A stretch of 64,000 nt of DNA from Acidimicrobiaceae bacterium (GTDB lineage: Bacteria > Actinomycetota > Acidimicrobiia > Acidimicrobiales > Aldehydirespiratoraceae). The stretch is taken from the NCBI GenBank assembly GCA_028819005.1, contig JAPPMP010000032.1, positions 11,236-75,235 of the forward strand, given 5' to 3'. This document shows, in pieces, positions 1-64,000 of the stretch. Under the pieces are notes generated by a model. That model did no database searches, had not been told where the DNA came from, and worked only from the letters and a program-made list of their open reading frames with translations. Numbering within the stretch: position 1 is the first letter of the stretch; the number at the start of each line of letters is the position of its first letter. Both the position numbers and the translations under genes were made by a program.

Positions 1-486
1 GCAACCGCCGCGGCGATGCCGGTGCATCCTGCGCTTCTCGAATCGGCAAAGCACGACGTCCCGCGTGCCGGCAGCCTGATGACTTCGTGGGGTTGCAGCA
101 GCCGGGCCCATGTGGGGCGCCACGCCTCGCCGGGCTTCTGGCTGCTGGGCGGGTCGCGGGCGCTGGTCGAGGTCTCTCCCGGCGGTGCGCTTGCCGCGGA
201 CATGGCAGCTTGCAACAGCTATGGCGGCGCGGTCGACGCGGCTGCGTCCGTTGCCTGCCCCGTCTCGGTCATCCTGGGAAGTGACGACAAGATGACCCCG
301 GTGCGCTCGGCTCAAGAGTTGTTGGCGGCCTTCGATCCTGGTGAAACCGTGCCCGCCGTCAAAGTGACCGTGCTCGACGGAGTCGGTCACATGATCCCGC
401 TCGAAGATCCCGGGCGCACCCGAACCTGTATCACCGAGGCGCTTGCGACCGCGGACGCCTCACTCGCTCCCGACGATCGGGACTGA
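1..486 (+). CDS. alpha/beta-fold hydrolase, C-terminal portion (5' end outside window)
   Basis: The frame of ORF 16..486 stays open back to nt 1. The C-terminus 'VILGSDDKMTP...VLDGVGHMIPLEDP' resembles the Asp/His end of an alpha/beta-hydrolase triad. Confidence 0.5.
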   Translation, partial: ATAAAMPVHPALLESAKHDVPRAGSLMTSWGCSSRAHVGRHASPGFWLLGGSRALVEVSPGGALAADMAACNSYGGAVDAAASVACPVSVILGSDDKMTPVRSAQELLAAFDPGETVPAVKVTVLDGVGHMIPLEDPGRTRTCITEALATADASLAPDDRD

Positions 487-2253
487 CGACCGGTCGAGCA
501 CCCGGGCCGGGATCCAGCCTCGGACCGAATTGATCAACCAGACCGAATCGGCTCGGTCGAGGTCATCGACGGTGACGATCGCCTCCTGGATCCGACGATT
601 GGCCAACAGCTCCGCTCGCAGGGTGCCGGGCAGCAGGCCGCTGGACTGCGCGGGGGTGACGGCGGCGCCGTCGATCTCCAGCACCAGATTGGCGATCGTC
701 GTTTCGGTCAGCTCGCCACGCTCGTTCCACAGCAGCACATCATCGGCGTCGGGGCGTCGGGCGAGCGCCTGGTCGTAGCGGTCGCGCCGTGTCGTCTTGA
801 ATCGTAGGAATTCGTCGTCGCTGGATACCGGCAGCGTGTCGAGGGCGATGCGCCACACCGGATCGGCCGCCGGCAGCGACGTCTCCGCGACCTGCACTTC
901 AATTGCGCCGTCGGCCGAGACCAGGACACGCACTCGTTGGGTCGTCTCGGCCCGTATGGCGTCTAGCCGCCGCCGGACTTCTCCGGGATCCATGTCGAAG
1001 CCGAAATGTTCGGCGCAAGCCGTCAACCGGGCGAGGTGACGATCAAGCAGGATCGGTCCCGCGCCCGGTTCCCAGGCCAGTGTCTCGAGCAATCGAAAGG
1101 GTCGTGTCGCCCGATGCAGCACGCGGGCTTTGTCGTGGGCCTCGTGCCACTCCGCGGTGGGTTGAGAGTCCCAGACGATTCCACCGCCGACGCCGTAGAC
1201 GGCCTGCCCGTTGCGTTGATCGATCCAGGCGGTTCGGATGGCGATATTGAACTCGGCGTCGCCGCCCGGCTCGACCACGCCGACTGAGCCCGTGTAGATA
1301 CCCCGCGGCTCGCCTTCGAGTTCTGCTATCACCCGACTGGCAGCAACTTTGGGAGCGCCGGTGATGGAGGCTCCGGGAAAGGTCGCGGCGAGCAGTTCAC
1401 GCAGCGAGGCGGTGGTCTCAGCTGTCACGGTCGAGGTCATCTGATGCACGGTCGGGTAGCTCTCAACCGTGTGGAGCTTCGCGACTCGAACGGTGCCGAT
1501 CTCAGCCACGCGGCCGAGATCGTTGCGGGCCATGTCGACGATCATCGTGTTCTCGGCACGGTCTTTTTCGCTGCGGACCAATTCGTTGGCCAGATCACGG
1601 TCGATCATCGGGTCGGGGTGGCGAGGCCTGGTTCCCTTCATCGGACGGGTCACCACACTCGTGCCGCGCCGAGAAATGAGTTGTTCAGGCGAAGCCGAGC
1701 ACACCGCCGCTGCACCGAAGTCGAGGAAGGCGAGATGGTCGGCTCGCTGTGCCCTGCACAGGGCCGCGAACAGACCCTCCGGATCCCCGGAGAATCGACT
1801 GCGGAGCCTCAATGTGCAGTTGACCTGGTAGGTGTCGCCTGCGGCGATCATTTCATGGATGGACTCGACAGCGGACTCGAAGGTTTGCTGGTCTGCGCTG
1901 GGCGTCCAGGCTCGAGTGGTGAAGGCGCGGCCGGCGGGCCCCAGCGACGGACGGGGTTCTTCGAAAGCTGCGAACGCGACCAAAGGAACTGAGCGATCAC
2001 GCAGGCTCGACAGCGCTTCGTCGAAGGCGGGCGCCGCGTCGTAGGAGACGATCCCAACCAGCCACAGGCCCCGCGCCGCGGCGGTTTCGACAGCGTCGAT
2101 CGTCGGCTCGACGTCACTGAGCTCCGCGGCGGAAAAATGAGCGACCGGATTGCGGAACTCCAACCATCTGCGTCCCTGACCGGAGTCGTGACGAACCAGA
2201 GCGCGGCGCAATCGCAGAGGCGCGGACTCGTTATTGTCGGGATGGTCGTGCAT
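460..2253 (-). CDS. pabB: bifunctional chorismate-binding enzyme / class IV aminotransferase (PabB-PabC type fusion)
   Basis: ORF 460..2352. Chorismate-binding signatures 'MIVDMARNDLGRV' and 'GAPKVAASRVIAELEGEPRGIYTGSVG'. The C-terminal ~270 aa are class-IV aminotransferase/ADC-lyase-like ('FLRFKTTRRDRYDQA', 'LLWNERGELTETTIANLV'). Met34 (2253) is preferred as the start because it leaves a divergent promoter; ATG 2352 is also possible. Confidence 0.8.
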   Translation of the reverse strand: MHDHPDNNESAPLRLRRALVRHDSGQGRRWLEFRNPVAHFSAAELSDVEPTIDAVETAAARGLWLVGIVSYDAAPAFDEALSSLRDRSVPLVAFAAFEEPRPSLGPAGRAFTTRAWTPSADQQTFESAVESIHEMIAAGDTYQVNCTLRLRSRFSGDPEGLFAALCRAQRADHLAFLDFGAAAVCSASPEQLISRRGTSVVTRPMKGTRPRHPDPMIDRDLANELVRSEKDRAENTMIVDMARNDLGRVAEIGTVRVAKLHTVESYPTVHQMTSTVTAETTASLRELLAATFPGASITGAPKVAASRVIAELEGEPRGIYTGSVGVVEPGGDAEFNIAIRTAWIDQRNGQAVYGVGGGIVWDSQPTAEWHEAHDKARVLHRATRPFRLLETLAWEPGAGPILLDRHLARLTACAEHFGFDMDPGEVRRRLDAIRAETTQRVRVLVSADGAIEVQVAETSLPAADPVWRIALDTLPVSSDDEFLRFKTTRRDRYDQALARRPDADDVLLWNERGELTETTIANLVLEIDGAAVTPAQSSGLLPGTLRAELLANRRIQEAIVTVDDLDRADSVWLINSVRGWIPARVLDRSSVPIVGSE

Positions 2254-2366
2254 TCCGTCTGAAAGTATGCCAACCGCAGCCCAGCGCGCCGCTACTTCAG
2301 GTACGATCACCGATATTGCGGGGCGTGATGCCCGATAGCTGTGGTTTCGCACTTGACGGGGCGGAA

Positions 2367-3671
2367 ATGAACGAGGAACAGAACATCGAGGGCGGGCCGT
2401 TCATCTCGGTGAATCCGGTGGTTGCCGCCCGCGGGCTGCTGTTGGGAATTGCTCTGCTGATGGCCGGCAATGGCTTGCAACGGTCCCTGCTGGGAGTCCG
2501 TTCTGAGTCCGAGGGTTTCGGTGTGGTGGCCATCGGTGTGGTGATGACCTGTTATTTCGCAGGGTTCTTTCTCGGCGGTCTCTATGTGCAGCGACTCATC
2601 ACGAGAGTGGGCCACATTCGTGTGTTCGCTGCCCTGGCATCGTTGGTCTCAGGCGCTTCGTTGGTGTATGTGTTGTTCATCTCGCCGGTGTCATGGGCCT
2701 TGATGATGTTCGTGACCGGAGTCTGCATTTCCGGCCTGGTCGTGGTCTCGGAGTCGTGGTTGAACGACATGGCGACCAATGCCACCCGCGGCCGCCTGCT
2801 GGCGATGTACATGGTCACGACGATGGGTGGGATGACCGTCGGCCAGTTTCTGCTCGAAACTGCAGATATTGAAGGGTTCAGACTCTTCGTGTTCGCCTCC
2901 CTGCTGGTCTCGGCTTCTTTGGTTCCGGTGACCCTGTCCGCGTCGAGCAACCCGCCCCTTAGTGTTCCGGAGCCATTGTCGACCCGCGAGCTGGCTCGCA
3001 ATGTTCCCACGGGGGTGATCTCGGCGTTCTGGGTGGGAACCTCAGCAGGCGTGTTGATGGGCCTCGGTGCGGTTTACGCGGTGACAGTCGAGCTTCCCGC
3101 GTCGCGAATCTCCTTGTTCCTGGCCGCGCCGTTGCTCGGCTCGATCGTCCTGCAATGGCCGATCGGTTGGCTCTCCGATCGGGTCGGCCGCCGTGGCGTC
3201 ATGTGGTGGGTCGCTGCTGCGGCCAGCGCCATCGGCGTTGTGTTGGCTCTGGTCGATCCGAGATCCTGGCTGGTGATCGTTCTGATGTTCGGCCTCGGAG
3301 GGATGACTTTCTCCCTGTACTCGTTGACGATCGCATACACCGCGGACTGGCTTCCCCAAGCACAACTCACCGCGGCGTCGGCGGCCTTGGTGCGAATCAA
3401 CGGAGTCGGGGCGGTGATCGGCCCGCTCGTCGTGGCCCCCGCCATGGCATACACCTCGACTCAGGCCTACTACTGGGCTCTGGTTGTGACCCACGGCGTG
3501 ATCGCGGCTTACATCAGTTGGCGCGTGTTGTTCCGCAATCCTGTACCGAAGGAGCTCCAGAGGGTGTTCGTCGTCTACCCGGCCCGAGCCTCCGCGGTCG
3601 CTTCCAATCTCATCGGTCGCCGTCGCCGTGTCCACGACCCCGAACCAAAACCCCGTTCTGGCGGCGCATAG
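2367..3671 (+). CDS. MFS transporter
   Basis: ORF 2316..3671 has many hydrophobic segments and the MFS motif-A-like loop 'GWLSDRVGRRG'. The start is taken at the internal Met (MNEEQN). Confidence 0.7.
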   Translation: MNEEQNIEGGPFISVNPVVAARGLLLGIALLMAGNGLQRSLLGVRSESEGFGVVAIGVVMTCYFAGFFLGGLYVQRLITRVGHIRVFAALASLVSGASLVYVLFISPVSWALMMFVTGVCISGLVVVSESWLNDMATNATRGRLLAMYMVTTMGGMTVGQFLLETADIEGFRLFVFASLLVSASLVPVTLSASSNPPLSVPEPLSTRELARNVPTGVISAFWVGTSAGVLMGLGAVYAVTVELPASRISLFLAAPLLGSIVLQWPIGWLSDRVGRRGVMWWVAAAASAIGVVLALVDPRSWLVIVLMFGLGGMTFSLYSLTIAYTADWLPQAQLTAASAALVRINGVGAVIGPLVVAPAMAYTSTQAYYWALVVTHGVIAAYISWRVLFRNPVPKELQRVFVVYPARASAVASNLIGRRRRVHDPEPKPRSGGA

Positions 3672-3731
3672 CGCCGGAAATCGGTGCATGGCACCGCCAG
3701 AAGCAGTTAGGGGGTGAGGGGGGACGGTTCG

Positions 3732-5306
3732 CTAGTAGGCGGCGTCGGGCATCTCGGATTTGCGACGGGTGATGAACTCGCGCATTTCGGCGTCGATTGC
3801 CTCGTCGATGGGTGGCGGTTCGTACTCGGCGAGCAGCTTCTTCCATTGCGTGTTGGCCCGTTGCGCAGCGCTGAGGCTGCCTTCGGATTCCCACTGCTCA
3901 AAGCTGTTGTTATCGGCGACTGACGAGCGGTAGAAGGCCGTCTCGAAATTGGCGAGCGTGTGAGCGTTGCCCAGAAAGTGATCGCCATGGGGGTTGGTGC
4001 GGAAGGCGTCCATCGCCTGCCCGTTCTCGGACATGTCGATGCCTCGGGCGTACACGCCCATCATGCCCAGTTGATCGGCGTCCATGATCAGCTTCTCGTA
4101 ACCGAGCGTGAGCCCTCCTTCGAGCCAGCCCGCGGCGTGCAGCACAAAGTTGACGCCCGCTTCGAGGGTCGGAAGGATCGTCGAAGCCGACTCGTAGGCC
4201 GCCTGGGCATCGGCTGTTTTGGACGACGTGAACTGGCCTCCGGAGCGGAAGGGCACGCCGACCCGCCGGGCCAAAGCGGCCATCACGTTGATCGCTTGCC
4301 CTGCTTCTGGCGTTCCGAAAGTAGGAGCACCGGTCGCCATCGACATCGAGGATGCGAACGTCCCGAAGACCACCGGCGCTCCCGGTCGTACAAGCTGGTA
4401 GTAGGCCATTCCCGAGAGCGCCTCGGCGAGGGCCTGCGTGCATAACGCGGCGACTGTCACCGGTGACATCGCTCCGGCGAGGATGAACGGCGAGATGATG
4501 GCGGCTTGGTTGGCGCGGGCGTATTCGGTTGCAGCGCCGAGCATCGTCGAGTCCCAGCGAAGCGGCGACGAGGCGTTGATCAGCGATGTCATCACAGTTC
4601 GGTCCTCGAGGTCGCCGCCGAAAGCGATACGGGACAATTCCACCGAGTCGGCCGCTCGCTGCGCGGCGGTCACCGAACCCATGTAGGGCTTGTCGCTGTA
4701 GGCAATATGGGAATACACCATGTCCAGGTGCCGCTTGTTGACCGGCACGTCCACCGGTTCGCAAACGGTGCCGCCGGAATGATGCAGGTGCGGGAGCATG
4801 TAGGTCAGCTTGACCGCGTTCTGGAAGTCGGTGAGCGTGGCGTAACGCCTCCCATTGTCCAAGTCGGTCACGAAAGGCGACCCGTAATTCGGGGCGAACA
4901 CCGTGCTGTTGCCGCCGATCCTTACGCTCCGCCGGGGGTTGCGGGCATGCTGGGTGTATGCCGCGGGAGCGTTGCGGGCAAGGATTTCTCGACACATGCC
5001 GCGGGGGATCCGGACCAGTTCTCCGTCGATGTCGGCACCGGCGTCGCGCCACAATTCGACAGCCGAGGGGAAGTCCTGGAACGCCACGCCGATTTCGGAC
5101 AGGATCGTCTCGGCGTTGTGTTCGATCTGGGAGAGGCCTTCCTCGTCGAGCATCTCCACGGGTGGCAGCGTCCGTTCTATGTATGCCACCGTTTCGGCGG
5201 TTGCGGCGGCTCTGGTTGCTTGGCGGCCGGCTCGTCCGCCGCCGCGGCGGCCCTGCCGACCTGCTTTGGGCCTTGGTTTGTTGGTGGTGGGTCGAGTATC
5301 GGTCAC
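3732..5306 (-). CDS. MttB-superfamily methyltransferase, non-pyrrolysine class (quaternary amine:corrinoid methyltransferase, MtgB-like)
   Basis: Uninterrupted 524-codon ORF with no in-frame TAG. It has the basic Arg/Gly-rich N-terminus and overall MttB-family look, and is the last gene of a corrinoid operon. Confidence 0.75.
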   Translation of the reverse strand: MTDTRPTTNKPRPKAGRQGRRGGGRAGRQATRAAATAETVAYIERTLPPVEMLDEEGLSQIEHNAETILSEIGVAFQDFPSAVELWRDAGADIDGELVRIPRGMCREILARNAPAAYTQHARNPRRSVRIGGNSTVFAPNYGSPFVTDLDNGRRYATLTDFQNAVKLTYMLPHLHHSGGTVCEPVDVPVNKRHLDMVYSHIAYSDKPYMGSVTAAQRAADSVELSRIAFGGDLEDRTVMTSLINASSPLRWDSTMLGAATEYARANQAAIISPFILAGAMSPVTVAALCTQALAEALSGMAYYQLVRPGAPVVFGTFASSMSMATGAPTFGTPEAGQAINVMAALARRVGVPFRSGGQFTSSKTADAQAAYESASTILPTLEAGVNFVLHAAGWLEGGLTLGYEKLIMDADQLGMMGVYARGIDMSENGQAMDAFRTNPHGDHFLGNAHTLANFETAFYRSSVADNNSFEQWESEGSLSAAQRANTQWKKLLAEYEPPPIDEAIDAEMREFITRRKSEMPDAAY

Positions 5307-5325
5307 GTTGCCACTGTATTGGGGT

Positions 5326-7362
5326 TCAGGTCGCAGATCTGCGTCGTCGACGGACGCGGTGCCCGGCAGCGCTCACCGTTTTATGTTGGGGAAGGTCGAC
5401 GACCTTCGACAACTCGGCCGACGGCGCAGATTGATGCGGGAAGGCCATCGCTGCGACGAAGAGCTCTTGGAATCGGGGTTCGGTTGCCGTCTCGATCTTC
5501 TCGATACGGCTCACGGCTTGAGCGATCTCACGGCGTTTTGCCGCTGACAGCAGCATCCGTACTGCGCCGGCGCCCGAGGAGTTCCCGACAGATTGCACAG
5601 CGCTGGGGGCGCAGTCGGGGACAAGCCCCAGCACCAGCGCATAAAGGGGGTCGATGTGTGCACCGAAAGCGCCCGCGAGCCGGATGTCGTCGACCTCTGT
5701 GATTCCCGCGTGTTCCATCAGCAGGTCGATCCCGGCTCGCAAGGCGGCTCCTGCCAGTTGAATCTGACGCACATCGTTCTGCGTGATGAACAGCGGAGCC
5801 GGTCCCGAGCGAATCACATAACGATGGGTGCGCCCTTCGGGCTCCACGAATGGCGTGTGATTCGCCAGAGACTCTTGGATCACCCCGTTGCTGTCGCACA
5901 CGCCGGCCAGGAACATCTCGCCGATCACCTCGATGATCGCGGAGCCGCACAGGCCCGCAATGTCGAGGTGGCTGACGTCTGCCGCGAAGTCCGGGTCGTC
6001 GCTCCAAAGATCCGAGCCGATCACCTTGTAACGGGCCGCGAACGTCCGGCGGTCGATCCGAACCCGCTCGACAGCTCCCGCTGTTGCCCTCATCCCGCAC
6101 GATATTTGAGCACCCTCGAAAGCCGGTCCCGTGGGCGATGAGGCGGCGTAGGTCCTCGACGGGGTGCCGAGCACGATCTCGGCGTTGGTGCCGACGTCGA
6201 CCAGCAGTTGCGGTGCGGTTGAGCGATGGGTGCCCTCGTTCAGCGCAGCAGCCGATGCGTCGGCCCCGACATGGCCGGCGATGCAGGGACCGATGTGGAC
6301 TCGTGCATAGCAAAGCGACAAGTCGAGTTCGCCGGCTCTCATGTCGACCGGTGCGCTGACAGCGAGGGTGAACGGCGCGGCGCCGAGCGGAGTCGGGTCG
6401 ATTCCCAGCAACAGGTGGTGCATCACCGGGTTGCCGACCACCACCAGATCATGAATGCGGGATCGCAATTCCTCGCTGGGCTCGCCGGCTTCGTCGGCTA
6501 GATCGTCAATCAGAGAGTCGAGTGCGTTTCGCACGGCGGTTGTCAGTTCCCGGTCGCCGCCGGGGTTCATCATCACGTAGCTGACGCGGCTCATGAGGTC
6601 CTCGCCGAAGCGGATCTGCGGGTTCATGGTTCCGGCGTGGGCAACGACGTCACCTGATGCAAGGTCCACCAGATAACCGGCGATGGTCGTGCTGCCCACA
6701 TCGATGGCGACCCCGTACAGCGCCTCGTCGAAACCGGCTCGCACTGCCACCACCGTGCCGTCGGAGTGCATGATCGCGGTCAGCCCCCGCCCGCCGGCTG
6801 CCAGTGCCGGATGAAGGTCGGGGAGCACTCGGGCGTCCACCGAAGCTTGGTCGATGCCCCAGTCGGATTTGAGCGCTTCGCCGAGCAGGTCGCACAGAGC
6901 CTGTTCGTCGCCGAGCAGTTGGCCCGGGAGCTCGACATAACGCGCGGTGATCAGAGGGTCGACGGTGAGTCCTTCGAGGTTGATCTTCTTGCGGACGACA
7001 GGTCTGTGGACCTGGCTGTCGGTCGGGACGTCTATGACCACGCTGGATCGCACGGTTGCCTGGCACCCCAGCCGATCACCAGGTTTGATGGCGCGTCGGC
7101 CCTTGTAGTCGTCCTCGCTTTGAGTCCATGGGTTCAGCGCCGCGGCGGTTGAATGTATGTGCCATTTGGCGAACTCGCCGATCGAAGGTGTGACTTGGCA
7201 ACGGCCGCAGAGTCCGCGCCCCCCACAGGTGGAATCAAGGTCGATTCCGGCCGATCGCGCGGCGTCGAGCACCGTGGTTCCGACGGGCGCGGTTGCTTTC
7301 ACCCCTGCTGGCATGAAGATGACCGTGGCGTCGCCATCGGCAGTTGCAGGCTCTGAAACCAT
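5326..7362 (-). CDS. corrinoid reductive activase (2Fe-2S ferredoxin domain + ASKHA/DUF4445 ATPase; RamA/RACo-like)
   Basis: N-terminal plant-type ferredoxin motif 'STCGGRGLCGRCQV', followed by a long ASKHA-like body ('AIDVGSTTIAGYL', 'LLVDVGTNAEIVLG'). The start is set at Met42 (7362), 7 nt after the upstream stop. Confidence 0.75.
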   Translation of the reverse strand: MVSEPATADGDATVIFMPAGVKATAPVGTTVLDAARSAGIDLDSTCGGRGLCGRCQVTPSIGEFAKWHIHSTAAALNPWTQSEDDYKGRRAIKPGDRLGCQATVRSSVVIDVPTDSQVHRPVVRKKINLEGLTVDPLITARYVELPGQLLGDEQALCDLLGEALKSDWGIDQASVDARVLPDLHPALAAGGRGLTAIMHSDGTVVAVRAGFDEALYGVAIDVGSTTIAGYLVDLASGDVVAHAGTMNPQIRFGEDLMSRVSYVMMNPGGDRELTTAVRNALDSLIDDLADEAGEPSEELRSRIHDLVVVGNPVMHHLLLGIDPTPLGAAPFTLAVSAPVDMRAGELDLSLCYARVHIGPCIAGHVGADASAAALNEGTHRSTAPQLLVDVGTNAEIVLGTPSRTYAASSPTGPAFEGAQISCGMRATAGAVERVRIDRRTFAARYKVIGSDLWSDDPDFAADVSHLDIAGLCGSAIIEVIGEMFLAGVCDSNGVIQESLANHTPFVEPEGRTHRYVIRSGPAPLFITQNDVRQIQLAGAALRAGIDLLMEHAGITEVDDIRLAGAFGAHIDPLYALVLGLVPDCAPSAVQSVGNSSGAGAVRMLLSAAKRREIAQAVSRIEKIETATEPRFQELFVAAMAFPHQSAPSAELSKVVDLPQHKTVSAAGHRVRRRRRSAT

Positions 7363-7369
7363 TGCCGAT

Positions 7370-8269
7370 TCAGGCGATCCCTCGGCGGTTCGTTCGCCTC
7401 CGGCCCCGTGCCTCTCCGTCGATTGCCGGGGCGCGGTATTCGCGGATCCATGCAGCGCAGTCCCGATCGTGGCCGGCGAGCACATCGGCGGCCATCACCG
7501 CAGTCTTCACTTCGGGATGCATCGGATTCATGATGGCTGAACTCATGCCCGCACCTATTGCCATCGATAGGAAGGTACCGGTGATTGCGTGGCGGTTCGG
7601 CAGACCGAAACTGACGTTGGAGGCGCCGCAGGTGGTGTTGACCTGCAACTCGTCGCGGAGGCGACGAACCAGCGCGAAGACCTGCTGTCCAGCCGTGCCC
7701 ATTGCGCCTATGGGCATCACCAACGGATCGACGACAACATCGGACGCTGGAATCCCGAAGTCGGCGGCTGCGTGCACTATCTTGCGGGCGACGTCGAATC
7801 GCACATCGGGGTCTTCGCTTATCCCGGTTTCATCGTTGGAGATCGCGACCACCGCCGCGCCCGCTTTGGCCACGAGTGGGAGCACCCGTTCCAGCACCTC
7901 GTCTTCGCCGGTCACAGAGTTGATCAGTGGTTTGCCTTCATAGACGGCGATACCGGCTTCCAGTGCTTCGATGATGGACGAGTCGATCGACAAAGGAACG
8001 TCGGTCACCGATTGCACGAGTTTGATTGCCTGGCTGAGCAGGGCCGGTTCGTCGGCCAACGGGATGCCGGCGTTGACGTCGAGCATGTGGGCTCCTGCTT
8101 CTACCTGAGCTATGGCGTCGGCTTCGACCCGGCTGAAATCGCCGTTCTTCATCTCTTCAGCCAGCAGCTTGCGGCCGGTCGGGTTGATGCGTTCACCGAT
8201 CATCACGAAAGGTCGGTTCAGGCCGATCACCACTTCTTTGGTCGCGGAGCTGATGACGGTTTCAGTCAT
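7370..8269 (-). CDS. methyl-corrinoid:tetrahydrofolate methyltransferase (pterin-binding domain, MtgA/AcsE-like)
   Basis: 'FVMIGERINPTGRKLLAEEM' and 'AHMLDVNAG' are typical of pterin-binding methyltransferases. The start at Met61 (8269) gives an ATGACTGA overlap with the upstream gene. Confidence 0.75.
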   Translation of the reverse strand: MTETVISSATKEVVIGLNRPFVMIGERINPTGRKLLAEEMKNGDFSRVEADAIAQVEAGAHMLDVNAGIPLADEPALLSQAIKLVQSVTDVPLSIDSSIIEALEAGIAVYEGKPLINSVTGEDEVLERVLPLVAKAGAAVVAISNDETGISEDPDVRFDVARKIVHAAADFGIPASDVVVDPLVMPIGAMGTAGQQVFALVRRLRDELQVNTTCGASNVSFGLPNRHAITGTFLSMAIGAGMSSAIMNPMHPEVKTAVMAADVLAGHDRDCAAWIREYRAPAIDGEARGRRRTNRRGIA

Positions 8270-8645
8270 GGTGTTGGGGTTCTTTCTCATTGGGCTCGGG
8301 TTGGTTGCGGGGCTCGGGTTGGTTGTCCGGCGCCAGACCACCGTTGGCGACCAGCGCCTCGAGCCGGTTCTTGTGGTACTGGCTGTGGATGCTGTCGGCT
8401 GCGGACTGTGCGGCTGCGACGGCATCGGCCTGCACTGGGGTGGTGACACGACGCCACTGCTCGATGTACTTGTGAGTCTCGGTCAGTCCAGCGACGTGAG
8501 CGGCCCGATCAATGGCGTGTTGGAAGCGGGGGTGGAGCATGATCTTCTCGTTGTGGCCGTTGTCGGTGGTTGCGGTGATCTGGGCGGGAATGTCACGCCA
8601 GTAGATGGTCGTGAAACCGGGGTTCCGGCTGCGTCTTCTGCTCAT
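8262..8645 (-). CDS. small 'virulence factor'-domain protein of MttB/corrinoid clusters (function unknown)
   Basis: 127 aa with 'IYWRDIPAQI...LHPRFQHAIDRAAHVAG'. It has ATGA overlap with the upstream gene and an 8-nt overlap with the downstream gene. Its C-terminal tail has an 18-nt duplicated PEP(N/R)Q segment. Confidence 0.5.
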   Translation of the reverse strand: MSRRRSRNPGFTTIYWRDIPAQITATTDNGHNEKIMLHPRFQHAIDRAAHVAGLTETHKYIEQWRRVTTPVQADAVAAAQSAADSIHSQYHKNRLEALVANGGLAPDNQPEPRNQPEPNEKEPQHHD

Positions 8646-9322
8646 AGCGGCGCCGTCTGCTTTTGGGCGATTTCGAAGATCCGGGATTCGAGTTCGCCGT
8701 ACCCCGTGCTGAGCCGGTCGAAGGCGAGACCGAGCCGATCGGCGGCGGCGCGGGCTTTTTCGTCGAGCACGGGGTCGTTGGTCTGGGCCAGGTAGACCAG
8801 CTTGGTGTAGTTGCCGAAGTACATGTCGCGCAGTTCGGGGTGGGCTTCGATTCCCAGCCCGACCATGACGATGCGTTCGAAGTGCTTCACCAAGTAGTCG
8901 GTGAGGTAGAAGGCGGTCGGATCATCGTCGTGCATGGAGTCGAAACGCGCCCCGGCGAAGAACTGGTAGCAGTGGGCTCCGGGCATCATCTCGATGGCTG
9001 TGCCGGAGTCTTGATACTCGCAACAGAGGTCCACCAGTTCGCCCGAGGTGCCGCAGTCGGCGTACCCCAGCAGGATGCGGTCGTATTTCCCTTTGCTGCG
9101 GCTCAGGCGTCGGCGGACGGCTGCGCCGATGTTCTCCGGACGGTTGTGAAGAGAGGCGGGCAGACACTCGAGGGTGATGTTGCCGAACTGGTGGAGACGG
9201 GAGATGTCGCGAATCTCGCGTGCGAGCGCCCCGCAGGCGAGGATCAGCACTCGGGGAGGGTCGTTCGCGTTGTTGTCGGCGCCGGCGACCGGAGAGTTGG
9301 CAGAGCCGCCTGCGTCGGTCAT
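8642..9322 (-). CDS. DUF1638-like protein (accessory gene of corrinoid methyltransferase clusters)
   Basis: 226 aa with 'VLILACGALAREI' and 'GYADCGTSGEL'. It has ATGA overlaps at both ends. Confidence 0.6.
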   Translation of the reverse strand: MTDAGGSANSPVAGADNNANDPPRVLILACGALAREIRDISRLHQFGNITLECLPASLHNRPENIGAAVRRRLSRSKGKYDRILLGYADCGTSGELVDLCCEYQDSGTAIEMMPGAHCYQFFAGARFDSMHDDDPTAFYLTDYLVKHFERIVMVGLGIEAHPELRDMYFGNYTKLVYLAQTNDPVLDEKARAAADRLGLAFDRLSTGYGELESRIFEIAQKQTAPL

Positions 9323-10071
9323 GCTGCCCGGCGAGCATGAACTAGCGACGAGGCGACCTCGGCGGCCACCGCGGCGTCGCGGCAGTAGGCGTCGGCGCCT
9401 ATGGCCTCGCCGAACTCCTCATTCAGGGGCGCCCCGCCGACGATGATGATGTAGTCGTCTCGCATTCCCTTCTCGATGAGGGTGTCGATCACCACCTTCA
9501 TATAGGGCATGGTGGTGGTGAGCAGTGCCGACATGCCCAAGATGTCGGGCTTGTGTTCTTCTATTGCCGCGAGGAATTCGTCGACGTCGGTGTTGATGCC
9601 GAGGTCGAACACTTCGAATCCGGCGCCCTCGAGCATCATTCCGACCAGATTCTTGCCGATGTCGTGGATGTCGCCTTTCACCGTGCCGATCACGATGCTG
9701 CCGATGGGCTCGGCGCCGGTCTCTGCCAGCAGGGGGCGCAGGATGGTCATGCCCGCCTTCATCGCTTTGGCGGCAAGCAGGACTTCGGGGACGAAGAGGA
9801 TCCCGTCGCGGAAGTCGATGCCGACGATGCGCATGCCTTCGACCAGCGCATCGTTGAGGACCTTGTCTGCGGGCCAGCCTCGGCTCAGCAGGATGCGGGT
9901 GCCCTCGTCGATCTCCTCGTCGAGCCCGTCGTAAAGATCGTCGTGCATCTGAGCTGTCAGGTCTTCGTCGTTCAACGCGTTCAGGTCGATTTCGTCTGTG
10001 TCATCGCCGGGGGCAGCCGGAGCCGCCGACGTTGAATCTGCGACGAGACCGGGATTGGGGTCGTTGGTCAT
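9319..10071 (-). CDS. cobalamin-binding corrinoid protein (MtgC/MttC-like)
   Basis: B12-binding motif DxHxxG in 'GTVKGDIHDIGKNLV', plus 'MSALLTTTM' and 'IVGGAPL'. The start is set at Met55 (10071), so the gene does not run into the leuS start. Confidence 0.85.
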   Translation of the reverse strand: MTNDPNPGLVADSTSAAPAAPGDDTDEIDLNALNDEDLTAQMHDDLYDGLDEEIDEGTRILLSRGWPADKVLNDALVEGMRIVGIDFRDGILFVPEVLLAAKAMKAGMTILRPLLAETGAEPIGSIVIGTVKGDIHDIGKNLVGMMLEGAGFEVFDLGINTDVDEFLAAIEEHKPDILGMSALLTTTMPYMKVVIDTLIEKGMRDDYIIIVGGAPLNEEFGEAIGADAYCRDAAVAAEVASSLVHARRAA

Positions 10072-10231
10072 TTGGACGGCTCCAAGAGTTGTGGATTGGT
10101 CTGGGGCATCCACGGAACGATTGTCCCGCATCGTGGAACCGTACCGTATCATGAAACGCGGGTGATCCTGAACCGCTTCACGCAGATAAATCGCGAAACC
10201 AGCGAAGGGGATCGAGCGGTAGCCTGTTGCC

Positions 10232-13033
10232 ATGTCGAACCCTGAAACCCTGCCGCAGTACCGCTACGACGCGCGCATGGCCGATGACATCGAGACTCGC
10301 CGGCAGGCGCAGTGGCGAACGCAGGGCGTTTATCACAGCCCGAACCCCAACGGCTCGCTGGCGGCCGACCGGTTCGGGTTGGCCGATCGACCGAAGTTGT
10401 TCATCATGGACATGTTTCCGTACCCCTCGGGCGTGGGCCTGCACGTCGGCCACCCTCTCGGCTTCATTGCCACCGACGTATACGCCCGATTCAAACGGAT
10501 GACAGGGTTCAACGTCCTGCACACGATGGGGTTCGACGCTTTCGGCCTTCCCGCGGAGGAGCATGCCCGCCAGACCGGCGAGCACCCCCGGGCGAACACC
10601 GAGCGCAACATCGACAACATGTCCCGCCAGCTCAACCGATTGGGCCTCGGACATGACGAGCGACGCTCGTTTGCAACCACAGACCCGGACTACTACCGCT
10701 GGACCCAGTGGATCTTCTTGGAGCTCTTCAATGCCTGGTTCGATGAGGTCAACCAGCGTGCCCGGCCGATCAGCGAACTGATCAGCGAGTTCGATTCCGC
10801 AAGCCGCTTCCCGAAGGGCGGTGAGGACTGGGCACAAGCCGATCAGTCGGAGCGCCGCAGGATCCTGTCCCAGTATCGGCTCGCTTACGTCGACGAAGCT
10901 CCCGTCAACTGGTGTCCGGGCCTCGGCACTGTGCTGTCCAACGAAGAGGTGACAGCGGAGGGCCGTTCGGAACGGGGCAATTTCGCTGTCTTCCAGCGCC
11001 CGTTGAAACAATGGATGATGCGCATCACTGCGTACGCGGACCGGTTGTTGGATGATCTGGACCTGCTTGATTGGAGCGACTCGATCAAGACGATGCAGCG
11101 GAACTGGATCGGGCGCAGCCCCGGTGCATACATCGACTTCGGACCTGTGCGGGTATTCACGACGCGCCCCGACACGGTCTATGGCACGACGTTCATGGTT
11201 CTCGCCCCGGAGCATCCGCTGGTTGACGAGCTGACCGCCGACGAGTGGCCGGCTGACGTCGACGAACGTCTCAGCGGCGGCTTCGCGAATCCGCGTGCGG
11301 CAGTGGCCGCCTACCGCGAACGCACCGCTGAGATGACCGACTTCGACCGCCGGGACAACAAGGACAAGACCGGAGTGTTCATCGGGGCAACCTGTCCGGT
11401 CCCCGTCGACGGCCGGGAGGTTCCGATCTTCATCGCCGACTATGCCCTCATGGACTACGGCACGGGCGCGGTCATGGGTGTGCCGGGAGAGGATCAGCGT
11501 GATTGGGAATTCGCCGAGAAATACGGCCTGGGCGTCATCCGCACCGTCGAACCGCCCGCTGATTTCGTCGGCGAGGCGTACGTCGGCGACGGCCCCGCGA
11601 TCAACAGCGGGTTTCTCAACGGCATGGGCAAGGCCGAGGCGATCGCTGCGATCACCGAGTGGCTCCAAGACCAGGGGCTGGGCGAAGGCGCTGTCAACTA
11701 CAAGCTGCGAGACTGGCTGTTCAGCCGTCAGCGGTACTGGGGCGAACCGTTCCCGATCGTCTTCGGCGACGACGATCAGCCGCGTGCCGTGCCTGAAGAA
11801 GACCTTCCGGTGCTTCTGCCCGATCTGATGGACTGGGCGCCACGGTCACTTGACGAAGACTCAGACCCTGAACCCCCCTTGGGGCGGGTGGCGCAATGGC
11901 GCGAGGTCGAACTCGATCTTGGCGACGGCGAAGGCGTCAAGACCTATCGACGTGAGCTCAACACCATGCCGAACTGGGCAGGTTCGTGCTGGTACTACCT
12001 GCGATACCTTGACCCTGACAACGACAGCGCGATGGTTGATCGCGGCGTCGAGCGGTACTGGATGACAGATTCCGCCGGCGGCGTCGGCGGCGTCGACCTC
12101 TACGTGGGCGGCGTCGAGCACGCGGTGCTGCATCTGCTCTATGCCCGGTTCTGGCACAAGGTCCTTTACGACCTCGGTCATGTGTCTGGCCCTGAACCGT
12201 TCAAGCGGCTCATCAACCAGGGTTACATCCAGGCCGCCGCGTACCAGGACGACCGCGGTGCGTACGTGCCCGCCACCGAGGTTGTGGGCAGTCCCCGAAC
12301 GGGCTTCACGCACGACGGCGCGCGAGTCACCCGGGCGTTCGGGAAGATGGGAAAGTCGTTGAAGAACGCGGTGACGCCCGATGACATGTACGAGGCCTAT
12401 GGGGCCGACACGCTGCGGCTTTACGAAATGTCCATGGGCCCGATCGATCAGGACCGACCGTGGGAGACGCGCTCGGTCGTCGGCTCTCATCGGCTGCTGC
12501 AACGCGTCTGGCGCAACCTGGTGGACGAGGAAACGGGTGAACTCCTGGTGGTGGACGACGAACCCGACGAGGAGCTTCGCCGGGCGCTGCACAAGACGAT
12601 CGACGGCGTCGCCGCCGACATGGAAGGTCTTCGCTTCAACACTGCAACCGCCAAGATCACAGAACTCAACAACGAGTTGACGAAGCGCGATTCGGCTACG
12701 CCGCGCGAAGTTGCCGACGCGATGGTGCGGATGCTGGCGCCGCTGGTGCCGCACGTGGCCGAGGAACTATGGGAGCGGCTCGGAGGGGTTGACTCGGTGA
12801 CGCAGGCTTCGTTCCCGGTTGCCGACCCTCGACTGCTGGTCGATGAGATGATCGAGCTGCCTGTGCAGGTCAACGGCAGACTGCGGGCCAAGATATGGGT
12901 GGCTGTGGACGCCCCCGAAGAGACTGTGGTTGATGCGGCACTGGCTGAGCCCAACGTCTTGGCCCATACCGGCGGCCGGGAGTTGCGGAAGTCGATCGTG
13001 GTTCCCGGTCGCATGGTGAACTTCGTTGTCTGA
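10232..13033 (+). CDS. leuS: leucine--tRNA ligase
   Basis: 933 aa with HIGH-type motif 'HVGHPLGF' and KMSKS-type motif 'KMGKSLKN', and a class Ia LeuRS overall look. Confidence 0.97.
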   Translation: MSNPETLPQYRYDARMADDIETRRQAQWRTQGVYHSPNPNGSLAADRFGLADRPKLFIMDMFPYPSGVGLHVGHPLGFIATDVYARFKRMTGFNVLHTMGFDAFGLPAEEHARQTGEHPRANTERNIDNMSRQLNRLGLGHDERRSFATTDPDYYRWTQWIFLELFNAWFDEVNQRARPISELISEFDSASRFPKGGEDWAQADQSERRRILSQYRLAYVDEAPVNWCPGLGTVLSNEEVTAEGRSERGNFAVFQRPLKQWMMRITAYADRLLDDLDLLDWSDSIKTMQRNWIGRSPGAYIDFGPVRVFTTRPDTVYGTTFMVLAPEHPLVDELTADEWPADVDERLSGGFANPRAAVAAYRERTAEMTDFDRRDNKDKTGVFIGATCPVPVDGREVPIFIADYALMDYGTGAVMGVPGEDQRDWEFAEKYGLGVIRTVEPPADFVGEAYVGDGPAINSGFLNGMGKAEAIAAITEWLQDQGLGEGAVNYKLRDWLFSRQRYWGEPFPIVFGDDDQPRAVPEEDLPVLLPDLMDWAPRSLDEDSDPEPPLGRVAQWREVELDLGDGEGVKTYRRELNTMPNWAGSCWYYLRYLDPDNDSAMVDRGVERYWMTDSAGGVGGVDLYVGGVEHAVLHLLYARFWHKVLYDLGHVSGPEPFKRLINQGYIQAAAYQDDRGAYVPATEVVGSPRTGFTHDGARVTRAFGKMGKSLKNAVTPDDMYEAYGADTLRLYEMSMGPIDQDRPWETRSVVGSHRLLQRVWRNLVDEETGELLVVDDEPDEELRRALHKTIDGVAADMEGLRFNTATAKITELNNELTKRDSATPREVADAMVRMLAPLVPHVAEELWERLGGVDSVTQASFPVADPRLLVDEMIELPVQVNGRLRAKIWVAVDAPEETVVDAALAEPNVLAHTGGRELRKSIVVPGRMVNFVV

Positions 13034-13054
13034 CCCTCCGACAAAGCCTGCGGG

Positions 13055-14245
13055 ATGAGCAGACCGGCGAGGCTCTCCGCAGCGCGGGCGCGTCGGATCG
13101 CTCTGGCTGCCCAGGGTTTCAAGAGCCCGCGCCCGACCCGGAGAGTCGACCGGCGGCACCTGCGCCGGGTGATGTCCGAACTCAACCTGTTGCAACTCGA
13201 TTCGGTTCCGGTCGTGATCCGCACCCAGTACATGCCGCCCTTCTCGCGTCTCGGGCCGTACCGGCCCGGGCTGCTCGACGAGATCGCCTACCGCGATGAC
13301 GAGTGGTTCGAGGCGTGGAGCCATGAGGCGTCTCTGGTGCCGGTCAGCGACGAACCGCTGTTGCGCTGGCAGAAGGAGCGCGCACGCAGAGGCGAGACGT
13401 GGGGTCAGCTCGCGGCGTTGGCCCGTCAGGATCCGGGCTATATCGACGAAGTCCTTGAGCAGGTGAGAGAGGGTCCGCTGGCTCCCAAAGATCTGCGTGA
13501 GCCGCGTCGTCGGAGCGGCGAATGGTGGGGTGACCGCTCGGACGGTTCGATCGCGTTGGACTGGCTGTTTCGGATCGGCGAGGTGGGCATCCGGCGCCGC
13601 GCCGGATTCGCGAAGGAGTTCGACGTCCTTGATCGGATCGTGCCCGAAGAAATCCTCGCTCTTCCGACGCCGACCGAGGAACAGGCGCACCGTGAATTGC
13701 TGATGCGTGCAGCTTCGAGTTTCGGTGTGGCCACGGTTTCAGATCTCGTCGATTACTACCGATTGCCCAAGGTGCCCGCCAAGGCCCGCGTAGCGGAGCT
13801 CGTTGAAGACGGGCTGTTGGCGGAGGCTGACGTCGAGGGCTGGGACCGGCCTGCGCTGTTGCACCCTTCAGCGGTCGCGCCGCGCTCGATCGACGCCTGC
13901 ACTCTGTTGTCGCCCTTTGATCCGGTGGTGTGGTGTCGTGAACGCGGAGTTCGTTTGTTCGGCTTCGAGTACAAGATCGAGATCTACACGCCCGCGGCGA
14001 AGCGGATCTACGGCTACTACGTCCTGCCGCTGCTCTTGGGCGATCAGATCGTCGGTCGGGCTGACCTGAAGACGGATCGTCAGGCAGGCGTGCTGTTGGT
14101 CAAGGGCGCGTTCTCTGAACCGGGCCATGACCGCGGCGATGTCGTTGAGGGGTTCCGACATGCGTTGGACGAACTGACCGTGTTCGTCGGTTGCGGGTCA
14201 TGGGAGGTTGTCGGCAGCGCCGGTGACCTGATCGGTGCACTCTGA
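13055..14245 (+). CDS. winged-helix YcaQ/AlkZ-like protein (DUF1006; interstrand-crosslink DNA glycosylase family)
   Basis: 396 aa. 'LNLLQLDSVPVV' and 'EIYTPAAKRIYGYYVLPLLLGDQIVGRADLKTDR' are typical of this family. Confidence 0.65.
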   Translation: MSRPARLSAARARRIALAAQGFKSPRPTRRVDRRHLRRVMSELNLLQLDSVPVVIRTQYMPPFSRLGPYRPGLLDEIAYRDDEWFEAWSHEASLVPVSDEPLLRWQKERARRGETWGQLAALARQDPGYIDEVLEQVREGPLAPKDLREPRRRSGEWWGDRSDGSIALDWLFRIGEVGIRRRAGFAKEFDVLDRIVPEEILALPTPTEEQAHRELLMRAASSFGVATVSDLVDYYRLPKVPAKARVAELVEDGLLAEADVEGWDRPALLHPSAVAPRSIDACTLLSPFDPVVWCRERGVRLFGFEYKIEIYTPAAKRIYGYYVLPLLLGDQIVGRADLKTDRQAGVLLVKGAFSEPGHDRGDVVEGFRHALDELTVFVGCGSWEVVGSAGDLIGAL

Positions 14246-14257
14246 GCGATCCGAAGG

Positions 14258-14641
14258 TCAACTCTCGTCACCGACCTCCGGATAGGTGACAGGCGGCGAC
14301 GTCGGCCTGGTGACCGGATACTCGCCTGGCCCGGTTGCCGGGTATTCGGGGGCGGTGGTCGTGGTCGTGGTCGCCGCGGTGGTCGTGGGCGCTGCGGTGA
14401 CGACAGGCGCTGTCGTAACGGGGGCTGCTGTGGTCGTGGTCGCCGCGCTGGTTGTGGGTGCTGCGGTTGTCGCCGGGGCGCGTGCCACAGTCGTCGTAGT
14501 CGTTGTGGAGGTTGTCGTGGTCGTCGTTGTGGTGGTTGTTTCGGGGGTCGCAACGGGCGGCGCGGGATCGTTCTGCAAGGCGTAGAACCCGATCAACATT
14601 CCCGTCGCGAGCATTACCGGCAACCACCACTCAAGTCGCAT
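14258..14641 (-). CDS. N-terminally anchored Thr/Ala/Pro-rich (mucin-like) protein
   Basis: One hydrophobic helix ('WWLPVMLATGMLIGFYAL') followed by about 90 aa dominated by T, A and P. Confidence 0.5.
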   Translation of the reverse strand: MRLEWWLPVMLATGMLIGFYALQNDPAPPVATPETTTTTTTTTTSTTTTTTVARAPATTAAPTTSAATTTTAAPVTTAPVVTAAPTTTAATTTTTTAPEYPATGPGEYPVTRPTSPPVTYPEVGDES

Positions 14642-14682
14642 CGGATGAGATGTTATCGCGGGACCCGCGAAGGTGCAGACAT

Positions 14683-15237
14683 ATGCTCGTGCTCGCGTGC
14701 GTCGGTCCCATTAGGATTCGTCCGGTGCCCTTCACGCTTCGCCGTCCCGCCGCACGCTGTGTACTGCTTGACCGAGCCGGAAGCATCTTTCTGATCAGGT
14801 CCGAAGATCCGATCGATCCGCGCAAACCGGAATGGTTGGAAATCCCTGGCGGCGGGATGGGTTGGGGCGAGGACTCTGCGACTGCGGCGCTGCGCGAACT
14901 GTACGAGGAGACGGGAATTCCCGACGTCGAGATGGGGCCATGCGTCTGGGTTCAGCAGGTCGAGTACGACTTCGGCGGGTACCATTTCGAATCCGACGAC
15001 CATATTCATGTTGCGTGGTGCGACGGCGGCGAGTATCGACCCAAGGGTCTAGAGGCCTTGGAGGCGGCAGCATTCTTGGGCGCGGACTGGTGGACACTGG
15101 ACGAACTGCTCGACAGCGACATGCCCACGGTGCCGGCACGGTTGCGGGAGTTTCTGCCGGCGGTCATAGCCGGTGAACTTCCTGTTGAACCGATCGACAT
15201 CACGCCTCCTGCCAGCAGCGGCGGGCGGGTCAGCTGA
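14683..15237 (+). CDS. NUDIX hydrolase
   Basis: Nudix box 'GGGMGWGEDSATAALRELYEETGI'. An internal start (14650 or 14683) is chosen to avoid overlap with the divergent gene. Confidence 0.8.
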   Translation: MLVLACVGPIRIRPVPFTLRRPAARCVLLDRAGSIFLIRSEDPIDPRKPEWLEIPGGGMGWGEDSATAALRELYEETGIPDVEMGPCVWVQQVEYDFGGYHFESDDHIHVAWCDGGEYRPKGLEALEAAAFLGADWWTLDELLDSDMPTVPARLREFLPAVIAGELPVEPIDITPPASSGGRVS

Positions 15238-15511
15238 TTGGCCGACCGTGTTCGATGTCGTCGCGGATGGCGGCCTTCACGGCGTATCCGGCGATGATTG
15301 CAGGCGCCAGAAAGACCGAACCGGCTATCACGCCGGCAATAACGATCCTCGAAACGCCTTCGTTGAATCCGGCGATCAGCCCGTAGACGAACACCGCGAC
15401 TGACAGAGCGAACAGGAGGCAGCCCAAGCGCCGGCCCCGGCGGGCCCACCGTGCCGCGCGGGCACGTAGTGCAAGCACTGGGTCAGTGGTCTCCTCGGCA
15501 GCCATGGCCAA
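15230..15511 (-). CDS. small two-helix membrane protein
   Basis: 93 aa with two hydrophobic segments. No family was recognised. Confidence 0.4.
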   Translation of the reverse strand: MAMAAEETTDPVLALRARAARWARRGRRLGCLLFALSVAVFVYGLIAGFNEGVSRIVIAGVIAGSVFLAPAIIAGYAVKAAIRDDIEHGRPIS

Positions 15512-16588
15512 TCACGGTAGCCAACGGGCGGCGGCCAGCAGTGCCGCTATCGCCTCGGTCATCACCGGGAGCGAGAGATGTTTGATCGCGACCTCGCGGT
15601 TCCGTTCGATGCGGGCATCGTCGCCGACCCGCAAGGCGCATCTGAGGGGTTCGGGATCATCTGTGGGATACCACTCGAAGCCGAGGGAGCGAAGTTCGCC
15701 GGCCACGGGATAATCGGCGACAGCAACGGGCACGCGATGAATCGAAGCCTCCACCGGGGGGTTGCCGAATCCTTCCCAGGTCGAGGGAAACACGACCGCA
15801 TCGGCCGCGCGGTAAAGATCGACGGCCGCTTCTTGGTTGGCTTGGTTGGCGCCGTGCACGACGCGGCACGAAGCACCATGAAGCAGTCGCTGGAGTTCAT
15901 CGTCGTAGCCGTCTTCGGCCGGTCCCCACAGCCAGTACACGCCTCCGAGCGCCTCGCACAGAGCGACGGCGCGCGCGACATTCTTGCGGGGGATCGCTCG
16001 AACCGGGTGCGCTACCAGAAGGTCGTTTTCGTGAACCCCCAATCGACGGCGCACCCCTGAACGATCGCCTGGTCCGGTCGCGGTGGAGAATCCGTTGTAT
16101 ATGCAAGTCGCCGCAAAACCCCTCTGCTGCATCTGCCTGGTGGTCAGCCGGTTGATCGCGACGTGGCGCCAGGCCGGGTCGTCGACCGGCAACTCGCCGA
16201 TGTGGGCGAAACGTTCTCGCTGCCAGGGCGGGTCGTGGTGGTGCATTATCGCCGGCCGGCCGCGCAGCACCGCTGCGGTTGCCCGAGCCGCTCCGAGGTT
16301 GAGCGGAATGCTGCAGAGGTTCTCAACCACGACCAGATCAGCGTCGGCCAGCGCTTCGGTCAGTTCTGTCGATGATGGCGGGTCTGTCGCTGTGATGGCC
16401 AGGCCGGTTACTGTCCGGTCGACGGGTCCTTCGCCGGCGACGGTGATGACCTCGAAACCCAACTGCTCGAACGCTCGCCCCCAGTTGCGGGCCACAACAG
16501 AAACCCCGTCGGCCATTCCCAGCCGAAACGAGACGAATGCACACTTGGCCATGCCCGACACGATGCCCGCTGAACCGACGAACCCCAC
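15512..16588 (-). CDS. GT-B glycosyltransferase (family 4-like)
   Basis: 358 aa with the C-terminal 'FPSTWEGFGNPPVEA' EX7E-type motif. The start is uncertain (16588 or Met13 at 16552). Confidence 0.75.
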   Translation of the reverse strand: MGFVGSAGIVSGMAKCAFVSFRLGMADGVSVVARNWGRAFEQLGFEVITVAGEGPVDRTVTGLAITATDPPSSTELTEALADADLVVVENLCSIPLNLGAARATAAVLRGRPAIMHHHDPPWQRERFAHIGELPVDDPAWRHVAINRLTTRQMQQRGFAATCIYNGFSTATGPGDRSGVRRRLGVHENDLLVAHPVRAIPRKNVARAVALCEALGGVYWLWGPAEDGYDDELQRLLHGASCRVVHGANQANQEAAVDLYRAADAVVFPSTWEGFGNPPVEASIHRVPVAVADYPVAGELRSLGFEWYPTDDPEPLRCALRVGDDARIERNREVAIKHLSLPVMTEAIAALLAAARWLP

Positions 16589-16622
16589 CTCAGAAGCGCT
16601 TCGAGAAGCGGTTGCGTCAGTT

Positions 16623-17747
16623 ATGGAAGCGGCCTGGGCGCCGCTCGGCTACACCGCGCCCAACCCGGTCACCTATCCGTGGATGTGGCTCTGGGACAGC
16701 TGCTTTCACAGTTTGATCTGGCAGGCGCTTGGCGACGATGAGCGCGCGGTCGTTGAACTCGAGTCGGCTTTGTCGACCATCGACGGCAACGGGTTCGTGC
16801 CTCACATGGGCTATCAACTGGATCCCCGGCGATCGGTTGAATTGTGGGGCAGAAGCGGAGCGTCTTCGATTACTCAGCCGCCGATGTACGGGCATGCAAT
16901 CGCAGAGCTTTGCCGGGCTGGGGTGGAGGTTCGCGATGAATTGTTGGATCGGGCCGTTCGGGGGCTTCGTTTCTTTCTTGATCGACGTGTTCGCCACGCC
17001 GAGTCGGGGTTGATCGAGGTCGTCCATCCCTGGGAGACCGGTTGTGACGATTCGCCCCGCTGGGATGATCTGGCCGGCCCGGGAACTTTCGACCTGAAGC
17101 GTTGGAGAGAGCTCAAGAATAGTCTGCTTGCCAGTGTCGAGCGGGGATCCGCGGGTGAGCCTCTGGCCAATCCGGACTGTGCTGTTGCCCCATGCGGGTT
17201 CAATGCACTTGTTGCGTTCAATGCAGAAGAGTTGGCGACGGTGACCGCTGATCGGGACCTCGAAACCGGTGCTTCTGAACTGTCCGCAGCGCTCGACCGG
17301 CGGTTCGACGCGGAGAGCCGCACCTGGGTTGATGCGGGCGCATTGAGCAGCGGCTCGGGACGTGCCCGCACAGCGGAGGGCCTGTTGCCTCTGCTGGTGA
17401 GCCGCAGTGACGTGGCCTGCCGGCGTGTGCTCGAAGAGTTGGCTGATCCGAAGGCGTATTGCGGCAGCTATGGTCCCCGCGGAGTGCATGCCGAGGAGCC
17501 GGCCTACGACTCGACCGCTTACTGGAGGGGACCGGTGTGGCCTCAGCTCAGCTACCTGCTGTGGTTGGCGGTGCGTAGGGTCTCTGGTGAGGGGTCTTCT
17601 GTTGCGGGAGTGCTCGGCGCCTCCACGGTTCGAGGAGCGGCGATTTCGGGTTTCGCCGAGTATTGGGACGGCGACAGCGGCGATGGGCTCGGCGCAATCC
17701 CCCAATCATGGACCGGCCTGGCGTTGTTGTTGAACCGCGGCCCCTGA
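16623..17747 (+). CDS. GH63-like glycoside hydrolase (mannosyl-/glucosylglycerate hydrolase-like)
   Basis: 'YPWMWLWDSCFH' and 'YWRGPVWPQLSYLL' are typical of (alpha/alpha)6 GH63/MGH enzymes. The first ~180 codons of ORF 16083.. are antisense to the GT gene, so a later start is used. Confidence 0.6.
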   Translation: MEAAWAPLGYTAPNPVTYPWMWLWDSCFHSLIWQALGDDERAVVELESALSTIDGNGFVPHMGYQLDPRRSVELWGRSGASSITQPPMYGHAIAELCRAGVEVRDELLDRAVRGLRFFLDRRVRHAESGLIEVVHPWETGCDDSPRWDDLAGPGTFDLKRWRELKNSLLASVERGSAGEPLANPDCAVAPCGFNALVAFNAEELATVTADRDLETGASELSAALDRRFDAESRTWVDAGALSSGSGRARTAEGLLPLLVSRSDVACRRVLEELADPKAYCGSYGPRGVHAEEPAYDSTAYWRGPVWPQLSYLLWLAVRRVSGEGSSVAGVLGASTVRGAAISGFAEYWDGDSGDGLGAIPQSWTGLALLLNRGP

Positions 17748-17769
17748 CTGCCAGTTCGCAGTTTCAGAC

Positions 17770-18558
17770 TCAGGGCGAGGGATTCCATGGCGGCTCTGAC
17801 CATGGCTCCTGCGGCTGTGGAGCGGTCGGGGCCGATTCGGGGTAGACCGGGGAAGATTGGGGGTAGACGGTCGGAGACTCGTAGTGCTCGTTGTGTGACT
17901 CGGAGTAGACGGTCGGGGATTTCGGAGTGTCGAGGTCCAGTTCGATCTCGCCCGGGGCCTCCCCATCCTCGAGATCCGTTTCGGCGGGCTCGTCATCTGG
18001 GAAGAACTGGCCGTATGTGTAGCGCCGCCGTTGATTGCCGAGCATCAGGTTGCCGGTGACATTGGCCAATCCGACTAGGAAGATCAGGTCACCGATGGAG
18101 ACAACCTTTTCGCCCCAACGAATCGGGAACGTGTCGCCCAGGAAGTCGAGGACAGAGTCGTCGTCGGCCAATTCCACATGCCCCGAGATGGTCACTCCCC
18201 GCTCCAGTTCCTCCGCTGTAACGATTTCTGCCTCTACCAGGGCATTCGGCCGAACGGGCGTCTCGAAGTTGAGTATGAAGACGAACAGGTTGAGAGCGAG
18301 GCCGATAGAGATGACGATCATCCCGACCAGGTGAAGGTTCATTATGGCGAACACAAAGGCGCCGACTAGGGCGACGAAAGCTATGACGCCGTCGGAATCG
18401 ATGTCGGTGAAGCTCACGAAGAATGCGCAGATTGCCGATGAGACAAGAAATTCTGGGTGGTAGATCTGAGTACCGAGGATTGTCGGGAACTCGCCGCGGC
18501 GGACAACACCGGCTACCAGGCCGATAATCACGGCCAATATCAAAATCCAAATTGTCAT
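17770..18558 (-). CDS. polytopic membrane protein (DUF5317-like) with Pro/Tyr-rich C-terminal tail
   Basis: Start at 'MTIWILILAVIIG' with several TM helices. The tail carries repeated 'SPTVY'-type motifs. Confidence 0.5.
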   Translation of the reverse strand: MTIWILILAVIIGLVAGVVRRGEFPTILGTQIYHPEFLVSSAICAFFVSFTDIDSDGVIAFVALVGAFVFAIMNLHLVGMIVISIGLALNLFVFILNFETPVRPNALVEAEIVTAEELERGVTISGHVELADDDSVLDFLGDTFPIRWGEKVVSIGDLIFLVGLANVTGNLMLGNQRRRYTYGQFFPDDEPAETDLEDGEAPGEIELDLDTPKSPTVYSESHNEHYESPTVYPQSSPVYPESAPTAPQPQEPWSEPPWNPSP

Positions 18559-18657
18559 GTCCGTCCTCCAGACTGCGTGCAAGTGAGCTGGTGGACCAAC
18601 ACTAGCCGTGACAGATGTGCAACTTCTACATGCTGGGGATTGGCTGCGGACAACCGG

Positions 18658-19245
18658 TCACCAACCCGACTGGCGGGCGTCGCCGATGAGGGATTCACCG
18701 TCGAATCGCTCGACCCAGCAGTGGATCGAACGGTATCGGGCGACGTCGTCCTCGAAGTTCGACTGTGGTGGCGTGATCACGCCGATCTCCAACTCGGAGG
18801 TCTCGTAGTCGCTGCCCACCCACTGCTCGAACCGGCGATAGCAGGACTGGACGGCGAACTCATCCATGACGTCGTCGCCGGGGTAGATCGACGGGTGCGG
18901 GGCGGGGTAGGTGAGGAGGTGGTAGATCTGATGGTCGTGAGGCTCGTCGCAACTGATGAGGCTGGTGATGACCTGCGATTGTCCGGCAGCGAGATCCTCC
19001 GAGCGGTTGAAGCAGTCGCCGACGCTCAGCGAGAATTGATCGATCACCGAGCCGCGGATTTCCAGCGGATGAGCGTTTGGTGCAGCGCTTGGCCCTGGCT
19101 GTTCGGCCGGTCCGGCGTCCGCGGCGTCGAGTCTCTCCGACACGAACTCGGCGGGATCTTCCGGAGTGACCGGTTCGACCGTGTCGCTGGAACACGCGGC
19201 GCCGAAGGCGGTCGCGCTGATCACTATGCAAAGCAGCACTTTCAT
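18658..19245 (-). CDS. lipoprotein, septum-formation-family-like
   Basis: Signal/lipobox 'MKVLLCIVISATAFGAAC' and conserved Cys pattern 'SVGDCFN...SCDEPHDHQIY...CW'. Confidence 0.55.
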   Translation of the reverse strand: MKVLLCIVISATAFGAACSSDTVEPVTPEDPAEFVSERLDAADAGPAEQPGPSAAPNAHPLEIRGSVIDQFSLSVGDCFNRSEDLAAGQSQVITSLISCDEPHDHQIYHLLTYPAPHPSIYPGDDVMDEFAVQSCYRRFEQWVGSDYETSELEIGVITPPQSNFEDDVARYRSIHCWVERFDGESLIGDARQSGW

Positions 19246-19340
19246 TGCCCGAAGGCTACGCCTTCGCGTCAGGCTGTGGGGCCGGTCGCGATGGGCTGCA
19301 CGGCTCAACCGCCGGCGGCATCAGCCGGTAGCGTCTTGTT

Positions 19341-20036
19341 GTGTCCATTGTCGCGTTGCGTGATGCGGTCGTGTTGCTCGGCCGCTTCCCGGCTCTGTCA
19401 GGGGTCGACCTCGAGGTCGACGCCGCGGAGATCGTCTTGCTGCAGGGTCCCAACGGAGCCGGAAAATCGACGCTGCTGCGTTTCTGTGCCGGGCTCTTGC
19501 GCCCGCACTCGGGAAGCGCGGTCGTGTTGGGCCATGACCTGCGCGAATCTCGCCCGGCGGTTCGTCGCTCGGTAGGTCTTCTGGGTCACGACACCGCCCT
19601 CTACGACGACCTGACCGTCACCGAGAACCTCCAATTCTTGGCGAGGGCGTCGCGCATCGAGCCCGAAGAGGTGGGATCAGCGCTCGACCGCCTTGGTGTG
19701 TCTGCGCGTTTGCGCGACGTGGTTGTCGGTCGACTTTCGGCGGGTCAACGGCGCCGGGTTGCGCTCGCGGGCGTGGCTCTTCGCCGACCGGAGTTGTGGC
19801 TGCTCGATGAGCCGCATGCGGGGCTTGACCAAGGGGGGCGGGACCTGGTCGACGGGCTGGTCGCCGAAGCGGCGGCCGACGGCGCCACCGTGCTGGTGGC
19901 GTCCCACGATCTTGATCGCGCCCTGGATCTGGCCACGCGGCGCGTGAGCGTGGTCGGTGGGACTGTCACCCCCGATGCGGTTGGCGGGGCGGGAATTGTC
20001 GACCCGCTCGGTCTGTCGAGCAGGCAGGAGCGTTGA
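19341..20036 (+). CDS. ccmA: heme exporter ATP-binding protein CcmA
   Basis: Walker A 'GPNGAGKST', ABC signature 'LSAGQRRRVAL' and Walker B 'LWLLDEP'. It is the first gene of the ccm chain. Confidence 0.85.
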   Translation: MSIVALRDAVVLLGRFPALSGVDLEVDAAEIVLLQGPNGAGKSTLLRFCAGLLRPHSGSAVVLGHDLRESRPAVRRSVGLLGHDTALYDDLTVTENLQFLARASRIEPEEVGSALDRLGVSARLRDVVVGRLSAGQRRRVALAGVALRRPELWLLDEPHAGLDQGGRDLVDGLVAEAAADGATVLVASHDLDRALDLATRRVSVVGGTVTPDAVGGAGIVDPLGLSSRQER

Positions 20037-20704
20037 TGTATACGGACATCTGGCTTGTGGCCGACAAAGACCTTCGAATCGAATGGCGTTCCCGCGTTGC
20101 TTTGAGCCAGATCTTGCCTTTCGCCCTGACTGTCCTAGTGCTCTTCGGATTTGCCCTTAACGCGAACCGCGAAGTCCTCACCGCGGCCACTTCGGGCCTG
20201 TTCTGGTTGACCGTCCTGTTCGTGGCTGTCGTTGCAGTTCAGCGATCGACCGCCATTGAGACGGCCGATGGCGCCCGCCGCGCACTGTTGCTCGCCGGTA
20301 TCGAGCCTTCGTCGGTGTTTGTCGGAAAAGCGCTCGCTATAGCTGTGCAGGTACTAGGAGTCGAGATCCTGATGGTGGGTGGAGTGCTGGTGTTCTACGG
20401 CGCCACGGTCGAGTCGTTTCCGCTGCTGCTTGCCACCTGCGTGGTGGCGACCCTTGCGATCGCGGCGAGCGGCACGCTTCTGGGCGCGTTGGTGGCTGGC
20501 GTCCGTGCCCGCGAGACGGTTCTGCCAATCCTGCTTCTGCCGTTGTTGGCGCCTGTGTTGATCGCCGCTTCGAGAGCGTTCGACGATGCGCTCGGCGTGC
20601 TCGCAGTCGATGGTTGGGCCTGGCTTGGGCTCCTGGCTGGTTTCGGGGTAGTCAATGCTCTGTTGGGAACGTTGGCATACGGGCCTTTGCTGGAGGAGAC
20701 ATGA
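20036..20704 (+). CDS. ccmB: heme exporter membrane protein CcmB
   Basis: Six-helix hydrophobic protein. Its ATG overlaps the ccmA stop (TGATG). Confidence 0.8.
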   Translation: MYTDIWLVADKDLRIEWRSRVALSQILPFALTVLVLFGFALNANREVLTAATSGLFWLTVLFVAVVAVQRSTAIETADGARRALLLAGIEPSSVFVGKALAIAVQVLGVEILMVGGVLVFYGATVESFPLLLATCVVATLAIAASGTLLGALVAGVRARETVLPILLLPLLAPVLIAASRAFDDALGVLAVDGWAWLGLLAGFGVVNALLGTLAYGPLLEET

Positions 20705-21453
20705 GCGCTGACGCCGTCAACACGGGGAGCCGAACCACGCGCCTGCTGGGGTCTGCGGTGCTCGTCGGCGTGCTGGCGCTGATCCTGCTCGGGTTCTTCG
20801 GCGCCCCCGAAGACGATGAGCAAGCCGACGCGGTGCGCATGATCTTCGTCCACGTTCCGTCGGCCTTCCTCACCTATGCGGCTTTGGCGACAACTGCGCT
20901 CGGCTCGGTGATGTGGTTGTGGAAGCGCTCGCGTTGGTGGGACGTCGTGGCGCACTCCTCAGCGGAGATCGGAGTGATCTTCTGCGGCTTGACCCTCTTC
21001 ACTGGTTCGGTCTGGGGTCGTCCCACCTGGAACACGTATTGGGACTGGGGCGACGTGAGGCTCGTCACCACCTTGATCCTCTTCTTGATGCTGGTCGGCT
21101 ATCTGGCGCTGAGGTCGGCGGGGGGCGATGAGAACGCGGTGGCCACGCGTGCCGCAGTGGTCGGTCTGCTCGCCGCGGCCAACGTGCCGATCATCAATCG
21201 ATCTGTGGAGTGGTGGGCGAATCGCACGCTTCATCAGAAATCGTCCTTGACCGATGGAAACCTTGAAGACCTGACCTTGTTCACGCTCGTGGTGGGGATC
21301 GTGGTTTGGGCTTTGTTTTTTGTGTGGGCGATGATTCATCGCTTCCGGATAGGTTGGCTGGAGCATCAACTGCAGGCCGTTGATCTGGAGACGGCGCTGG
21401 CTCAACGCCGGGCCGAAGCGACGGCCGAATCCACCGGGGAGGCGAACCAGTGA
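20701..21453 (+). CDS. ccmC: heme exporter protein CcmC
   Basis: WWD-type motif 'WGRPTWNTYWDWGDVRL'. ATGA overlap with ccmB. Confidence 0.85.
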   Translation: MSADAVNTGSRTTRLLGSAVLVGVLALILLGFFGAPEDDEQADAVRMIFVHVPSAFLTYAALATTALGSVMWLWKRSRWWDVVAHSSAEIGVIFCGLTLFTGSVWGRPTWNTYWDWGDVRLVTTLILFLMLVGYLALRSAGGDENAVATRAAVVGLLAAANVPIINRSVEWWANRTLHQKSSLTDGNLEDLTLFTLVVGIVVWALFFVWAMIHRFRIGWLEHQLQAVDLETALAQRRAEATAESTGEANQ

Positions 21454-21647
21454 CTCATCTCGGGTACTTGCTGGTCGGCTGGGGCGTCAGCCTCGGTTGC
21501 GGAGTGCTGTACGCGGCGCGCCTGGTGCTTCGCGGACGCGATTTGTCGGCCCGGGTTCCAGCGGAGCACCGCCGTTGGATGACCAGCGATGACGGCGCCG
21601 GTTCCGCCGCTGAGTCAGCCGCGCCCGACCAAGGGGCAGGTTCGTGA
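21450..21647 (+). CDS. ccmD: small membrane protein in the CcmD position
   Basis: 65 aa with a single TM ('LGYLLVGWGVSLGCGVLYAA'). GTGA overlaps on both sides. Confidence 0.45.
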   Translation: MTHLGYLLVGWGVSLGCGVLYAARLVLRGRDLSARVPAEHRRWMTSDDGAGSAAESAAPDQGAGS

Positions 21648-22189
21648 CCGGGGAACTCACACCTCGAGCGCCGCGGCCTCTGCGTTCTCGCAAAGCGCCG
21701 TGGGTTGCGCTGGTGATCGCCCTCGCGGTGGTCGTGGCTGTGGCGGCGTTGATCGTCAATCTCGTCGAAGGCTCGCTGTACTTCTACAACGCGGATGAAG
21801 CTGTCGAGGAGCGTTCAGACATCGGCGACAGGCGCTTCACGCTGCAGGGTTCCCCGATCGGCTGCTCGATAGTCGAGGGCTTCAGCGACGACGCGCCAGT
21901 AGTCGCGTTCAGCCTCTCCTTCGGCGGCTCCTCCGTCGACGTCGTGCATCATGGTGACCCTGCTGATCTGTTCCAGGCGGATGTGCCGGTGGTGCTCGAC
22001 GGCGTCTGGGTCGAGCAGCCACCGGTGGTCGAGGGTTTTTCGGGCATCGCAAACGACGGTTGGCACTTCTCATCGGATCGCATGCGCGTCAAGCACGACA
22101 ACGACTACATCAATGACGACGAGTATGACGAGCGGTTGGCTCTCAGTGACGCGGGAGCGGATTCAACCGAGGTGGTCTGCGAGGCGTGA
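21644..22189 (+). CDS. ccmE: heme chaperone CcmE
   Basis: N-terminal anchor followed by an OB-like body. The heme-binding HxxxY motif is present as 'KHDNDY'. Confidence 0.8.
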   Translation: MTGELTPRAPRPLRSRKAPWVALVIALAVVVAVAALIVNLVEGSLYFYNADEAVEERSDIGDRRFTLQGSPIGCSIVEGFSDDAPVVAFSLSFGGSSVDVVHHGDPADLFQADVPVVLDGVWVEQPPVVEGFSGIANDGWHFSSDRMRVKHDNDYINDDEYDERLALSDAGADSTEVVCEA

Positions 22190-24183
22190 GCAACGTCACC
22201 CTGGGTGCGCTTCTTGTTGCCCTGGGAGCGGCGAGCGCGTTGGCCGGTATCGGCGTAGTCGTCGGTGGCCTGCTCGGTCGCAGGTATCGCTGGTGGCGTG
22301 ACTGCACGATGCTGGCGGGCTTCATGATGGCCGCGGCGGGTGGCGCATTCCTGGTCATGGAGCGTGCGCTGATAACCCGCGACTTCACAGTCTCGTTTGT
22401 GGCGCAACACGGCTCGTCGCGCACCCCGGCAGTATTCAACGTGGCGACGTTGTGGTCTGCGCTGGAGGGCTCGATCCTGCTGTGGACGCTGGTGCTGTGC
22501 GGTTACGTCGTGGCGGTCGTCATCAAGTTCCGCGACCGCGGTGACGATCCGATGATGGCCTGGGTGATGCTCACGCTGTTCGTCGTGTGCGGGTTCTTCT
22601 TCCTGCTCATGGTCGGCCCGGCCAGGCCGTTCTCCTCGTTCGATCCGGCGCCTTCTGCGAACGGGCAGCCCTTCGATGGACCCGGCCCCAACCCGCTGCT
22701 GCAGAACCACATTCTGATGGCCTTTCATCCGCCGATCCTCTATCTCGGCTATGTGGGGTTCACGGTTCCCTTCGCTTTCGCGATTGGAGCATTGGCGACC
22801 GGCAGGGTGGGCGAGGGCTGGCTGCTCGCTACTCGACGCTGGACGGTTATGGCCTGGGGTCTGTTGACCCTGGGAGTGATACTCGGAGCCTGGTGGAGTT
22901 ATGAGACTCTCGGATGGGGCGGCTACTGGGGTTGGGATCCGGTGGAGAACGTTGCGCTGCTGCCGTGGCTCACCGGCACTGCTTTCGTTCATTCGGTGAT
23001 GGTGCAGGAGAGGAGGGGGATGCTGCGGGTGTGGAACTTGTCGCTGGTCATTGCGACTTTCTCGCTCACCATTCTGGGCACCTTCATCACCCGTTCCGGT
23101 GCGCTGGAATCGGTGCATGCGTTTGTGGAGTCGGCTATCGGGCCCTGGTTCCTCACGTTCTTCGGTCTGACCGTGTTGGTTTCGCTGGGCTTGATCGCCT
23201 GGCGTGGTGACGAGCTCCGCGCGCCGGGGCGAATCGACTCTCCGTTGTCGCGTGAGGGCGCGTTCCTGATGAACAACGTGGTTTTCGCGGCGTTCGCTTT
23301 CGTGGTGCTGCTCGGGACGATCTTCCCGCTGATCGTGGAAGCCCTCAACGGGCGCACTCTGACCGTGGGCAGTCCCTACTTCGAGCGGATGACGATGCCG
23401 ATCGGCTTCGTCCTTCTCTTTTTGATGGCGATCGCGCCGGCTCTGCCATGGCGCAAGGCTTCGGCTGGGCTGTTGAGCGATCGGCTCATCTGGCCGGCCT
23501 GGTTGGGCGTCGGGGCGATTCTGTTGAGTGTGATGGTCGGGGCTCGTGGTTGGGCACCGTTGCTGGCGTTCGGACTCGGGGGTTTCGCCGGCGGCGCGGC
23601 GCTGCGTCAACTGGCGTCGGCTATCCGTCGTCTGCGCTGGCGTGGTCTGATCGGCCGCACCAACGGAGGCATGATCGTGCATCTCGGAGTGGTCCTGATC
23701 GCCGTTGCGCTGGCTGCGAGCAACTCCTATGTCCGTCAGGAGACGTTCGAGATGTCTCCTGGCCAGACAGCAGAGTTGTCCGGTCACACGTTCACCTTCC
23801 TCGGCACTGAAGTGGTGGAGTACTCGAACAGGGTTGAGCGCAGAGCCGCTGTGCGGATAGACGGGGGGCCGGTACACGAACCGGCTATTGCCATATACGA
23901 CTTTGCGGGTCGGCTGATCGGGATCCCGTCGGTGCGCTCCACTTTGACCGACGACGTGGCTCTGTCGATAGCAGAGATGTCTGACGACGGTCAGACCGTC
24001 TTCTTGAGAGTCACCGTTCAACCGCTGGTCGTGTGGCTGTGGATCGGCGGGTTTGTGATGGCTGCGGGCACGCTGCTCGCAGTTGTGCCTCAGAACCGTC
24101 GATCGCCGATCTCGCCGGGTTCGGCTTCATCGACGCGCCGGCAAGTTCGGACGGCCCGAAAGAGCGGTAAGGAGCTCGTGTGA
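22186..24183 (+). CDS. ccmF: cytochrome c heme lyase subunit CcmF
   Basis: 665 aa, polytopic, with WWD motif 'WGGYWGWDPVEN'. Confidence 0.9.
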   Translation: MSNVTLGALLVALGAASALAGIGVVVGGLLGRRYRWWRDCTMLAGFMMAAAGGAFLVMERALITRDFTVSFVAQHGSSRTPAVFNVATLWSALEGSILLWTLVLCGYVVAVVIKFRDRGDDPMMAWVMLTLFVVCGFFFLLMVGPARPFSSFDPAPSANGQPFDGPGPNPLLQNHILMAFHPPILYLGYVGFTVPFAFAIGALATGRVGEGWLLATRRWTVMAWGLLTLGVILGAWWSYETLGWGGYWGWDPVENVALLPWLTGTAFVHSVMVQERRGMLRVWNLSLVIATFSLTILGTFITRSGALESVHAFVESAIGPWFLTFFGLTVLVSLGLIAWRGDELRAPGRIDSPLSREGAFLMNNVVFAAFAFVVLLGTIFPLIVEALNGRTLTVGSPYFERMTMPIGFVLLFLMAIAPALPWRKASAGLLSDRLIWPAWLGVGAILLSVMVGARGWAPLLAFGLGGFAGGAALRQLASAIRRLRWRGLIGRTNGGMIVHLGVVLIAVALAASNSYVRQETFEMSPGQTAELSGHTFTFLGTEVVEYSNRVERRAAVRIDGGPVHEPAIAIYDFAGRLIGIPSVRSTLTDDVALSIAEMSDDGQTVFLRVTVQPLVVWLWIGGFVMAAGTLLAVVPQNRRSPISPGSASSTRRQVRTARKSGKELV

Positions 24184-24734
24184 TGACCGCCGTGCCTCCT
24201 CGGAGGGCCGTGTGGATCGTGACCCCCGTTGCGGTGGTGATGCTGCTGCTGTTGCTGCTGTTCGCGACCCGCGATTCTGGGACCGGAAGCGGCAGTGCAG
24301 CGATCAACAAAGGCGGGTTGGCGCCGGCGATCATCGGTCCGACAATCGATGGCGGGGAGTTCGACTTGGACGACCAGCGGGGCCGTTTCGTGGTTGTCAA
24401 CTTCTTCTCCACGACATGCGTGCCTTGTATCCGCGAACATCCGGAACTGGTCAGTTTCCATGAGGCGCACGCGCCGACGGGTTTTGCCGAGGTCGTGTCG
24501 GTGGCCTTCGACGACAGCGCTGCGAATGTGGCTGCGTTCTTCGACTCCAACGGGGGGGACTGGCCGGTTCTCGCCGGCGACACGGGTTCGACAGCAGTGG
24601 CTTACGGAGTCCCGCTGGTGCCTGAGAGCGTCATCGTCGCCGACAACGGCGAGGTCATCGACAAGTTGATCGGCGGCGTCACCCGGTCTCAGATCGAGAA
24701 CGCGATCGCCGCCTATCAGGAGTCGCGAGCGTGA
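24180..24734 (+). CDS. ccmG: thiol:disulfide oxidoreductase CcmG/DsbE (TlpA family)
   Basis: N-terminal anchor and thioredoxin motif 'FFSTTCVPCIRE'. Confidence 0.8.
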   Translation: MMTAVPPRRAVWIVTPVAVVMLLLLLLFATRDSGTGSGSAAINKGGLAPAIIGPTIDGGEFDLDDQRGRFVVVNFFSTTCVPCIREHPELVSFHEAHAPTGFAEVVSVAFDDSAANVAAFFDSNGGDWPVLAGDTGSTAVAYGVPLVPESVIVADNGEVIDKLIGGVTRSQIENAIAAYQESRA

Positions 24735-25279
24735 CCCGTCGAGCCGGCCCACCGACGCGCAAGGGGGCCGCTCGGCGCTTGTCGGCCTGGTTGGGGGTTC
24801 TGGTGATCGGCGGATCCGTCTTTCTCTTCGGAGCCGTTGACGAAGGCTCTCCCCGCACCGACGCGGACCGCGTCTATTCGCTGGCGAAGAACTTCGGCTG
24901 CCCGGTGTGTGATGGGCAGTCCGTTGCGGAGTCCGACACGGTCGTGGCCCGCAACATTCGTCAACAGATCGCTCGACGAGTGGACGAGGGTCGCAGCGAT
25001 GATGCGATCATCGCTGAACTCGAAGCCTCCTTCCCCGGCAACGACTACACCCCCGCTGCTTCGGGATTGTCGAGTCTGGTCTGGATTCTTCCCGTTGTTG
25101 CGGGTGCGGGCGCGCTTGCCGGGCTCTTCGTCGTTTTCAGGCGTTGGCGACAGGAGGCCGAGTTGGGCGCCACTCCTGCGGACGAACGCCTGGTCGCCGA
25201 GTTCCGCCGCGAATCCGAGCTCGCAGACCTTGCGGACCCGGACGGACCTGTGCAGATCGATGAGCAGGGCGATGCCTGA
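24731..25279 (+). CDS. ccmH: cytochrome c maturation protein CcmH
   Basis: 'FGCPVCDGQSVAESD' matches the CcmH CxxC signature. A TM helix follows. Confidence 0.8.
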   Translation: MTRRAGPPTRKGAARRLSAWLGVLVIGGSVFLFGAVDEGSPRTDADRVYSLAKNFGCPVCDGQSVAESDTVVARNIRQQIARRVDEGRSDDAIIAELEASFPGNDYTPAASGLSSLVWILPVVAGAGALAGLFVVFRRWRQEAELGATPADERLVAEFRRESELADLADPDGPVQIDEQGDA

Positions 25280-26441
25280 CAGCGACGAGACCGCATTGGA
25301 ACGAGAGCGTGATTTCCTGTTCGTGTCGCTCGCGGATCTTGAAGCCGAGCATGCGGCAGGCAATTTGAAAGAAGCCGATTTTGCGAAGCTGAGGTCGCAT
25401 TATGTGGCCCGTGCTGCAGGCAGCATTCGGGCACTTCGAGCGGCTGGCGGTGAGGCCGGCGCCGATGAGCGGCACGCCGAGGCGCCCGCACGAAGTGCGA
25501 GGTCGTGGCGCCTGGTCGCGTTGTGGGTGCTCGGCATCGGGCTCGTGGCCACCGTGGCCGGAGCGACCTTGGCAGACTTCTCAGGTAGTCGGGGGGCCAC
25601 TGGTCAGCTGACAGGCGGCATCCGTGAGTCGGTTCGCTCACGGCTCTTCGATGCTCGTGAGGCGACCGGTGATCAGGATCCGGACCGGGCGATCGCGATC
25701 TACGACGACGTGCTGACCGATGAGCCGTCGAATGCTGAGGCGCTGGCCTACCGAGGGTGGCTGACATTTCTCTCCGGTGACGCACTGTTGGCCCGCGACT
25801 TCGTCGAAGAAGCGGTCGCGGCGGATCCGAGCTTTCCCGATGCTCGGGTTTTCGCCGCTTCTCTGGCTCTCTCGGCGGGAGAGCCGCTGGTCGCCGGCGA
25901 TCATCTCGACGCCTTCGAGCGGATCGACAGCCCGTCGTTCATTTCCCAACTCGTTGAATCTCAACAACTCGACCTGAGGGTTGCCGAGGCGGCGGGACCC
26001 GCGGCTGTGTCGCTGGTTGCGCCATTGCTCCAAGGCGCTGCCTACGATCCCGCGGAGATACCGGTGCGCCATGTGTCTGTCGCGGCGGATCATCTGGCTG
26101 CGACGGGTCGGCTTGAAGACGGGCTGGCGCTGTTCAGCGCGATGTTGTCGAGTGCGGGCGACGATCCCGACGTGCTGGTTGAACTGGCCTGGTTCTTGGC
26201 CCGCGCCTCTGTCGGGGTTGAAGCGGGGATGGCCGCCGCGGGTTCCTACCTCGACGCGGTGATCGAAGCCGACCCGACCCGTCCCGACGCCTTGGTTTAT
26301 CGTGCCATGGTGCGTTTCCAGCTTGATGACCGTCAGGGCGCCGCGGCTGATCTTGCCGCTTACGACGCTGCGGAGGTGGTGCGCCGCGATCTGGATCGGC
26401 TAATTTCTGAGACCGAACTGCGCGATGTGCTTGCTGAGTAG
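25272..26441 (+). CDS. ccmI: TPR-repeat protein in the CcmI position
   Basis: Start at 25260 or 25272, overlapping the ccmH stop. It has one TM ('LVALWVLGIGLVATVAG') followed by TPR-like repeats. Confidence 0.55.
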   Translation: MPDSDETALERERDFLFVSLADLEAEHAAGNLKEADFAKLRSHYVARAAGSIRALRAAGGEAGADERHAEAPARSARSWRLVALWVLGIGLVATVAGATLADFSGSRGATGQLTGGIRESVRSRLFDAREATGDQDPDRAIAIYDDVLTDEPSNAEALAYRGWLTFLSGDALLARDFVEEAVAADPSFPDARVFAASLALSAGEPLVAGDHLDAFERIDSPSFISQLVESQQLDLRVAEAAGPAAVSLVAPLLQGAAYDPAEIPVRHVSVAADHLAATGRLEDGLALFSAMLSSAGDDPDVLVELAWFLARASVGVEAGMAAAGSYLDAVIEADPTRPDALVYRAMVRFQLDDRQGAAADLAAYDAAEVVRRDLDRLISETELRDVLAE

Positions 26442-26445
26442 CCCT

Positions 26446-28626
26446 ATGGACCGTTTGCGAAACCTCGATCTTGGCCGTGTTGCGATCCTGTTGTTGCTGG
26501 TGATCGGCACCGCGGCGCTGTTTACCCGAGACCAGTGGGACTGGTTTTTCGCCTCGGACGAGCCACAGACGGAAGACGTCACCGCTCCTCAGATCGAAGT
26601 CGCCGATGTCGATCTGGCAACGGAGCGCTTGTACAGGGTCAGTCCCGACAACGGCTCTGAGGTCAGCTATCGGGTTCAGGAGCGGCTTGCCGGCAGTCAG
26701 CGGGTGACGGTGGGCGCCACAACGGTTGTGGCGGGCGACATCAAGGTCAATGTCGTCGACCCGAGCCTCTCGCACGTTGGTGAGATTGTTGTCAACGTCG
26801 AGATGTTCGAATCGGATTCGACCCTGCGCGACAAGAGGATCCGCCACGACTTCCTGGAGTCGACCCACTGGCCGTTCGCCCGCTTCGCCCCTGCGATGAT
26901 CGAGGGTCTTGATTCCGTGTTCGCAGACGGCGCCAGTTATGAGGTTTCGATCACCGGCGACTTGACCGTGAAGGAGACCACCCTCGAAGAAACGTTCACA
27001 GGCACTGTCACAGTCGGCCCCGACCAGCTCATTGCGTCGATGTCTGCGACAGTGCTGAGCAGCAGCTACGACGTCGGCCCCATCAACATCGCCCGTCTGG
27101 CACACACCGACGACGAAGTCGAGTTGCTCTTTGAGCTCGTCGCGGATCGAGTGGACACAGGTTCGTCTTCCAGGTCGGACTTGGAACGCGAGCTCCCCGC
27201 CTTCGAGGTTGCGGGTGGTGCGTTCGCCGCCCACGTTCAACCGATCCTGGAAACCCGATGCGTGTCGTGCCACACCGCGGGCGGCCCGGGTTGGAGCACT
27301 CTGGCCTTCGACACCGCGGGCCAGGCCGCCGAGGTGGCTGAAGACATCGCGCTGGTGACGCAGATTCGTTTCATGCCTCCTTGGCTGCCATCGGACCTGA
27401 GTCCGGCGTTCGAACATGACTGGTCGCTGAGCGATGAGGAGATCAGCGTGATCAACGAGTGGGCGAGGGCCGGCGGCGGGCTCGACGTCGCGGTCGACAC
27501 TCCCTTGGTCGCTCGGGTGCAGGCTGTGCTGCCGATCGAGGAGGACCAGAAGATTCCGCCACGGGACGGGCCCTACACGGGCTATTCCGATGCCGACGGC
27601 AATCCGGTCAAAGCTGACGACTACCGCTGCCAGGTCCACGAAGTCAGCGACCCCGAGGGCGACGGCAACTGGGTCAAGGGGTTCGAGTTCCGACCGGATC
27701 AGACCTCGGTGGTCCACCACGCGATCGTCTACAGAGTTCCTGCCTCCGCGGCAGCTGAGGTCAAGGCCAAGATCGCCGCCGAGGACCGGATCGAAGCCGA
27801 TTCGGGGCTTTCGGATGAACCGGGTTGGACCTGTTTCGGGTTGTCGGGCCTCTCCTCGCAGGAGGTCTATTCGATTCAGGGTTGGGCGCCAGGACAATCG
27901 CCGACCATCTACCCCGATGGCTACGGCGTCTATCTCTACCCGGGCGACATGATCGTCAACCAGATCCACTATCACTACGACCACGACACGCCTGCCGACG
28001 GTTCGTGGATCATCCTCGACACCGCCGATCCAGCCGAGGTTGCCGCGGGATTGACCCATATCACCGGGTCCTCGTATCTGACTCCGGCCGAGGTGCCGTG
28101 TACGCCTGAGGAGTCCAAGGCCGCTCAACAACGCGCTCAGACCATCGACGGTTACGTGAACCTCTGTGTACGTGAGAACGTGCTCAAAGAGATCGGCGAG
28201 AAGTACGACCAATTCGCCACCTTCATTCCTGATGCCCTGCTGCAACGCTGTGGGGGAACAGTCGACGACTACGACGACCTCGACGGCTCGGTCGGCTACA
28301 GCTCGTGTGACATGAGAGCTCGGAACCCGGGAACGATCCACACGGTGCTCGGGCATATGCACGAGTTCGGCGCGGCCTACCGGATGACTCTCAACCCCGA
28401 TACTGCCGAAGAGCGAATCCTGCTCGACATCCCGGTCTGGGATTTCGAGTGGCAGCTCAACTACGCCCCGATCGAGGACATCCGCATAGACACCTCAGAC
28501 ATTGTGCGGTTCGAGTGCTGGTGGGACCGCACCCTCAAGTTCATGCCGGAGCCTCGCTACATCACTTGGAACGAGGGAACGGTCGACGAGATGTGTTTCT
28601 CGTCGATCTCAGTCCTGCCCGACTAG
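26446..28626 (+). CDS. membrane-anchored fusion: YceI-like domain + single CxxCH heme-c motif + PHM/DBH-like copper type II monooxygenase domains
   Basis: N-terminal TM segment. YceI-like segment ('YRVQERLAG...GDLTVKETT'). Heme-c motif 'CVSCH'. Copper-ligand-like motifs 'VVHHAIVY', 'QIHYHYDH', 'GHMHEFG' and 'DEMCF'. Confidence 0.7.
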   Translation: MDRLRNLDLGRVAILLLLVIGTAALFTRDQWDWFFASDEPQTEDVTAPQIEVADVDLATERLYRVSPDNGSEVSYRVQERLAGSQRVTVGATTVVAGDIKVNVVDPSLSHVGEIVVNVEMFESDSTLRDKRIRHDFLESTHWPFARFAPAMIEGLDSVFADGASYEVSITGDLTVKETTLEETFTGTVTVGPDQLIASMSATVLSSSYDVGPINIARLAHTDDEVELLFELVADRVDTGSSSRSDLERELPAFEVAGGAFAAHVQPILETRCVSCHTAGGPGWSTLAFDTAGQAAEVAEDIALVTQIRFMPPWLPSDLSPAFEHDWSLSDEEISVINEWARAGGGLDVAVDTPLVARVQAVLPIEEDQKIPPRDGPYTGYSDADGNPVKADDYRCQVHEVSDPEGDGNWVKGFEFRPDQTSVVHHAIVYRVPASAAAEVKAKIAAEDRIEADSGLSDEPGWTCFGLSGLSSQEVYSIQGWAPGQSPTIYPDGYGVYLYPGDMIVNQIHYHYDHDTPADGSWIILDTADPAEVAAGLTHITGSSYLTPAEVPCTPEESKAAQQRAQTIDGYVNLCVRENVLKEIGEKYDQFATFIPDALLQRCGGTVDDYDDLDGSVGYSSCDMRARNPGTIHTVLGHMHEFGAAYRMTLNPDTAEERILLDIPVWDFEWQLNYAPIEDIRIDTSDIVRFECWWDRTLKFMPEPRYITWNEGTVDEMCFSSISVLPD

Positions 28627-28831
28627 CCGAAATGAACAATTCTTTCTTGCCCGTTCAGATTTTCACTAGGAACCCACCCCAGATATCTGCAAGCCATAGC
28701 CTTCGAGTGCAGGCTCCAACACCACACCAACGTCCCAGGCACAACCGCTAACCAAGTCCGATTTTTTGGAAATCACACCTAGGGTTGTGTACCGGACTCG
28801 ACCAACGACTTCATATCAAGGAGGTGAATCG

Positions 28832-30442
28832 GTGCGGATAGGACAAGATGCAATGAATGCTGCCCTCGGAGATCTTCGGGGACTCCGATGGAGCACCAAA
28901 TTCGTCTCGCTGTACGAGTCGTTCCTCGTGGCAAAGTGGTTAGAACGTCACGAGCGGTACCCGGGCCCGCCGTCGGTTGAGGATGCTAACCAAGCTGTGG
29001 CGGAACTGTTCGTCTTCGATCCCAGCCATGCGAATGGACGGCTGAGCGCGTTTCGTTACGACTGGAAGCTCGTTGACGCGTCGGGACGCAAGACCGTTTG
29101 GAACAACACAACTCGCTCCCCGACGGTTGCAACCTCAATCTTTGTTGATGGTGACATCCGTTATGGCCTCCGGCCTGATGCGACGATAGTCATGCGGCAG
29201 CACCTCCAACACTTGGAGTTGCCGAGCGCTCAGGCCCTAGCCTGTCTTGTTCTTAGAGATCATGACTTTCCGCCGACGGCGCATTGGGACGACGCGCTGG
29301 ATCTCCTCCGAGACTCCCTTGGCCTCGACGAAGTGGATCTCTCCCGGATCACGGCACAACGCGAACTAAGCCCCCGCTTGTTACTGTCGGGTACCGAGTG
29401 GTCGATTGCGGGACTGCCCGAGAGTCTGGCTCCTCCTTCGCTTGTGGCGGTAGCAGCACTGTCAGCGACCGGCGAGTCTGAAGACGACATCATCGTCAAT
29501 TCTCGGACGGCGCGAATGCTCCGAACTGCGGTCATGAATTTCGCGTCGGTCTTGCTCGTCGGCCCACCCGGGACAGGCAAAGGGCGTTTGGTGCGATGGT
29601 TGGCCGAGGAGGTCCGTATCAACCCCGTCAGCTTCGGTTTTGCCGAAGGAACGGACCCGAACCCGATGTGGAGGACTCCCGACGAGAGTTGGTCGGCGTT
29701 TGAGATGATTGGAGGCCTTGCGCCGAGGGACGGCGAACTTGCATGGTCTAACGGACTCCTCCTGAACAGCTTGGCCGAGCAACGCTGGCTCGTCCTCGAC
29801 GAAACAAATCGAGCAGATATGGACAAGATCATGGGACCGTTGCTCACGTGGCTTGCCGAGCAGGAGGTGGAGATTGGTCGAACCGCAGCTCACGGCGGAC
29901 ATCCGATCGTGCTCGGTTGGAGTCGCGAATCTGCAAACGCTGCGATCGACCCCTCTGGTGTAGGGGAACCAACCACCTTCGTTGCAGGGACGAACTGGCG
30001 TTTACTCGGCACATATAACCCACAGGACGCGCAGCGTGTGTTCCGCTTCGGTCAGGCTCTGTCGCGTCGGTTTACTACGGTACCGGTCCCGGCGTTGAGC
30101 CCGGGAGAGTTTGAGTCACTGCTCGTCTCGCGATTCCCGGGGCTGGGCGATGATGCCAAGGCGTCGATAATCGGCTTGTACTCGGCGCACCACGTTAGCG
30201 CTGAGACAGTCCTAGGACCGGCCGTGTTCCTGAGGATGGGATCATACCTGAGGAATGCCGATCCAACGCAGAGCACCGAGGAACTCATCGCAGAGGCTTA
30301 CGTGTTGTCACTCGGGAAGTACATAAGTTCTTTCGATGATTCTGACTTTGATGACCTTGGTCGCCGCGTCCTAGACGAAGAAGCGGTTCTTAGTAAGGCA
30401 CAATGGGATTGGGTGGAGGAGCAGAGGGAGATCCTCGGTTGA
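28832..30442 (+). CDS. McrB-family AAA+ (AAA_5) NTPase with unrecognised ~250-aa N-terminal domain
   Basis: GTG 28832 lies 7 nt after a perfect AAGGAGG. Walker A 'GPPGTGKG', Walker B 'WLVLDETNRADMDK', and McrB-like 'LLGTYNPQDA' and 'ALSRRF' motifs are present. Confidence 0.8.
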   Translation: MRIGQDAMNAALGDLRGLRWSTKFVSLYESFLVAKWLERHERYPGPPSVEDANQAVAELFVFDPSHANGRLSAFRYDWKLVDASGRKTVWNNTTRSPTVATSIFVDGDIRYGLRPDATIVMRQHLQHLELPSAQALACLVLRDHDFPPTAHWDDALDLLRDSLGLDEVDLSRITAQRELSPRLLLSGTEWSIAGLPESLAPPSLVAVAALSATGESEDDIIVNSRTARMLRTAVMNFASVLLVGPPGTGKGRLVRWLAEEVRINPVSFGFAEGTDPNPMWRTPDESWSAFEMIGGLAPRDGELAWSNGLLLNSLAEQRWLVLDETNRADMDKIMGPLLTWLAEQEVEIGRTAAHGGHPIVLGWSRESANAAIDPSGVGEPTTFVAGTNWRLLGTYNPQDAQRVFRFGQALSRRFTTVPVPALSPGEFESLLVSRFPGLGDDAKASIIGLYSAHHVSAETVLGPAVFLRMGSYLRNADPTQSTEELIAEAYVLSLGKYISSFDDSDFDDLGRRVLDEEAVLSKAQWDWVEEQREILG

Positions 30443-31653
30443 TTGATCCAGTTCTTCCGCGCTCCGGGCTTGATGAGTTGACCCGGGGGTGGATTGGCGA
30501 CGGAGACCTGCTCCGGGCCGTTGCGGCAAGCCGAACTGACGAGCACAGTTGGAGTGAGCGCGACGTTCGTCACCGCGGCCAGCGAAACGCGCTCGCTCAG
30601 TTTGCCGATGATCTTGTGAGATTGCCCAAGAGCGAACGCGAATGGGCCGATGCGTTGCCCGCGGAGTCGCGCGTGGCCAAGACAGTCTCGATGGTGCCAT
30701 CGGGAGGGATTCGATGGTCCGAAACAGCTCGTCGCCACGGCTGGCCTCCTTCGGCTTTCGCCCTACGGCACCGGAGTCGCGTAACCGACGAGACAGCGCT
30801 AGCGGCGCTTGCGTGGCTCGCAATGAGGTTGGACGAATTCAGGCGCGCCTGCCGGAGCAGTCCCACCCTGCTAAGACGGATCGAACCGCCGATCTCAGCG
30901 ATGTTTCGAGCCGTGGCGCATCTGGAAGAACCGAACCCGGTGCAACCCGACCGAACCGATTTACGCTCGTTGCGTTCCTCTGGGCAACCCTGGTCAGTGG
31001 TTTCGCGGATCGCTGCACTTGTGACGCGTGTTGACGATGATCCGGCATTTATTGCATTCGAACTCCTATATCCGGAGCCTGACTTGGCGTCCCGTCTCTT
31101 TCACCTGAACGTCTTCGGCGAGGTTCTACGAGCTCTCCGCAGCGCTGGATTCCGGTGTATGTGGCGATCTCCGATCGGAGGGGTACGCACTGGTCCGAGG
31201 CTCCAGTGCGTCGATACTCACGGCCTAATCTTCGACCTCTGGTTTGAGGCTGCTGGGTCGCGGAAGCACTACGCATTAGACGACGGTGCCTATGTACACG
31301 CGACCCGCAGTATCAGTGGCGCCGGTGGCCCGATCGGTGCTGATATCGCACTGGTATGCGAAGCCCGCAAAGCTGTCCTCCTGCTTGAGTGCAAATGGTC
31401 ATCCGACCCGTCGTATGTCGCGCGTGACGGGTTTCATCAAGCGGCGAGCTACGCTCTGGACGCACGGGACGGCTTCGCCGAGAGAGTCTGGTCATTCGTC
31501 GTCGGTCCCGCCGAGATCATCCCTGAGCCGAACGTGGCAACACGGTTGGAGGGCCGCTCCATCATCCTAGGCTCAGTCTCTTGCGATCATGTGCCCGCCC
31601 TAGTCACCGCCTTCGGTTCACTCAGCCCACTGGCAATGTCCATGTGGCGTTAG
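30439..31653 (+). CDS. McrC-like partner with C-terminal PD-(D/E)xK nuclease motif
   Basis: TTG 30439 overlaps the upstream TGA (TTGA); ATG 30403 is an alternative start. The motif 'GADIALV...(13 aa)...LLLECKW' gives D...ExK. Confidence 0.6.
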   Translation: MIDPVLPRSGLDELTRGWIGDGDLLRAVAASRTDEHSWSERDVRHRGQRNALAQFADDLVRLPKSEREWADALPAESRVAKTVSMVPSGGIRWSETARRHGWPPSAFALRHRSRVTDETALAALAWLAMRLDEFRRACRSSPTLLRRIEPPISAMFRAVAHLEEPNPVQPDRTDLRSLRSSGQPWSVVSRIAALVTRVDDDPAFIAFELLYPEPDLASRLFHLNVFGEVLRALRSAGFRCMWRSPIGGVRTGPRLQCVDTHGLIFDLWFEAAGSRKHYALDDGAYVHATRSISGAGGPIGADIALVCEARKAVLLLECKWSSDPSYVARDGFHQAASYALDARDGFAERVWSFVVGPAEIIPEPNVATRLEGRSIILGSVSCDHVPALVTAFGSLSPLAMSMWR

Positions 31654-32974
31654 AGAGCTTCTCCTTGGCCGCCGACACGTATGTCTGCGAAACGTCGAAA
31701 CCGATGAACCGGCATCTGTGATGTAGCGCGGCGACGCCGCTCGTGCCCGCTCCAACGAATGGATCAAGTACAAGGTCGCCAGCCTCTGTCGTCAGTGCGA
31801 TACACCGACCCGGCAGTGCCATCGGGAATTGCGCGCCGTGCCCTTCGCCGCCGCTCGACGTGTTCAGCATCCAGACATCAGAGAGCTTCTCGGACTCCCA
31901 CCCGTTGTTGCGTCCGCCGTATCTGGGTTCAGCCGTAATGTACGGAGCACGGGAGAATTTTGGCCTTCGCTGCCGCGTGAGGTGGATGACGTATTCGAGA
32001 TTCCGGCTCACTCGTGAATTCTGCGGCTCCGGGAGGGTCGCGCGCTTAGCCCATGTGATCATCGTCTTTACCCATAGACCTGTTCGACTGGCTCGCTCGG
32101 CGATCCGTGCAGGAATCATGCACTGCTCGCCATCCTTGAGGTAGGCGTGACCCGCCGAGTATCGCCTAGCGGGATGATCCGCCCAAGCTCGATGGTCCAG
32201 TCCTTGCATCGCGCGGAGCGCCTCGGCAGCGTTTCCCCGGATCTGAGTTCGAGTGTTGAACGAGTCCATGACATTCCACCAGATGGACCCGTCGGACGTC
32301 ATCTTTGGTGCCAACGCGACCAAGATCTCGACGGTGTGTCTGATGAATGCCTCAGGTGTCTGCTCGTGGCCGTATGCACAGATGTCACCGTCAGCCCAAG
32401 GAACTTGGCTGGAGTCTTCGTAGATTCGCAGACCCCAATAGGGTGTGGATGTGACGGCGCAGTTCACTGATTGATCAGGCACTTGGCATAGTAGGTCAAG
32501 TACGTGGCCTACACGAAGATCGTAGTTGTCTGGATTAGGGATCTCCGATACTTCTTGGTCGGACTCGGCACGCTGAGTCAGATGGTCGAGTATGCGGCTT
32601 CGAGGTACATACGTTTCGCAGAATGCGTCTTGGTCAAGAAGTCTGATGATGTCGTCGGCTAGGAAGTTGTCGCGCTTTCCTGTAACTCGGAAAGCGAAGC
32701 CAGACGAGAAGCCCACAACCGGTAAAACAAGGTGCGCTCCGAAGGACGACTGGCTTGAAGCGTACGCGGCGCGGTCGAGTGCCCGCACTGGTGTGCGAGG
32801 CTTAATATCTGGAAGCTGTTCTGAAACGGCGGCATCCGGCGATGGACTGCGGTCATCGCGTCCGTAGCGGTCGGGCGCCTGTACTGTTGTGTTGGTGTGT
32901 GTGCTCGGGCTTGACGGCAGTGCAGCGCCGGGTCCGGGCAGCAGACCGTCGTCGAGCGAGTCGTCTGGCATCAC
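31622..32974 (-). CDS. beta-class N4/N6 DNA methyltransferase with ~150-aa N-terminal extension
   Basis: Motif IV-like 'VTSTPYW' sits upstream of the AdoMet motif I 'DLVLDPFVGAGTSGVAA', preceded by 'GAQFPMALPGRCI'. The 3' end overlaps the convergent nuclease gene by 32 nt. Confidence 0.85.
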   Translation of the reverse strand: MMPDDSLDDGLLPGPGAALPSSPSTHTNTTVQAPDRYGRDDRSPSPDAAVSEQLPDIKPRTPVRALDRAAYASSQSSFGAHLVLPVVGFSSGFAFRVTGKRDNFLADDIIRLLDQDAFCETYVPRSRILDHLTQRAESDQEVSEIPNPDNYDLRVGHVLDLLCQVPDQSVNCAVTSTPYWGLRIYEDSSQVPWADGDICAYGHEQTPEAFIRHTVEILVALAPKMTSDGSIWWNVMDSFNTRTQIRGNAAEALRAMQGLDHRAWADHPARRYSAGHAYLKDGEQCMIPARIAERASRTGLWVKTMITWAKRATLPEPQNSRVSRNLEYVIHLTRQRRPKFSRAPYITAEPRYGGRNNGWESEKLSDVWMLNTSSGGEGHGAQFPMALPGRCIALTTEAGDLVLDPFVGAGTSGVAALHHRCRFIGFDVSQTYVSAAKEKLSNATWTLPVG

Positions 32975-33086
32975 GACCCATACCGTACTCAGCTACTATG
33001 GCGCTCTCGCGGATCACCCACTAGATCCGGCTTACGCGTGCCGAAATCGGTCGAATTCTAGGCGAGGTCCGTGGACTCTAGGCCGA

Positions 33087-34058
33087 TTAAGCTCGTTCGG
33101 TGAGGCGGTCGAGTCCCGCGCGGAAGAAATCGAGAGCGGTCTGCACGGCGTCGCCGGCGCCGACCAGCGCTGCGTAGGGGAGTGAAGCGCCGTTGAAGGC
33201 GGTCTCGTTCCAGTAGGGATCGCTGCGGTCCACGTCTCCCCACGCTCCCACATACAGGTAGGGCTCGTCGTGGGCGTCGTCGCCGGGTGAACAGCCGTAG
33301 GTGGCGCGCCCGCCGGCTTCGACGTCGCCGATCGCCGCGGCCGGGTCGAAGTGGCCGGGCCAGAGCTGGGTTCGTTCTGCGTCTACCGCACCGGGCGTGA
33401 CCCGCAGTTCTTCGAGCACCGCCCAGGAGAATCCGAACCAGTCTGCGAGGAAGGCACCGGTCGAGCCGGTGGCTCCGAGGTCGGCGTCCGGATCGCCCAA
33501 AGGCGGTGAGTCATGTTCGGCCGCGGCGATGCCCGGTTCCACGCCGACGAACTGAGCGGCGGCTTGCAGGCTGGTTATGGCGCTGTGTCTGACCTGTGCG
33601 CCCTGCTGAACCACCAGCAGGCCGTCCTGCACCCGGACCTGTTGGTCATCGCCGAAGAACGGGGTTCCGAAACCGCCTCGGGTGTAGCGCAGACCGAACT
33701 TTGTGTTGGAGCAGCGGCGGGCTTCGGCGACGACGGCATAGGCGAGCCGATGGTAGGCATTGCGAGCTTCGCGATAGCCGTCTGGAACCGGGTTGAGCGG
33801 CCGGTATGCGGCCAGCCAGCGTTCGGCGGCCCAACCGGCCAGTTCGGGCCGCTCTGCGACCACCTGGGCCCAGGTGCGGTCGGCAGCGCTGGTCGGACCG
33901 ACGGTTGCAGCTGCATCTGTAGGGATCGCCGCTGGATCGTCGGCGAAGAACGGCTCAGTGTGGTCGGCGGGCGGCGACGGCTCCAGGACCAACGCGGTGA
34001 CAGCTCCGCCGAGTTTGGCGCTTGCTTCAACCGCCGGGTTCAGATGTCGGACAGTCAT
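33087..34058 (-). CDS. hypothetical protein
   Basis: 323-aa ORF with high-GC codon usage like the core genome. No motif was recognised. Confidence 0.5.
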   Translation of the reverse strand: MTVRHLNPAVEASAKLGGAVTALVLEPSPPADHTEPFFADDPAAIPTDAAATVGPTSAADRTWAQVVAERPELAGWAAERWLAAYRPLNPVPDGYREARNAYHRLAYAVVAEARRCSNTKFGLRYTRGGFGTPFFGDDQQVRVQDGLLVVQQGAQVRHSAITSLQAAAQFVGVEPGIAAAEHDSPPLGDPDADLGATGSTGAFLADWFGFSWAVLEELRVTPGAVDAERTQLWPGHFDPAAAIGDVEAGGRATYGCSPGDDAHDEPYLYVGAWGDVDRSDPYWNETAFNGASLPYAALVGAGDAVQTALDFFRAGLDRLTERA

Positions 34059-34089
34059 GGGTGTGCTCCTTTCGCTCTGGCACGGTCGG

Positions 34090-34554
34090 CTAGGGCTTGG
34101 CTGTGTAGATCCCCTCGGTTATGAGTCCGTTGTCAACTCTGAGCTCCCACACGCTCGCTTTGGCGCAGCCGCGGTCGCCGGTTGCTTCGAGGCCTGCGCG
34201 CAACAGCCGGTTCAGCACGCTTGGAATGACGTCACCGTGGCTGGACAGTATGAGGTTGTCGGGTGCAGCGGCTTCTTCGAGGATCAGTTCCAGAAGCCGC
34301 GCAGAATCTGCTCCTTCGCACAGTTCGTCGCGAATTCGGATGTTCAGAGAGTGAGCCTCGGCCACCGGTTCGACTGTCTGCACGCAGCGGGTTGCGGGCG
34401 ACGACCAGACGGCTCGAACTGCGGAATCGGCGAACAAGTCGGCGATTCGCGAAGCCTGTTCGCGGCCTCGTTCGTCTAGGGGGCGCTCCATGTCATTGAG
34501 GCGCCAGCGGCTGCGATCCCCGGCTGAGGCATGACGAACGAGAAAGATACTCAC
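34090..34554 (-). CDS. histidine phosphatase family protein (SixA-like)
   Basis: 'IFLVRHASAGDR' RHG-type motif and a second catalytic His in 'LSSHGDVI'. Confidence 0.7.
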   Translation of the reverse strand: MSIFLVRHASAGDRSRWRLNDMERPLDERGREQASRIADLFADSAVRAVWSSPATRCVQTVEPVAEAHSLNIRIRDELCEGADSARLLELILEEAAAPDNLILSSHGDVIPSVLNRLLRAGLEATGDRGCAKASVWELRVDNGLITEGIYTAKP

Positions 34555-34622
34555 TGGACCAAGAGTTTAGGTGGTCCGCAATGCAACCTTGCTAGCGACT
34601 TTTTCGGCGAGGGCGACCGGGG

Positions 34623-35339
34623 TCAGAGGGTCACGTGGGTGACGCAGATGTCGTCGCCTTGGGGCTTGGAAGAGGTGGTGGAGGCGTCGGCCGGGCCGTA
34701 CAGGTGGCCGAGCATTCCCTGCACCATGCCTCGGTCGACGGCGCAGATGACAGGATGCTCGACAACCGCGTCGCCGAAGGGGCAGTGCTGCGCAACGATC
34801 TGGTATCTGTCGTCCTCGGCTCGTTCAGCTCTAGCGGCGAACCCGTGAGCTGACAGGGCGTCGGCTACCGCATGCAAAGCGCCCTGATAGCTGCGATGGG
34901 TTTCGCCGGGGTCGATCGCAGCGGCCATCGCCTTGCCGTATTCGACGCCGACCTCTTCGGCCATCTCCTCAGCGGCACAGGCCGGCAGCATTGCCAAGGC
35001 TCGTCCCAACAGAGACACAAGCACGTCGTCGTGGCGCACGTTCACCTCGAGGCGCACCTCGGTGTGAACCGGCTTGTAGTGCTTGGAAGGACGCCCGACT
35101 CCGCCGTCTGATTTGGCGACCTCGACTCCGAGGTGCCCTCCGGCGGTGAGTTTGTCCAGATGATGACGCGCAACGTTGGCGTGCAGTTCGAACTCTTCGG
35201 CCACCTCGCTCGCGGTCACGCCGTCTGGGTTCTGGTGGACGTGCAGATAGATGTCCCGTCGGGTGACGTCGCCGAAGGCAGAGGTTATTGCCGAGACCGT
35301 TGAGGCGAACTCCGTGGGGCTGAGGTGCTGGGCGTCCAC
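34623..35339 (-). CDS. winged-helix (ArsR/SufR-like) transcriptional regulator with C-terminal Cys cluster
   Basis: wHTH segment 'RRDIYLHVHQNPDGVTASEVAEEFELHANVARHHLDKL'. Cysteines lie in 'QHCPFGDAVVEHPVICAVD'. The start codon is GTG. Confidence 0.65.
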   Translation of the reverse strand: MDAQHLSPTEFASTVSAITSAFGDVTRRDIYLHVHQNPDGVTASEVAEEFELHANVARHHLDKLTAGGHLGVEVAKSDGGVGRPSKHYKPVHTEVRLEVNVRHDDVLVSLLGRALAMLPACAAEEMAEEVGVEYGKAMAAAIDPGETHRSYQGALHAVADALSAHGFAARAERAEDDRYQIVAQHCPFGDAVVEHPVICAVDRGMVQGMLGHLYGPADASTTSSKPQGDDICVTHVTL

Positions 35340-35358
35340 ACCGCTATTCTACGCATAT

Positions 35359-36498
35359 ATGACCGTCACCGAAGCCGAAGTGATTGAGGCGCTGCGTCCG
35401 GTCGAGGATCCAGAGCTTCACCGCAGCATCGTGGATCTGGGCATGGTTCGCTCGACTGTCATCGACGGCGGCCATGTGGAGGTCGGCATCGATCTCACGA
35501 TCGCCGGATGCCCGCTGCGCAACGAGATCCAGAATCGGGTGTCAGGAGCTGTTGCTGCTCTCGACGGCGTCAACGTCGTGACGATCGATTTCGGTGTGAT
35601 GGGAGACGGGCAGCGGGCGAAGATCCGCGAGATGTTGCACGGTGACCCGGCGGCGACAGCGGGGTCGCAACCGGCTCACGGCCACGCGCAGGGGCGTGCG
35701 ATTCCGTTCGCTCAACCGGGCAATCGAACCCGTATCCTGCTCATCGCCTCCGGCAAGGGCGGTGTGGGCAAGTCGTCGGTGACCGCCAACTTGGGTATTG
35801 CCCTGGCACAGCGTGGTCACAGCGTTGCTGTTGTCGATGCTGACGTCTGGGGATTCTCGATACCGCGGATGCTCGGTGTGGAGCATGCCCCGACGGTGAT
35901 CGACGACATGATAATCCCGCCGGAGACCCATGGAGTGCGCTGTGTCTCGATGGGCTTCTTTGCCCGGGAAGATCAACCGGTGATCTGGAGGGGTCCGATG
36001 TTGCACAAGGCGCTCGAGCAGTTCCTGACCGACGTCTTCTGGGACGACCCCGATTTTCTTCTTGTCGACCTGCCTCCGGGCACGGGCGACATTTCGTTGT
36101 CGCTGGCCCAGTTCCTTCCTCGCTCGGAGGCTTACGTCGTCACTACGCCCAACCCTGCGGCCCAACGGGTCGCTCAGCGGGCGGCGTTCATGTTCGAGCA
36201 GGTGAAGATCGGAGTGAAAGCGGTGATCGAGAACATGTCGTGGTTCACCGGCGATGACAGCAAGCGCTACTACCTGTTCGGTTCCGGTGGCGGCGCCGAG
36301 CTTGCCAGACGCCTCGAGGTCGACCTCATCGGGCAGATTCCTATGGCGATAGCGTTGCGCGAGGGTTCGGACCAGGGTGAGCCGATCATGGCGGTGGACC
36401 CGCAAAGCGAGGCGTCGGCCGTCTTTGCTGAGATGGCTCAGTGGATCGAAGCCCGCAAACCGTCGAAACGATCGCATCCTGAATTGATAATCAACTGA
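35359..36498 (+). CDS. mrp: Fe-S cluster carrier ATPase Mrp/ApbC (DUF59 + ParA-type NTPase)
   Basis: N-terminal 'VEDPELHRSIVDLGMV' (DUF59) and deviant Walker A 'ASGKGGVGKSS'. Confidence 0.9.
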   Translation: MTVTEAEVIEALRPVEDPELHRSIVDLGMVRSTVIDGGHVEVGIDLTIAGCPLRNEIQNRVSGAVAALDGVNVVTIDFGVMGDGQRAKIREMLHGDPAATAGSQPAHGHAQGRAIPFAQPGNRTRILLIASGKGGVGKSSVTANLGIALAQRGHSVAVVDADVWGFSIPRMLGVEHAPTVIDDMIIPPETHGVRCVSMGFFAREDQPVIWRGPMLHKALEQFLTDVFWDDPDFLLVDLPPGTGDISLSLAQFLPRSEAYVVTTPNPAAQRVAQRAAFMFEQVKIGVKAVIENMSWFTGDDSKRYYLFGSGGGAELARRLEVDLIGQIPMAIALREGSDQGEPIMAVDPQSEASAVFAEMAQWIEARKPSKRSHPELIIN

Positions 36499-36617
36499 CA
36501 GGTCCGCCCGGTGCCGAAGACGCCCTGCAATAATCCGTGCTGGGCTAGATTAATGGAGTGCGTGCGAGCTGAGTGTTTTGAGTTGAGTGCGCCGACCCGA
36601 ATTAGGAGAACAAGACT

Positions 36618-36845
36618 GTGGATGTCCGCATAGGAGTGAGTGACCACCCCCGCGAGATCGTCGTCCAGCTTCCCGACAAATCCGACCGTTCTGCTGTCAA
36701 GGCTTCGATTGACGAGGCGATCAGCGGTGCGACCGCAACGCTGTGGTTGACCGACGAGAAGGGCAAGGAAGTGGCAGTGGCGGCGGCGAAGATCGCGTTT
36801 GTCGAACTGGGCCCCGAAGGGGGCAACCCGATCGGCTTCGGCTGA
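36618..36845 (+). CDS. DUF3107-like small protein
   Basis: 75 aa with a GTG start after AGGAG. 'VRIGVSDHPREIVV...LWLTDEKGKEV' matches the conserved actinobacterial family. Confidence 0.7.
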   Translation: MDVRIGVSDHPREIVVQLPDKSDRSAVKASIDEAISGATATLWLTDEKGKEVAVAAAKIAFVELGPEGGNPIGFG

Positions 36846-36863
36846 TTCAAGGCGGGATTTGCG

Positions 36864-38429
36864 GTGGCCGGCCTCGCGGAGATTGCCAGGGCGAAGACGA
36901 ATCTCGATTCGGGGGCCATTTCTCACCTTCAGCGCTTGGTCAGTTCATGGTCGCTGTTGAGTGATCTGTCTTTCAGCGACTTGCTGCTCTATGTTCCGGG
37001 GAACGGCGCATCGAGCGTCACCGAAGAGAGCGAGTTCGTCGTCTTGGGACACACCCGTTCCGTTACGGGAACTACGGTTCACTACGGAGACCCGGTGGGT
37101 CAGACCGTGTCGGTTGCGGATCATCCGCTGTTGGCCCGGGCCGTGCGGGAGCGCAAGCGGTTGCAGGGTCTGATCACCAGAAGCGACTTGCATGGGCCTG
37201 ACCTTGATGACCAACTGGTCGAAGAAGACGTCAGGATGCCCGACGCGGGCGCACAGACAGCGGTCGAATACATCCCGGTGCGTGGCAACGGGGACATCTT
37301 GGCGGTGCTCACCAGAGAAGCGGAGTCGGCATTCGTTCGCCACCGAAGTCCGGTTGAACGCCCATACCGCGCTGTCGGGGAGCGTTTGGCGCAGATGGTT
37401 GTCGACGGCACTTTTCCCTTCGTTGAATCGGAGCGGGTCGGCGAACTGCGCGAGCCGCGTGTGGGTGACGGTGTGCTGGTTCTGGACCGTGAGGGCCGGA
37501 TCGAATACGCGTCGCCCAACGCTGTGTCGGCCATGCATCGCCTGCGCGTGCTCAGCAACCTTGAGGGTAGACGGCTGCGGGAGTTGGGCATCGACGAGTC
37601 GGCGATGCAGCGGGCGTTTTCCTCGCGCCACAGCACGGTCGACGAATTCGAAGAGGCCGAAGATGCATGTGTGGTGGTTCGTTGCCATCCGTTGATCGAG
37701 GACGGGCGGGTGACCGGCGCCGTCAGCCTGTTACGCGACATTTCTGAGCTTCGCAGCCGGGATCGGCTCCTGATCTCAAAGAACGCGACGATTCGTGAGA
37801 TTCACCACCGCGTGAAGAACAATCTGCAAACGATCCAGTCGCTGCTGCGTTTGCAGACCCGGCGCCTTTCTTCGCCAGAGGCGATTGCGGCGGTCGAGCA
37901 GTCGGCGCGTCGGATCGGGTCGATCGCGGTGGTCCACGAGACCCTCACTGCCGACGCTGGGGACATCGTTGACTTCGACGCGGTCGTGAGCAGGCTTGTG
38001 CGGATGGTCGAGGAGGGTCTCGGTGCGCCGGAGCGGCCGCTGAAGATCGAGGTGAGCGGGAGCATCGGTGCGCTCACCGGAGACGTTTCGATGCCTTTGG
38101 CGGTGGTCGTCACCGAGTTGTTGCAGAACTCCATCGATCACAGTTCCGGGTCTGATCATCCGGTGACAGTCAGACTGGGCGGTGATAGCAAGGAGTTGTC
38201 GATCTGTGTCCAGGATCACGGTCCCGGCGTCCCTGACGGATTCTCCCTTGACCGCGACGCCGGCCTGGGGTTGACGATCGTCCGTACTTTCGTCGTTTCG
38301 GATCTTGGGGGTCGGATCACGTTTGTCCGGCCGGACGCCAATGGCGTCGGCTCCGATGCGGAGGGGTCTGCGGGAACGATCGTCGATGTGCGGGTTCCTC
38401 GCCCCGGCCCGGCGTTGCCGTTGGGCTAG
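36864..38429 (+). CDS. pdtaS: sensor histidine kinase PdtaS-like (GAF/PAS + HisKA_2 + HATPase)
   Basis: 'IHHRVKNNLQTIQSLLRLQ' H-box and a C-terminal ATPase ('GLGLTIVRTFV'). It is adjacent to whiB, as in mycobacteria. Confidence 0.8.
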   Translation: MAGLAEIARAKTNLDSGAISHLQRLVSSWSLLSDLSFSDLLLYVPGNGASSVTEESEFVVLGHTRSVTGTTVHYGDPVGQTVSVADHPLLARAVRERKRLQGLITRSDLHGPDLDDQLVEEDVRMPDAGAQTAVEYIPVRGNGDILAVLTREAESAFVRHRSPVERPYRAVGERLAQMVVDGTFPFVESERVGELREPRVGDGVLVLDREGRIEYASPNAVSAMHRLRVLSNLEGRRLRELGIDESAMQRAFSSRHSTVDEFEEAEDACVVVRCHPLIEDGRVTGAVSLLRDISELRSRDRLLISKNATIREIHHRVKNNLQTIQSLLRLQTRRLSSPEAIAAVEQSARRIGSIAVVHETLTADAGDIVDFDAVVSRLVRMVEEGLGAPERPLKIEVSGSIGALTGDVSMPLAVVVTELLQNSIDHSSGSDHPVTVRLGGDSKELSICVQDHGPGVPDGFSLDRDAGLGLTIVRTFVVSDLGGRITFVRPDANGVGSDAEGSAGTIVDVRVPRPGPALPLG

Positions 38430-38464
38430 GGGTCGCTGCAGCCGTGCTTGCCGGTTCAGCGTTC

Positions 38465-38635
38465 AGGCCGGCGGCCGGCGGTTGGGCCGGCGCTCGGTGG
38501 TCGGGCCGGCGGCCGGTGGTCGGGCCGGCGTCCGGTGGTCGGGCCGGCGTCCGGTGGTCGGGCCGGCGGCCGGTGGTCGGGCCGGCGTCCGGTGGTCGGG
38601 CCGGCGTCCGGTGGTCGGGCCGGCGTCCGGTGGTC
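38465..38635. repeat. 19-bp tandem repeat, 8 good copies plus 1 degenerate copy (GGGCCGGCGTCCGGTGGTC)
   Basis: Copies start every 19 nt from 38484 to 38617. The variable position is G/T/C at nt 10-11. The last copy overlaps the whiB stop codon (38634-38636). Confidence 0.95.
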
Positions 38636-38927
38636 AGGCGCGTGGTTTGGCCAGGGCTGACGCTGCGCGCAGGCGTCGGCGGATAATCCGGCGCTCTTCT
38701 TCGGAGGTGCCGCCCCACACGCCAGTGTCCTGGTTGGTTGAGAGGGCGAAATCGAGGCATGCGTCCTTGCAGAGGCATGAGCAGCAGACCTCTTTTGCGG
38801 AGGCGATCTGGTCGACTGCGGGTCCGGTGGTCCCGACTGGAAAGAACAGGGCGGGATCTGTGTCGCGGCATGCGGCATCAACTCTCCAGTCGATTGCCGA
38901 TGCGAACGCTTCGGCTGTAAGGGCCAC
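38634..38927 (-). CDS. whiB: WhiB-family Fe-S transcriptional regulator (WhiB1-like by synteny)
   Basis: Four-Cys pattern ('AACRDT', 'CCSCLCKDAC') and the 'GVWGGTSEEERR' turn and basic tail. Confidence 0.9.
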   Translation of the reverse strand: MALTAEAFASAIDWRVDAACRDTDPALFFPVGTTGPAVDQIASAKEVCCSCLCKDACLDFALSTNQDTGVWGGTSEEERRIIRRRLRAASALAKPRA

Positions 38928-39111
38928 GTTTGTCCTCCTACTACACTATTTTTTGGCCGTTGAGCCTCGCTGGTTCCCCCAGCGATTCGGCAATAATAGG
39001 AACAGGTTCTCTTTCCGCGCAAGTGTTTTCTTGAAACTTGTTCTCCTTTTGTCAATCAACAACGAGCAAACCGGTGTACTTGTCGCGCCGATATCCGCGA
39101 GACTTTGAGCA

Positions 39112-39801
39112 ATGACCTATGTGATCGCACATCGAGGAGCCTCTAACGCAGCCCAGGAGAACACGCTGCCCGCGTTCCGACTGGCCCAGACGATGGGCGC
39201 CGAATGGGTTGAGCTTGATGCTCGCCGTGCCGCTGACGGCGTGGTGGTGGTCCATCACGACGCCCACCTTGCCGATGGACGGATACTCGCGGAGGTCTCA
39301 AGCGACGAGCTGCCGCCCTACATTCCGAGTCTCGCTGAGGCGCTCGAAGCCTGCGAGTCGATCAGCGTCAACATCGAGATCAAGAACCTTCCGAACGATC
39401 CCGACTACGACGAAGATCATCTGGTGGCGGATGCGGTCGCGGGTCTGGTGCAGGCCTATCTCGGCCCCGAGCGAACGCTGATCACATCGTTCAACATCGA
39501 CGCGGTCGATCGCATCCGTGCTGTTGATCCGTCGATTCCGTGTGGGTGGTTGTTGTATGAGATGATCGATCCGGCCAGTGCCATCGGCCGTGCGGTCGCT
39601 CATGAGATGGCCGCGATTCACCCCTGGGACGTCCTCGTCGACGTCAATTTCGTCAATCGGGCCCATGCTGCGGGGCTGCTGGTGAATGTGTGGACCGTCG
39701 ATGACCCGGAGCGGATGGTTCAACTCATCGAGATGGGGGTCGATGGAATCTGCACCAACGTTCCCGATGTGGCGAGAAGCGTCATCGACAGGAGCGGCTG
39801 A
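39112..39801 (+). CDS. glycerophosphodiester phosphodiesterase
   Basis: 'VIAHRGASNAAQENTLPAF' and 'VELDARR' GDPD motifs. Confidence 0.85.
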   Translation: MTYVIAHRGASNAAQENTLPAFRLAQTMGAEWVELDARRAADGVVVVHHDAHLADGRILAEVSSDELPPYIPSLAEALEACESISVNIEIKNLPNDPDYDEDHLVADAVAGLVQAYLGPERTLITSFNIDAVDRIRAVDPSIPCGWLLYEMIDPASAIGRAVAHEMAAIHPWDVLVDVNFVNRAHAAGLLVNVWTVDDPERMVQLIEMGVDGICTNVPDVARSVIDRSG

Positions 39802-39812
39802 CCCGCGGCCCT

Positions 39813-39952
39813 GGCGGCCCGGTGAGCGAGAGCGGGAGTGTCTGCGCCCGGGCGGCCCGGTGAGCGAGAGCGGGAGTGTCTGCGCCCGGGCGGCCCGGTG
39901 AGCGAGAGCGGGCGAGAGCGGGAGTGTCTGTGCCCGGGCGGTCCGGTGAGCG
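39813..39952. repeat. 38-bp tandem repeat, about 3.4 copies (GGCGGCCCGGTGAGCGAGAGCGGGAGTGTCTGCGCCCG)
   Basis: Copies lie at 39813-39850, 39851-39888 and 39889-39936 (the last with an internal 10-nt duplication), plus a partial copy to 39952. The array fills the convergent intergenic gap. Confidence 0.95.
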
Positions 39953-39972
39953 TGGCGAACAGGAGCGAATGC

Positions 39973-40902
39973 TCAGGGTCCCTCGGGCATCAGCAGCGAG
40001 AGACGCTCGGGCGTCCAGGTGAATCGCAACCGCTTGCTCGCGCCGAGATAGTCGCCGTCAACCTGATACGGGGCCGGAGGGTCGCATTCGATGACCAGTG
40101 AACGCATGTCGGTGCGGATGTCGACATTGCGCCGTTCATTCAGTTCTCTGCCTCGCAGCGCGCCGGCCAAGACGGGGCCGAGACTGGAAAGTCGGAGTTC
40201 CTCGAGGGTCACCACGGCAAGTGGATCTTTGAGGGTGAGTCCCGGAACGAGATCGATTGGACGGTTGCCCAGATACGTATAGGGATTGGTGTTCATCACC
40301 ACAGTCAAAAAACCTTCCGACAGCTCTTCACCGTTCGGCCCGGTCACCCGTATAGAAGCCTTGCGACGATCTACCCCCCGGACCCAGGTGTCGAGCGCCG
40401 CCCAGACGAACAGGGGATGGCCTGCCCACCGTTTCCACGGACCGCGTGTCTCGACCTGTTCCACGACCGCCGCGTCGAATCCGACGCCGCAGTGGAACAG
40501 GAAATAGCGACCCTCGACCGCTCCGAGGCCGATGCGGTGAATCGAACCCCGGTCGATGGCGTCGAGCAGGACCAGGGAAGCATCGGCAGGGTCGTCGGGA
40601 AGACCGAGTATCCGGGCGAACACATTGGTTGAGCCGCCCGGGAGTGTCGCCAGGGCGGTGTCGGTGCCTGCAAGTCCGTTCGCGGCCTCATTCACGGTGC
40701 CGTCGCCCCCCAGCACGACAACGAGGTCGTAGTTGTCGTTGGCTGCGGACTGAGCGAGGCGGGTGGCATGCCCCGAACGACTGGTTTCGGCCAGGGTCAC
40801 ATCGTGGTCAGCCGACAGAATCTTGTAGGTGATCACCCGGCGCCGGGCCGTGACCGAGGAGGCGACAGAATTGACGATGAAACAGATGCGCAAGAACATC
40901 AA
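39973..40902 (-). CDS. diacylglycerol/lipid kinase family protein
   Basis: 'VVVLGGDGTVNEAANGL' DAGK catalytic motif. Confidence 0.85.
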   Translation of the reverse strand: MMFLRICFIVNSVASSVTARRRVITYKILSADHDVTLAETSRSGHATRLAQSAANDNYDLVVVLGGDGTVNEAANGLAGTDTALATLPGGSTNVFARILGLPDDPADASLVLLDAIDRGSIHRIGLGAVEGRYFLFHCGVGFDAAVVEQVETRGPWKRWAGHPLFVWAALDTWVRGVDRRKASIRVTGPNGEELSEGFLTVVMNTNPYTYLGNRPIDLVPGLTLKDPLAVVTLEELRLSSLGPVLAGALRGRELNERRNVDIRTDMRSLVIECDPPAPYQVDGDYLGASKRLRFTWTPERLSLLMPEGP

Positions 40903-40959
40903 AACTATCCGCTCAACTCAGATAGGCATTCGGCAACCTCGCTGGCAGACTCGTGGGCT

Positions 40960-41739
40960 ATGAAAGTCGTTGTATGCGTTAAACAGATCCCAGACCCGGC
41001 CGACCCCGGCGCGCTCGACCCGGACAGCATGACGCTCGTCCGTGATCAGAAGCTGATTCTCGACGAATCTGACAGTTACGGAGTCGAGATGGCCTTGCAG
41101 CTCGTCGACACGGCTGGCGCCGGGTCGGTGCATCTGGTCTCGATGGCCCCCGACAATCAGGTGACCGGTCTGCGCACCGCGCTGGCGATGGGCGCCGACA
41201 GCGCGACGCTGGTGAGTGACGAAGCGCTCAAGGGCACTGATGCTCTGGGCACGGCCAGGGTACTTGCTGCTGCTATTGCTCGCAGCGAACCCGACTTGGT
41301 GCTGGCGGCGACCGAGTCGAGTGACGGATACACGGGCACGGTGCCTGAAATGGTGGCTGAGCTGTTGGAGCTCCCCTCGGTGACGTTCGCCAAAGCGGTT
41401 GCCGTCGAAGCAGGCGTAGCCAAGGTGCAGCGCCAGACCGAAGCTGGTTACGACGACGTCGAGTGTCCGCTTCCGGTGGTGGTGTCGGTGACGGCCGGTG
41501 TGGTGGAGCCGCGTTATCCCTCATTCAAGGGGATCATGTCGGCCAAGTCGAAGCCGGTCGACGAACTCGGTATCGGCGATCTCGGAATTGAAGCGGGATC
41601 TGTTGGTTGGGCCGGCGGCGGTCAGGAGATTGCGAGCGTGAAAGACGCTCCCACCCGCGATGCCGGCGAAGTGATCGAAGATGACGGGGACGCCCATGAG
41701 CGCATCGTGGCCTTCCTCGACGAGCTCAAGGTTCTGTGA
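40960..41739 (+). CDS. etfB: electron transfer flavoprotein beta subunit
   Basis: 'MKVVVCVKQIPD' start and the overall EtfB pattern. Confidence 0.9.
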   Translation: MKVVVCVKQIPDPADPGALDPDSMTLVRDQKLILDESDSYGVEMALQLVDTAGAGSVHLVSMAPDNQVTGLRTALAMGADSATLVSDEALKGTDALGTARVLAAAIARSEPDLVLAATESSDGYTGTVPEMVAELLELPSVTFAKAVAVEAGVAKVQRQTEAGYDDVECPLPVVVSVTAGVVEPRYPSFKGIMSAKSKPVDELGIGDLGIEAGSVGWAGGGQEIASVKDAPTRDAGEVIEDDGDAHERIVAFLDELKVL

Positions 41740-41752
41740 GGGAGGACACGAA

Positions 41753-42721
41753 ATGGGACTCGAGAAGATCTGGGTGTTCGGTGAAGCCAACGGCGACGCT
41801 GTAGCCACAATCACTCTGGAAATGCTGGCCAAAGCCCGCGAGATCGCCGACACCGTCGAGGTGTTCATGGGCGCCGACGGTGACGACTACGCGGAAGAAC
41901 TCGGCGACCACGGCGCTGAGACCGTCTACGCCACCGGTGACCTTGATGGAGCCATGCAGGGGGTTTCGGTTGCCGCCGCGGTCGCCGAGGCGATTCAAAG
42001 CGGTGACGTGGATGCGCCCGCTGCGTTCATGCTCGGCACCACCCAAGACGGGCGTGATGTTGCCGCCCGCTTGTCGGTCAAGCTCAGTTCGCCGGTCATC
42101 ACCAACATTGTCGATCTCGTCCTTGAAGGCGATGATCTGCTCGGCAGCGAACCGATTTTCGGTGGGGCGACCGATGTGATGACCAAGAACACCTCGGGCA
42201 ACCCGGGGATCTTCCTGGTCAGGCCGAAATCGTTCGTGGCAGAGCCTGTGGGCGGTGCTGAAGCCGATGTTGAGGACCTCGACGTCGGCGAGCTCGGTGC
42301 AGTCGGCGCCGCGCGAGTAGTTGCCACCTTCGCCGAAGAGTCGGACGGCCCGAAGCTTGATGAAGCCGACATCGTCGTCTCGGGCGGCCGCGGGCTCGGC
42401 GACAAAGAGGCCTATTCGATGATCGAGGACCTGGCCAACGCCGTGGGCGCTGCTCCTGGCGCCAGTCGTGCCATCGTCGACGCCGGTTGGGTTCCCTACA
42501 GCTATCAAGTTGGTCAGACCGGCAAGGTTGTGAAACCGACGGTCTACATTGCCTGCGGCATATCCGGAGCAACCCAGCACCTTGTCGGTATGAAGGGGTC
42601 GAAGAACATCATCGCCATCAACAAGGATTCCGAGGCGCCCATCTTCGCTGTTGCGGATCTCGGCATTGTGGGTGATGTCCACAAGGTTCTCCCCAAGCTG
42701 ATCGAGGCGCTCAGCAACTGA
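41753..42721 (+). CDS. etfA: electron transfer flavoprotein alpha subunit
   Basis: The ATG is preceded by GAGGGAGGA. FAD-binding C-terminus '[16 protein letters not shown]'. Confidence 0.9.
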
Positions 42722-42846
42722 TCGGTCGCCTTGCGGCTGCAATCTCGGGGCGTTATCGGCTTTTGTCATTTATGACAAAATGCACAGACTTTTCCACATC
42801 TGTTGACTAGTGCCGGTTGGATGGCGGTTGTTGAAGCTAGGTCCCA

Positions 42847-42992
42847 GAGGCCGAGCGGCCTGGTGGGCGCAGCGAACAAAGAGCGGGAGACGATGAGGCC
42901 CGAGCGGCCTGGTGGGTGCAGCGAACAAAGAGCGGGAGACGATGAGGCCCGAGCGGCCCGGTGAGCGCAGCGAACAAAGAGCGGAAGACAAC
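42847..42992. repeat. 48/49-bp tandem repeat, 3 copies (GAGGCCCGAGCGGCCTGGTGGGTGCAGCGAACAAAGAGCGGGAGACGAT)
   Basis: Copies lie at 42847-42894, 42895-42943 and 42944-42992. The third copy contains GCGGCCCGGTGAGCG, identical to the core of the 39.8-kb repeat. Confidence 0.95.
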
Positions 42993-43030
42993 GTATCGCG
43001 ACTCTAAGGCTCACCTGTTCTGCTCGCTCT

Positions 43031-43780
43031 TCAGACCAGTGGCCAGGGCCAGCGGTGTCGGTTGCTGTCGCCGTGTGGGAAGGTTCCGCTGGTGGCCAGG
43101 GCCTTGGTGCGGGTGAGCATCGCGTCCTGTTCCAGCGGGTCGAGGAGAGCCGCGACCTCCTCGGGTATTCCGCCCTCGATCAGCCCCCATAGGTCCGCCC
43201 TCAAGCGCTCTGGGAGTGGTTCTCCCGCGAAGTCCCACAGCACTGTGCGGAGTTTGAACTGGTGATGAAATGCAAGACCATGGTCGATCGCCCAGATCCG
43301 GCCGTCGGTTCCCAGCAGGCAGTGCCCTGATTTTCGATCGGTGTTGTTGATCACCAGGTCGAGCGCGCAGATTTGCCGGAAGGAGTCGTCGTAGCGGTCG
43401 CTGGACTCGTGCAGCGTGAAGTAGTGCTCTTCGAATTCATGGGGGACGAAGAGTTGCAGTGCCCCCGTTTCGAGAGGTGCGTCGTCTCGCACGACGGTGG
43501 GAGGAACCAATTCCCAGCCGAGACACTCGGCGATTAGGAAGGCTGCGACCTCCCTTCGATACAGCCCGTCCGGGAAGTCCCAGAGCGGGCGCTCTCCTTG
43601 AAGCGGCTTGTAGATCGCCTGCGCTCGGAGTCCTTCATGGCAGAGATTGACGAGGAACGTCGCATTGGATGAGTACGGCATCCGCCCGACGAGCTCCATC
43701 TCGCTGTCACGGAGCAGCGTCAATGCCCGTTCAGCGCTGATCGGCTCGCGATCAAAAATCGGCGACTCGTTCTCGCTCAT
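43031..43780 (-). CDS. SCO1664-family protein (PI3/4-kinase-like fold family, function unknown)
   Basis: 249 aa with 'YSSNATFLV', 'AIYKPLQGERPLWDFP' and 'LVINNTDRKSGH'. It is part of the conserved trio with DUF3090 and a phosphomutase-like gene. Confidence 0.7.
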   Translation of the reverse strand: MSENESPIFDREPISAERALTLLRDSEMELVGRMPYSSNATFLVNLCHEGLRAQAIYKPLQGERPLWDFPDGLYRREVAAFLIAECLGWELVPPTVVRDDAPLETGALQLFVPHEFEEHYFTLHESSDRYDDSFRQICALDLVINNTDRKSGHCLLGTDGRIWAIDHGLAFHHQFKLRTVLWDFAGEPLPERLRADLWGLIEGGIPEEVAALLDPLEQDAMLTRTKALATSGTFPHGDSNRHRWPWPLV

Positions 43781-43787
43781 CTAGCCG

Positions 43788-43935
43788 CCCGGTATGCGCC
43801 CGGCGCGGTTCCGGTTCCGGCCCGGTATGCGCCCGCTGCGGTTCCGGTTCCGGTTCCGGCCCGGTATGCGCCCGCTGCGGTTCCGGTTCCGGTTCCGGCC
43901 CGGTATGCGCCCGCTGCGGCTCCGGCTACGCCCGG
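43788..43935. repeat. 39-bp tandem repeat, about 3.7 copies (CCCGGTATGCGCCCGCTGCGGTTCCGGTTCCGGTTCCGG)
   Basis: Copies lie at 43788-43820 (short), 43821-43859, 43860-43898 and 43899-~43935. The array lies inside the DUF3090 / SCO1664 operon gap. Confidence 0.95.
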
Positions 43936-43964
43936 CGCAAACAGAGGGCCCGGCGTTAGCAGAG

Positions 43965-44459
43965 TCAGTTTTGGCACGGGCACCAGTCGCCGTTGCGGGT
44001 TTCAAGCGGTTGACCGCAGTACAGGCACGGCGGTCGCCCCGCCGCAACGATCGTGCGGGCGCGTCCGACGAGTCCTGCAACTTCGCCTCGCTGCAGGAAG
44101 AAACGGGCTTGGAACGGTTCTTGGTCGTCGTCATCAACGAACGATTCCGCCACGACGACGAGACGGTCGATCTCGCCGGCGTATGCGATGGCAAGACTGG
44201 CGACAGTCCACTCAGCCACGACCGGCTCCCGCAGGTCGAGGTCTTGGGGCGCGTCTGTGGTTTCGCCCGCCTTTTCAGGTAGTTCCTTCAGCACGCGGTC
44301 CAGGTATTCGGCGAGTGCCGCCACCTGCTGTTTCTCGACTTTCAGCGATACCAGCCGACCTTCGCTGCGGGCTTGGAGGAAGAACTCTCGTTGGCCTCTC
44401 GGGCCGAGCGTTCCGACGGTGAGAAAGTCGAGTTCTCGAAAGTCGAAGGAGCGGTTCAT
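43965..44459 (-). CDS. DUF3090-like protein
   Basis: Start at 'MNRSFDFRELDFLTVGTLGPRGQREFFLQA', overlapping the upstream stop (ATGA). The C-terminus has a zinc-ribbon-like 'CLYCGQPL...WCPC'. Confidence 0.75.
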   Translation of the reverse strand: MNRSFDFRELDFLTVGTLGPRGQREFFLQARSEGRLVSLKVEKQQVAALAEYLDRVLKELPEKAGETTDAPQDLDLREPVVAEWTVASLAIAYAGEIDRLVVVAESFVDDDDQEPFQARFFLQRGEVAGLVGRARTIVAAGRPPCLYCGQPLETRNGDWCPCQN

Positions 44460-45103
44460 GACAGCACCAGGGTTGTGAGGTCGTCGCCCGTCGAGTTGAC
44501 GGTCAACACGATAGGGCCTTCGGAGGTGTAGAGAATCGCAGTGATGGAGCAAGGAGACACCACGATGCGCTGGAACAGGTCGAGGTGGGTGCCGGTTGCT
44601 GCCGCGATGACTGCTTTGATGACGTCGGCGTGCGACACGGCCACGATCGTCTCATCGGGGTGGGCCGCGACGAGACCGTGGACCGCGTCCAGGGCGCGGC
44701 TCTGCATCTCGGCGAATGATTCGCCGCGGGGAAATCGGAACCCGCTCGGATAGCGCTGGACCCTCTTCCACTCTGGCAACTTGGCGAGATCGTCGAGTTT
44801 GCGTCCGGTCCATGCCCCGAAGTCGCATTCGATCAGTCCAAGGGACCGTCGCACGCGCAGTTTCAGTGCTCTGGCGATCGGTTGTGCGGTCTGTTGTGTT
44901 CGCTCCAGCGGCGAGGCGTACACCGCGCCGACAGAGTCGAGCGCGGCGATCCGTTGTGCCGCGGCTTCGGCTTGGGCTGTCCCTTCATCGGCGAGATGGA
45001 GGCCCGGCGCTCTGCCTGGCAGCGAAGCTCCCGTTGTGGGTGTCTTTCCGTGACGCACGAAAAGCACCAGAGTCGGTTTCGGGGTGTCTGATTTGGGGGC
45101 CAT
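44456..45103 (-). CDS. histidine phosphatase family protein (MSMEG_4193-type putative phosphomutase)
   Basis: 'LVLFVRHGKT' RHG motif and 'AVSHADVIK'. Confidence 0.75.
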   Translation of the reverse strand: MAPKSDTPKPTLVLFVRHGKTPTTGASLPGRAPGLHLADEGTAQAEAAAQRIAALDSVGAVYASPLERTQQTAQPIARALKLRVRRSLGLIECDFGAWTGRKLDDLAKLPEWKRVQRYPSGFRFPRGESFAEMQSRALDAVHGLVAAHPDETIVAVSHADVIKAVIAAATGTHLDLFQRIVVSPCSITAILYTSEGPIVLTVNSTGDDLTTLVLS

Positions 45104-45128
45104 GGCTGTTGCACAACGTACTCTGTGA

Positions 45129-45851
45129 GTGATGCGATCACCCGATCCGAGTTCTGGCGCCCCGGATGATCAGATTACGGGGCTTGACCAGATTGAGAGT
45201 GAGGTGGTTGAGTGCCGCCGGTGTCCTCGGCTGGTTGAGTGGCGTGAACAGGTTGGACGCATCAAGCGTGCTGCGTACCGTGATGAGCAGTATTGGGCTA
45301 GACCGGTGCCCGGTTTCGGCGACCCCGAGGCTCGTTTGCTGGTGCTCGGGCTGGCCCCCGCGGCCCATGGCGCCAATCGCACCGGACGCATGTTCACCGG
45401 TGACCGCTCCGGTGATTGGTTGTATCGGGCGTTGTGGCGCGCCGGTTACGCATCCCAGGAGTCGTCGACGAGTCGTGATGACGGCCTGACATTGTCGGGT
45501 GCTTGGGTCACAGCGCCGGTGAAGTGTGCGCCTGTGGCCAACAAACCGACGCCGGAGGAGCGTGACAATTGCGAGCCGTTCCTGACGGCTGAACTGGCCG
45601 CGCTCACCTCGGTCAAGGTCGTTGTGGTGTTGGGAGGTTTCGCGCACAATGTGATCTGTCGGCACTTCGGACTTCGACCCCGTCCCAAATTCGCGCACGG
45701 TCGGGAGATTCCTCTCGACAACGGAATGACCTTGCTTTGCAGTTTTCATGTGAGTCAGCAGAACACCTTCACTGGCCGCTTGACCGAGACCATGCTCGAC
45801 GCAGTCTTTGCTCGCGCCCGTGAGTTGGAGACAAGAGGATGCACAATCTGA
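45129..45851 (+). CDS. uracil-DNA glycosylase, family 5 (UdgB-like, Fe-S)
   Basis: 'CRRCPRLVEWRE' and 'GLAPAAHGANRTGRMFTGD' motifs. Confidence 0.8.
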   Translation: MMRSPDPSSGAPDDQITGLDQIESEVVECRRCPRLVEWREQVGRIKRAAYRDEQYWARPVPGFGDPEARLLVLGLAPAAHGANRTGRMFTGDRSGDWLYRALWRAGYASQESSTSRDDGLTLSGAWVTAPVKCAPVANKPTPEERDNCEPFLTAELAALTSVKVVVVLGGFAHNVICRHFGLRPRPKFAHGREIPLDNGMTLLCSFHVSQQNTFTGRLTETMLDAVFARARELETRGCTI

Positions 45852-45894
45852 GTATGCAACTTGCAAATTGTGCAATTGCTGATAGGTTTATATC

Positions 45895-47577
45895 ATGATT
45901 GAACGGGTGATCACCGGACAGTTGACGAAGTTGTTTCGCCAATACCCGTTTGTGACGGTGACCGGACCTCGGCAAGCGGGCAAAACGACGCTCTGCCGTT
46001 CAACATTTGGAGATGCGGCATACGCCAGCCTCGAAGCCCCTGATGAACGCGCCTTCGCAGAAAGCGACCCTCGAGGGTTTTTGCGCCATCTGGGCACTCC
46101 CGCGATCATCGACGAAATACAGCACGTGCCTGCGCTGTTGTCCTACTTGCAGGTCATTGCCGATGAGGACGGCCGCAACAGTCTCTATGTGCTGACAGGA
46201 AGCGAGAACTTGAAGCTGTCCGAGGCAGTCGGCCAGTCGCTCGCCGGACGTACTGCGCTGCTGCGTCTTCTGCCTTTCTCGCTCGACGAATCCAGACGCG
46301 CAGGCGCGAGCGAAGCATTTGCCGACATCGTTTTCAACGGCTTCTACCCGCGCATCGCGGATCAGCGACTGGAGCCTCGCCAAGCGCTCGGCGATTATTT
46401 TGAGACGTACGTCGAACGGGATGTGCGCCGCATGGGAGGGGTCAGTGATCTGTCTGTATTCAGGCGGTTCGTGGCGCTGTGCGCCGGACGGGTGGGACAG
46501 ATGTTGAACCTGACGGCGCTCAGCGGTGATGCAGGGGTGTCGCACACGACGATTCGCCAGTGGGTCACTCTGCTGGAGCGCAGCTACATTGCGTTCTTGC
46601 TGCCGCCCTTTGCAGCGAACATTCGCAAACGGCTGGTCAAGTCCCCGAAGCTCTACTTCTACGATGTGGGACTTGCCAGCTACCTGTTGGGCATCGAGGG
46701 TCCGGGTCAAGTGGCGACGCATCCATTGCGCGGTTCGCTTTTTGAGAACGTCGTCATCGCCGAGGCGGCAAAGCACTGTTACAACCGGGGCCGCGAACCC
46801 CGGCTTTCGTTCTTCCGCGACTCGCGTGGCCTCGAATGCGACCTGTTCTACGAGACTGAGCGAGGGGTCAACGGCATCGAGGCTAAATCGGGCGTGACGA
46901 TCGCATCAGACTGGGTGCGTTCGCTCGACCGAATCGCCGAACTCGTCCCGGACTTGGTTGGCAAAACGGTTGTCTATGGTGGAGCCAAGGCTGAGGCGCG
47001 AGGCGGATGCGACATAATGCCGCTCGGGCAGTTCGACGAGGCACTGGGCAACTTCGATGCGGATGTAGCGGTTCGGGTTGCCTGTGGTGGCACCCCCGTC
47101 GCCGGCGTGGACGTCCTTGCGCTGTTCCCCAACAATGTGTGGCAGCGCGCGACGAGCGACGTCGCAGGCGTCGCGCGGCTCAAGCTGTACACGACGGACC
47201 TTTCCATGACTGTCTACGCGGCCGGAGAGGGACTGAGCGCCAAGATCGTCAGCGATTGGGTTCCCGCGCGGGGTTCGCTGGAGGTGGAACTCGATGTTCT
47301 CGTCGACGGCGGCTCGGTGATCTTTGCGGACCAAACAGGTTACGTGCCCGGTATCGAGGGCCGCCTCAATCCGATTCTTGACGTTGCACAGCGAACGTAC
47401 CTGTACACCACGAATGTTGCAGTCAACGGGGGCCTGGCGCAGCCCGTCGATTTCTCGGTCGGTGAAGATGTGCTCAACCTCGTCGATGCCCACGGAAACG
47501 AGCGCGACCTTCGGGTCGTAGCCATGAGCGGCCAATCGGCCTTGCTCGAGTACGGCCTGCCCTCCAAGTTGGCCTGA
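45895..47577 (+). CDS. AAA+ ATPase with DUF4143 domain and an extra ~170-aa C-terminal extension
   Basis: Walker A 'GPRQAGKTT'. The DUF4143-type body runs to about aa 385, followed by a beta-rich tail ('VRVACGGTPVAGVDVLALF...'). An AT-rich leader precedes the gene (45852-45894). Confidence 0.8.
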   Translation: MIERVITGQLTKLFRQYPFVTVTGPRQAGKTTLCRSTFGDAAYASLEAPDERAFAESDPRGFLRHLGTPAIIDEIQHVPALLSYLQVIADEDGRNSLYVLTGSENLKLSEAVGQSLAGRTALLRLLPFSLDESRRAGASEAFADIVFNGFYPRIADQRLEPRQALGDYFETYVERDVRRMGGVSDLSVFRRFVALCAGRVGQMLNLTALSGDAGVSHTTIRQWVTLLERSYIAFLLPPFAANIRKRLVKSPKLYFYDVGLASYLLGIEGPGQVATHPLRGSLFENVVIAEAAKHCYNRGREPRLSFFRDSRGLECDLFYETERGVNGIEAKSGVTIASDWVRSLDRIAELVPDLVGKTVVYGGAKAEARGGCDIMPLGQFDEALGNFDADVAVRVACGGTPVAGVDVLALFPNNVWQRATSDVAGVARLKLYTTDLSMTVYAAGEGLSAKIVSDWVPARGSLEVELDVLVDGGSVIFADQTGYVPGIEGRLNPILDVAQRTYLYTTNVAVNGGLAQPVDFSVGEDVLNLVDAHGNERDLRVVAMSGQSALLEYGLPSKLA

Positions 47578-47638
47578 GCGCCTAATGTGCGGTTCGCGTC
47601 ACCAAAATGCGGTCAGCTACCGCTAGTCTCGCGGCGGC

Positions 47639-48001
47639 ATGACTCGTAGAAAAAATCCTCAGTCCAATCGGCGCGTGGGCATGATCGGCCTTGTCCTGAT
47701 CTGCCTGGTTGTGTTTGCTGCAGGTTGCGCTTCCAACAATGACCCGGACAATTGGGAGGAGGCGATAGCAGACGGCACGCTGGAGGAGAACTTCATGCGC
47801 TCCTGTCAAGAGGCGAACGAGGGCGGCGGCCTGACCGAATCCGAGGCCGTGTCCTACTGCGAATGCGCTTTCGACGGATTGGCGCAGCGTTACGCCGATG
47901 ATTTCGACGACTTCAAAGACGCAGAGAAACGTCTGCGCAACGACCCCCAGGACATCGACCCCGCGGTGCGCGCGCTTCTTGAGAGGTGCGTTCCGACGTA
48001 G
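47639..48001 (+). CDS. small lipoprotein
   Basis: Lipobox 'LVVFAAGC' after a basic N-terminus, with four further Cys. Confidence 0.55.
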   Translation: MTRRKNPQSNRRVGMIGLVLICLVVFAAGCASNNDPDNWEEAIADGTLEENFMRSCQEANEGGGLTESEAVSYCECAFDGLAQRYADDFDDFKDAEKRLRNDPQDIDPAVRALLERCVPT

Positions 48002-48033
48002 TGCCGCTAGTCGTGTTCGGACGAACCGACAGT

Positions 48034-48648
48034 TCAGGGGCGGGGGCCGAATTCGGGGCGTTCGGTGCGGGTGCGCTTGAGTTCCCAGAATCCGTCGATG
48101 TTCATCATCGTGACCAGGGAGTCCCACATGTCCAGGGAATCCTCAGTTGATGGGACTCGAGTGATGACGGGACCGAAGTAAGCCTGCTTTTCGCCGTGTC
48201 GGTTGTCGAAGGCGATGATCGGAGTGCCGACGTCGTCGCCGCAGAGTTCCAGCCCTGCGTCATGGCGTTGCACGATCTCGGCGTCGAAATCCTCGGAGTT
48301 GTAGGCCGCGGCGTGTGAAGCGCCGAGTCCGACGCTCTCAAGTGCTTCGGCCAGGTCGAAGCCGAATTCCTGATCGTGGTGGATCCGTCTGCCGTATTCC
48401 CAGTACAGGTCGAAGACCGCGTCCTCGCCCTCAGCGGCGCGCACTGATTCCATCACCCGCAACAGGCGGTAGGTGCGGTTGGTGGGCTCGTAGAAGGGAG
48501 AGTCTTCATCGGGCTGGTTCTTCAACAGGAGACTGATCGGTTGCCAAGTGATGTTGAGGTCGCGGGCCGGTTTCACTTCGTCGACGACCCAACGGGCCGT
48601 CACCCAGCACCACGGTCAAATTGGGTCCACCCAGAACTCGATATCCAT
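48034..48648 (-). CDS. DsbA-family oxidoreductase related to Rv2466c/mycoredoxin-2, with in-frame TGA (48616-48618) at the first Cys of the CPWC motif (selenocysteine candidate or nonsense pseudogene)
   Basis: Read from ATG 48648, the translation is MDIEFWVDPI-TGA-PWCWVTARWVVDEV..., continuing into ORF 48034..48603. The C-terminus 'DDVGTPIIAF...FGPVITRVP...FWELKRTRTERPEF' matches the Rv2466c family. A hairpin lies 14 nt after the TGA. Confidence 0.6.
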
Positions 48649-48652
48649 GCTG

Positions 48653-49825
48653 TCACCCCGCAGGTTCGGCCGAAACGGTCACCTTAGCGGCGGGTTGGGC
48701 CCAGTCGGGCCACCGGTCGCGGCTCTTGCGGGCCAGTTTGTGCATGAGCGCGATCGCCCCGGGGTCGTCGTCTCCGGGCCTGGTCTCGATCACGCCGTCG
48801 GCTGCCATTGCGCTGATGACGGCACGTCCGAGCTCGGTGCGAACGATCGTGAGGGTCCAGTCGGTGAGCTCGCCGATGCCCCCGGTTGAGATGTCGGCGT
48901 GTTCGGCGGCGAAGTCGGGGCACAGGTGGCAGCCCTCGCGGGTCCAGGCGTGGCACTCCTTGAGGTTGATCTCGTGGTAGCCGCCGTCCTTGGTCCAGAT
49001 CTGGAAGACGCCCTTGATGTTCATCTTGGAGATGTTCTCCTTGGGGAGGCCGTATTTGACCTCGAACAGTTCGTCGAAGAGGGAGTCGTCGAATGATTTG
49101 GAGCAGAGCAGGCCGATGTTGAGCTTGATCGGCTTGGAGACCTTGCCGACCTTGCGATGCCACATCACCGGCGCAACCGATGTCTGGCAGCTCATGCCCA
49201 CGAGGGCGAGGCGCTCCAAGCCCTTCTCTCTGGCTTCGTTGAAGGCCATGGTGTTGGCTGAGTAGGTGTAGCGGCTACCCGCGCCCCTCAGCACCTCGTC
49301 TCGGTTCGTGGCGACCATGGGGAACGCTTTCCAGCCGGGTTCTCCGTTGGGAAGGTTCTCCACGCCGCTGGTCAGCGCCCCGTCGATGACGTCGTTCTCG
49401 ATGCACCAGATGAGGATTGCCGAGACCAAGCCCCCGTCTTGGCCGGTGTCGTACACGAAGTCGTCTGTGGCGCGGGTGAGGAGAATGTCGGAGTAGACGC
49501 CCGACACCTCCTCGGGATCGCGTTCGCGACCGAAGAGGTGCATGTCGGCTTCCGGTTCCCACATGCGGAAGCGGGGACATGCCCGGGTGCATGAGGTGCA
49601 GCCCTTCTGCCCGTGGATGCAGTCGTCGAGCCCCAGCTCTTCTTCGAGGTGGAACGGCGTGTATGCGCCGGGCTCGTGTTCGTAGCCGATCACGTCGTGG
49701 GGGCACGAGATCACGCATCCGGCGCAGCCTGTGCAGAGTCCGCTGGTGATCACCTCGTCGAACAGCTCTTTCCACTGGTATGTCCAGCGCGGTTTCTTCG
49801 CCGGGGGTGCTTGGGCGGCGGCCAT
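48653..49825 (-). CDS. FrhB-family protein (coenzyme F420 hydrogenase/dehydrogenase beta-subunit family) with N-terminal 4Fe-4S motifs
   Basis: 'CTGCAGCVISCP' and 'CTSCTRACP' ferredoxin motifs followed by an FrhB-like body. Confidence 0.7.
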   Translation of the reverse strand: MAAAQAPPAKKPRWTYQWKELFDEVITSGLCTGCAGCVISCPHDVIGYEHEPGAYTPFHLEEELGLDDCIHGQKGCTSCTRACPRFRMWEPEADMHLFGRERDPEEVSGVYSDILLTRATDDFVYDTGQDGGLVSAILIWCIENDVIDGALTSGVENLPNGEPGWKAFPMVATNRDEVLRGAGSRYTYSANTMAFNEAREKGLERLALVGMSCQTSVAPVMWHRKVGKVSKPIKLNIGLLCSKSFDDSLFDELFEVKYGLPKENISKMNIKGVFQIWTKDGGYHEINLKECHAWTREGCHLCPDFAAEHADISTGGIGELTDWTLTIVRTELGRAVISAMAADGVIETRPGDDDPGAIALMHKLARKSRDRWPDWAQPAAKVTVSAEPAG

Positions 49826-49912
49826 TGCTTCAAGTTAGTCGCTCAGCGAGCAACGGACGAACGGAACGCGCCCCGGTTGGGGCTGAGGCGGACAGCTCAG
49901 CGGTTTCGCAAG

Positions 49913-49984
49913 CGCCCTCGGCAGGACTCGAACCTGCGCACACGGCTCCGGAGGCCGATGCTCTATCCTCTGAGCTACGAGGGC
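49913..49984 (-). tRNA. tRNA-Arg (anticodon CCG)
   Basis: The reverse complement reads GCCCTCGTAGCTCAGAGGATAGAGCATCGGCCTCCGGAGCCGTGTGCGCAGGTTCGAGTCCTGCCGAGGGCG. The acceptor, D, anticodon (loop CUCCGGA) and T arms (GGTTCGAGTCC) fold as a cloverleaf. Confidence 0.9.
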
Positions 49985-50103
49985 TCACCCTTGCGGGGTC
50001 GGCCAATGCTATCGTCCCGGCTTGCCCAAGGGTCTGTCATACCCTGCTGCAATAATCGGCTGACGCATCGCGCTACCGTGTTTGCGGCTGGCTGCGGATC
50101 GAC

Positions 50104-50141
50104 CAGCAAGGAACAACCCGGGCAGCAAGGAACAACCCGGG
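50104..50141. repeat. perfect 19-bp tandem duplication (CAGCAAGGAACAACCCGGG x2)
   Basis: Copies lie at 50104-50122 and 50123-50141, directly upstream of the GTG of the truncated desulfurase gene. Confidence 0.95.
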
Positions 50142-50148
50142 AGACCAA

Positions 50149-50460
50149 GTGACTGAGGTGTACTTCGACTACAACGCTTCTGGCCCGCTGGACCCGCGTG
50201 CGGCCGATGTCATGGTGCCTTGTTTGCGAAGCGGTGTCGGCAACGCGTCGTCATCACACCATTTCGGGCTCCGTCAAGCCGCTTTGGTGGAGAAGGCCCG
50301 CGGCCAAGTGGCGGAATTGATCGATGCGCCGGCGTCTGGGGTTGTGTTCTGCTCGGGGGCGGCTGAGGCCAACAATCTGGCCCTTTGGGGGTTGGCTATG
50401 GGGGCGCCGGCGGAACGAAATCGCCTAGTGGTTTCGGCGGTGGAGCATGCATCGGTCCTA
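50149..50460 (+). pseudogene. N-terminal fragment (~104 codons) of a class V aminotransferase / cysteine desulfurase (NifS/IscS-like)
   Basis: 'VYFDYNASGPLDPRA...GNASSSHHFG...VVFCSGAAEANNLAL...VVSAVEHASVL' is desulfurase-like. The similarity stops at about 50460, exactly where the convergent ATPase ORF ends. The rest of ORF 50149..50586 is antisense read-through. Confidence 0.65.
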
Positions 50461-51720
50461 GGGCGACAGAGTGGTGATGGGGACTACAGCCACCCCGTCC
50501 GGTCGTTCGTATCCGTAACCGGTGGCTGTGATCACCACAAGTTTTTCTGGAGCTCCGACCTTGCCGACATCAACCCGATCACGTAGGCGCAATAGTGATT
50601 GGGCCGCCTTGTCGATCGCCTCGGCGCCTCCCAGCTTGATTTCAATCGCCAACTAGGACCCGTCTGCTCGTTTCTCGACTATCGCGTCCACTTCCAAACC
50701 TCCTTTGTCTCGATAGTGATGAACTGCACAACGGTGCATAGTCGCGTATACGGACAAGTCGCGAACCACAAGGTTCTCGAACAACAAACCGAAGTAGTTG
50801 GTGTCCGACATCAGTCTTGAAGAACTCGTTTCCAGCGCGGCAGTTGCCAATGAAGGATCAACGAAGTAACGCTTGGGTGCCTGTCTCATGGGCACATGCG
50901 ACATGAGCGTCGGCTGCCACGCCGGGATGTTCTCAACGATGAACAATCGTTCAAGGGCTCGCAGGTAGGCCTTCACAGTCTCACGATTGAGTTGCGCATC
51001 CTTTGCGAGGGTGAGATGGCCGGCTTCACTTGCCACATTTCGAGCCAATGAACGCAACAGACGCGACACCCCGATCGGGTCGCGTTGGACGCTGTCAACT
51101 AGGGCCACATCAGTTCTCGCAATCTCATCAAGATAAGAAATCAGATAGTCTTGGGCGTCCTCCACTGAAGCATCGAGCAGGCTAGGCCAGCCACCAATCA
51201 CGGCAGAGTCCACGAGTTCTCTGAAATCTGTCTGTGGCTTGCCGGCTGTGACCGCCTCACCTTTGAAGAGTGCCTCCAGCGACACTTCATTTGTCGAGCG
51301 GCTCGACTCGCTGAACGTCAAGGGTTTCATCTGCACGCGGCGTACACGACCGGCGCCTGAGTGTCGTGTGATCTCATCTGGGGGCACCGCCGACCCAGTG
51401 AGTAGGAACAAGCCCTTTGTCGACTGCGAGTCGCACACGCGGCGAACCGCGTTCCATGTCCCGGGCACCATGTGCCATTCGTCAAGCAGCCGAGGTGGTT
51501 CTCCCTGCAGGATGCTCTCGGGATTGAGGGCGAAGGTCAGTTGCTGCTCATCGCTTCCATCGAGCATCACCTCGCTGGCCGCGAACTGGCGGGCTGACCA
51601 GGTTTTTCCGCAAGCTCTCGGTCCTTCCACTACTACAGCACCCATGGTTTGGAGGCCCCTGGCTATGTCAGCTTCCGCGATCCTTGGTAGATAACCCGGC
51701 GTCGGCAACACTATGCTCAT
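50458..51720 (-). pseudogene. AAA+ ATPase with DUF4143 domain, interrupted by an in-frame TAG (50653-50655)
   Basis: ORFs 50653..51720 (355 aa, Walker A 'GPRACGKTW') and 50458..50652 (64 aa, 'AIEIKLGG...') are in the same frame, separated only by TAG. Together they make about 420 aa, the usual family length. Confidence 0.75.
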
Positions 51721-51752
51721 GTTTGTTTCCCCTGGCAGAGACCTTCAATCAA

Positions 51753-51830
51753 CAGTTTGGCCCTTGTTCAATAGGCAGTTTGGCTTGATTACAGTATACA
51801 ATTTGGAGCTTCAGCAACCGACAGGTTGGC
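51753..51830. promoter_or_regulatory. four phased 9-mers CA(G/A)(T/G)TTGG(C/A) at exact 23-bp spacing (iteron/operator-like array)
   Basis: CAGTTTGGC at 51753, CAGTTTGGC at 51776, CAATTTGGA at 51799 and CAGGTTGGC at 51822. The array begins 33 nt upstream of the ATPase start (51720) in an AT-richer segment. Confidence 0.4.
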
Positions 51831-51983
51831 TCACCTACGCCCGTCCTGCTCGATCGCGCGACTTGGAGAGAAGATCCCAGGGTGAACATCCAGAACAACA
51901 AGGGAAGGGAAGGGCTAGAGAATACCAGGTACGTCAAGTGCTCAAAGCCATCGAACGGCTTGAACGCGAGCGAGGAGAACCGC

Positions 51984-52052
51984 ATGAGTGGCCGTTTCAC
52001 CTACCGATTGGCTTGGTCTGCAAGCGACGACGAGTTTCGGTTGGGGAGGTAG
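51984..52052 (+). pseudogene. 22-codon remnant resembling the N-terminus of a HicB-family antitoxin
   Basis: The fragment reads MSGRFTYRLAWSASDDEFRLGR-stop. From memory, '(R/K)FTYRVxWSxEDxEF' is the usual N-terminal start of actinobacterial HicB-like antitoxins. This was not searched against a database. Confidence 0.3.
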
Positions 52053-52097
52053 GATCGGGCGCTCCCTGTCACGTTCGATTTCGTTGAGGTACGGCCC

Positions 52098-53705
52098 ATG
52101 GATGTTCGTCAGCATCTTCGCTCTGCGCTCGCCGCGGCTCTAGTCCGCGCGGGGATCGATATGCCGCGCGAGCAGATCTCGATCGAACGGCCGGCTAATC
52201 CCGAGCATGGGGACTGGTCGTCCAATGTGGCCTTGGCGACTGCCAAGCACGCTGGTCGCAATCCACGCGAGTTGGCCCAAGAGTTGGCGGACGCGCTCAA
52301 CGCCGATCTTCCCCGACATGTGACTGCCACCGAAGTTGCAGGCGCCGGGTTCATCAACTTCCGCCTGGCGCCCGGCTGGCTGCACGAAGTGCTGGTGGGC
52401 GTCGTCGAAGCGGGCACTGAGGGTTTCGCCCGGTCGGCGATCGGCGCCGGATCATCAGTCGACGTCGAGTACGTGTCGGCCAACCCGACGGGTCCGCTGC
52501 ATGCGGGGCACGGCCGCTGGGCCGCGTACGGCGACTCTCTGGCCCGCCTGTTCGAGCGTTGCGGGTACGAGGTGACCCGCGAGTTCTACGTGAACGACCG
52601 CGGGGGGCAGATGTCGTTGTTCGGGGCTTCGCTCGCGGCCCGCAAAGCCGGCCAGGACCCTCCCGAAGGCGGGTACTTCGGCGAGTACATCACCGAATGG
52701 GCCCAACAGATGCCCGCTACAGCCGATCCGGTCGACTGGGGGTCGCAGCGCGCCCATCTCGACCAGGTCGAGGTGCTGGCCTCGATGAACGCTGAGTTCG
52801 ATCACTGGGCATCGGAGAATCTCCTAGCGCAGTCGGGCGCGGTGGAAGCGGTCCTGACAATCTTGACCGAAGGCGGACACGTCTACGAGTCAGAGGGCGC
52901 GACCTGGCTGCGCACCAGCGAGTTCGGCGACAACCAGGACCGGGTTCTGGTCAAGTCGGACGGGCAACCCACCTACTTCCTGCCCGACATCGCCTATCAC
53001 CAGCAGAAGTACTCCCGAGGCGACCTGCTGATCGACATCCTGGGCGCTGACCATCATGGCTATGTCAAGAGGATGAGCGCGGCGATGCAGATGCTGGGAC
53101 ACTCAGATGACAGCTACGAGGTGCTCATCGGCCAGCACGTGACTCTGGTCCGCGACGGCGAGGAGGTCCGGCTGTCAAAGCGCACGGGAACGATGGTGGA
53201 GGCTCGTGAGCTGGTTGAGCTGGTCGGCGCTGATGTGGCTCGCCTGACTTTTTTGTTGCAGTCGATCGACACGACCCAGACGATCGATGTGGATCTGGTG
53301 GTCGCTGAATCGAGTGAGAATCCCGTGTACTACGTGCAGTATGCGAACGCTCGGGTGTACTCGCTGGCGCGTCGAGCCGAGCAACGAGGCGTCTCCTTGT
53401 CGCCGCTGGCCGAAGTCGACTTGTCGGTCCTCGCACATCAGCGCGAGCTGGCGTTGTTGCGGGTGCTTTCGGAGCTTCCAGAGGTGGTTGAGCGGGCAAT
53501 GCAGGCTAGGGCTCCGCACCAGGTGACGACCTGGTCTAGGGAATGTGCTGCGGCGCTTCACGGTTTCTGGCACGATTGCCCCATATTGAGCGACGACCTC
53601 GACGAACAGGTGCGCCAGGGGAGGATGTGGCTGGTCGAGGCGACCCGCATCGGACTCGGCGTCAGCCTTGATCTGCTCGGCGTCTCCGCGCCCGAATCGA
53701 TGTAG
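52098..53705 (+). CDS. argS: arginine--tRNA ligase
   Basis: 535 aa with HIGH-region 'SANPTGPLHAGHGR' and a DALR-type C-terminus. Confidence 0.97.
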   Translation: MDVRQHLRSALAAALVRAGIDMPREQISIERPANPEHGDWSSNVALATAKHAGRNPRELAQELADALNADLPRHVTATEVAGAGFINFRLAPGWLHEVLVGVVEAGTEGFARSAIGAGSSVDVEYVSANPTGPLHAGHGRWAAYGDSLARLFERCGYEVTREFYVNDRGGQMSLFGASLAARKAGQDPPEGGYFGEYITEWAQQMPATADPVDWGSQRAHLDQVEVLASMNAEFDHWASENLLAQSGAVEAVLTILTEGGHVYESEGATWLRTSEFGDNQDRVLVKSDGQPTYFLPDIAYHQQKYSRGDLLIDILGADHHGYVKRMSAAMQMLGHSDDSYEVLIGQHVTLVRDGEEVRLSKRTGTMVEARELVELVGADVARLTFLLQSIDTTQTIDVDLVVAESSENPVYYVQYANARVYSLARRAEQRGVSLSPLAEVDLSVLAHQRELALLRVLSELPEVVERAMQARAPHQVTTWSRECAAALHGFWHDCPILSDDLDEQVRQGRMWLVEATRIGLGVSLDLLGVSAPESM

Positions 53706-53707
53706 CC

Positions 53708-54973
53708 ATGTCTCCGTTCCCCTTCCGCCTGCTGCCTGACTCTGCTGAACTGCTAGACGGGCAACTCCAGATCGGCGGTTGCAGCCTGCTTGATCTGGCC
53801 GCTGAGCACGGCACGCCTTTGTTCGTCTATGACGAGCAGCACCTGCGTGACCGCTGCCGGGAGGCTGTGGCGGTGTTCGGTGACGGTGTGGCGTATGCGA
53901 CGAAGGCGTTTCTCTGCGCCGAGATGGCGCGGCTCGCGTATTCCGAGGGAATGCACCTCGACGTCGCCACTGGTGGAGAGCTCCATGTGGCGCTGTCGGC
54001 AGGCGTCCCCGCGGATCGGCTGGTGATGCACGGCAACAACAAGTCCATGTCTGAACTGACCGCCGCTCTCGAAGCGGGGGTGGGCAGGATCGTCGTTGAT
54101 TCGTTCGACGAACTGGACCGTCTCGACGAACTTCACGAAGCACACGGTCTCCGCCCCAAGGTGCTGCTGCGATTGACGCCGGGCATCAAGGCCGAGACCC
54201 ACGAGTTCGTGGCAACCGGCCACGATGACACCAAGTTCGGTTTCACCGTCTCCAGCGGCGCGGCCGACGCTGCCATCGAAAGGGCCCGGGCCTCATCGTC
54301 GGTGGAGTTGGTGGGTGTTCATGCCCATATCGGCAGTCAGGTGTTCGCCGTCTCTTCGTTGGCACGAGCGGTGGCGGTTATCGCCGAGGCGGCAGCGGGT
54401 TACGACCTGCCCGAAATGAGCGTGGGCGGCGGGCTCGGCGTCGCCTATGTGACCGGTGAGTCCGCGCCGACGATAACCGAGTGGGGGGAGGCCGTGACCC
54501 GGACCTGCGCCGACTTGGGTGTGACGGCGAAGGTGTCGGCTGAACCCGGGCGGTCGATCGTGGCGGCTGCGGCGGTCACGCTCTACACGGTCGGCACGAT
54601 CAAGATGATCGAGGGCGTTCGCACCTACGTGTCCGTCGACGGCGGGATGAGCGACAACCCGCGCCCTGTCCTCTACGGCTCCGGTTATGAGGCGTTCTTG
54701 CCGCGTGCCGTTGAAGCAGAACGGCCATTGACCGTCACGGTGGTCGGCAAGCACTGCGAGTCGGGTGACCTGCTGGTGCGCGATGCGCAGGTTCCCGCTG
54801 ATCTGGAGGTGGGCGACGTGCTGGCAACCGCGGTGACCGGCGCATACGGTCATGCGATGGGCTCGAACTACAACAAGGTGCCGCGCCCCCCGGTGGTGTT
54901 CGCGGCTGACGGCACGGCGCGGCTAGTCGTGCGTCGGGAGACCCTCGACGACCTCACCCGCCTCGACGTCTGA
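53708..54973 (+). CDS. lysA: diaminopimelate decarboxylase
   Basis: 'TPLFVYDE', PLP-Lys region 'VAYATKAF' and 'GKHCESGD'. Confidence 0.95.
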   Translation: MSPFPFRLLPDSAELLDGQLQIGGCSLLDLAAEHGTPLFVYDEQHLRDRCREAVAVFGDGVAYATKAFLCAEMARLAYSEGMHLDVATGGELHVALSAGVPADRLVMHGNNKSMSELTAALEAGVGRIVVDSFDELDRLDELHEAHGLRPKVLLRLTPGIKAETHEFVATGHDDTKFGFTVSSGAADAAIERARASSSVELVGVHAHIGSQVFAVSSLARAVAVIAEAAAGYDLPEMSVGGGLGVAYVTGESAPTITEWGEAVTRTCADLGVTAKVSAEPGRSIVAAAAVTLYTVGTIKMIEGVRTYVSVDGGMSDNPRPVLYGSGYEAFLPRAVEAERPLTVTVVGKHCESGDLLVRDAQVPADLEVGDVLATAVTGAYGHAMGSNYNKVPRPPVVFAADGTARLVVRRETLDDLTRLDV

Positions 54974-55172
54974 ACTCTTGTAGCCGGTGGGCGTGTTGGC
55001 AGCAAGATCCAGTAGGTACCCGCCGTGGTGTTCTGCCTGTTCAACCCCTACGACGTGGCGCACCCGAGATGTCATGCAGAGCATCGAATTGATGGGCGAA
55101 CACGTCATTTTGGCCTTCAAATAGTCCCGCGGGTCCATGGATGCCGGTCTTTGACAGGTTGCAGGTGCGGCG

Positions 55173-56309
55173 TTACAGGTCGTAGGTTCGGCGGTAGTCG
55201 GCGAATCCTTCGTTGATGGCGTCGCGGTTCAGGCCGAAGTCCTCGAACGTGTAGCTGTGCCGACCGTGCTTGTGTTGCCGGTGCTCTTTTGCATGGGCGG
55301 CCAGCGATGCCTCGAAGTTGGCGTCGAACGGTTCGCCGAGGTCGCGATAGATGCCTCGCACGGTCCCGACTGGATCGCTCGCGAGTTGGCGGTAGTCCAC
55401 GTCGATGAACCGGTCGTCACCCAACGCGGCTCGGGCTGCGGACGTTCGCTCGATCATCTCGGTCAGCATCCGGGTCCACAGCTTCCCCTCGAATGCAGTC
55501 CAGTCGGCGTTGCTGAAAGTGCCGCTGAGCGAGGCGGTGATGCTGGCGGTTGAGGCGATGCACGTTGCGGGATCGCGGTGCGTCCAGATGAAGCGGGCAT
55601 CGGGGTAGAGCTCGGCGATCGTGTTGACGGCCAGGGCGTGATGCGGCGTCTTCAGTTGCCAACGACCGGGTACCCCGGATTGGAGCAGTTGCAGGACCCG
55701 CTGGTGGTAGCGGTAGGTGGCGGTGTGGTCCCGCGTCAGGATCCAGTCGGCGTACGACTCGATGTTGAACATGGCGTTGTATTGCAGGCTCACGAAATCG
55801 TGGGCCATCAGTGTGACGCACTCGATCGGCATGTCGGGCGGGTCGTGATGCATCGCTTTGAAATCAGGGTTGAGCAGATGCAACATGTTGTCGGCTTCGG
55901 CCTCGATGGCTGCGAGCAAACGTAGGTCGCTGTGATAGGTGTCGGCCTTGGGAGGGGGTACGGGTGTGCCGGCCTCCCAGGAGAGCAGGCTGCGATTCGC
56001 CGGATCTACGGACAGGAGTTGACTCAGCGCGGTTGTACCCGAACGGGATACTCCGACGATGAACAGCGGTGCGGTGATTGCTTGATCGGCCAGTTCCGGG
56101 TGCTGGTTCCAGTAGTCGGTGACCGTGAGCCGGTTGACCAACGCTCCAGTCAGGAGAGCTTCCGCTGCCGGCTCGCCGATCGCGTTGAGCTTGGCTTCGT
56201 TGTTCAAAGAGTCGACGAGCACCTCGAGTCCGTCTCGAAATGAGGACTCACCAAAATCGTCGAGTCCTGCTGTGGCCGCGGCCGTGTCGAGCAGTTGTTC
56301 GGCATGCAT
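55173..56309 (-). CDS. sulfotransferase family protein
   Basis: PAPS 5'-phosphosulfate-binding loop-like 'FIVGVSRSGTTAL' and 'RFIWTHRDP' (3'-PB-like). Confidence 0.75.
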   Translation of the reverse strand: MHAEQLLDTAAATAGLDDFGESSFRDGLEVLVDSLNNEAKLNAIGEPAAEALLTGALVNRLTVTDYWNQHPELADQAITAPLFIVGVSRSGTTALSQLLSVDPANRSLLSWEAGTPVPPPKADTYHSDLRLLAAIEAEADNMLHLLNPDFKAMHHDPPDMPIECVTLMAHDFVSLQYNAMFNIESYADWILTRDHTATYRYHQRVLQLLQSGVPGRWQLKTPHHALAVNTIAELYPDARFIWTHRDPATCIASTASITASLSGTFSNADWTAFEGKLWTRMLTEMIERTSAARAALGDDRFIDVDYRQLASDPVGTVRGIYRDLGEPFDANFEASLAAHAKEHRQHKHGRHSYTFEDFGLNRDAINEGFADYRRTYDL

Positions 56310-56351
56310 CGCAGTATCATGCCCGACCGCCGCGTTGTGTATGGAATCTGT

Positions 56352-56428
56352 TGGTCGGGACGACTGGATTTGAACCAGCGACCCCCTGCTCCCAAAGCAG
56401 GTGCGCTACCGAGCTGCGCCACGTCCCG
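56352..56428 (-). tRNA. tRNA-Pro (anticodon UGG), CCA encoded
   Basis: The reverse complement reads CGGGACGTGGCGCAGCTCGGTAGCGCACCTGCTTTGGGAGCAGGGGGTCGCTGGTTCAAATCCAGTCGTCCCGACCA, with anticodon loop CUUUGGGAG. Confidence 0.9.
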
Positions 56429-56492
56429 TGCTGCGCAATCTACCTTCCAGCACCCCTCTTCGCTCTAGATTTCGGTTCCGCAGCAACTCCCC

Positions 56493-56552
56493 CCGAATTC
56501 TGCGCGATAAACCTCACTCCTTGTAGCTAAACGCGCAGAATTCGGAAATGAG
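56493..56552 (+). repeat. 60-bp element copy 1: 14-bp inverted arms (CCGAATTCTGCGCG / CGCGCAGAATTCGG) around a 25-nt loop
   Basis: Arms lie at 56493-56506 and 56532-56545. The copy sits between tRNA-Pro and the DUF559 gene. Confidence 0.9.
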
Positions 56553-56621
56553 GGTGGGATTGGCGGACGAAGCGGCATAATCGGTCAACTTCCTCCATGA
56601 ACCGCGGACCGATTGACCGGC

Positions 56622-57554
56622 ATGTGCAACGAGGAAGTCACCAGAGTCATCCGCCGTCAGCACGGGATCGTCACTGGCAAGCAAGCCCGGGCGGCCGGGT
56701 TCTCTGCCCGACAGATCCAGTATCGATGCACAACGAAGCGGTGGCTTCGTGTCGGTCCGGGTGTTTACCGCCACAATGCGGTCCCAGCTACTTGGAAGAG
56801 CCAACTTCTCGCTGCCTGTCTGCTGACCAACGGCGTCGTCAGCCACCGATCAGCCGCTGCCCTTCACGGGATCGACGGATTCAGGGAGACAGTTCGAGAG
56901 ATCACCGTTCCCGAGGGACGCTGGAAGTCGCTCGACACTGTGAGAGTCCACCAGACCAGACAGTGGTATACCAACCAACACATCGTCCGTGAGCACATCC
57001 CATGCACCGACCTGAGTCGAACGATCATCGATATTGCAGCGGTTGCGAGCCCCCGGCAAGTCAACGACATGGTCGACGCCGTGATGCGTACGAGCCGCCT
57101 CGATCTGTCAGATCTGTACGCCATCGTCGTGCGTCATGCGAGACGAGGTCGGAACGGATGCGGCGTGCTGCGCGATGTGCTCGATAGTCGGATGCCGCAA
57201 TCGGGTGTGCCGCTTAGCAAGTGGAGCCGTCTCGTCGGCAGGCTGCTCGTCGACGCCGGCCTGCCCGAGCCGGTGTACGAGCACCGAGTCTTGGATCGCT
57301 TCGGAGACCTCATCGCTCAAGTAGATCTTGCGTATCCGGAAGCCCGGGTCGCGGTCGAACTTGACAGCATCGCGTGGCACTTCAACCGCGTCTCGTTTCA
57401 TAACGACCGTGCGCGATGGAATGAAATCACGCTCGAACGCTGGACGCCTCTGGTGTTCACCTGGTCGATGTATATCGACACGCCCGAGGAGTTGATCGCT
57501 GCCGTACGAAGCGCGCTCACGCCAAATCTGCGCGATAAACGACATTCCTTGTAG
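56622..57554 (+). CDS. AbiEi_4-like N-terminal wHTH + DUF559 (Vsr-like endonuclease fold) protein
   Basis: 'RRQHGIVTGKQARAAGFSARQIQYRCTTKRWLRVGPGVY' is typical of the N-terminus and 'VAVELDSIAWH' of the DUF559 core. The start is ATG 56622 or TTG 56613. Confidence 0.7.
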   Translation: MCNEEVTRVIRRQHGIVTGKQARAAGFSARQIQYRCTTKRWLRVGPGVYRHNAVPATWKSQLLAACLLTNGVVSHRSAAALHGIDGFRETVREITVPEGRWKSLDTVRVHQTRQWYTNQHIVREHIPCTDLSRTIIDIAAVASPRQVNDMVDAVMRTSRLDLSDLYAIVVRHARRGRNGCGVLRDVLDSRMPQSGVPLSKWSRLVGRLLVDAGLPEPVYEHRVLDRFGDLIAQVDLAYPEARVAVELDSIAWHFNRVSFHNDRARWNEITLERWTPLVFTWSMYIDTPEELIAAVRSALTPNLRDKRHSL

Positions 57555-57580
57555 TTGAACGCGCAGATTTCGGATAGGAG
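57521..57580 (+). repeat. 60-bp element copy 2: 11-bp inverted arms (AAATCTGCGCG / CGCGCAGATTT) around a 25-nt loop containing the DUF559 stop codon
   Basis: Arms lie at 57524-57534 and 57560-57570. By hand alignment the copy is about 49/60 identical to copy 1. Confidence 0.9.
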
Positions 57581-57612
57581 CTGAATGGCCTTGCGTGGGG
57601 GAGCGATGCTCG

Positions 57613-58017
57613 TCAGCTTTCGTCTCGATCAAGGCGCAGGGAGGCGGAATTCATGCAGTAGCGGTGGCCGTGCGGGCCGGGGCCGTCACTGAATCGATGG
57701 CCGAGGTGGGCGCCGCAGTTGGCGCACACTGCTTCTTCGCGGACCATCCCGTGGCTGGTGTCGGTCTGGATGCGAACTGCGTATTCGCCGGACGTCTCGA
57801 AGAAGGACGGCCAGCCGGTGCCCGAGTCGTATTTGGTGTCGCTGGAGAAGAGGACAGCATCACAGACGATGCAGCGGTAGGCGCCGTCATCGTGGCAATC
57901 CCAGTATTCGCCGGTGAAGGGACGCTCGGTGCCCGCTTGTTGGGTCACCGTGTACTGCTCGGGGGTCAAGCGGCTTCGAAGCTCAGCGTCGGTGTAGGTG
58001 GTGTCAGTCATGGTCAA
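57613..58017 (-). CDS. msrB: peptide-methionine (R)-S-oxide reductase
   Basis: '[12 protein letters not shown]', CxxC pairs, 'GWPSF' and '[10 protein letters not shown]'. Confidence 0.92.
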
Positions 58018-58110
58018 CAGACCTCCTTGTCTTGTCTATATGAGAACACATCACGGCCCTCAGTCGGTCCTCGGCCTGCAAGAAATCTGAAATTGTTTGC
58101 GGTGGTTGAC

Positions 58111-58124
58111 CGAACGAATGTTCG
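58111..58124 (+). promoter_or_regulatory. LexA SOS box (Cheo-type CGAACNNNNGTTCG)
   Basis: CGAACGAATGTTCG is a perfect match to the Gram-positive/actinobacterial LexA palindrome. It lies about 130 nt upstream of the recA start. Confidence 0.8.
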
Positions 58125-58253
58125 CAATTACAATTGCGTCGTTCGTCCTTGGTCGGGCTGTGTCACACCCCCTCCGTAAGTTCGAGTCCAGCAATCCAAC
58201 ATCCCCCACAACTCGGCTGTGAAGGCGCAGCAACAAAACAGGAGACAAAGACA

Positions 58254-59306
58254 GTGGAACGAGACAAGGCACTCAGCATGGCTCTGGGCCAGATAGAGAA
58301 GCAGTACGGCAAGGGCTCGGTCATGAAGATGGGCGAGAAGAGCACCATGGGGATCGAGTCAGTCCCAACTGGTGCGTTGGCGTTGGATCTGGCTCTCGGG
58401 ATCGGTGGGCTGCCCCGTGGGCGGGTGACCGAGATCTTCGGGCCGGAATCTTCGGGCAAGACCACCCTCGCCACCCATGTGGTGGCCGAGGCTCAGCGCA
58501 ATGGCGGCGTCTGTGCCTACATCGACGCTGAGCATGCAATGGACCCGGTTTACGCCAAGGCGATCGGTGTCGATATCGACGAGTTGCTGATTTCTCAGCC
58601 CGATACGGGTGAGCAGGCACTCGAGATCACAGATATGCTGATCCGCTCGGGAGCGTTGGATGTGATCGTTGTAGACTCGGTTGCGGCGTTGACCCCTCGT
58701 GCTGAGATCGAAGGCGAGATGGGCGACACTCATGTCGGTTTGCAGGCCCGGCTCATGTCGCAGGCATTGCGCAAGTTGACGAGCAACCTCAGCAAGTCGA
58801 AGACCATCTGCATCTTCATCAACCAGTTGCGGGAGAAGATCGGCGTGATGTTCGGTTCCCCTGAGACCACCCCCGGAGGTCGGGCACTGAAGTTCTATTC
58901 GTCGTGCCGGCTTGATATCCGTCGTATCGAAGCAATTAAGAACGGTGTTGAGATCGTGGGCAACCGCACTCGGGTGAAGGTCGTCAAGAACAAGTGCGCC
59001 CCACCCTTCAAGCAAGCCGAGTTCGACATCATGTACGGTGCCGGGATCTCCCGCGAGGGCTCGGTGCTCGACTTGTCCGTCGATGAGGGCATCGTCAAGA
59101 AGTCTGGTGCCTGGTACACCTACGACGGTGAACAGCTTGGCCAAGGCCGTGAGAACGCCAAGAAGTTCCTTGAGGACAACCCTGAAGTCATGGTCGAGAT
59201 CTCAGACCGGGTCTGGAAGGCTGTCATGCCCGAACCAGAGCCGGAGGTCGAAGTGGAGGCGGAGTTCGACCACGCTGACGATCTGCCCATCGCTCTTGAC
59301 GACTAG
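58254..59306 (+). CDS. recA: recombinase RecA
   Basis: GTG 58254 follows CAGGAGACA. '[23 protein letters not shown]' and Walker A 'GPESSGKTT'. The upstream part of ORF 58134.. is not RecA-like. Confidence 0.97.
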
Positions 59307-59350
59307 GCCGGGGCCGACTGCGCTCTTGACGACTAGGCCGGGGCCGACTG
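59291..59350. repeat. perfect 30-bp tandem duplication spanning the recA stop codon
   Basis: CGCTCTTGACGACTAGGCCGGGGCCGACTG occurs at 59291-59320 and again at 59321-59350. Confidence 0.97.
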
Positions 59351-59388
59351 CCCAAAGCCCGCCACCGCCTTGGTTCGCCGGCTGGACC

Positions 59389-59429
59389 CCTGTGATTCGC
59401 GACGAACGGGGCTGGCCGCGAATCACAGG
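59389..59429 (+). terminator. 13-bp perfect-stem hairpin downstream of recA (possible terminator, nested in a longer imperfect palindrome 59354-59449)
   Basis: CCTGTGATTCGCG (59389-59401) and CGCGAATCACAGG (59417-59429) flank a 15-nt loop. A TCTTTT tract lies 8 nt downstream. The outer arms GCCCGCCACCGCC / GGCGGT..GGCGGGC can also pair. Confidence 0.45.
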
Positions 59430-59473
59430 CGGCGGTCTTTTGGGCGGGCCGCGGGCTACGGCGCTTGTAGCCT

Positions 59474-60934
59474 GTGCTCGTGGGCAAGTCCTATGTGATC
59501 CGTACATACGGATGCCAGATGAACGAGCACGACTCAGAACGGATCTCAGGCCTGCTTGAGGCTGACGGGATGTGGCGGGTCGACGATGAGGCGCAAGCCG
59601 ATGTGATCGTTCTCAACACCTGTTGCATACGGGAGAACGCAGACAACAAGCTCTATGGGGCGTTGGGCAATCTCAAGGCGCTGAAACAGGCCAATCCGGA
59701 CCTGCAGATTGCAGTTGGGGGTTGCCTGGCGCAAAAGGACCGTGACCTCATCCGCGAGCGTGCGGCTCATGTGGACGTGGTGTTCGGGACCCACAATGTT
59801 GATCGGGCCGGCGAGTTGCTCAGCCATGCGGCCGACCACGGCCCGATAGTCGAGATCCTCGAGGCAACCTCACGAGCCGACGGCGAGGCGTTCCCTTCGG
59901 CCCTGCCGACTCGCCGTGAGGTCGACCACGCGGGTTGGGTGACCGTGCAGATCGGTTGCGACAACACCTGTGCCTTCTGCATCGTTCCCGCGGTGCGTGG
60001 TCCTGAGATCAGCCGTCCCTTCGGTGAGTTGGTTGCTGAAGTTGAGGATCTGGCCCGAGACGGAGTCAGCGAGATCACTTTGCTGGGCCAGAACGTCAAC
60101 AGCTACGGCAGAGACCTGGCGCTCGCCAAGCGGGCTGAACCGGGTGCCGACGATCATCACTGGTGCGGTCATCGGTGGCTGGAGGACCGTCGCGCCAGGC
60201 CGCTGTTCGCCGATCTTCTGCGAGCGACCGGAGCGGTCGAGGGCGTCAATAGAGTGCGCTTCACGAGCCCTCACCCCAAAGACATGCGCAGCGAGACCTT
60301 CGAGGCCATGGCCGATGTTCCCGAGGTCTGCGAGCACTTGCACTTTCCATTGCAATCCGGCAGCGACCGGGTGCTGGCTGCCATGCATCGTGGTTACACC
60401 GCTGAGCGGTACCTGGAGAAGTTGCGTGAGGCTCGCGCCGCGATCCCGGACCTTGCCGTATCTACAGACGTCATCGTGGGGTTTCCGTCAGAGACCGAAG
60501 ATGATTTTGAACGCACGTTGGAGGTTGCAGCCGAGGCGGAGTTCGACAGTGCTTTCACATTCGTGTTCTCCCCCCGAGAGGGAACAGAAGCCGCTCAGAT
60601 GGAGGCCGACTTCGTGGACCACTCGGTTGCTGTCGAGCGCTACGAACGTCTCCGCGTCGTGATCGAGCGGTCGAGTCGGGCCTCCAACGAATCTCGCATC
60701 GGCTTGACCGAAGAGGTGGTCGTGGAGGGTCCGAGCAAGAAAGACCCGGCGGTCCTCACCGGACGAACCCGACGAAACACGCTCGTGCATTTCTTGTCGC
60801 CAACGCCGTTGCGGGCAGGAACGTATGCCCTGGTTGAGGTTGAGTCCGCAGGCATGAACCACATGTCGGGCCGACTTGTCGATGTGACCCTTCCCGCTCG
60901 GCGTCGCATGCGTATTCCGGTCACCGCGCTCTGA
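59474..60934 (+). CDS. miaB: tRNA (i6A37) methylthiotransferase
   Basis: 'IRTYGCQMNEHDSE', radical-SAM 'CDNTCAFCIVP' and a TRAM C-terminus. Confidence 0.95.
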   Translation: MLVGKSYVIRTYGCQMNEHDSERISGLLEADGMWRVDDEAQADVIVLNTCCIRENADNKLYGALGNLKALKQANPDLQIAVGGCLAQKDRDLIRERAAHVDVVFGTHNVDRAGELLSHAADHGPIVEILEATSRADGEAFPSALPTRREVDHAGWVTVQIGCDNTCAFCIVPAVRGPEISRPFGELVAEVEDLARDGVSEITLLGQNVNSYGRDLALAKRAEPGADDHHWCGHRWLEDRRARPLFADLLRATGAVEGVNRVRFTSPHPKDMRSETFEAMADVPEVCEHLHFPLQSGSDRVLAAMHRGYTAERYLEKLREARAAIPDLAVSTDVIVGFPSETEDDFERTLEVAAEAEFDSAFTFVFSPREGTEAAQMEADFVDHSVAVERYERLRVVIERSSRASNESRIGLTEEVVVEGPSKKDPAVLTGRTRRNTLVHFLSPTPLRAGTYALVEVESAGMNHMSGRLVDVTLPARRRMRIPVTAL

Positions 60935-60946
60935 CGGGACGCTGCG

Positions 60947-61873
60947 TTGACTCCGACGACTAGAGCGGATCGGCCCCTCGCAATTCTGGGGCCCACCGCT
61001 TCGGGCAAGTCGTCGCTGGCCCTGGCGATAGCCGGAGAGATTGAAGCAGCCGAGATCGTGTCCATCGACTCGATGGCCGTCTATCGAGGCATGGACGTCG
61101 GCACCGCCTCGCCGAGCGCGAGCGAACGGGAGCAGGTTCCACACCATCTGATCGATGTGGCGGACCCTGGTGAGGAATTCACCGTGGGTTTGTTCAAACG
61201 GCTGGCCGTGCAAGCAATCGCCGAAATCCGCGAACGAGGGAACGCCCCGATCCTGGTCGGCGGCACGGGTCTGTATCTGCGAGCCGTTGTCGATGACCTC
61301 AAGTTGCCTGGTCGTTATCCTGAGATTGCAGCTGAACTCGACGCTGAGCCTGACACTGAGGCTCTGCACGCCCGCTTGGCGTCGCTCGATCCCACCGCAG
61401 CATCTCGGATGGAACCGAGGAATCGGCGCAGGATCCTGCGGGCATTGGAGGTGACGATCGGCAGCGAAACGCTGTTCTCGTCGTTCGGTCCGGGTCTCGA
61501 GCACTACGGACCGACTCCGTTCGTGATGACCGCACTGCGCTGGCCCCAAGAGATCCTCGACGAACGAATCGCCGCGCGCTACCGAGATCAGATCGAAGCG
61601 GGATTCCTCGACGAGGTTCGGGCCCTGGCTGCGGGTCGAGTGAGTCGTACCGCAACCCAAGCGCTCGGATACCGTGAGTTCCTTGCGCACATAGCCGGGG
61701 AATGCACTCTTGAGGAGGCGCTCGAAACAGCGATCAAACGGACTCGCAGATTTGCGCGCCGCCAGCAGCGCTGGTTCCGTCGCGACCCGCGGATCTGTTG
61801 GATCGACGCTCCAGTCAGCGCGTCGGAAATAATCGACCATTGGGACGAGCAGCGAATATTGCCCACCGGGTAG
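60947..61873 (+). CDS. miaA: tRNA dimethylallyltransferase
   Basis: P-loop 'GPTASGKSSLA', 'VSIDSMAVYRGMDVGT' and 'HHLIDV'. Confidence 0.92.
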   Translation: MTPTTRADRPLAILGPTASGKSSLALAIAGEIEAAEIVSIDSMAVYRGMDVGTASPSASEREQVPHHLIDVADPGEEFTVGLFKRLAVQAIAEIRERGNAPILVGGTGLYLRAVVDDLKLPGRYPEIAAELDAEPDTEALHARLASLDPTAASRMEPRNRRRILRALEVTIGSETLFSSFGPGLEHYGPTPFVMTALRWPQEILDERIAARYRDQIEAGFLDEVRALAAGRVSRTATQALGYREFLAHIAGECTLEEALETAIKRTRRFARRQQRWFRRDPRICWIDAPVSASEIIDHWDEQRILPTG

Positions 61874-61901
61874 AGGCGCGAACCTGCGAGAATGGGAGGC
61901 C

Positions 61902-62735
61902 ATGGCCCTCCGCTACTCCAAGCACCACGGATTGGGCAACGATTTCTTGGTTTTGCTCACCGACTCGCTGCCCCCAGATGCAGTGGATCAGTCAGTCGCG
62001 CTATGCGATCGCCGGACCGGGATCGGGGCCGACGGGTTGATTTATGGAGTCACGAGCGAAGCTCACGAGCTCTCGATGAACTTGTTCAATTCCGATGGCA
62101 GCAGCGCCGCGGTCAGCGGAAACGGTCTGCGCTGTCTCGTGCAGGCAGTGGCACGCCGCCGGTCCGTCGCGGCAATTGAGATCGAAGTGGAGACGCCGGC
62201 GGGGATGCGCCGCTGTTCAGCGAGCGCCACCGACAGCCCCAAGACGGTTGTTGCAACAATCGAAATGGGAACCGTGGCCGCGGGCCCGGCTCCCGATGTG
62301 GAAGACCTCATGGGAGCCGTTGCTGAGGAATTGGGGGAAGCCGGAGCGGAGTCGATGGGGGTGCGGCGCTGGGAGACCTGCGATATCGGCAATCCCCATG
62401 TGATCTGTCACGTCGACGACCCAGACGAGATTGTGCTCGATGTTGTCGGCCCGGCCATAGAACGCCACTTTGCCGACGGTGCAAATGTCAGCTTCGTCGC
62501 TGTCGACGGGAACGACCAGCTCGAGCTGAGGGTCTGGGAACGAGGGGCCGGCGTCACCAGCGCCTGCGGCACAGGGGCCACAGTAGCGGGCCATGTGTTC
62601 CGCCGTTGGGGGCTGATCGGTCCGAAATCGGTGGTGCGCATGCCGGGCGGCGATGCCGTCGTCGACTTGAGCGGCCCGCTCACACTCACCGGACCGGCCA
62701 CCCACGTCGCCGACATTGAGGTCTCCGATGTCTGA
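61902..62735 (+). CDS. dapF: diaminopimelate epimerase
   Basis: 'KHHGLGNDFLVL', 'VSGNGLRC' and 'TSACGTGA' catalytic Cys motifs. Confidence 0.92.
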   Translation: MALRYSKHHGLGNDFLVLLTDSLPPDAVDQSVALCDRRTGIGADGLIYGVTSEAHELSMNLFNSDGSSAAVSGNGLRCLVQAVARRRSVAAIEIEVETPAGMRRCSASATDSPKTVVATIEMGTVAAGPAPDVEDLMGAVAEELGEAGAESMGVRRWETCDIGNPHVICHVDDPDEIVLDVVGPAIERHFADGANVSFVAVDGNDQLELRVWERGAGVTSACGTGATVAGHVFRRWGLIGPKSVVRMPGGDAVVDLSGPLTLTGPATHVADIEVSDV

Positions 62736-64000
62736 GGAACACGACCCGACCTCGGGCGCTCTCAACAACGGGGTCAGCGAACACGCCGAAGCGGTCTCTG
62801 CTGAAAAGAACCTGCATGAGTCCTTTGACGCAACAGCAGAAAATGGTGGAGGCGCAATCCTGGAAGCAGCCCCAGACACCCACCGAGGCGGTTTCGGAGA
62901 GTTCGGCGGCGCGTCGGGCGGGCTTATCGAACGGACTTTCCGTGAGCGCATGGTGCTCGTGGGAATGGTGGGCGACAGCGACACGACAGAGTCGGTCAAC
63001 GCTTCGCTCGACGAACTCGCACTCTTGGTCGACACGGCCGGCGCGGATGAGGTTGAACGGGTGCTGCAACGGCGCGCCGCTCCCGACCCAGCGACCTTCA
63101 TCGGGTCGGGAAAGGCGAAGCAGATCAAATCAATCGTGGACGAAGTCGACTGTGACACCGTCGTATTCGACGATGAGCTCTCGCCTGCCCAGCAGTTCAA
63201 TCTTGAGAAGATCCTCGGCTGCTCGGCCCTGGATCGCACGGCGGTGATCCTCGATATTTTCGCGCAGAATGCCAATACCTTGGAGGGCAAGGCGCAGGTT
63301 GAGTTGGCGCAGCTTCGCTATCGCCTGCCGCGCCTGCGAAGCCTTGCGGGGCATTACTCTCAGCAAGCCGGCGGAATCGGCGCCCGAGGACCCGGCGAGA
63401 CTCAACTGGAGGTGGATCGACGTCGCCTTCTCCGCCGGGTCCACAAACTCGAGGCTGATCTTCGCAAGGTTGAAGGTCATCGGGAGACTCAGGCGAAGGC
63501 CAGGAGCCGGACTCGGAACCGGGCTGTGGCGCTCGTCGGCTACACCAATGCCGGCAAGTCGTCGCTGCTGAATCGCATCACCGATGCAGACGTGCTGGTG
63601 GAGGATCGATTGTTCGCAACCCTCGACGCCACGACCCGGCGCCTGTCCCTGCCGGGGGGAGAGACGGTGTTCGCAACCGACACGGTCGGTTTCGTCAAAA
63701 AGCTGCCCCATCAGTTGGTGACTGCGTTCAAGACCACGCTCGACGTCGTTCGCGACGCCGATCTGTTGGTCCATGTCGTCGACGGCGGCGGACCAGATCC
63801 GCTCGGGTCGATTGCCGCGGTGCGCGAAGTTCTAGGCGAGATCGACGCCGGGGACTTACCGGAACTTCTGGTGTTCAACAAGTCAGACCTGGGTGAGGCT
63901 TCAGCGCGACTTGCCGGGTGCCATGAGGGATCGATAGCCGTGTCGGCTGAGAGCGGCGACAATATCGACGCGCTCCTCGAAGTCATCGGGGACCGCCTTC
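62728..64000 (+). CDS. hflX: GTPase HflX (3' end outside window)
   Basis: ATG 62728 overlaps the dapF stop (ATGTCTGA). The frame stays open to the window edge, so it is absent from the ORF track. G1 'GYTNAGKSSLLN', G3 'DTVGF' and G4 'NKSD'. Confidence 0.9.
   Translation, partial: MSEEHDPTSGALNNGVSEHAEAVSAEKNLHESFDATAENGGGAILEAAPDTHRGGFGEFGGASGGLIERTFRERMVLVGMVGDSDTTESVNASLDELALLVDTAGADEVERVLQRRAAPDPATFIGSGKAKQIKSIVDEVDCDTVVFDDELSPAQQFNLEKILGCSALDRTAVILDIFAQNANTLEGKAQVELAQLRYRLPRLRSLAGHYSQQAGGIGARGPGETQLEVDRRRLLRRVHKLEADLRKVEGHRETQAKARSRTRNRAVALVGYTNAGKSSLLNRITDADVLVEDRLFATLDATTRRLSLPGGETVFATDTVGFVKKLPHQLVTAFKTTLDVVRDADLLVHVVDGGGPDPLGSIAAVREVLGEIDAGDLPELLVFNKSDLGEASARLAGCHEGSIAVSAESGDNIDALLEVIGDRL

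Follow-up and report, generated by a model that had tools for sequence, protein, structure and literature searches.

A 4.5-kb island in the genome of an Acidimicrobiaceae bacterium (positions 28627-33086 of the window, by which we mean the whole 64,000-nt stretch analysed) probably encodes an NTP-dependent, methylation-protected restriction-modification (R-M) system. The system would be built on a McrBC chassis and follow the logic of LlaJI, pairing one amino-methylase with a reader domain that is new, and as part of the same interpretation the three-gene segment would have been acquired horizontally. Two of the genes, R1 and R2, are on the + strand, and the third, the methyltransferase gene M, is convergent on the - strand. 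R1 encodes a McrB-like NTPase and R2 its putative nuclease partner. We favour the LlaJI-like reading because the methylase is linked in every locus that was inspected, and because the N-terminal domain of R1 and the class of the methylase change together.

Boundaries and insertion of the island

The three open reading frames lie where a first-pass annotation had placed them. Synteny was assessed from lists of open reading frames and from DNA searches with degenerate motifs, and the annotation's reading of the segment as an island is backed by an empty site in two close relatives, L013 and L014. When the window was aligned with both, divergence began right after ...CCCGACTAG and homology picked up again at about 33073-33086. 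The left junction thereby falls immediately 3' of TAG at 28624-28626, the stop codon of the 733-aa gene on that flank. On the other flank, the right junction lies just ahead of TAA at 33087-33089, where the 323-aa gene stops. A 94% relative (L009) has a left junction identical to that of the window, and in the nearest genome without the island the stop codons of the two flanking genes are 14 nt apart. Of 79 related genomes in which the two flanking genes are both retained, none carries the island, and a degenerate DNA probe for the invariant R1 motif GTYNPQDA had no match in these 79 syntenic loci. The segment is a true insertion.

The left end of the insert (28627-28831, + strand) is a 205-nt non-coding leader 5' of the NTPase gene, with a GC content of 0.498. 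Its conservation is limited to close relatives, and a consensus scan detected no sigma-70-like promoter in it. The right end (32975-33086, - strand) comprises the 112 nt 5' of the methylase gene. Over its full length the island has a GC content of 0.591, against 0.604-0.646 for segments of the same size elsewhere; the lowest two values, 0.602 and 0.604, come from segments that overlap the island. The contrast is genuine yet modest. The first-pass annotation had correctly described an island of lower GC, and its figure of 65-70% outside was overstated on the left, where the GC content of the upstream flanking gene is only about 0.60-0.61. Its statement that no integrase or flanking repeat accompanies the island is essentially right. 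The junctions carry one imperfect duplication of about 10 nt (GACTAGCCGA at 28621-28630 and GACTCTAGGCCGA at 33074-33086), which could have arisen by chance; a search of both ends of the island for flanking or inverted repeats returned nothing above chance-level matches, and no tRNA or Rfam element was found at the insertion site.

The three gene products

R1 (28832-30442, + strand) encodes a McrB-like AAA+ (AAA_5) NTPase of 536 aa, identified by Pfam, profile, hhalign and AF2/Foldseek comparisons. As read from the sequence, a Shine-Dalgarno element AAGGAGG (28818-28824, + strand) precedes the GTG start at 28832 by 7 nt, just as previously annotated, and R1 homologues begin at the same MRIGQ. 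The protein consists of an N-terminal domain (residues 1 to about 200), a low-confidence linker (about 205-220) and an AAA+ motor (about 220-536). The motor matches Pfam AAA_5 at 3e-11, and the R1 profile matches E. coli McrB at 7.5e-6 over the entire AAA+ domain. In hhalign (probability 96.5%, E 1e-9), R1 and E. coli McrB pair DETNRAD with DEINRAN, GTYNPQDA with GLMNTADRS, and ALSRRF with ALRRRF. The four motifs from which a McrB-type NTPase had been recognized, GPPGTGKG, LDETNRAD, GTYNPQDA and ALSRRF, are invariant or almost so across 30 homologues, and Walker B (DETNRAD), the NxxD loop (N-P-Q-D) and R-R-F are fully invariant among them. R1 thus has the P-loop, the DExNRA motif, the Nx(x)xD loop that replaces sensor 1 and the RRF of a McrB-type AAA+ domain, with a Walker A that reads GKG and not GK[ST]. 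In a Foldseek search with the AF2 model of R1 (pLDDT 86.5), NorQ/CbbQ scored about 1e-9, against about 1e-6 for McrB; by fold, the AAA+ domain is a little nearer to the MoxR-type NorQ/CbbQ than to McrB. R1 is out of reach of the PADLOC REase_II models, which E. coli McrB does match. IetAS was rejected as an identification, since the PADLOC IetA matches to R1 are confined to the P-loop and there is no protease partner.

The R1 Walker A, GPPGTGKG-R, has Gly in place of the post-lysine Ser/Thr in at least 90% of the clade, while the sister clade has the canonical GKT or GKS; therefore, nucleotide handling by R1 may be unusual. Matches to adk, the adenylate kinase family with a GKG P-loop, also appeared in the family searches.

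The N-terminal domain of R1 is mainly helical in the AF2 model and falls into no assigned class. It had no match in Pfam or the PDB, and a homologue search with this domain alone returned four short fragments only, with no information on architectures. None of the modified-base readers SRA/DUF3578, YTH and EVE/PUA was detected in R1. The domain is a predicted DNA-recognition module.

R2 (30439-31653, + strand) encodes a McrC-like putative nuclease of 404 aa, identified by an AF2/Foldseek fold match and a conserved D...ExK. Its in-frame TTG at 30439 lies inside the R1 stop (TGA, 30440-30442), giving TTGA and a 4-nt overlap, as the earlier reading of the sequence had it. We consider TTG 30439 the likely start rather than ATG 30403, because the identical 4-nt R1/R2 overlap is annotated in three other loci (L006, L094 and L096). 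By sequence, R2 had no match in Pfam (E up to 0.1), NCBIfam or PADLOC, including McrBC, DUF2357 and RE_LlaJI; sequence and profile searches against the PDB gave chance matches only, and tblastn against plasmid and phage collections gave none. The silence of PADLOC on R2 is uninformative, because in a positive control E. coli McrC was also unmatched by any of its models. The AF2 model of R2 (pLDDT 87.7, pTM 0.80) has McrC chains as its top three Foldseek matches (6hz4_M at 5e-8, 6ut6_G and 6ut7_G, probability 1.0 each), and a BsuMI YdjA-YdiS model as the fourth. TM-scores are low (0.26-0.31), probably due to domain orientation. As modelled, R2 appears to share the McrC architecture, a likeness of structure only: an N-terminal finger domain with a long beta-hairpin (87-96/119-128) that carries the invariant R110, then a C-terminal PD-(D/E)xK domain, encoded directly downstream of the motor gene. 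With the R2 profile, hhalign matched E. coli McrC at one place only, the catalytic D...DAK segment, and this match falls short of significance. The catalytic residues are conserved: D314...E329-C-K331 recurs in 30 R2 homologues, among which W280, E282 and K331 are invariant and D278, D314 and E329 at least 90% conserved (numbering from ATG 30403), so that the PD-(D/E)xK assignment made at first pass stands. Clustered at 50% identity, the R2 family forms 320 clusters, and 'hypothetical protein' is its sole annotation, which constitutes a gap in current annotation.

M (31622-32974, - strand) encodes a beta-class N4/N6 DNA methyltransferase of 449-450 aa, depending on whether it starts at GTG 32974 or ATG 32971. 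The R2 and M stops, at 31653 and 31622, create the 32-nt tail-to-tail overlap that had already been described. Its class, likewise proposed earlier, is supported by Pfam N6_N4_Mtase (PF01555; 1e-30, 107.7 bits against a cut-off of 26.7, thus at gathering score), by PADLOC MTase_II (9e-45), and by PDB relatives that include beta-class enzymes of both N4-cytosine and N6-adenine specificity. A PADLOC run made no system call beyond this methylase. M has a conserved N-terminal extension, and motif IV (TSTPYW, residues 175-180) comes before motif I (DPFVGAG, 404-410, pattern DPFVGxG) near the C-terminus, the order of the PF01555 beta class. Orthologues in other trios share 54-79% identity, with motif IV invariant. 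As to the target base, motif IV has Ser in its first position, a hint of N4-cytosine. With one methylase only, an asymmetric site would end up hemimethylated. Either the site must then be a palindrome, or hemimethylation must itself suffice to protect.

Recurrence of the trio and the case for a restriction-modification system

The intact trio occurs in at least five unrelated genomic contexts, in Acidimicrobiia, Gordonia and Micromonospora. Besides the window, it was found at L001/L002, adjoining DDE transposases; at L006-8; at L010-12, within a defence island; in Gordonia (L003-5), adjoining Wadjet genes; and in Micromonospora (L092-93). Defence or mobile genes are frequent around it. In all the loci examined the methylase gene lies adjacent, in varying orientation. 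In Conexibacter and Actinomycetospora, the partner is shared and so is the motor, with 39-42% identity beyond about residue 200; the N-terminal domain is unrelated, and a single C5 methylase with Vsr stands instead of the beta-class enzyme. Vsr is retained only where 5mC is actually made. Conversely, a Rhodococcus fascians plasmid carries the methylase (62% identity) and the N-terminal domain (with its SGRKTVWN motif) on a different P-loop motor, together with a different 455-aa ORF that contains PD...DAK. Thus, the N-terminal domain co-segregates with the methylase and not with the motor. A reader always paired with one writer must read the site of that writer, and reading its methylated form would be suicidal.

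In the scheme that we infer from these observations, the beta-class methyltransferase would mark a specific host motif, the N-terminal domain of R1 would read and bind the same motif in its unmethylated state, and the McrB-like AAA+ domain would form a ring. The R2 finger domain would then dock into this ring and stimulate NTP turnover and DNA translocation, and the PD-(D/E)xK domain of R2 would cut the foreign DNA. The choice of nucleotide, the motif that is methylated and the kind of methylation also belong to the inferred part of the scheme. R1 and R2 would be coupled translationally via the TTGA overlap, and the convergent methylase gene with its 3' overlap may tune the R:M ratio.

If the trio were instead a modification-dependent type IV McrBC variant, its target would be foreign DNA that carries modifications, and the methylase would be a tolerated traveller or would serve another role, orphan or regulatory. 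Canonical McrBC is modification-dependent, R1 and R2 resemble McrB and McrC, and a census of McrBC homologues called the methyltransferase association 'surprising for a Type IV system' and left its meaning open (PMC11090510). Against this, the methylase is adjacent at every locus examined, across classes and orientations, and the N-terminal domain switches with the methylase class yet is kept with the same methylase on another motor, neither of which a hitch-hiker model predicts. The trio also has neither of the type IV traits, freedom from a cognate methylase and a detectable modified-base reader. We therefore regard a type IV enzyme as unlikely; of the two options left by the first-pass annotation, the LlaJI-like one is clearly better supported by the gene linkage and by the joint change of N-terminal domain and methylase. 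Still less credible is an AAA+ chaperone of MoxR type whose partner is unrelated, and which lies beside an orphan methylase by chance and does not target DNA. The 572 R1 homologues include relatives named 'MoxR-like ATPase' at source, the best structural matches of R1 are the MoxR-class NorQ and CbbQ, and R1 has a bpMoxR match in Pfam, below threshold. These points are outweighed by a DNA-methylase linkage that is kept over phylum-level distances and rearrangements, by the frequency of defence or mobile genes as neighbours, and by the partner itself, which has no VWA domain and instead shows the McrC fold with a PD-(D/E)xK site; a MoxR-VWA pair was rejected on the same grounds, and this explanation as a whole is very improbable. 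A BREX or DISARM fragment was rejected for want of a PglX/PglZ or protease partner.

A further alternative retains methylation-protected R-M and concerns the motor: the AAA+ module, with its GKG-R Walker A, would be a nucleotide-binding scaffold or switch that brings R2 to R1-bound sites with no translocation. Loss of the Walker A Ser/Thr across most of the R1 clade is consistent with this, as is the finding that purified R1.LlaJI had no detectable GTPase activity in vitro (PMC1459862). On the other hand, the invariance of the Walker B D-E, of the NxxD Asn (the sensor-1 equivalent) and of both arginines in R-R-F suggests that hydrolysis is under selection. Moreover, adenylate kinases hydrolyse and transfer with a GKG P-loop, and this also counts against a role as scaffold only, which we consider rather unlikely.

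Returning to the LlaJI-like R-M system, we tentatively put forward a broader generalization, with close to even odds: the N-terminal domain (about 200 residues, signature SGRKTVWNNTTR) could define a family, new to science, of DNA readers that are sequence-specific and sensitive to methylation; it would move between genomes as a cassette with its cognate beta-class methylase and sit on at least two different McrB-type motors, the motor-nuclease pair in turn accepting other reader and methylase cassettes, such as one with a C5 methyltransferase and Vsr. If this cassette reading is true, modular NTP-dependent R-M systems would make up a sizeable class in Actinomycetota that has so far escaped annotation. 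The trio family can be regarded as a natural experiment in which reader and methylase cassettes have been swapped between motors; the swapping bears on why type IV-like machines so often accompany methylases, and it offers a new candidate DNA-reader domain. Two of the carrier genera, Gordonia (as Gordonia sp. CP095552) and Micromonospora (as Micromonospora sp. L32), are in culture, and there the system would act as a barrier to transformation that is worth knowing about.

Comparison with known systems

Characterized McrBC-derived restrictors of unmodified DNA are a handful from Firmicutes and Helicobacter: LlaJI, LlaI and BsuMI, all McrBC homologues, cleave unmodified sites and depend on their methylases (PMC1459862; PMC12707154; bioRxiv 10.64898/2026.08.31.748284). 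Bell et al. (2024) flagged the widespread association of McrBC homologues with methyltransferases in their census and deferred its analysis (PMC11090510). The general association and these precedents are thus already known, and the system cannot be called undescribed in that sense, as the first-pass annotation had it; the epithet holds for the particular family, since neither it nor its N-terminal domain nor its McrC-like partner has a name in Pfam, NCBIfam or PADLOC. The trio resembles the NxxD branch of the McrB tree (PMC11090510), with its McrB-like NTPase, NxxD loop and predicted DNA methyltransferase in context.

With E. coli and Thermococcus McrBC, the trio shares the AAA+ core with DExNRA, NxxD loop and RRF, a McrC-fold partner, and overlapping genes in the order B then C. 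McrBC has no cognate methylase and uses SRA-like or YTH modified-base readers, whereas in the trio the methylase is obligately linked, the N-terminal domain is unrelated, and R2 has no detectable sequence similarity to McrC. LlaI and BsuMI are methylase-protected, site-specific McrBC homologues, as we propose for the trio, and their motors are reported to be nucleotide-promiscuous (bioRxiv 10.64898/2026.08.31.748284). They have a three-gene layout, with a separate DNA-binding R1 and a bare AAA+ motor as R2, while in the trio reader and motor form one 536-aa polypeptide, giving a two-gene restriction arm.

A close architecture is that of LlaJI, from Lactococcus lactis pNP40 and with a Helicobacter pylori homologue. 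Its R1 joins an N-terminal domain that reads the site to a McrB-like AAA+ NTPase, and its R2 is a McrC-like PD-(D/E)xK nuclease, in a compact, mobile, operon-like arrangement (PMC1459862; PMC12707154). The trio has the same R1 and R2 architecture, DNA binding by its N-terminal domain being predicted, and is likewise compact, mobile and operon-like. Cognate methylation shields the host in LlaJI, and we propose the same role in the trio (PMC1459862; PMC12707154). LlaJI has two C5-cytosine methylases, an asymmetric site and all genes co-directional, whereas the trio has one beta-class amino-methylase, convergent or divergent. The N-terminal domain of LlaJI is a B3-type beta-barrel, while that of the trio is modelled as mainly helical and matches no family; and, unlike in LlaJI, R2 lacks a Pfam RE_LlaJI match and Walker A is atypical. 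The trio would thus share the logic of LlaJI while differing from it in reader, methylase class and gene orientation.

Gene layout and domain architecture

Three ORFs were found where the first-pass annotation had placed an NTPase, a nuclease and a methyltransferase, and its reading of their starts and overlaps was borne out. R1, a 536-aa McrB-like NTPase (28832-30442, +), starts at GTG 28832, 7 nt after an AAGGAGG (28818-28824), and stops at TGA 30440-30442; in alignment, it shares the N-terminal start MRIGQ with its homologues. Its 404-aa McrC-like partner, R2 (30439-31653, +), has an in-frame TTG at 30439 within the R1 stop, giving a TTGA overlap. This start was preferred over ATG 30403, because the 4-nt overlap is likewise annotated in one other intact trio (L006) and in the Conexibacter and Actinomycetospora sister clade (L094, L096), and because distant R2 homologues start at the equivalent residue. 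The methylase gene, M (31622-32974, -), is convergent, and its end at 31622 overlaps R2 by 32 nt; an overlap of 26-36 nt is retained in other Acidimicrobiia loci.

R1 matches Pfam AAA_5 (3e-11), and a profile of 30 homologues aligned with E. coli McrB with the whole AAA+ domain covered (7.5e-6); Midasin outscores McrB solely via the sum of its six AAA_5 units. Comparison with EcMcrB by hhalign (probability 96.5%) paired DETNRAD with DEINRAN, GTYNPQDA with GLMNTADRS (the NxxD consensus loop) and ALSRRF with ALRRRF. Fold comparison places the MoxR-class proteins NorQ and CbbQ (about 1e-9) slightly nearer than McrB (about 1e-6). The Walker A motif, GPPGTGKG-R (residues 244-251, 29573-29596), has no Ser/Thr after the lysine; glycine at this position is at least 90% conserved in the window's R1 clade, and the C5-MTase-linked sister clade has a canonical GKT or GKS. 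This adenylate-kinase-like GKG loop probably explains the adk matches in NCBIfam. Residues 1 to about 200 (the N-domain) form a mainly helical domain, modelled with confidence, for which no relative was found in Pfam or the PDB.

Sequence and profile searches of R2 (Pfam, NCBIfam, PADLOC, PDB) gave no family match, and hhalign against EcMcrC returned a single, non-significant match, on the catalytic D...DAK segment. A PDB fold search with the predicted model (pLDDT 87.7, pTM 0.80) ranked McrC chains of E. coli and Thermococcus in the first three places (probability 1.0, E 5e-8 to 2e-5) and the BsuMI YdjA-YdiS model fourth; TM-scores were low (0.26-0.31), as would be expected if a flexible hinge joins the two domains. 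A long beta-hairpin (87-96/119-128) carries invariant W105, R110 and W114 in its inter-strand loop, and in the C-terminal alpha/beta domain K331 is invariant across 30 homologues, with D314 and E329 kept in at least 90% of them (conserved residues counted from ATG 30403). At 50% identity, the family forms 320 clusters.

M matches N6_N4_Mtase in Pfam (1e-30) and has the beta-class order, motif IV (TSTPYW) ahead of motif I (DPFVGxG). Both N4-cytosine and N6-adenine enzymes occur among its PDB relatives, and the Ser of motif IV may point to N4-cytosine. An N-terminal extension ahead of the catalytic domain (residues about 55-135; 32570-32812, -), with conserved PDIKPRTP...LLDQDAFxETxVPRSR and no family match, may serve in DNA binding or autoregulation. 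All three domain assignments originally made from the sequence alone (McrB-type NTPase, PD-(D/E)xK partner, beta-class methyltransferase) agree with these profiles, models and conserved residues.

Insertion of the segment

The segment 28627-33086 is an insertion. Upstream lies a 733-aa gene with orthologues in 79 Acidimicrobiales, Acidimicrobiaceae or 'Ca. Aldehydirespiratoraceae' genomes. At one empty site (L013, 95% identity), 14 nt separate the end of this orthologue from the stop codon of the counterpart of the downstream 323-aa gene (88% identical), and the genes beyond (154, 238, 415 and 521 aa) follow in the window's order; a second (L014, 92%) is arranged alike, with a spacer of 153 nt. 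DNA alignment with the empty sites puts the left junction immediately 3' of TAG 28624-28626 and the right one at about 33073-33086. Of the loci fetched for the window's beta-MTase-linked clade, all 14 matched a degenerate probe to the invariant GTYNPQDA codons, as against 0 of the 79 syntenic loci. The segment's junction is shared only by L009, a contig of 5.4 kb with a 94%-identical NTPase. The ends were already remarked to be free of integrase and flanking repeat, and we found no integrase, tRNA or long repeat there; the only duplication at the junctions is imperfect and of ~10 nt (GACTAGCCGA and GACTCTAGGCCGA). The lower GC originally reported is real (0.591 against 0.604-0.646 in equal-sized windows elsewhere; 0.498 in the leader ahead of R1), but the contrast is modest, and less distinct on the left, where the flanking gene itself has about 0.60.

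The 733-aa protein (26425-28626, +) is a fusion of YceI-like, cytochrome-c motif and copper monooxygenase-like regions, the latter two with sub-threshold Pfam matches, and its position beside ccm genes is conserved in some 80 Acidimicrobiales genomes. The flanking genes have their closest relatives in MAGs labelled Acidimicrobiaceae or 'Candidatus Aldehydirespiratoraceae', e.g. SB0670_bin_1 (95% identity), so the window probably belongs to an uncultured member of this group. Other low-GC stretches, 42371-51290 and 55751-60210 (down to 0.604-0.616), lie near tRNA-Arg (49912-49984) and tRNA-Pro (56352-56428).

Recurrence and module exchange

The linkage of the three genes and their mobility are apparent from at least five unrelated contexts: besides the window, the intact trio occurs beside DDE transposases (L001/L002), in L006-8, in L010-12, in Gordonia and in Micromonospora. 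In L010-12 it sits in a defence island, which in L010 (4228-7715) includes a C5 methylase, a 1141-aa ORF, an HTH protein and an SLFN_AlbA_2/HATPase_c_4 protein, and in Gordonia (L003 11626-17283), where M is divergent, in one that includes a ParA-like ATPase together with JetB/JetC-like (Wadjet) genes. M is orthologous across these loci (54-79% identity).

Sequence comparison further gives clear evidence for cassette exchange among reader/methylase and motor modules. Conexibacter arvalis and Actinomycetospora callitridis have the window's motor (39-42% identity) and R2 family, the motor alignment beginning only at about R1 residue 200; their N-terminal regions have no similarity to the window's N-domain, and both have a C5 methylase together with Vsr. 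Conversely, a Rhodococcus fascians plasmid (NZ_CP049751; L097, 2564-5772) encodes a methylase 62% identical to M beside an ATPase in which the window's N-domain recurs (residues 52-258, with SGRKTVWN), joined to another P-loop module that gives no AAA_5 match; a different 455-aa ORF with PD...DAK, partly annotated in the PLSDB table, comes next. The sensor region of this ATPase reads LNVDAE, possibly an NxD variant. The same motor thus occurs with another reader and methylase, and the same reader and methylase with another motor, so that the N-domain co-segregates with the methylase and not with the motor, as expected for a target-recognition module matched to its cognate methylase. Separately, the conjugative Paenarthrobacter ureafaciens plasmid pB (NZ_CP094491; L098, 917-7117) carries two methylase genes that diverge from an ORF for an AAA_5 ATPase (654 aa) and a hypothetical ORF (281 aa); this looks to be a further McrBC-type R-M arrangement that has escaped annotation.

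The first-pass annotation had offered two readings, a LlaJI-like R-M system or a type IV enzyme travelling with a methylase. A cell could tolerate a reader paired with its own methylase only if methylation blocks the reader, which is the logic of LlaJI and not of type IV enzymes; the way the N-domain tracks the methylase in the C5/Vsr sister clade and on the Rhodococcus plasmid favours the former. Together with the genes and the insertion, comparative genomics upholds the original finding and its interpretation, and the trio is predicted to be an NTP-dependent McrBC-type R-M system with a new reader domain. We infer the following for its binding to DNA, its use of nucleotides, translocation and cleavage, and its target motif. 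M would methylate a motif in host DNA, and the N-domain would bind the same motif, unmethylated, on incoming DNA. The R1 AAA+ domains would assemble as a ring, the R2 finger would enter it and stimulate NTP turnover and translocation, and the R2 PD-(D/E)xK site would cut DNA. The role of the finger follows that in McrBC (PMC7680126; introduction of bioRxiv 10.64898/2026.08.31.748284). The ring may also be more switch than motor, a variant that the atypical Walker A (GKG-R) would allow.

Comparison with known systems

A census of McrBC systems described methylase association as prevalent, and possibly ancestral, in all branches, and deferred its analysis (PMC11090510); the general phenomenon had therefore been noticed already. 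Our literature search found no description of the window's R1/R2/M family, so the term "undescribed" would hold for the family but not for the McrBC-methylase association. Cultured Gordonia or Micromonospora would allow a direct test of the trio. The closest known system is LlaJI, in which reader and motor are likewise fused in R1, R2 is McrC-like and methylases protect the host (PMC1459862; PMC12707154). It differs in having two C5 methylases, where the window has a single amino-methylase, and a B3-barrel reader, where the window's is helical and unclassified. Unlike LlaJI, the window's R2 falls outside Pfam RE_LlaJI and McrBC, and R1 lies beyond the PADLOC REase_II models, which EcMcrB matches. 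In LlaI and BsuMI, the DNA-binding subunit is separate (bioRxiv 10.64898/2026.08.31.748284), whereas in R1 it is fused to the motor.

Follow-up and report, generated by a model that had tools for sequence, protein, structure and literature searches.

An in-frame UGA at the active site of an Rv2466c-like reductase gene of Acidimicrobiales is very probably decoded as selenocysteine

Does an in-frame stop codon at the catalytic position of a redox enzyme mark a dead gene or a recoded one? The question is raised by a gene on the minus strand of a 64,000-nt stretch of contig JAPPMP010000032.1 (hereafter "the window") from an Acidimicrobiaceae bacterium. The gene reads MDIEFWVDPI, TGA (48618..48616), PWCWVTARWVVDEV... 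and ends at a terminal TGA (48036..48034). Its start codon (ATG, 48648..48646) lies 4 nt (CAGC) past the TGA stop (48655..48653) of an FrhB-family gene, and a mechanical ORF call discards the first codons altogether, restarting at GTG 48603 to yield a product of 189 aa. A preliminary description, made from the letters alone, had located the start, the UGA, the stops and the 4-nt gap, and all of them were found base-exact. It left two options, namely a reductase containing selenocysteine (Sec) or a pseudogene created by a one-base change of TGC or TGT to TGA. The features of the locus are collected in Table 1.

Table 1. Features of the locus, in window coordinates.
Feature	Position	Strand	Remarks
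FrhB/FdhB-family iron-sulfur protein gene, 390 aa	48653..49825	minus	PF04432, PF04422 and 4Fe-4S domains
Putative Sec-form Rv2466c/Mrx-2-like gene	48034..48648	minus	204 codons, ATG 48648 to stop TGA 48036..48034
Ten codons before the UGA, MDIEFWVDPI	48619..48648	minus	strand beta-1 of the thioredoxin fold; same frame as the rest of the gene
In-frame UGA (codon 11)	48616..48618	minus	opposite nucleophilic Cys19 of Rv2466c; probably read as Sec
SECIS-like hairpin, putative SelB site	48583..48601	minus	8-bp stem 48601..48594 : 48590..48583; loop GUU 48593..48591

The family to which the gene belongs is clear once Cys is substituted at the in-frame stop. The resulting protein matches PF22234 (Rv2466c-like) along profile positions 1-180 of 180 (E = 1e-40; 140.3 bits against a cut-off of 27), in agreement with the initial assignment to the Rv2466c/Mrx-2-like DsbA group. 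Its match to PF01323 (DSBA) is weaker, and none of the NCBIfam models matches it. The Rv2466c structures 4ZIL, 4NXI and 5XUR are matched over their full length at E ~1e-39 (4ZIL at E = 7e-40, residues 4-201). The closest known proteins, by full-length homology, are Rv2466c/Mrx-2 of Mycobacterium tuberculosis and the Corynebacterium glutamicum proteins NCgl2339 and NCgl2478, known together as the DsbA-Mrx1 cluster (PF22234). Window protein and Rv2466c family have in common a D-P-x-[C/U]-P-W-C-W-x-T-x-R-W context and a C-terminal ELKRTRTE motif. Members of the Rv2466c family are cytoplasmic and lack a signal peptide; the window enzyme is likewise predicted to be cytoplasmic, with a DsbA fold and the active site U-P-W-C.

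The alignment places the recoded residue with precision. The window segment DPI-U-PWCWVTARW stands opposite DPL-C-PWCWITSRW of Rv2466c, with U opposite Cys19, in the first position of the motif; Cys orthologues carry CPWC or CPFC. The nucleophile of Rv2466c is Cys19; its resolving residue, Cys22, is the one retained in the window protein (PMC11841060, PMC8280269). The stop had been said to occupy the place of the first Cys of CPWC, the nucleophile of Rv2466c, and these sources and the alignment bear this out. C-P-W/F-C is also the active-site motif of the DsbA-Mrx1 cluster (PMC8280269). Biochemically, that cluster is marked by reductase activity that depends on mycothiol and by a lack of oxidase activity.

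A first scan, which took a single GTDB representative genome for each species, found 78 loci, every one from Acidimicrobiales/Acidimicrobiia metagenome-assembled genomes (MAGs), closed chromosomes included. All 78 carry TGA at the recoded codon, at protein identities of 56-94%. An alignment of full-length Cys-type homologues served as the seed of a second scan, which brought in 80 further loci, and four more were reached through Cys-type proteins. Of the 161 loci, 136 have TGA; these represent 123 distinct genes and come from species-representative genomes of Acidimicrobiales. The other 25 have TGC or TGT. This ratio of Sec to Cys forms is not an unbiased estimate, as the sampling was seeded with peptide patterns of the window protein and of Cys forms. 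A comparison of this codon among relatives had been proposed at the outset, and its outcome is a codon that is TGA in most loci and TGC or TGT in a minority, some of which are syntenic with the window gene. Within the first 200 codons, none of the 123 genes of the TGA form contains a further in-frame stop.

The sequence on both sides of the UGA evolves as coding sequence. Across codons 2-10, which precede it, the summed entropy at codon positions 1, 2 and 3 is 2.66, 0.32 and 9.09 bits, respectively, and departures from the consensus comprise 301 synonymous and 92 non-synonymous changes. Between the UGA and GTG 48603, the codons for P-W-C-W vary only synonymously (CCN at codon 12 and TGY at codon 14). 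Since change on both sides of the UGA is of this kind, both flanks are translated in a single frame, and this in turn rules out a decaying pseudogene as well as a protein started at GTG 48603. A UGA conserved in 136 loci is thus accompanied by flanks under synonymous change and by an absence of other stops in the region scanned.

Homologues with Cys aligned to the UGA are found at 25 loci. Two of these orthologues, P0026 and P0031 (loci L079 and L080), have TGT at the recoded codon and share the neighbourhood of the window gene, with an FrhB-like gene upstream and genes for ArgRS, UDG and diacylglycerol kinase (DAGK) nearby. A neighbour-joining tree of 118 Sec-form and 25 Cys-form proteins requires at least four switches between Sec and Cys.

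Directly past the UGA, and within the coding sequence, the mRNA can form the hairpin GACGGCCC (48601..48594), loop GUU, GGGUCGUC (48590..48583). It comprises 8 bp including one G-U pair, begins 14 nt past the UGA, and presents a loop G 22 nt past it, exactly the geometry that had been proposed. The 59 nt from the UGA onward have a folding energy of -28.7 kcal/mol, shuffled versions one of -21.3 +/- 2.8 (z = -2.67), and two of 200 shuffles were as stable. The case that the predicted hairpin exceeds chance rests on comparative data rather than on this single-sequence fold.

The comparative data come from the window and 77 orthologues (76 distinct sequences), aligned without gaps. The eight proposed pairs are formed in 99.7% of the cells of this alignment, and sliding the 3' arm by 1-3 columns lowers pairing to 14-60%. 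At pair 48598:48586, which joins the free third positions of Thr17 (ACN) and Val21 (GTN), the combinations are G:C in 66 sequences, A:U, C:G and U:A in three each, and a mismatch in one; the covariation score was reached by none of 500 shuffles. RNAalifold, supplied with no structure, arrived at this helix as the chief conserved feature. The single-sequence minimum-energy fold extends into a longer lower stem, which was left out of the element because RNAalifold did not find it conserved in the alignment. Most bases of the hairpin are also constrained by conserved amino acids, and only one pair can, and does, co-vary.

A second kind of evidence comes from contrasting Sec and Cys forms. Among distinct TGA-form sequences, all eight stem pairs are present in 105 and seven of the eight in 13, whereas Cys forms retain from two to eight. 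Over codons 16-22, the 123 Sec genes use GTG without exception (123/123), followed by ACG (112), GCC (118), CGT (109), GTC (113) and GTC (119). Cys genes encode the same amino acids with mixed codons and prefer CGC over CGT. Synonymous entropy over these codons is 0-0.58 bit in Sec forms and 0.70-1.76 bit in the 25 Cys genes, while codons flanking the hairpin are equally variable in the two groups. The hairpin is therefore under selection only where the UGA is present, its synonymous sites being almost fixed in TGA forms but free to vary in Cys forms. Such TGA-specific constraint is what a SECIS element would predict, and it answers, together with the covariation, the earlier question of whether the hairpin varies in step with the TGA.

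To our knowledge, Rfam contains no model covering bacterial SECIS elements, and there is therefore no independent family match for the hairpin. Its form can still be compared with described elements. In bacterial SECIS elements, a stem-loop follows the UGA immediately and exposes a G in its small apical loop (PMC1088965), an arrangement that the window hairpin shares. Like SECIS elements of the fdhF type, for which a model is given in PMC1088965, it is constrained at synonymous sites. It differs from them in being very short (8 bp with the 3-nt loop GUU) and in lacking a bulged U.

UGA is the usual stop codon of this genome. It closes 33 of the 43 window genes that have Pfam support, among them the Sec-form gene itself and its upstream FrhB-family neighbour. 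Genome-wide reassignment of UGA was rejected for this reason. A window-wide scan for in-frame TGA codons flanked by coding-like GC3 gave 49 sites, and only the one at 48616 combines a redox motif with a convincing gene context.

A search for the Sec-insertion genes had been proposed at the outset, and it covered the window and the genomes of relatives. No sel gene and no tRNA-Sec were found in the 64-kb window, whose only tRNAs are tRNA-Arg(CCG) and tRNA-Pro(UGG). A tblastn search with E. coli SelA, SelB and SelD sequences as probes gave no match in the window plus loci L001-L162 (1.19 Mb), an unsurprising result because 1.19 Mb is a tiny fraction of each genome. ARAGORN called a tRNA-SeC in locus L027 (7796..7875), but the call was taken as a false positive because Rfam did not confirm it and it lies inside an ORF (of 266 aa); it is also only 80 nt long.

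A generic tRNA-Sec signature scanned over reference genomes matched contig JBLIOE010000019, which belongs to the MAG of a TGA-form orthologue (L019), and four other Acidimicrobiia. All five matches are tRNA-Sec according to both ARAGORN and RF01852 (64-70 bits; gathering score 47). A 27-nt 3' segment common to four of the five genes was then used as a clade-specific probe and matched at least 119 contigs, nearly all from Acidimicrobiia or other Actinomycetota. Among the matches listed, seven assemblies contain a TGA-form gene together with a tRNA-Sec verified by ARAGORN and RF01852 (64-68 bits, against the same gathering score), and their TGA codons were confirmed as well. These are JBLIOE01 (gene L019, tRNA-Sec L180), JAWKIN01 (L053, L317), JBCCIC010000011.1 (L063, L330; same contig), JAWKIM01 (L067, L343), CBDBEL01 (L101, L357), OY763490.2 (L087, L387; same complete chromosome) and CAVOQQ01 (L149, L389). 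None of the seven, among the matches listed, belongs to the closest relatives (at least 86% identity).

In several Acidimicrobiia loci, selA, selB and selD adjoin a tRNA-Sec of this type. For instance, at L310, from an Acidimicrobiaceae MAG, all three genes stand beside such a tRNA-Sec and exceed the NCBIfam equivalog cut-offs (TIGR00474, 388.5 against 267.9; TIGR00475, 294.1 against 242.25; TIGR00476, 317.1 against 125). A SelA profile search returned thousands of homologues, many from named Acidimicrobiales, including the cultured Actinospongicola halichondriae; none of the best 120 of 8000 matches lies on a known complete chromosome of the closest relatives. The nearest such chromosomes, at 90-92% identity, include OZ220692.1, OZ242187.1, OZ240617.1 and OZ244898.1. 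Judged by these profile matches, SelA is widespread in Acidimicrobiales. In the sister order Actinomarinales, selA/B/C/D have been reported in all members (2026 preprint, 10.64898/2026.04.03.716425).

Taken with the conserved TGA, the coding flanks, the Cys orthologues, the hairpin and the alignment to Cys19, the tRNA-Sec genes decide the original either/or in favour of the Sec-containing reductase. The gene at 48648..48034 would be a true selenoprotein gene encoding an Rv2466c/mycoredoxin-2-type thiol-disulfide reductase with Sec at the attacking position, a reading to which we assign a probability of roughly 0.93. On the same comparative grounds, the selenoprotein is almost certainly present in well over a hundred Acidimicrobiales species.

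The other option in the preliminary description, inactivation of a Cys-type Rv2466c-like gene by a single TGC/TGT-to-TGA mutation, has some initial appeal, as Cys-form orthologues are one mutational step away and both gene callers and public annotation take the TGA as a stop, giving 189-aa products. It is excluded for practical purposes, its probability being negligible, by the recurrence of the same TGA in 123 distinct genes of different species, down to 56% identity, and free of other lesions: a frameshift would almost certainly have produced a further stop. Purifying selection on both flanks, and hairpin synonymous sites frozen only in the company of TGA, are equally at odds with decay, and a sequencing or assembly artefact could hardly recur in MAGs obtained independently and in complete chromosomes built from long reads. 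An arrangement of two products, in which the UGA closes a 10-residue leader peptide and GTG 48603 opens a 189-aa protein, the hairpin serving translational coupling or regulation, would match automated annotation and the invariance of GTG 48603 in all TGA forms. That invariance is accounted for by the hairpin, since GTG is the first codon of its stem, and Cys forms have GTC, GTG or GTA at this place. Furthermore, the P-W-C-W codons lying between UGA and GTG are conserved as protein, and hence translated, and a start at residue 16 would remove strand beta-1 and the entire redox motif on which relatives depend (PMC8280269). Two separate products are accordingly extremely improbable.

A further reading is selenium-free read-through. 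Downstream hairpins can promote stop-codon read-through, and a near-cognate tRNA(Cys) or tRNA(Trp), or some local suppression stimulated by the hairpin, could in principle produce a Cys- or Trp-containing protein from this gene, in which Sec insertion is itself inferred. Against this stand the tRNA-Sec genes in seven TGA-form genomes and the selA/B/D genes in the order. A UGA at the place where orthologues carry the nucleophilic Cys of a redox motif is the pattern by which Sec is typically recognised, and the hairpin has bacterial SECIS geometry, directly 3' of the UGA with a G in its small loop (PMC1088965). UGA serves, moreover, as the terminator of 33 of the 43 window genes counted above, the Sec-form gene included. 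Read-through of this sort is very unlikely.

Assuming Sec incorporation, translation would proceed as follows. The hairpin 14 nt past the UGA would act as a bacterial SECIS element, recruiting SelB-GTP with its Sec-tRNA(Sec) to the ribosome. UGA 48618..48616 would then be decoded as Sec rather than as a stop, and synthesis would run on to UGA 48036..48034. On the model of the homologous Rv2466c and NCgl2478, the selenolate of Sec11 would attack a substrate disulfide or mixed disulfide, and Cys14 would resolve the resulting selenenylsulfide. Candidate substrates would be S-thiolated proteins, possibly also nitro or other electrophilic compounds, and a low-molecular-weight thiol or a reductase pathway would, again by homology, re-reduce the enzyme.

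Rv2466c (Mrx-2) is a mycothiol-dependent reductase acting on mixed disulfides; it also activates nitro prodrugs, and NCgl2478 behaves alike (PMC11841060, PMC8280269). The window protein differs in that its nucleophile would be Sec instead of Cys and its host is an uncultured Acidimicrobiales bacterium rather than a member of Mycobacteriales. Mycothiol dependence, SigH control and nitroreductase/prodrug activation are features of Rv2466c that the window protein may share.

The FrhB-like gene invites speculation about a partner. Among 131 Sec-form loci, 68 have it as the next gene upstream in the same orientation; among 20 Cys-form loci, 3 do. The gap between the two genes is 4 nt in the window and 7-11 nt in the closest relatives (measured from the aligned FrhB end to the start codon), and the two are probably co-transcribed. 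The FrhB-like protein was rejected as an obligate partner on account of its adjacency in only about half of Sec-form loci and few Cys-form loci, and any partner role is speculative for the same reason. One conceivable arrangement, which we regard as a long shot, is a dedicated two-component reductase in which the FrhB-family iron-sulfur flavoprotein, using F420H2 or another FrhB-type donor, reduces the selenenylsulfide of the Sec-form protein directly. If true, this would constitute a selenium-dependent system of repair or detoxification that needs no thiol cofactor and is confined to marine and sponge-associated Acidimicrobiales.

Selenoproteins of the wider DsbA superfamily have been described before. 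"DsbA-like" UxxC selenoproteins (COG2761/PF01323; the family of Zhang and Gladyshev) were reported from the Sargasso Sea in 2005 (PMC1088965), and a 2026 review lists a "DsbA-like protein form 1" (PMC13188914). The preliminary description was correct that such proteins are on record, but those reported belong to a different subfamily (PF01323, not PF22234). The Sargasso proteins resemble the window protein in their DsbA-superfamily thioredoxin fold and in the replacement of the first motif Cys by Sec; six of about 11 sequences read U-P-W-C, a hairpin lies directly past the UGA, and Cys homologues are widespread. In contrast to the window protein, the three Sargasso sequences tested matched PF01323 only, with no match to PF22234, and one that was compared pairwise was similar over the first 51 residues only (39% identity, E = 4e-07). 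The ELKRTRTE C-terminal motif is present in none of the Sargasso sequences examined (PMC1088965 supplement). By these comparisons, they are FrnE-type DsbA proteins, a subfamily distinct from that of the window protein. A literature search found no paper naming both Rv2466c and selenocysteine, and a search for Acidimicrobi* together with selenoprotein returned no description of the window's gene. The recoding mechanism itself is entirely conventional. The novelty lies in a Sec form of another, biochemically well-studied subfamily, in its wide distribution, and in its systematic mis-annotation.

The extent of mis-annotation is apparent in a large protein database, which gives homologues between 98% and ~68% identity a length of exactly 189 aa (93% coverage). 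In public databases, these 189-aa entries are named "hypothetical protein" or "DsbA". Scattered among them are homologues of 204-207 aa, which carry CPWC or CPFC. More than 100 species representatives would thus be annotated without their active site, and a family-specific rule would fix them.

For the family, the finding would mean that the mycoredoxin-2/Rv2466c subfamily joins the thioredoxin-fold enzymes with natural Sec forms. Rv2466c, the enzyme that activates antitubercular prodrugs, has been studied in detail as a Cys enzyme, and structures of it are solved. Natural pairs of Sec and Cys orthologues at ~70% identity, with at least four independent switches among them, may allow the benefit of Sec in this fold to be measured cleanly. 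The compact and strongly constrained SECIS-like element could serve as the starting point of a covariance model for SECIS elements of actinobacteria. For the organisms, Sec use would be widespread in Acidimicrobiales, including the sponge-associated lineages Aldehydirespiratoraceae and Poriferisodalis, and would extend to this order what the preprint reported for Actinomarinales.

Between the tRNA-Arg(CCG) gene and the arginyl-tRNA synthetase (ArgRS) gene, the window (49985-52097) holds a cysteine desulfurase fragment and a DUF4143/AAA_14 gene. The desulfurase frame ends at about residue 104 of about 380, and the GC content of this interval falls to 0.577. In L079, a relative whose orthologue carries a cysteine codon in place of the selenocysteine TGA and which shares this neighbourhood, the spacing between the ArgRS and FrhB genes is only ~670 nt. 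The interval looks like a remnant insertion beside the tRNA-Arg gene.

Features of the window around the selenoprotein gene and in other clusters
Feature	Position	Strand	Remarks
MttB-family methyltransferase, RACo corrinoid activase, pterin-binding methyltransferase, DUF1638, B12-binding corrinoid protein	3732-10233		
System I cytochrome c maturation cluster (CcmA, B, C, E, F)	19341-24734		complete; followed by Redoxin/AhpC-TSA family thiol-disulfide protein (CcmG-like)
AAA_5 (McrB/dynein-type) ATPase, ORF without Pfam match, N6/N4 DNA methylase	28000-32974		lower-GC stretch and adjoining gene
Second DUF4143/AAA_14 ATPase gene	45895-47577		560 aa, long C-terminal extension
120-aa ORF	47639-48001		convergent to selenoprotein gene
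FrhB-family iron-sulfur protein gene	48653-49825	minus	directly upstream of selenoprotein gene
tRNA-Arg(CCG)	49912..49984	minus	
Cysteine desulfurase reading frame	50149..50586	plus	incomplete; Aminotran_5/DndA/IscS N-terminus only
DUF4143/AAA_14 ATPase gene	50653..51720	minus	

The second DUF4143/AAA_14 gene lies on the opposite side of the selenoprotein gene from the first copy, and in L079 the Cys-form orthologue likewise has a DUF4143 gene downstream of it; such ATPase genes recur in this neighbourhood. The 120-aa ORF, for which no Pfam match was found, has a lipoprotein-like N-terminus, in which a hydrophobic stretch is followed by AAGC, and 28 relatives keep it downstream of the selenoprotein gene, with identities ranging from 29 to 83%.

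Across the relatives, the FrhB-family protein shows 84-97% identity and is far better conserved than the adjoining selenoprotein, for which identity in the same loci drops to 64%. Its score lies far under the curated cut-off for every named FrhB/FpoF equivalog, so no function is assigned to it.

Several observations concern the loci of relatives. In L028 (CAXMSE010000039.1, a 266-kb contig), the TGA-form gene shows 72% identity and the FrhB-like gene upstream of it 87%. The MAG has probably been mis-binned or mislabelled: its record is titled "uncultured Gammaproteobacteria bacterium", whereas the contig carries a typical Acidimicrobiales locus. In L310, an Acidimicrobiaceae MAG locus with selA, selB and selD beside tRNA-Sec, SelD (5986-6996) is a Cys-type enzyme. 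The N-terminal loop of this SelD is unusual, with TTCGGCAAKWGG replacing the common GAG(C/U)GCK. A tRNA-SeC called by ARAGORN in another relative, L027 (7796-7875, 80 nt), was rejected, as it lies inside a 266-aa ORF and is unsupported by Rfam; the case illustrates that ARAGORN SeC calls need backing by a second method.

Elsewhere in the window, GC content is 0.586-0.603 over 28-32 kb, compared with ~0.63 in the remainder, and this stretch, with its AAA_5 ATPase and DNA methylase genes, may represent an acquired restriction or defence island. The corrinoid-associated cluster, whose MttB-family methyltransferase matches PF06253 (E = 4e-221), encodes a module for demethylating quaternary amines or methylamines. 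Modules of this kind are frequent among marine bacteria.
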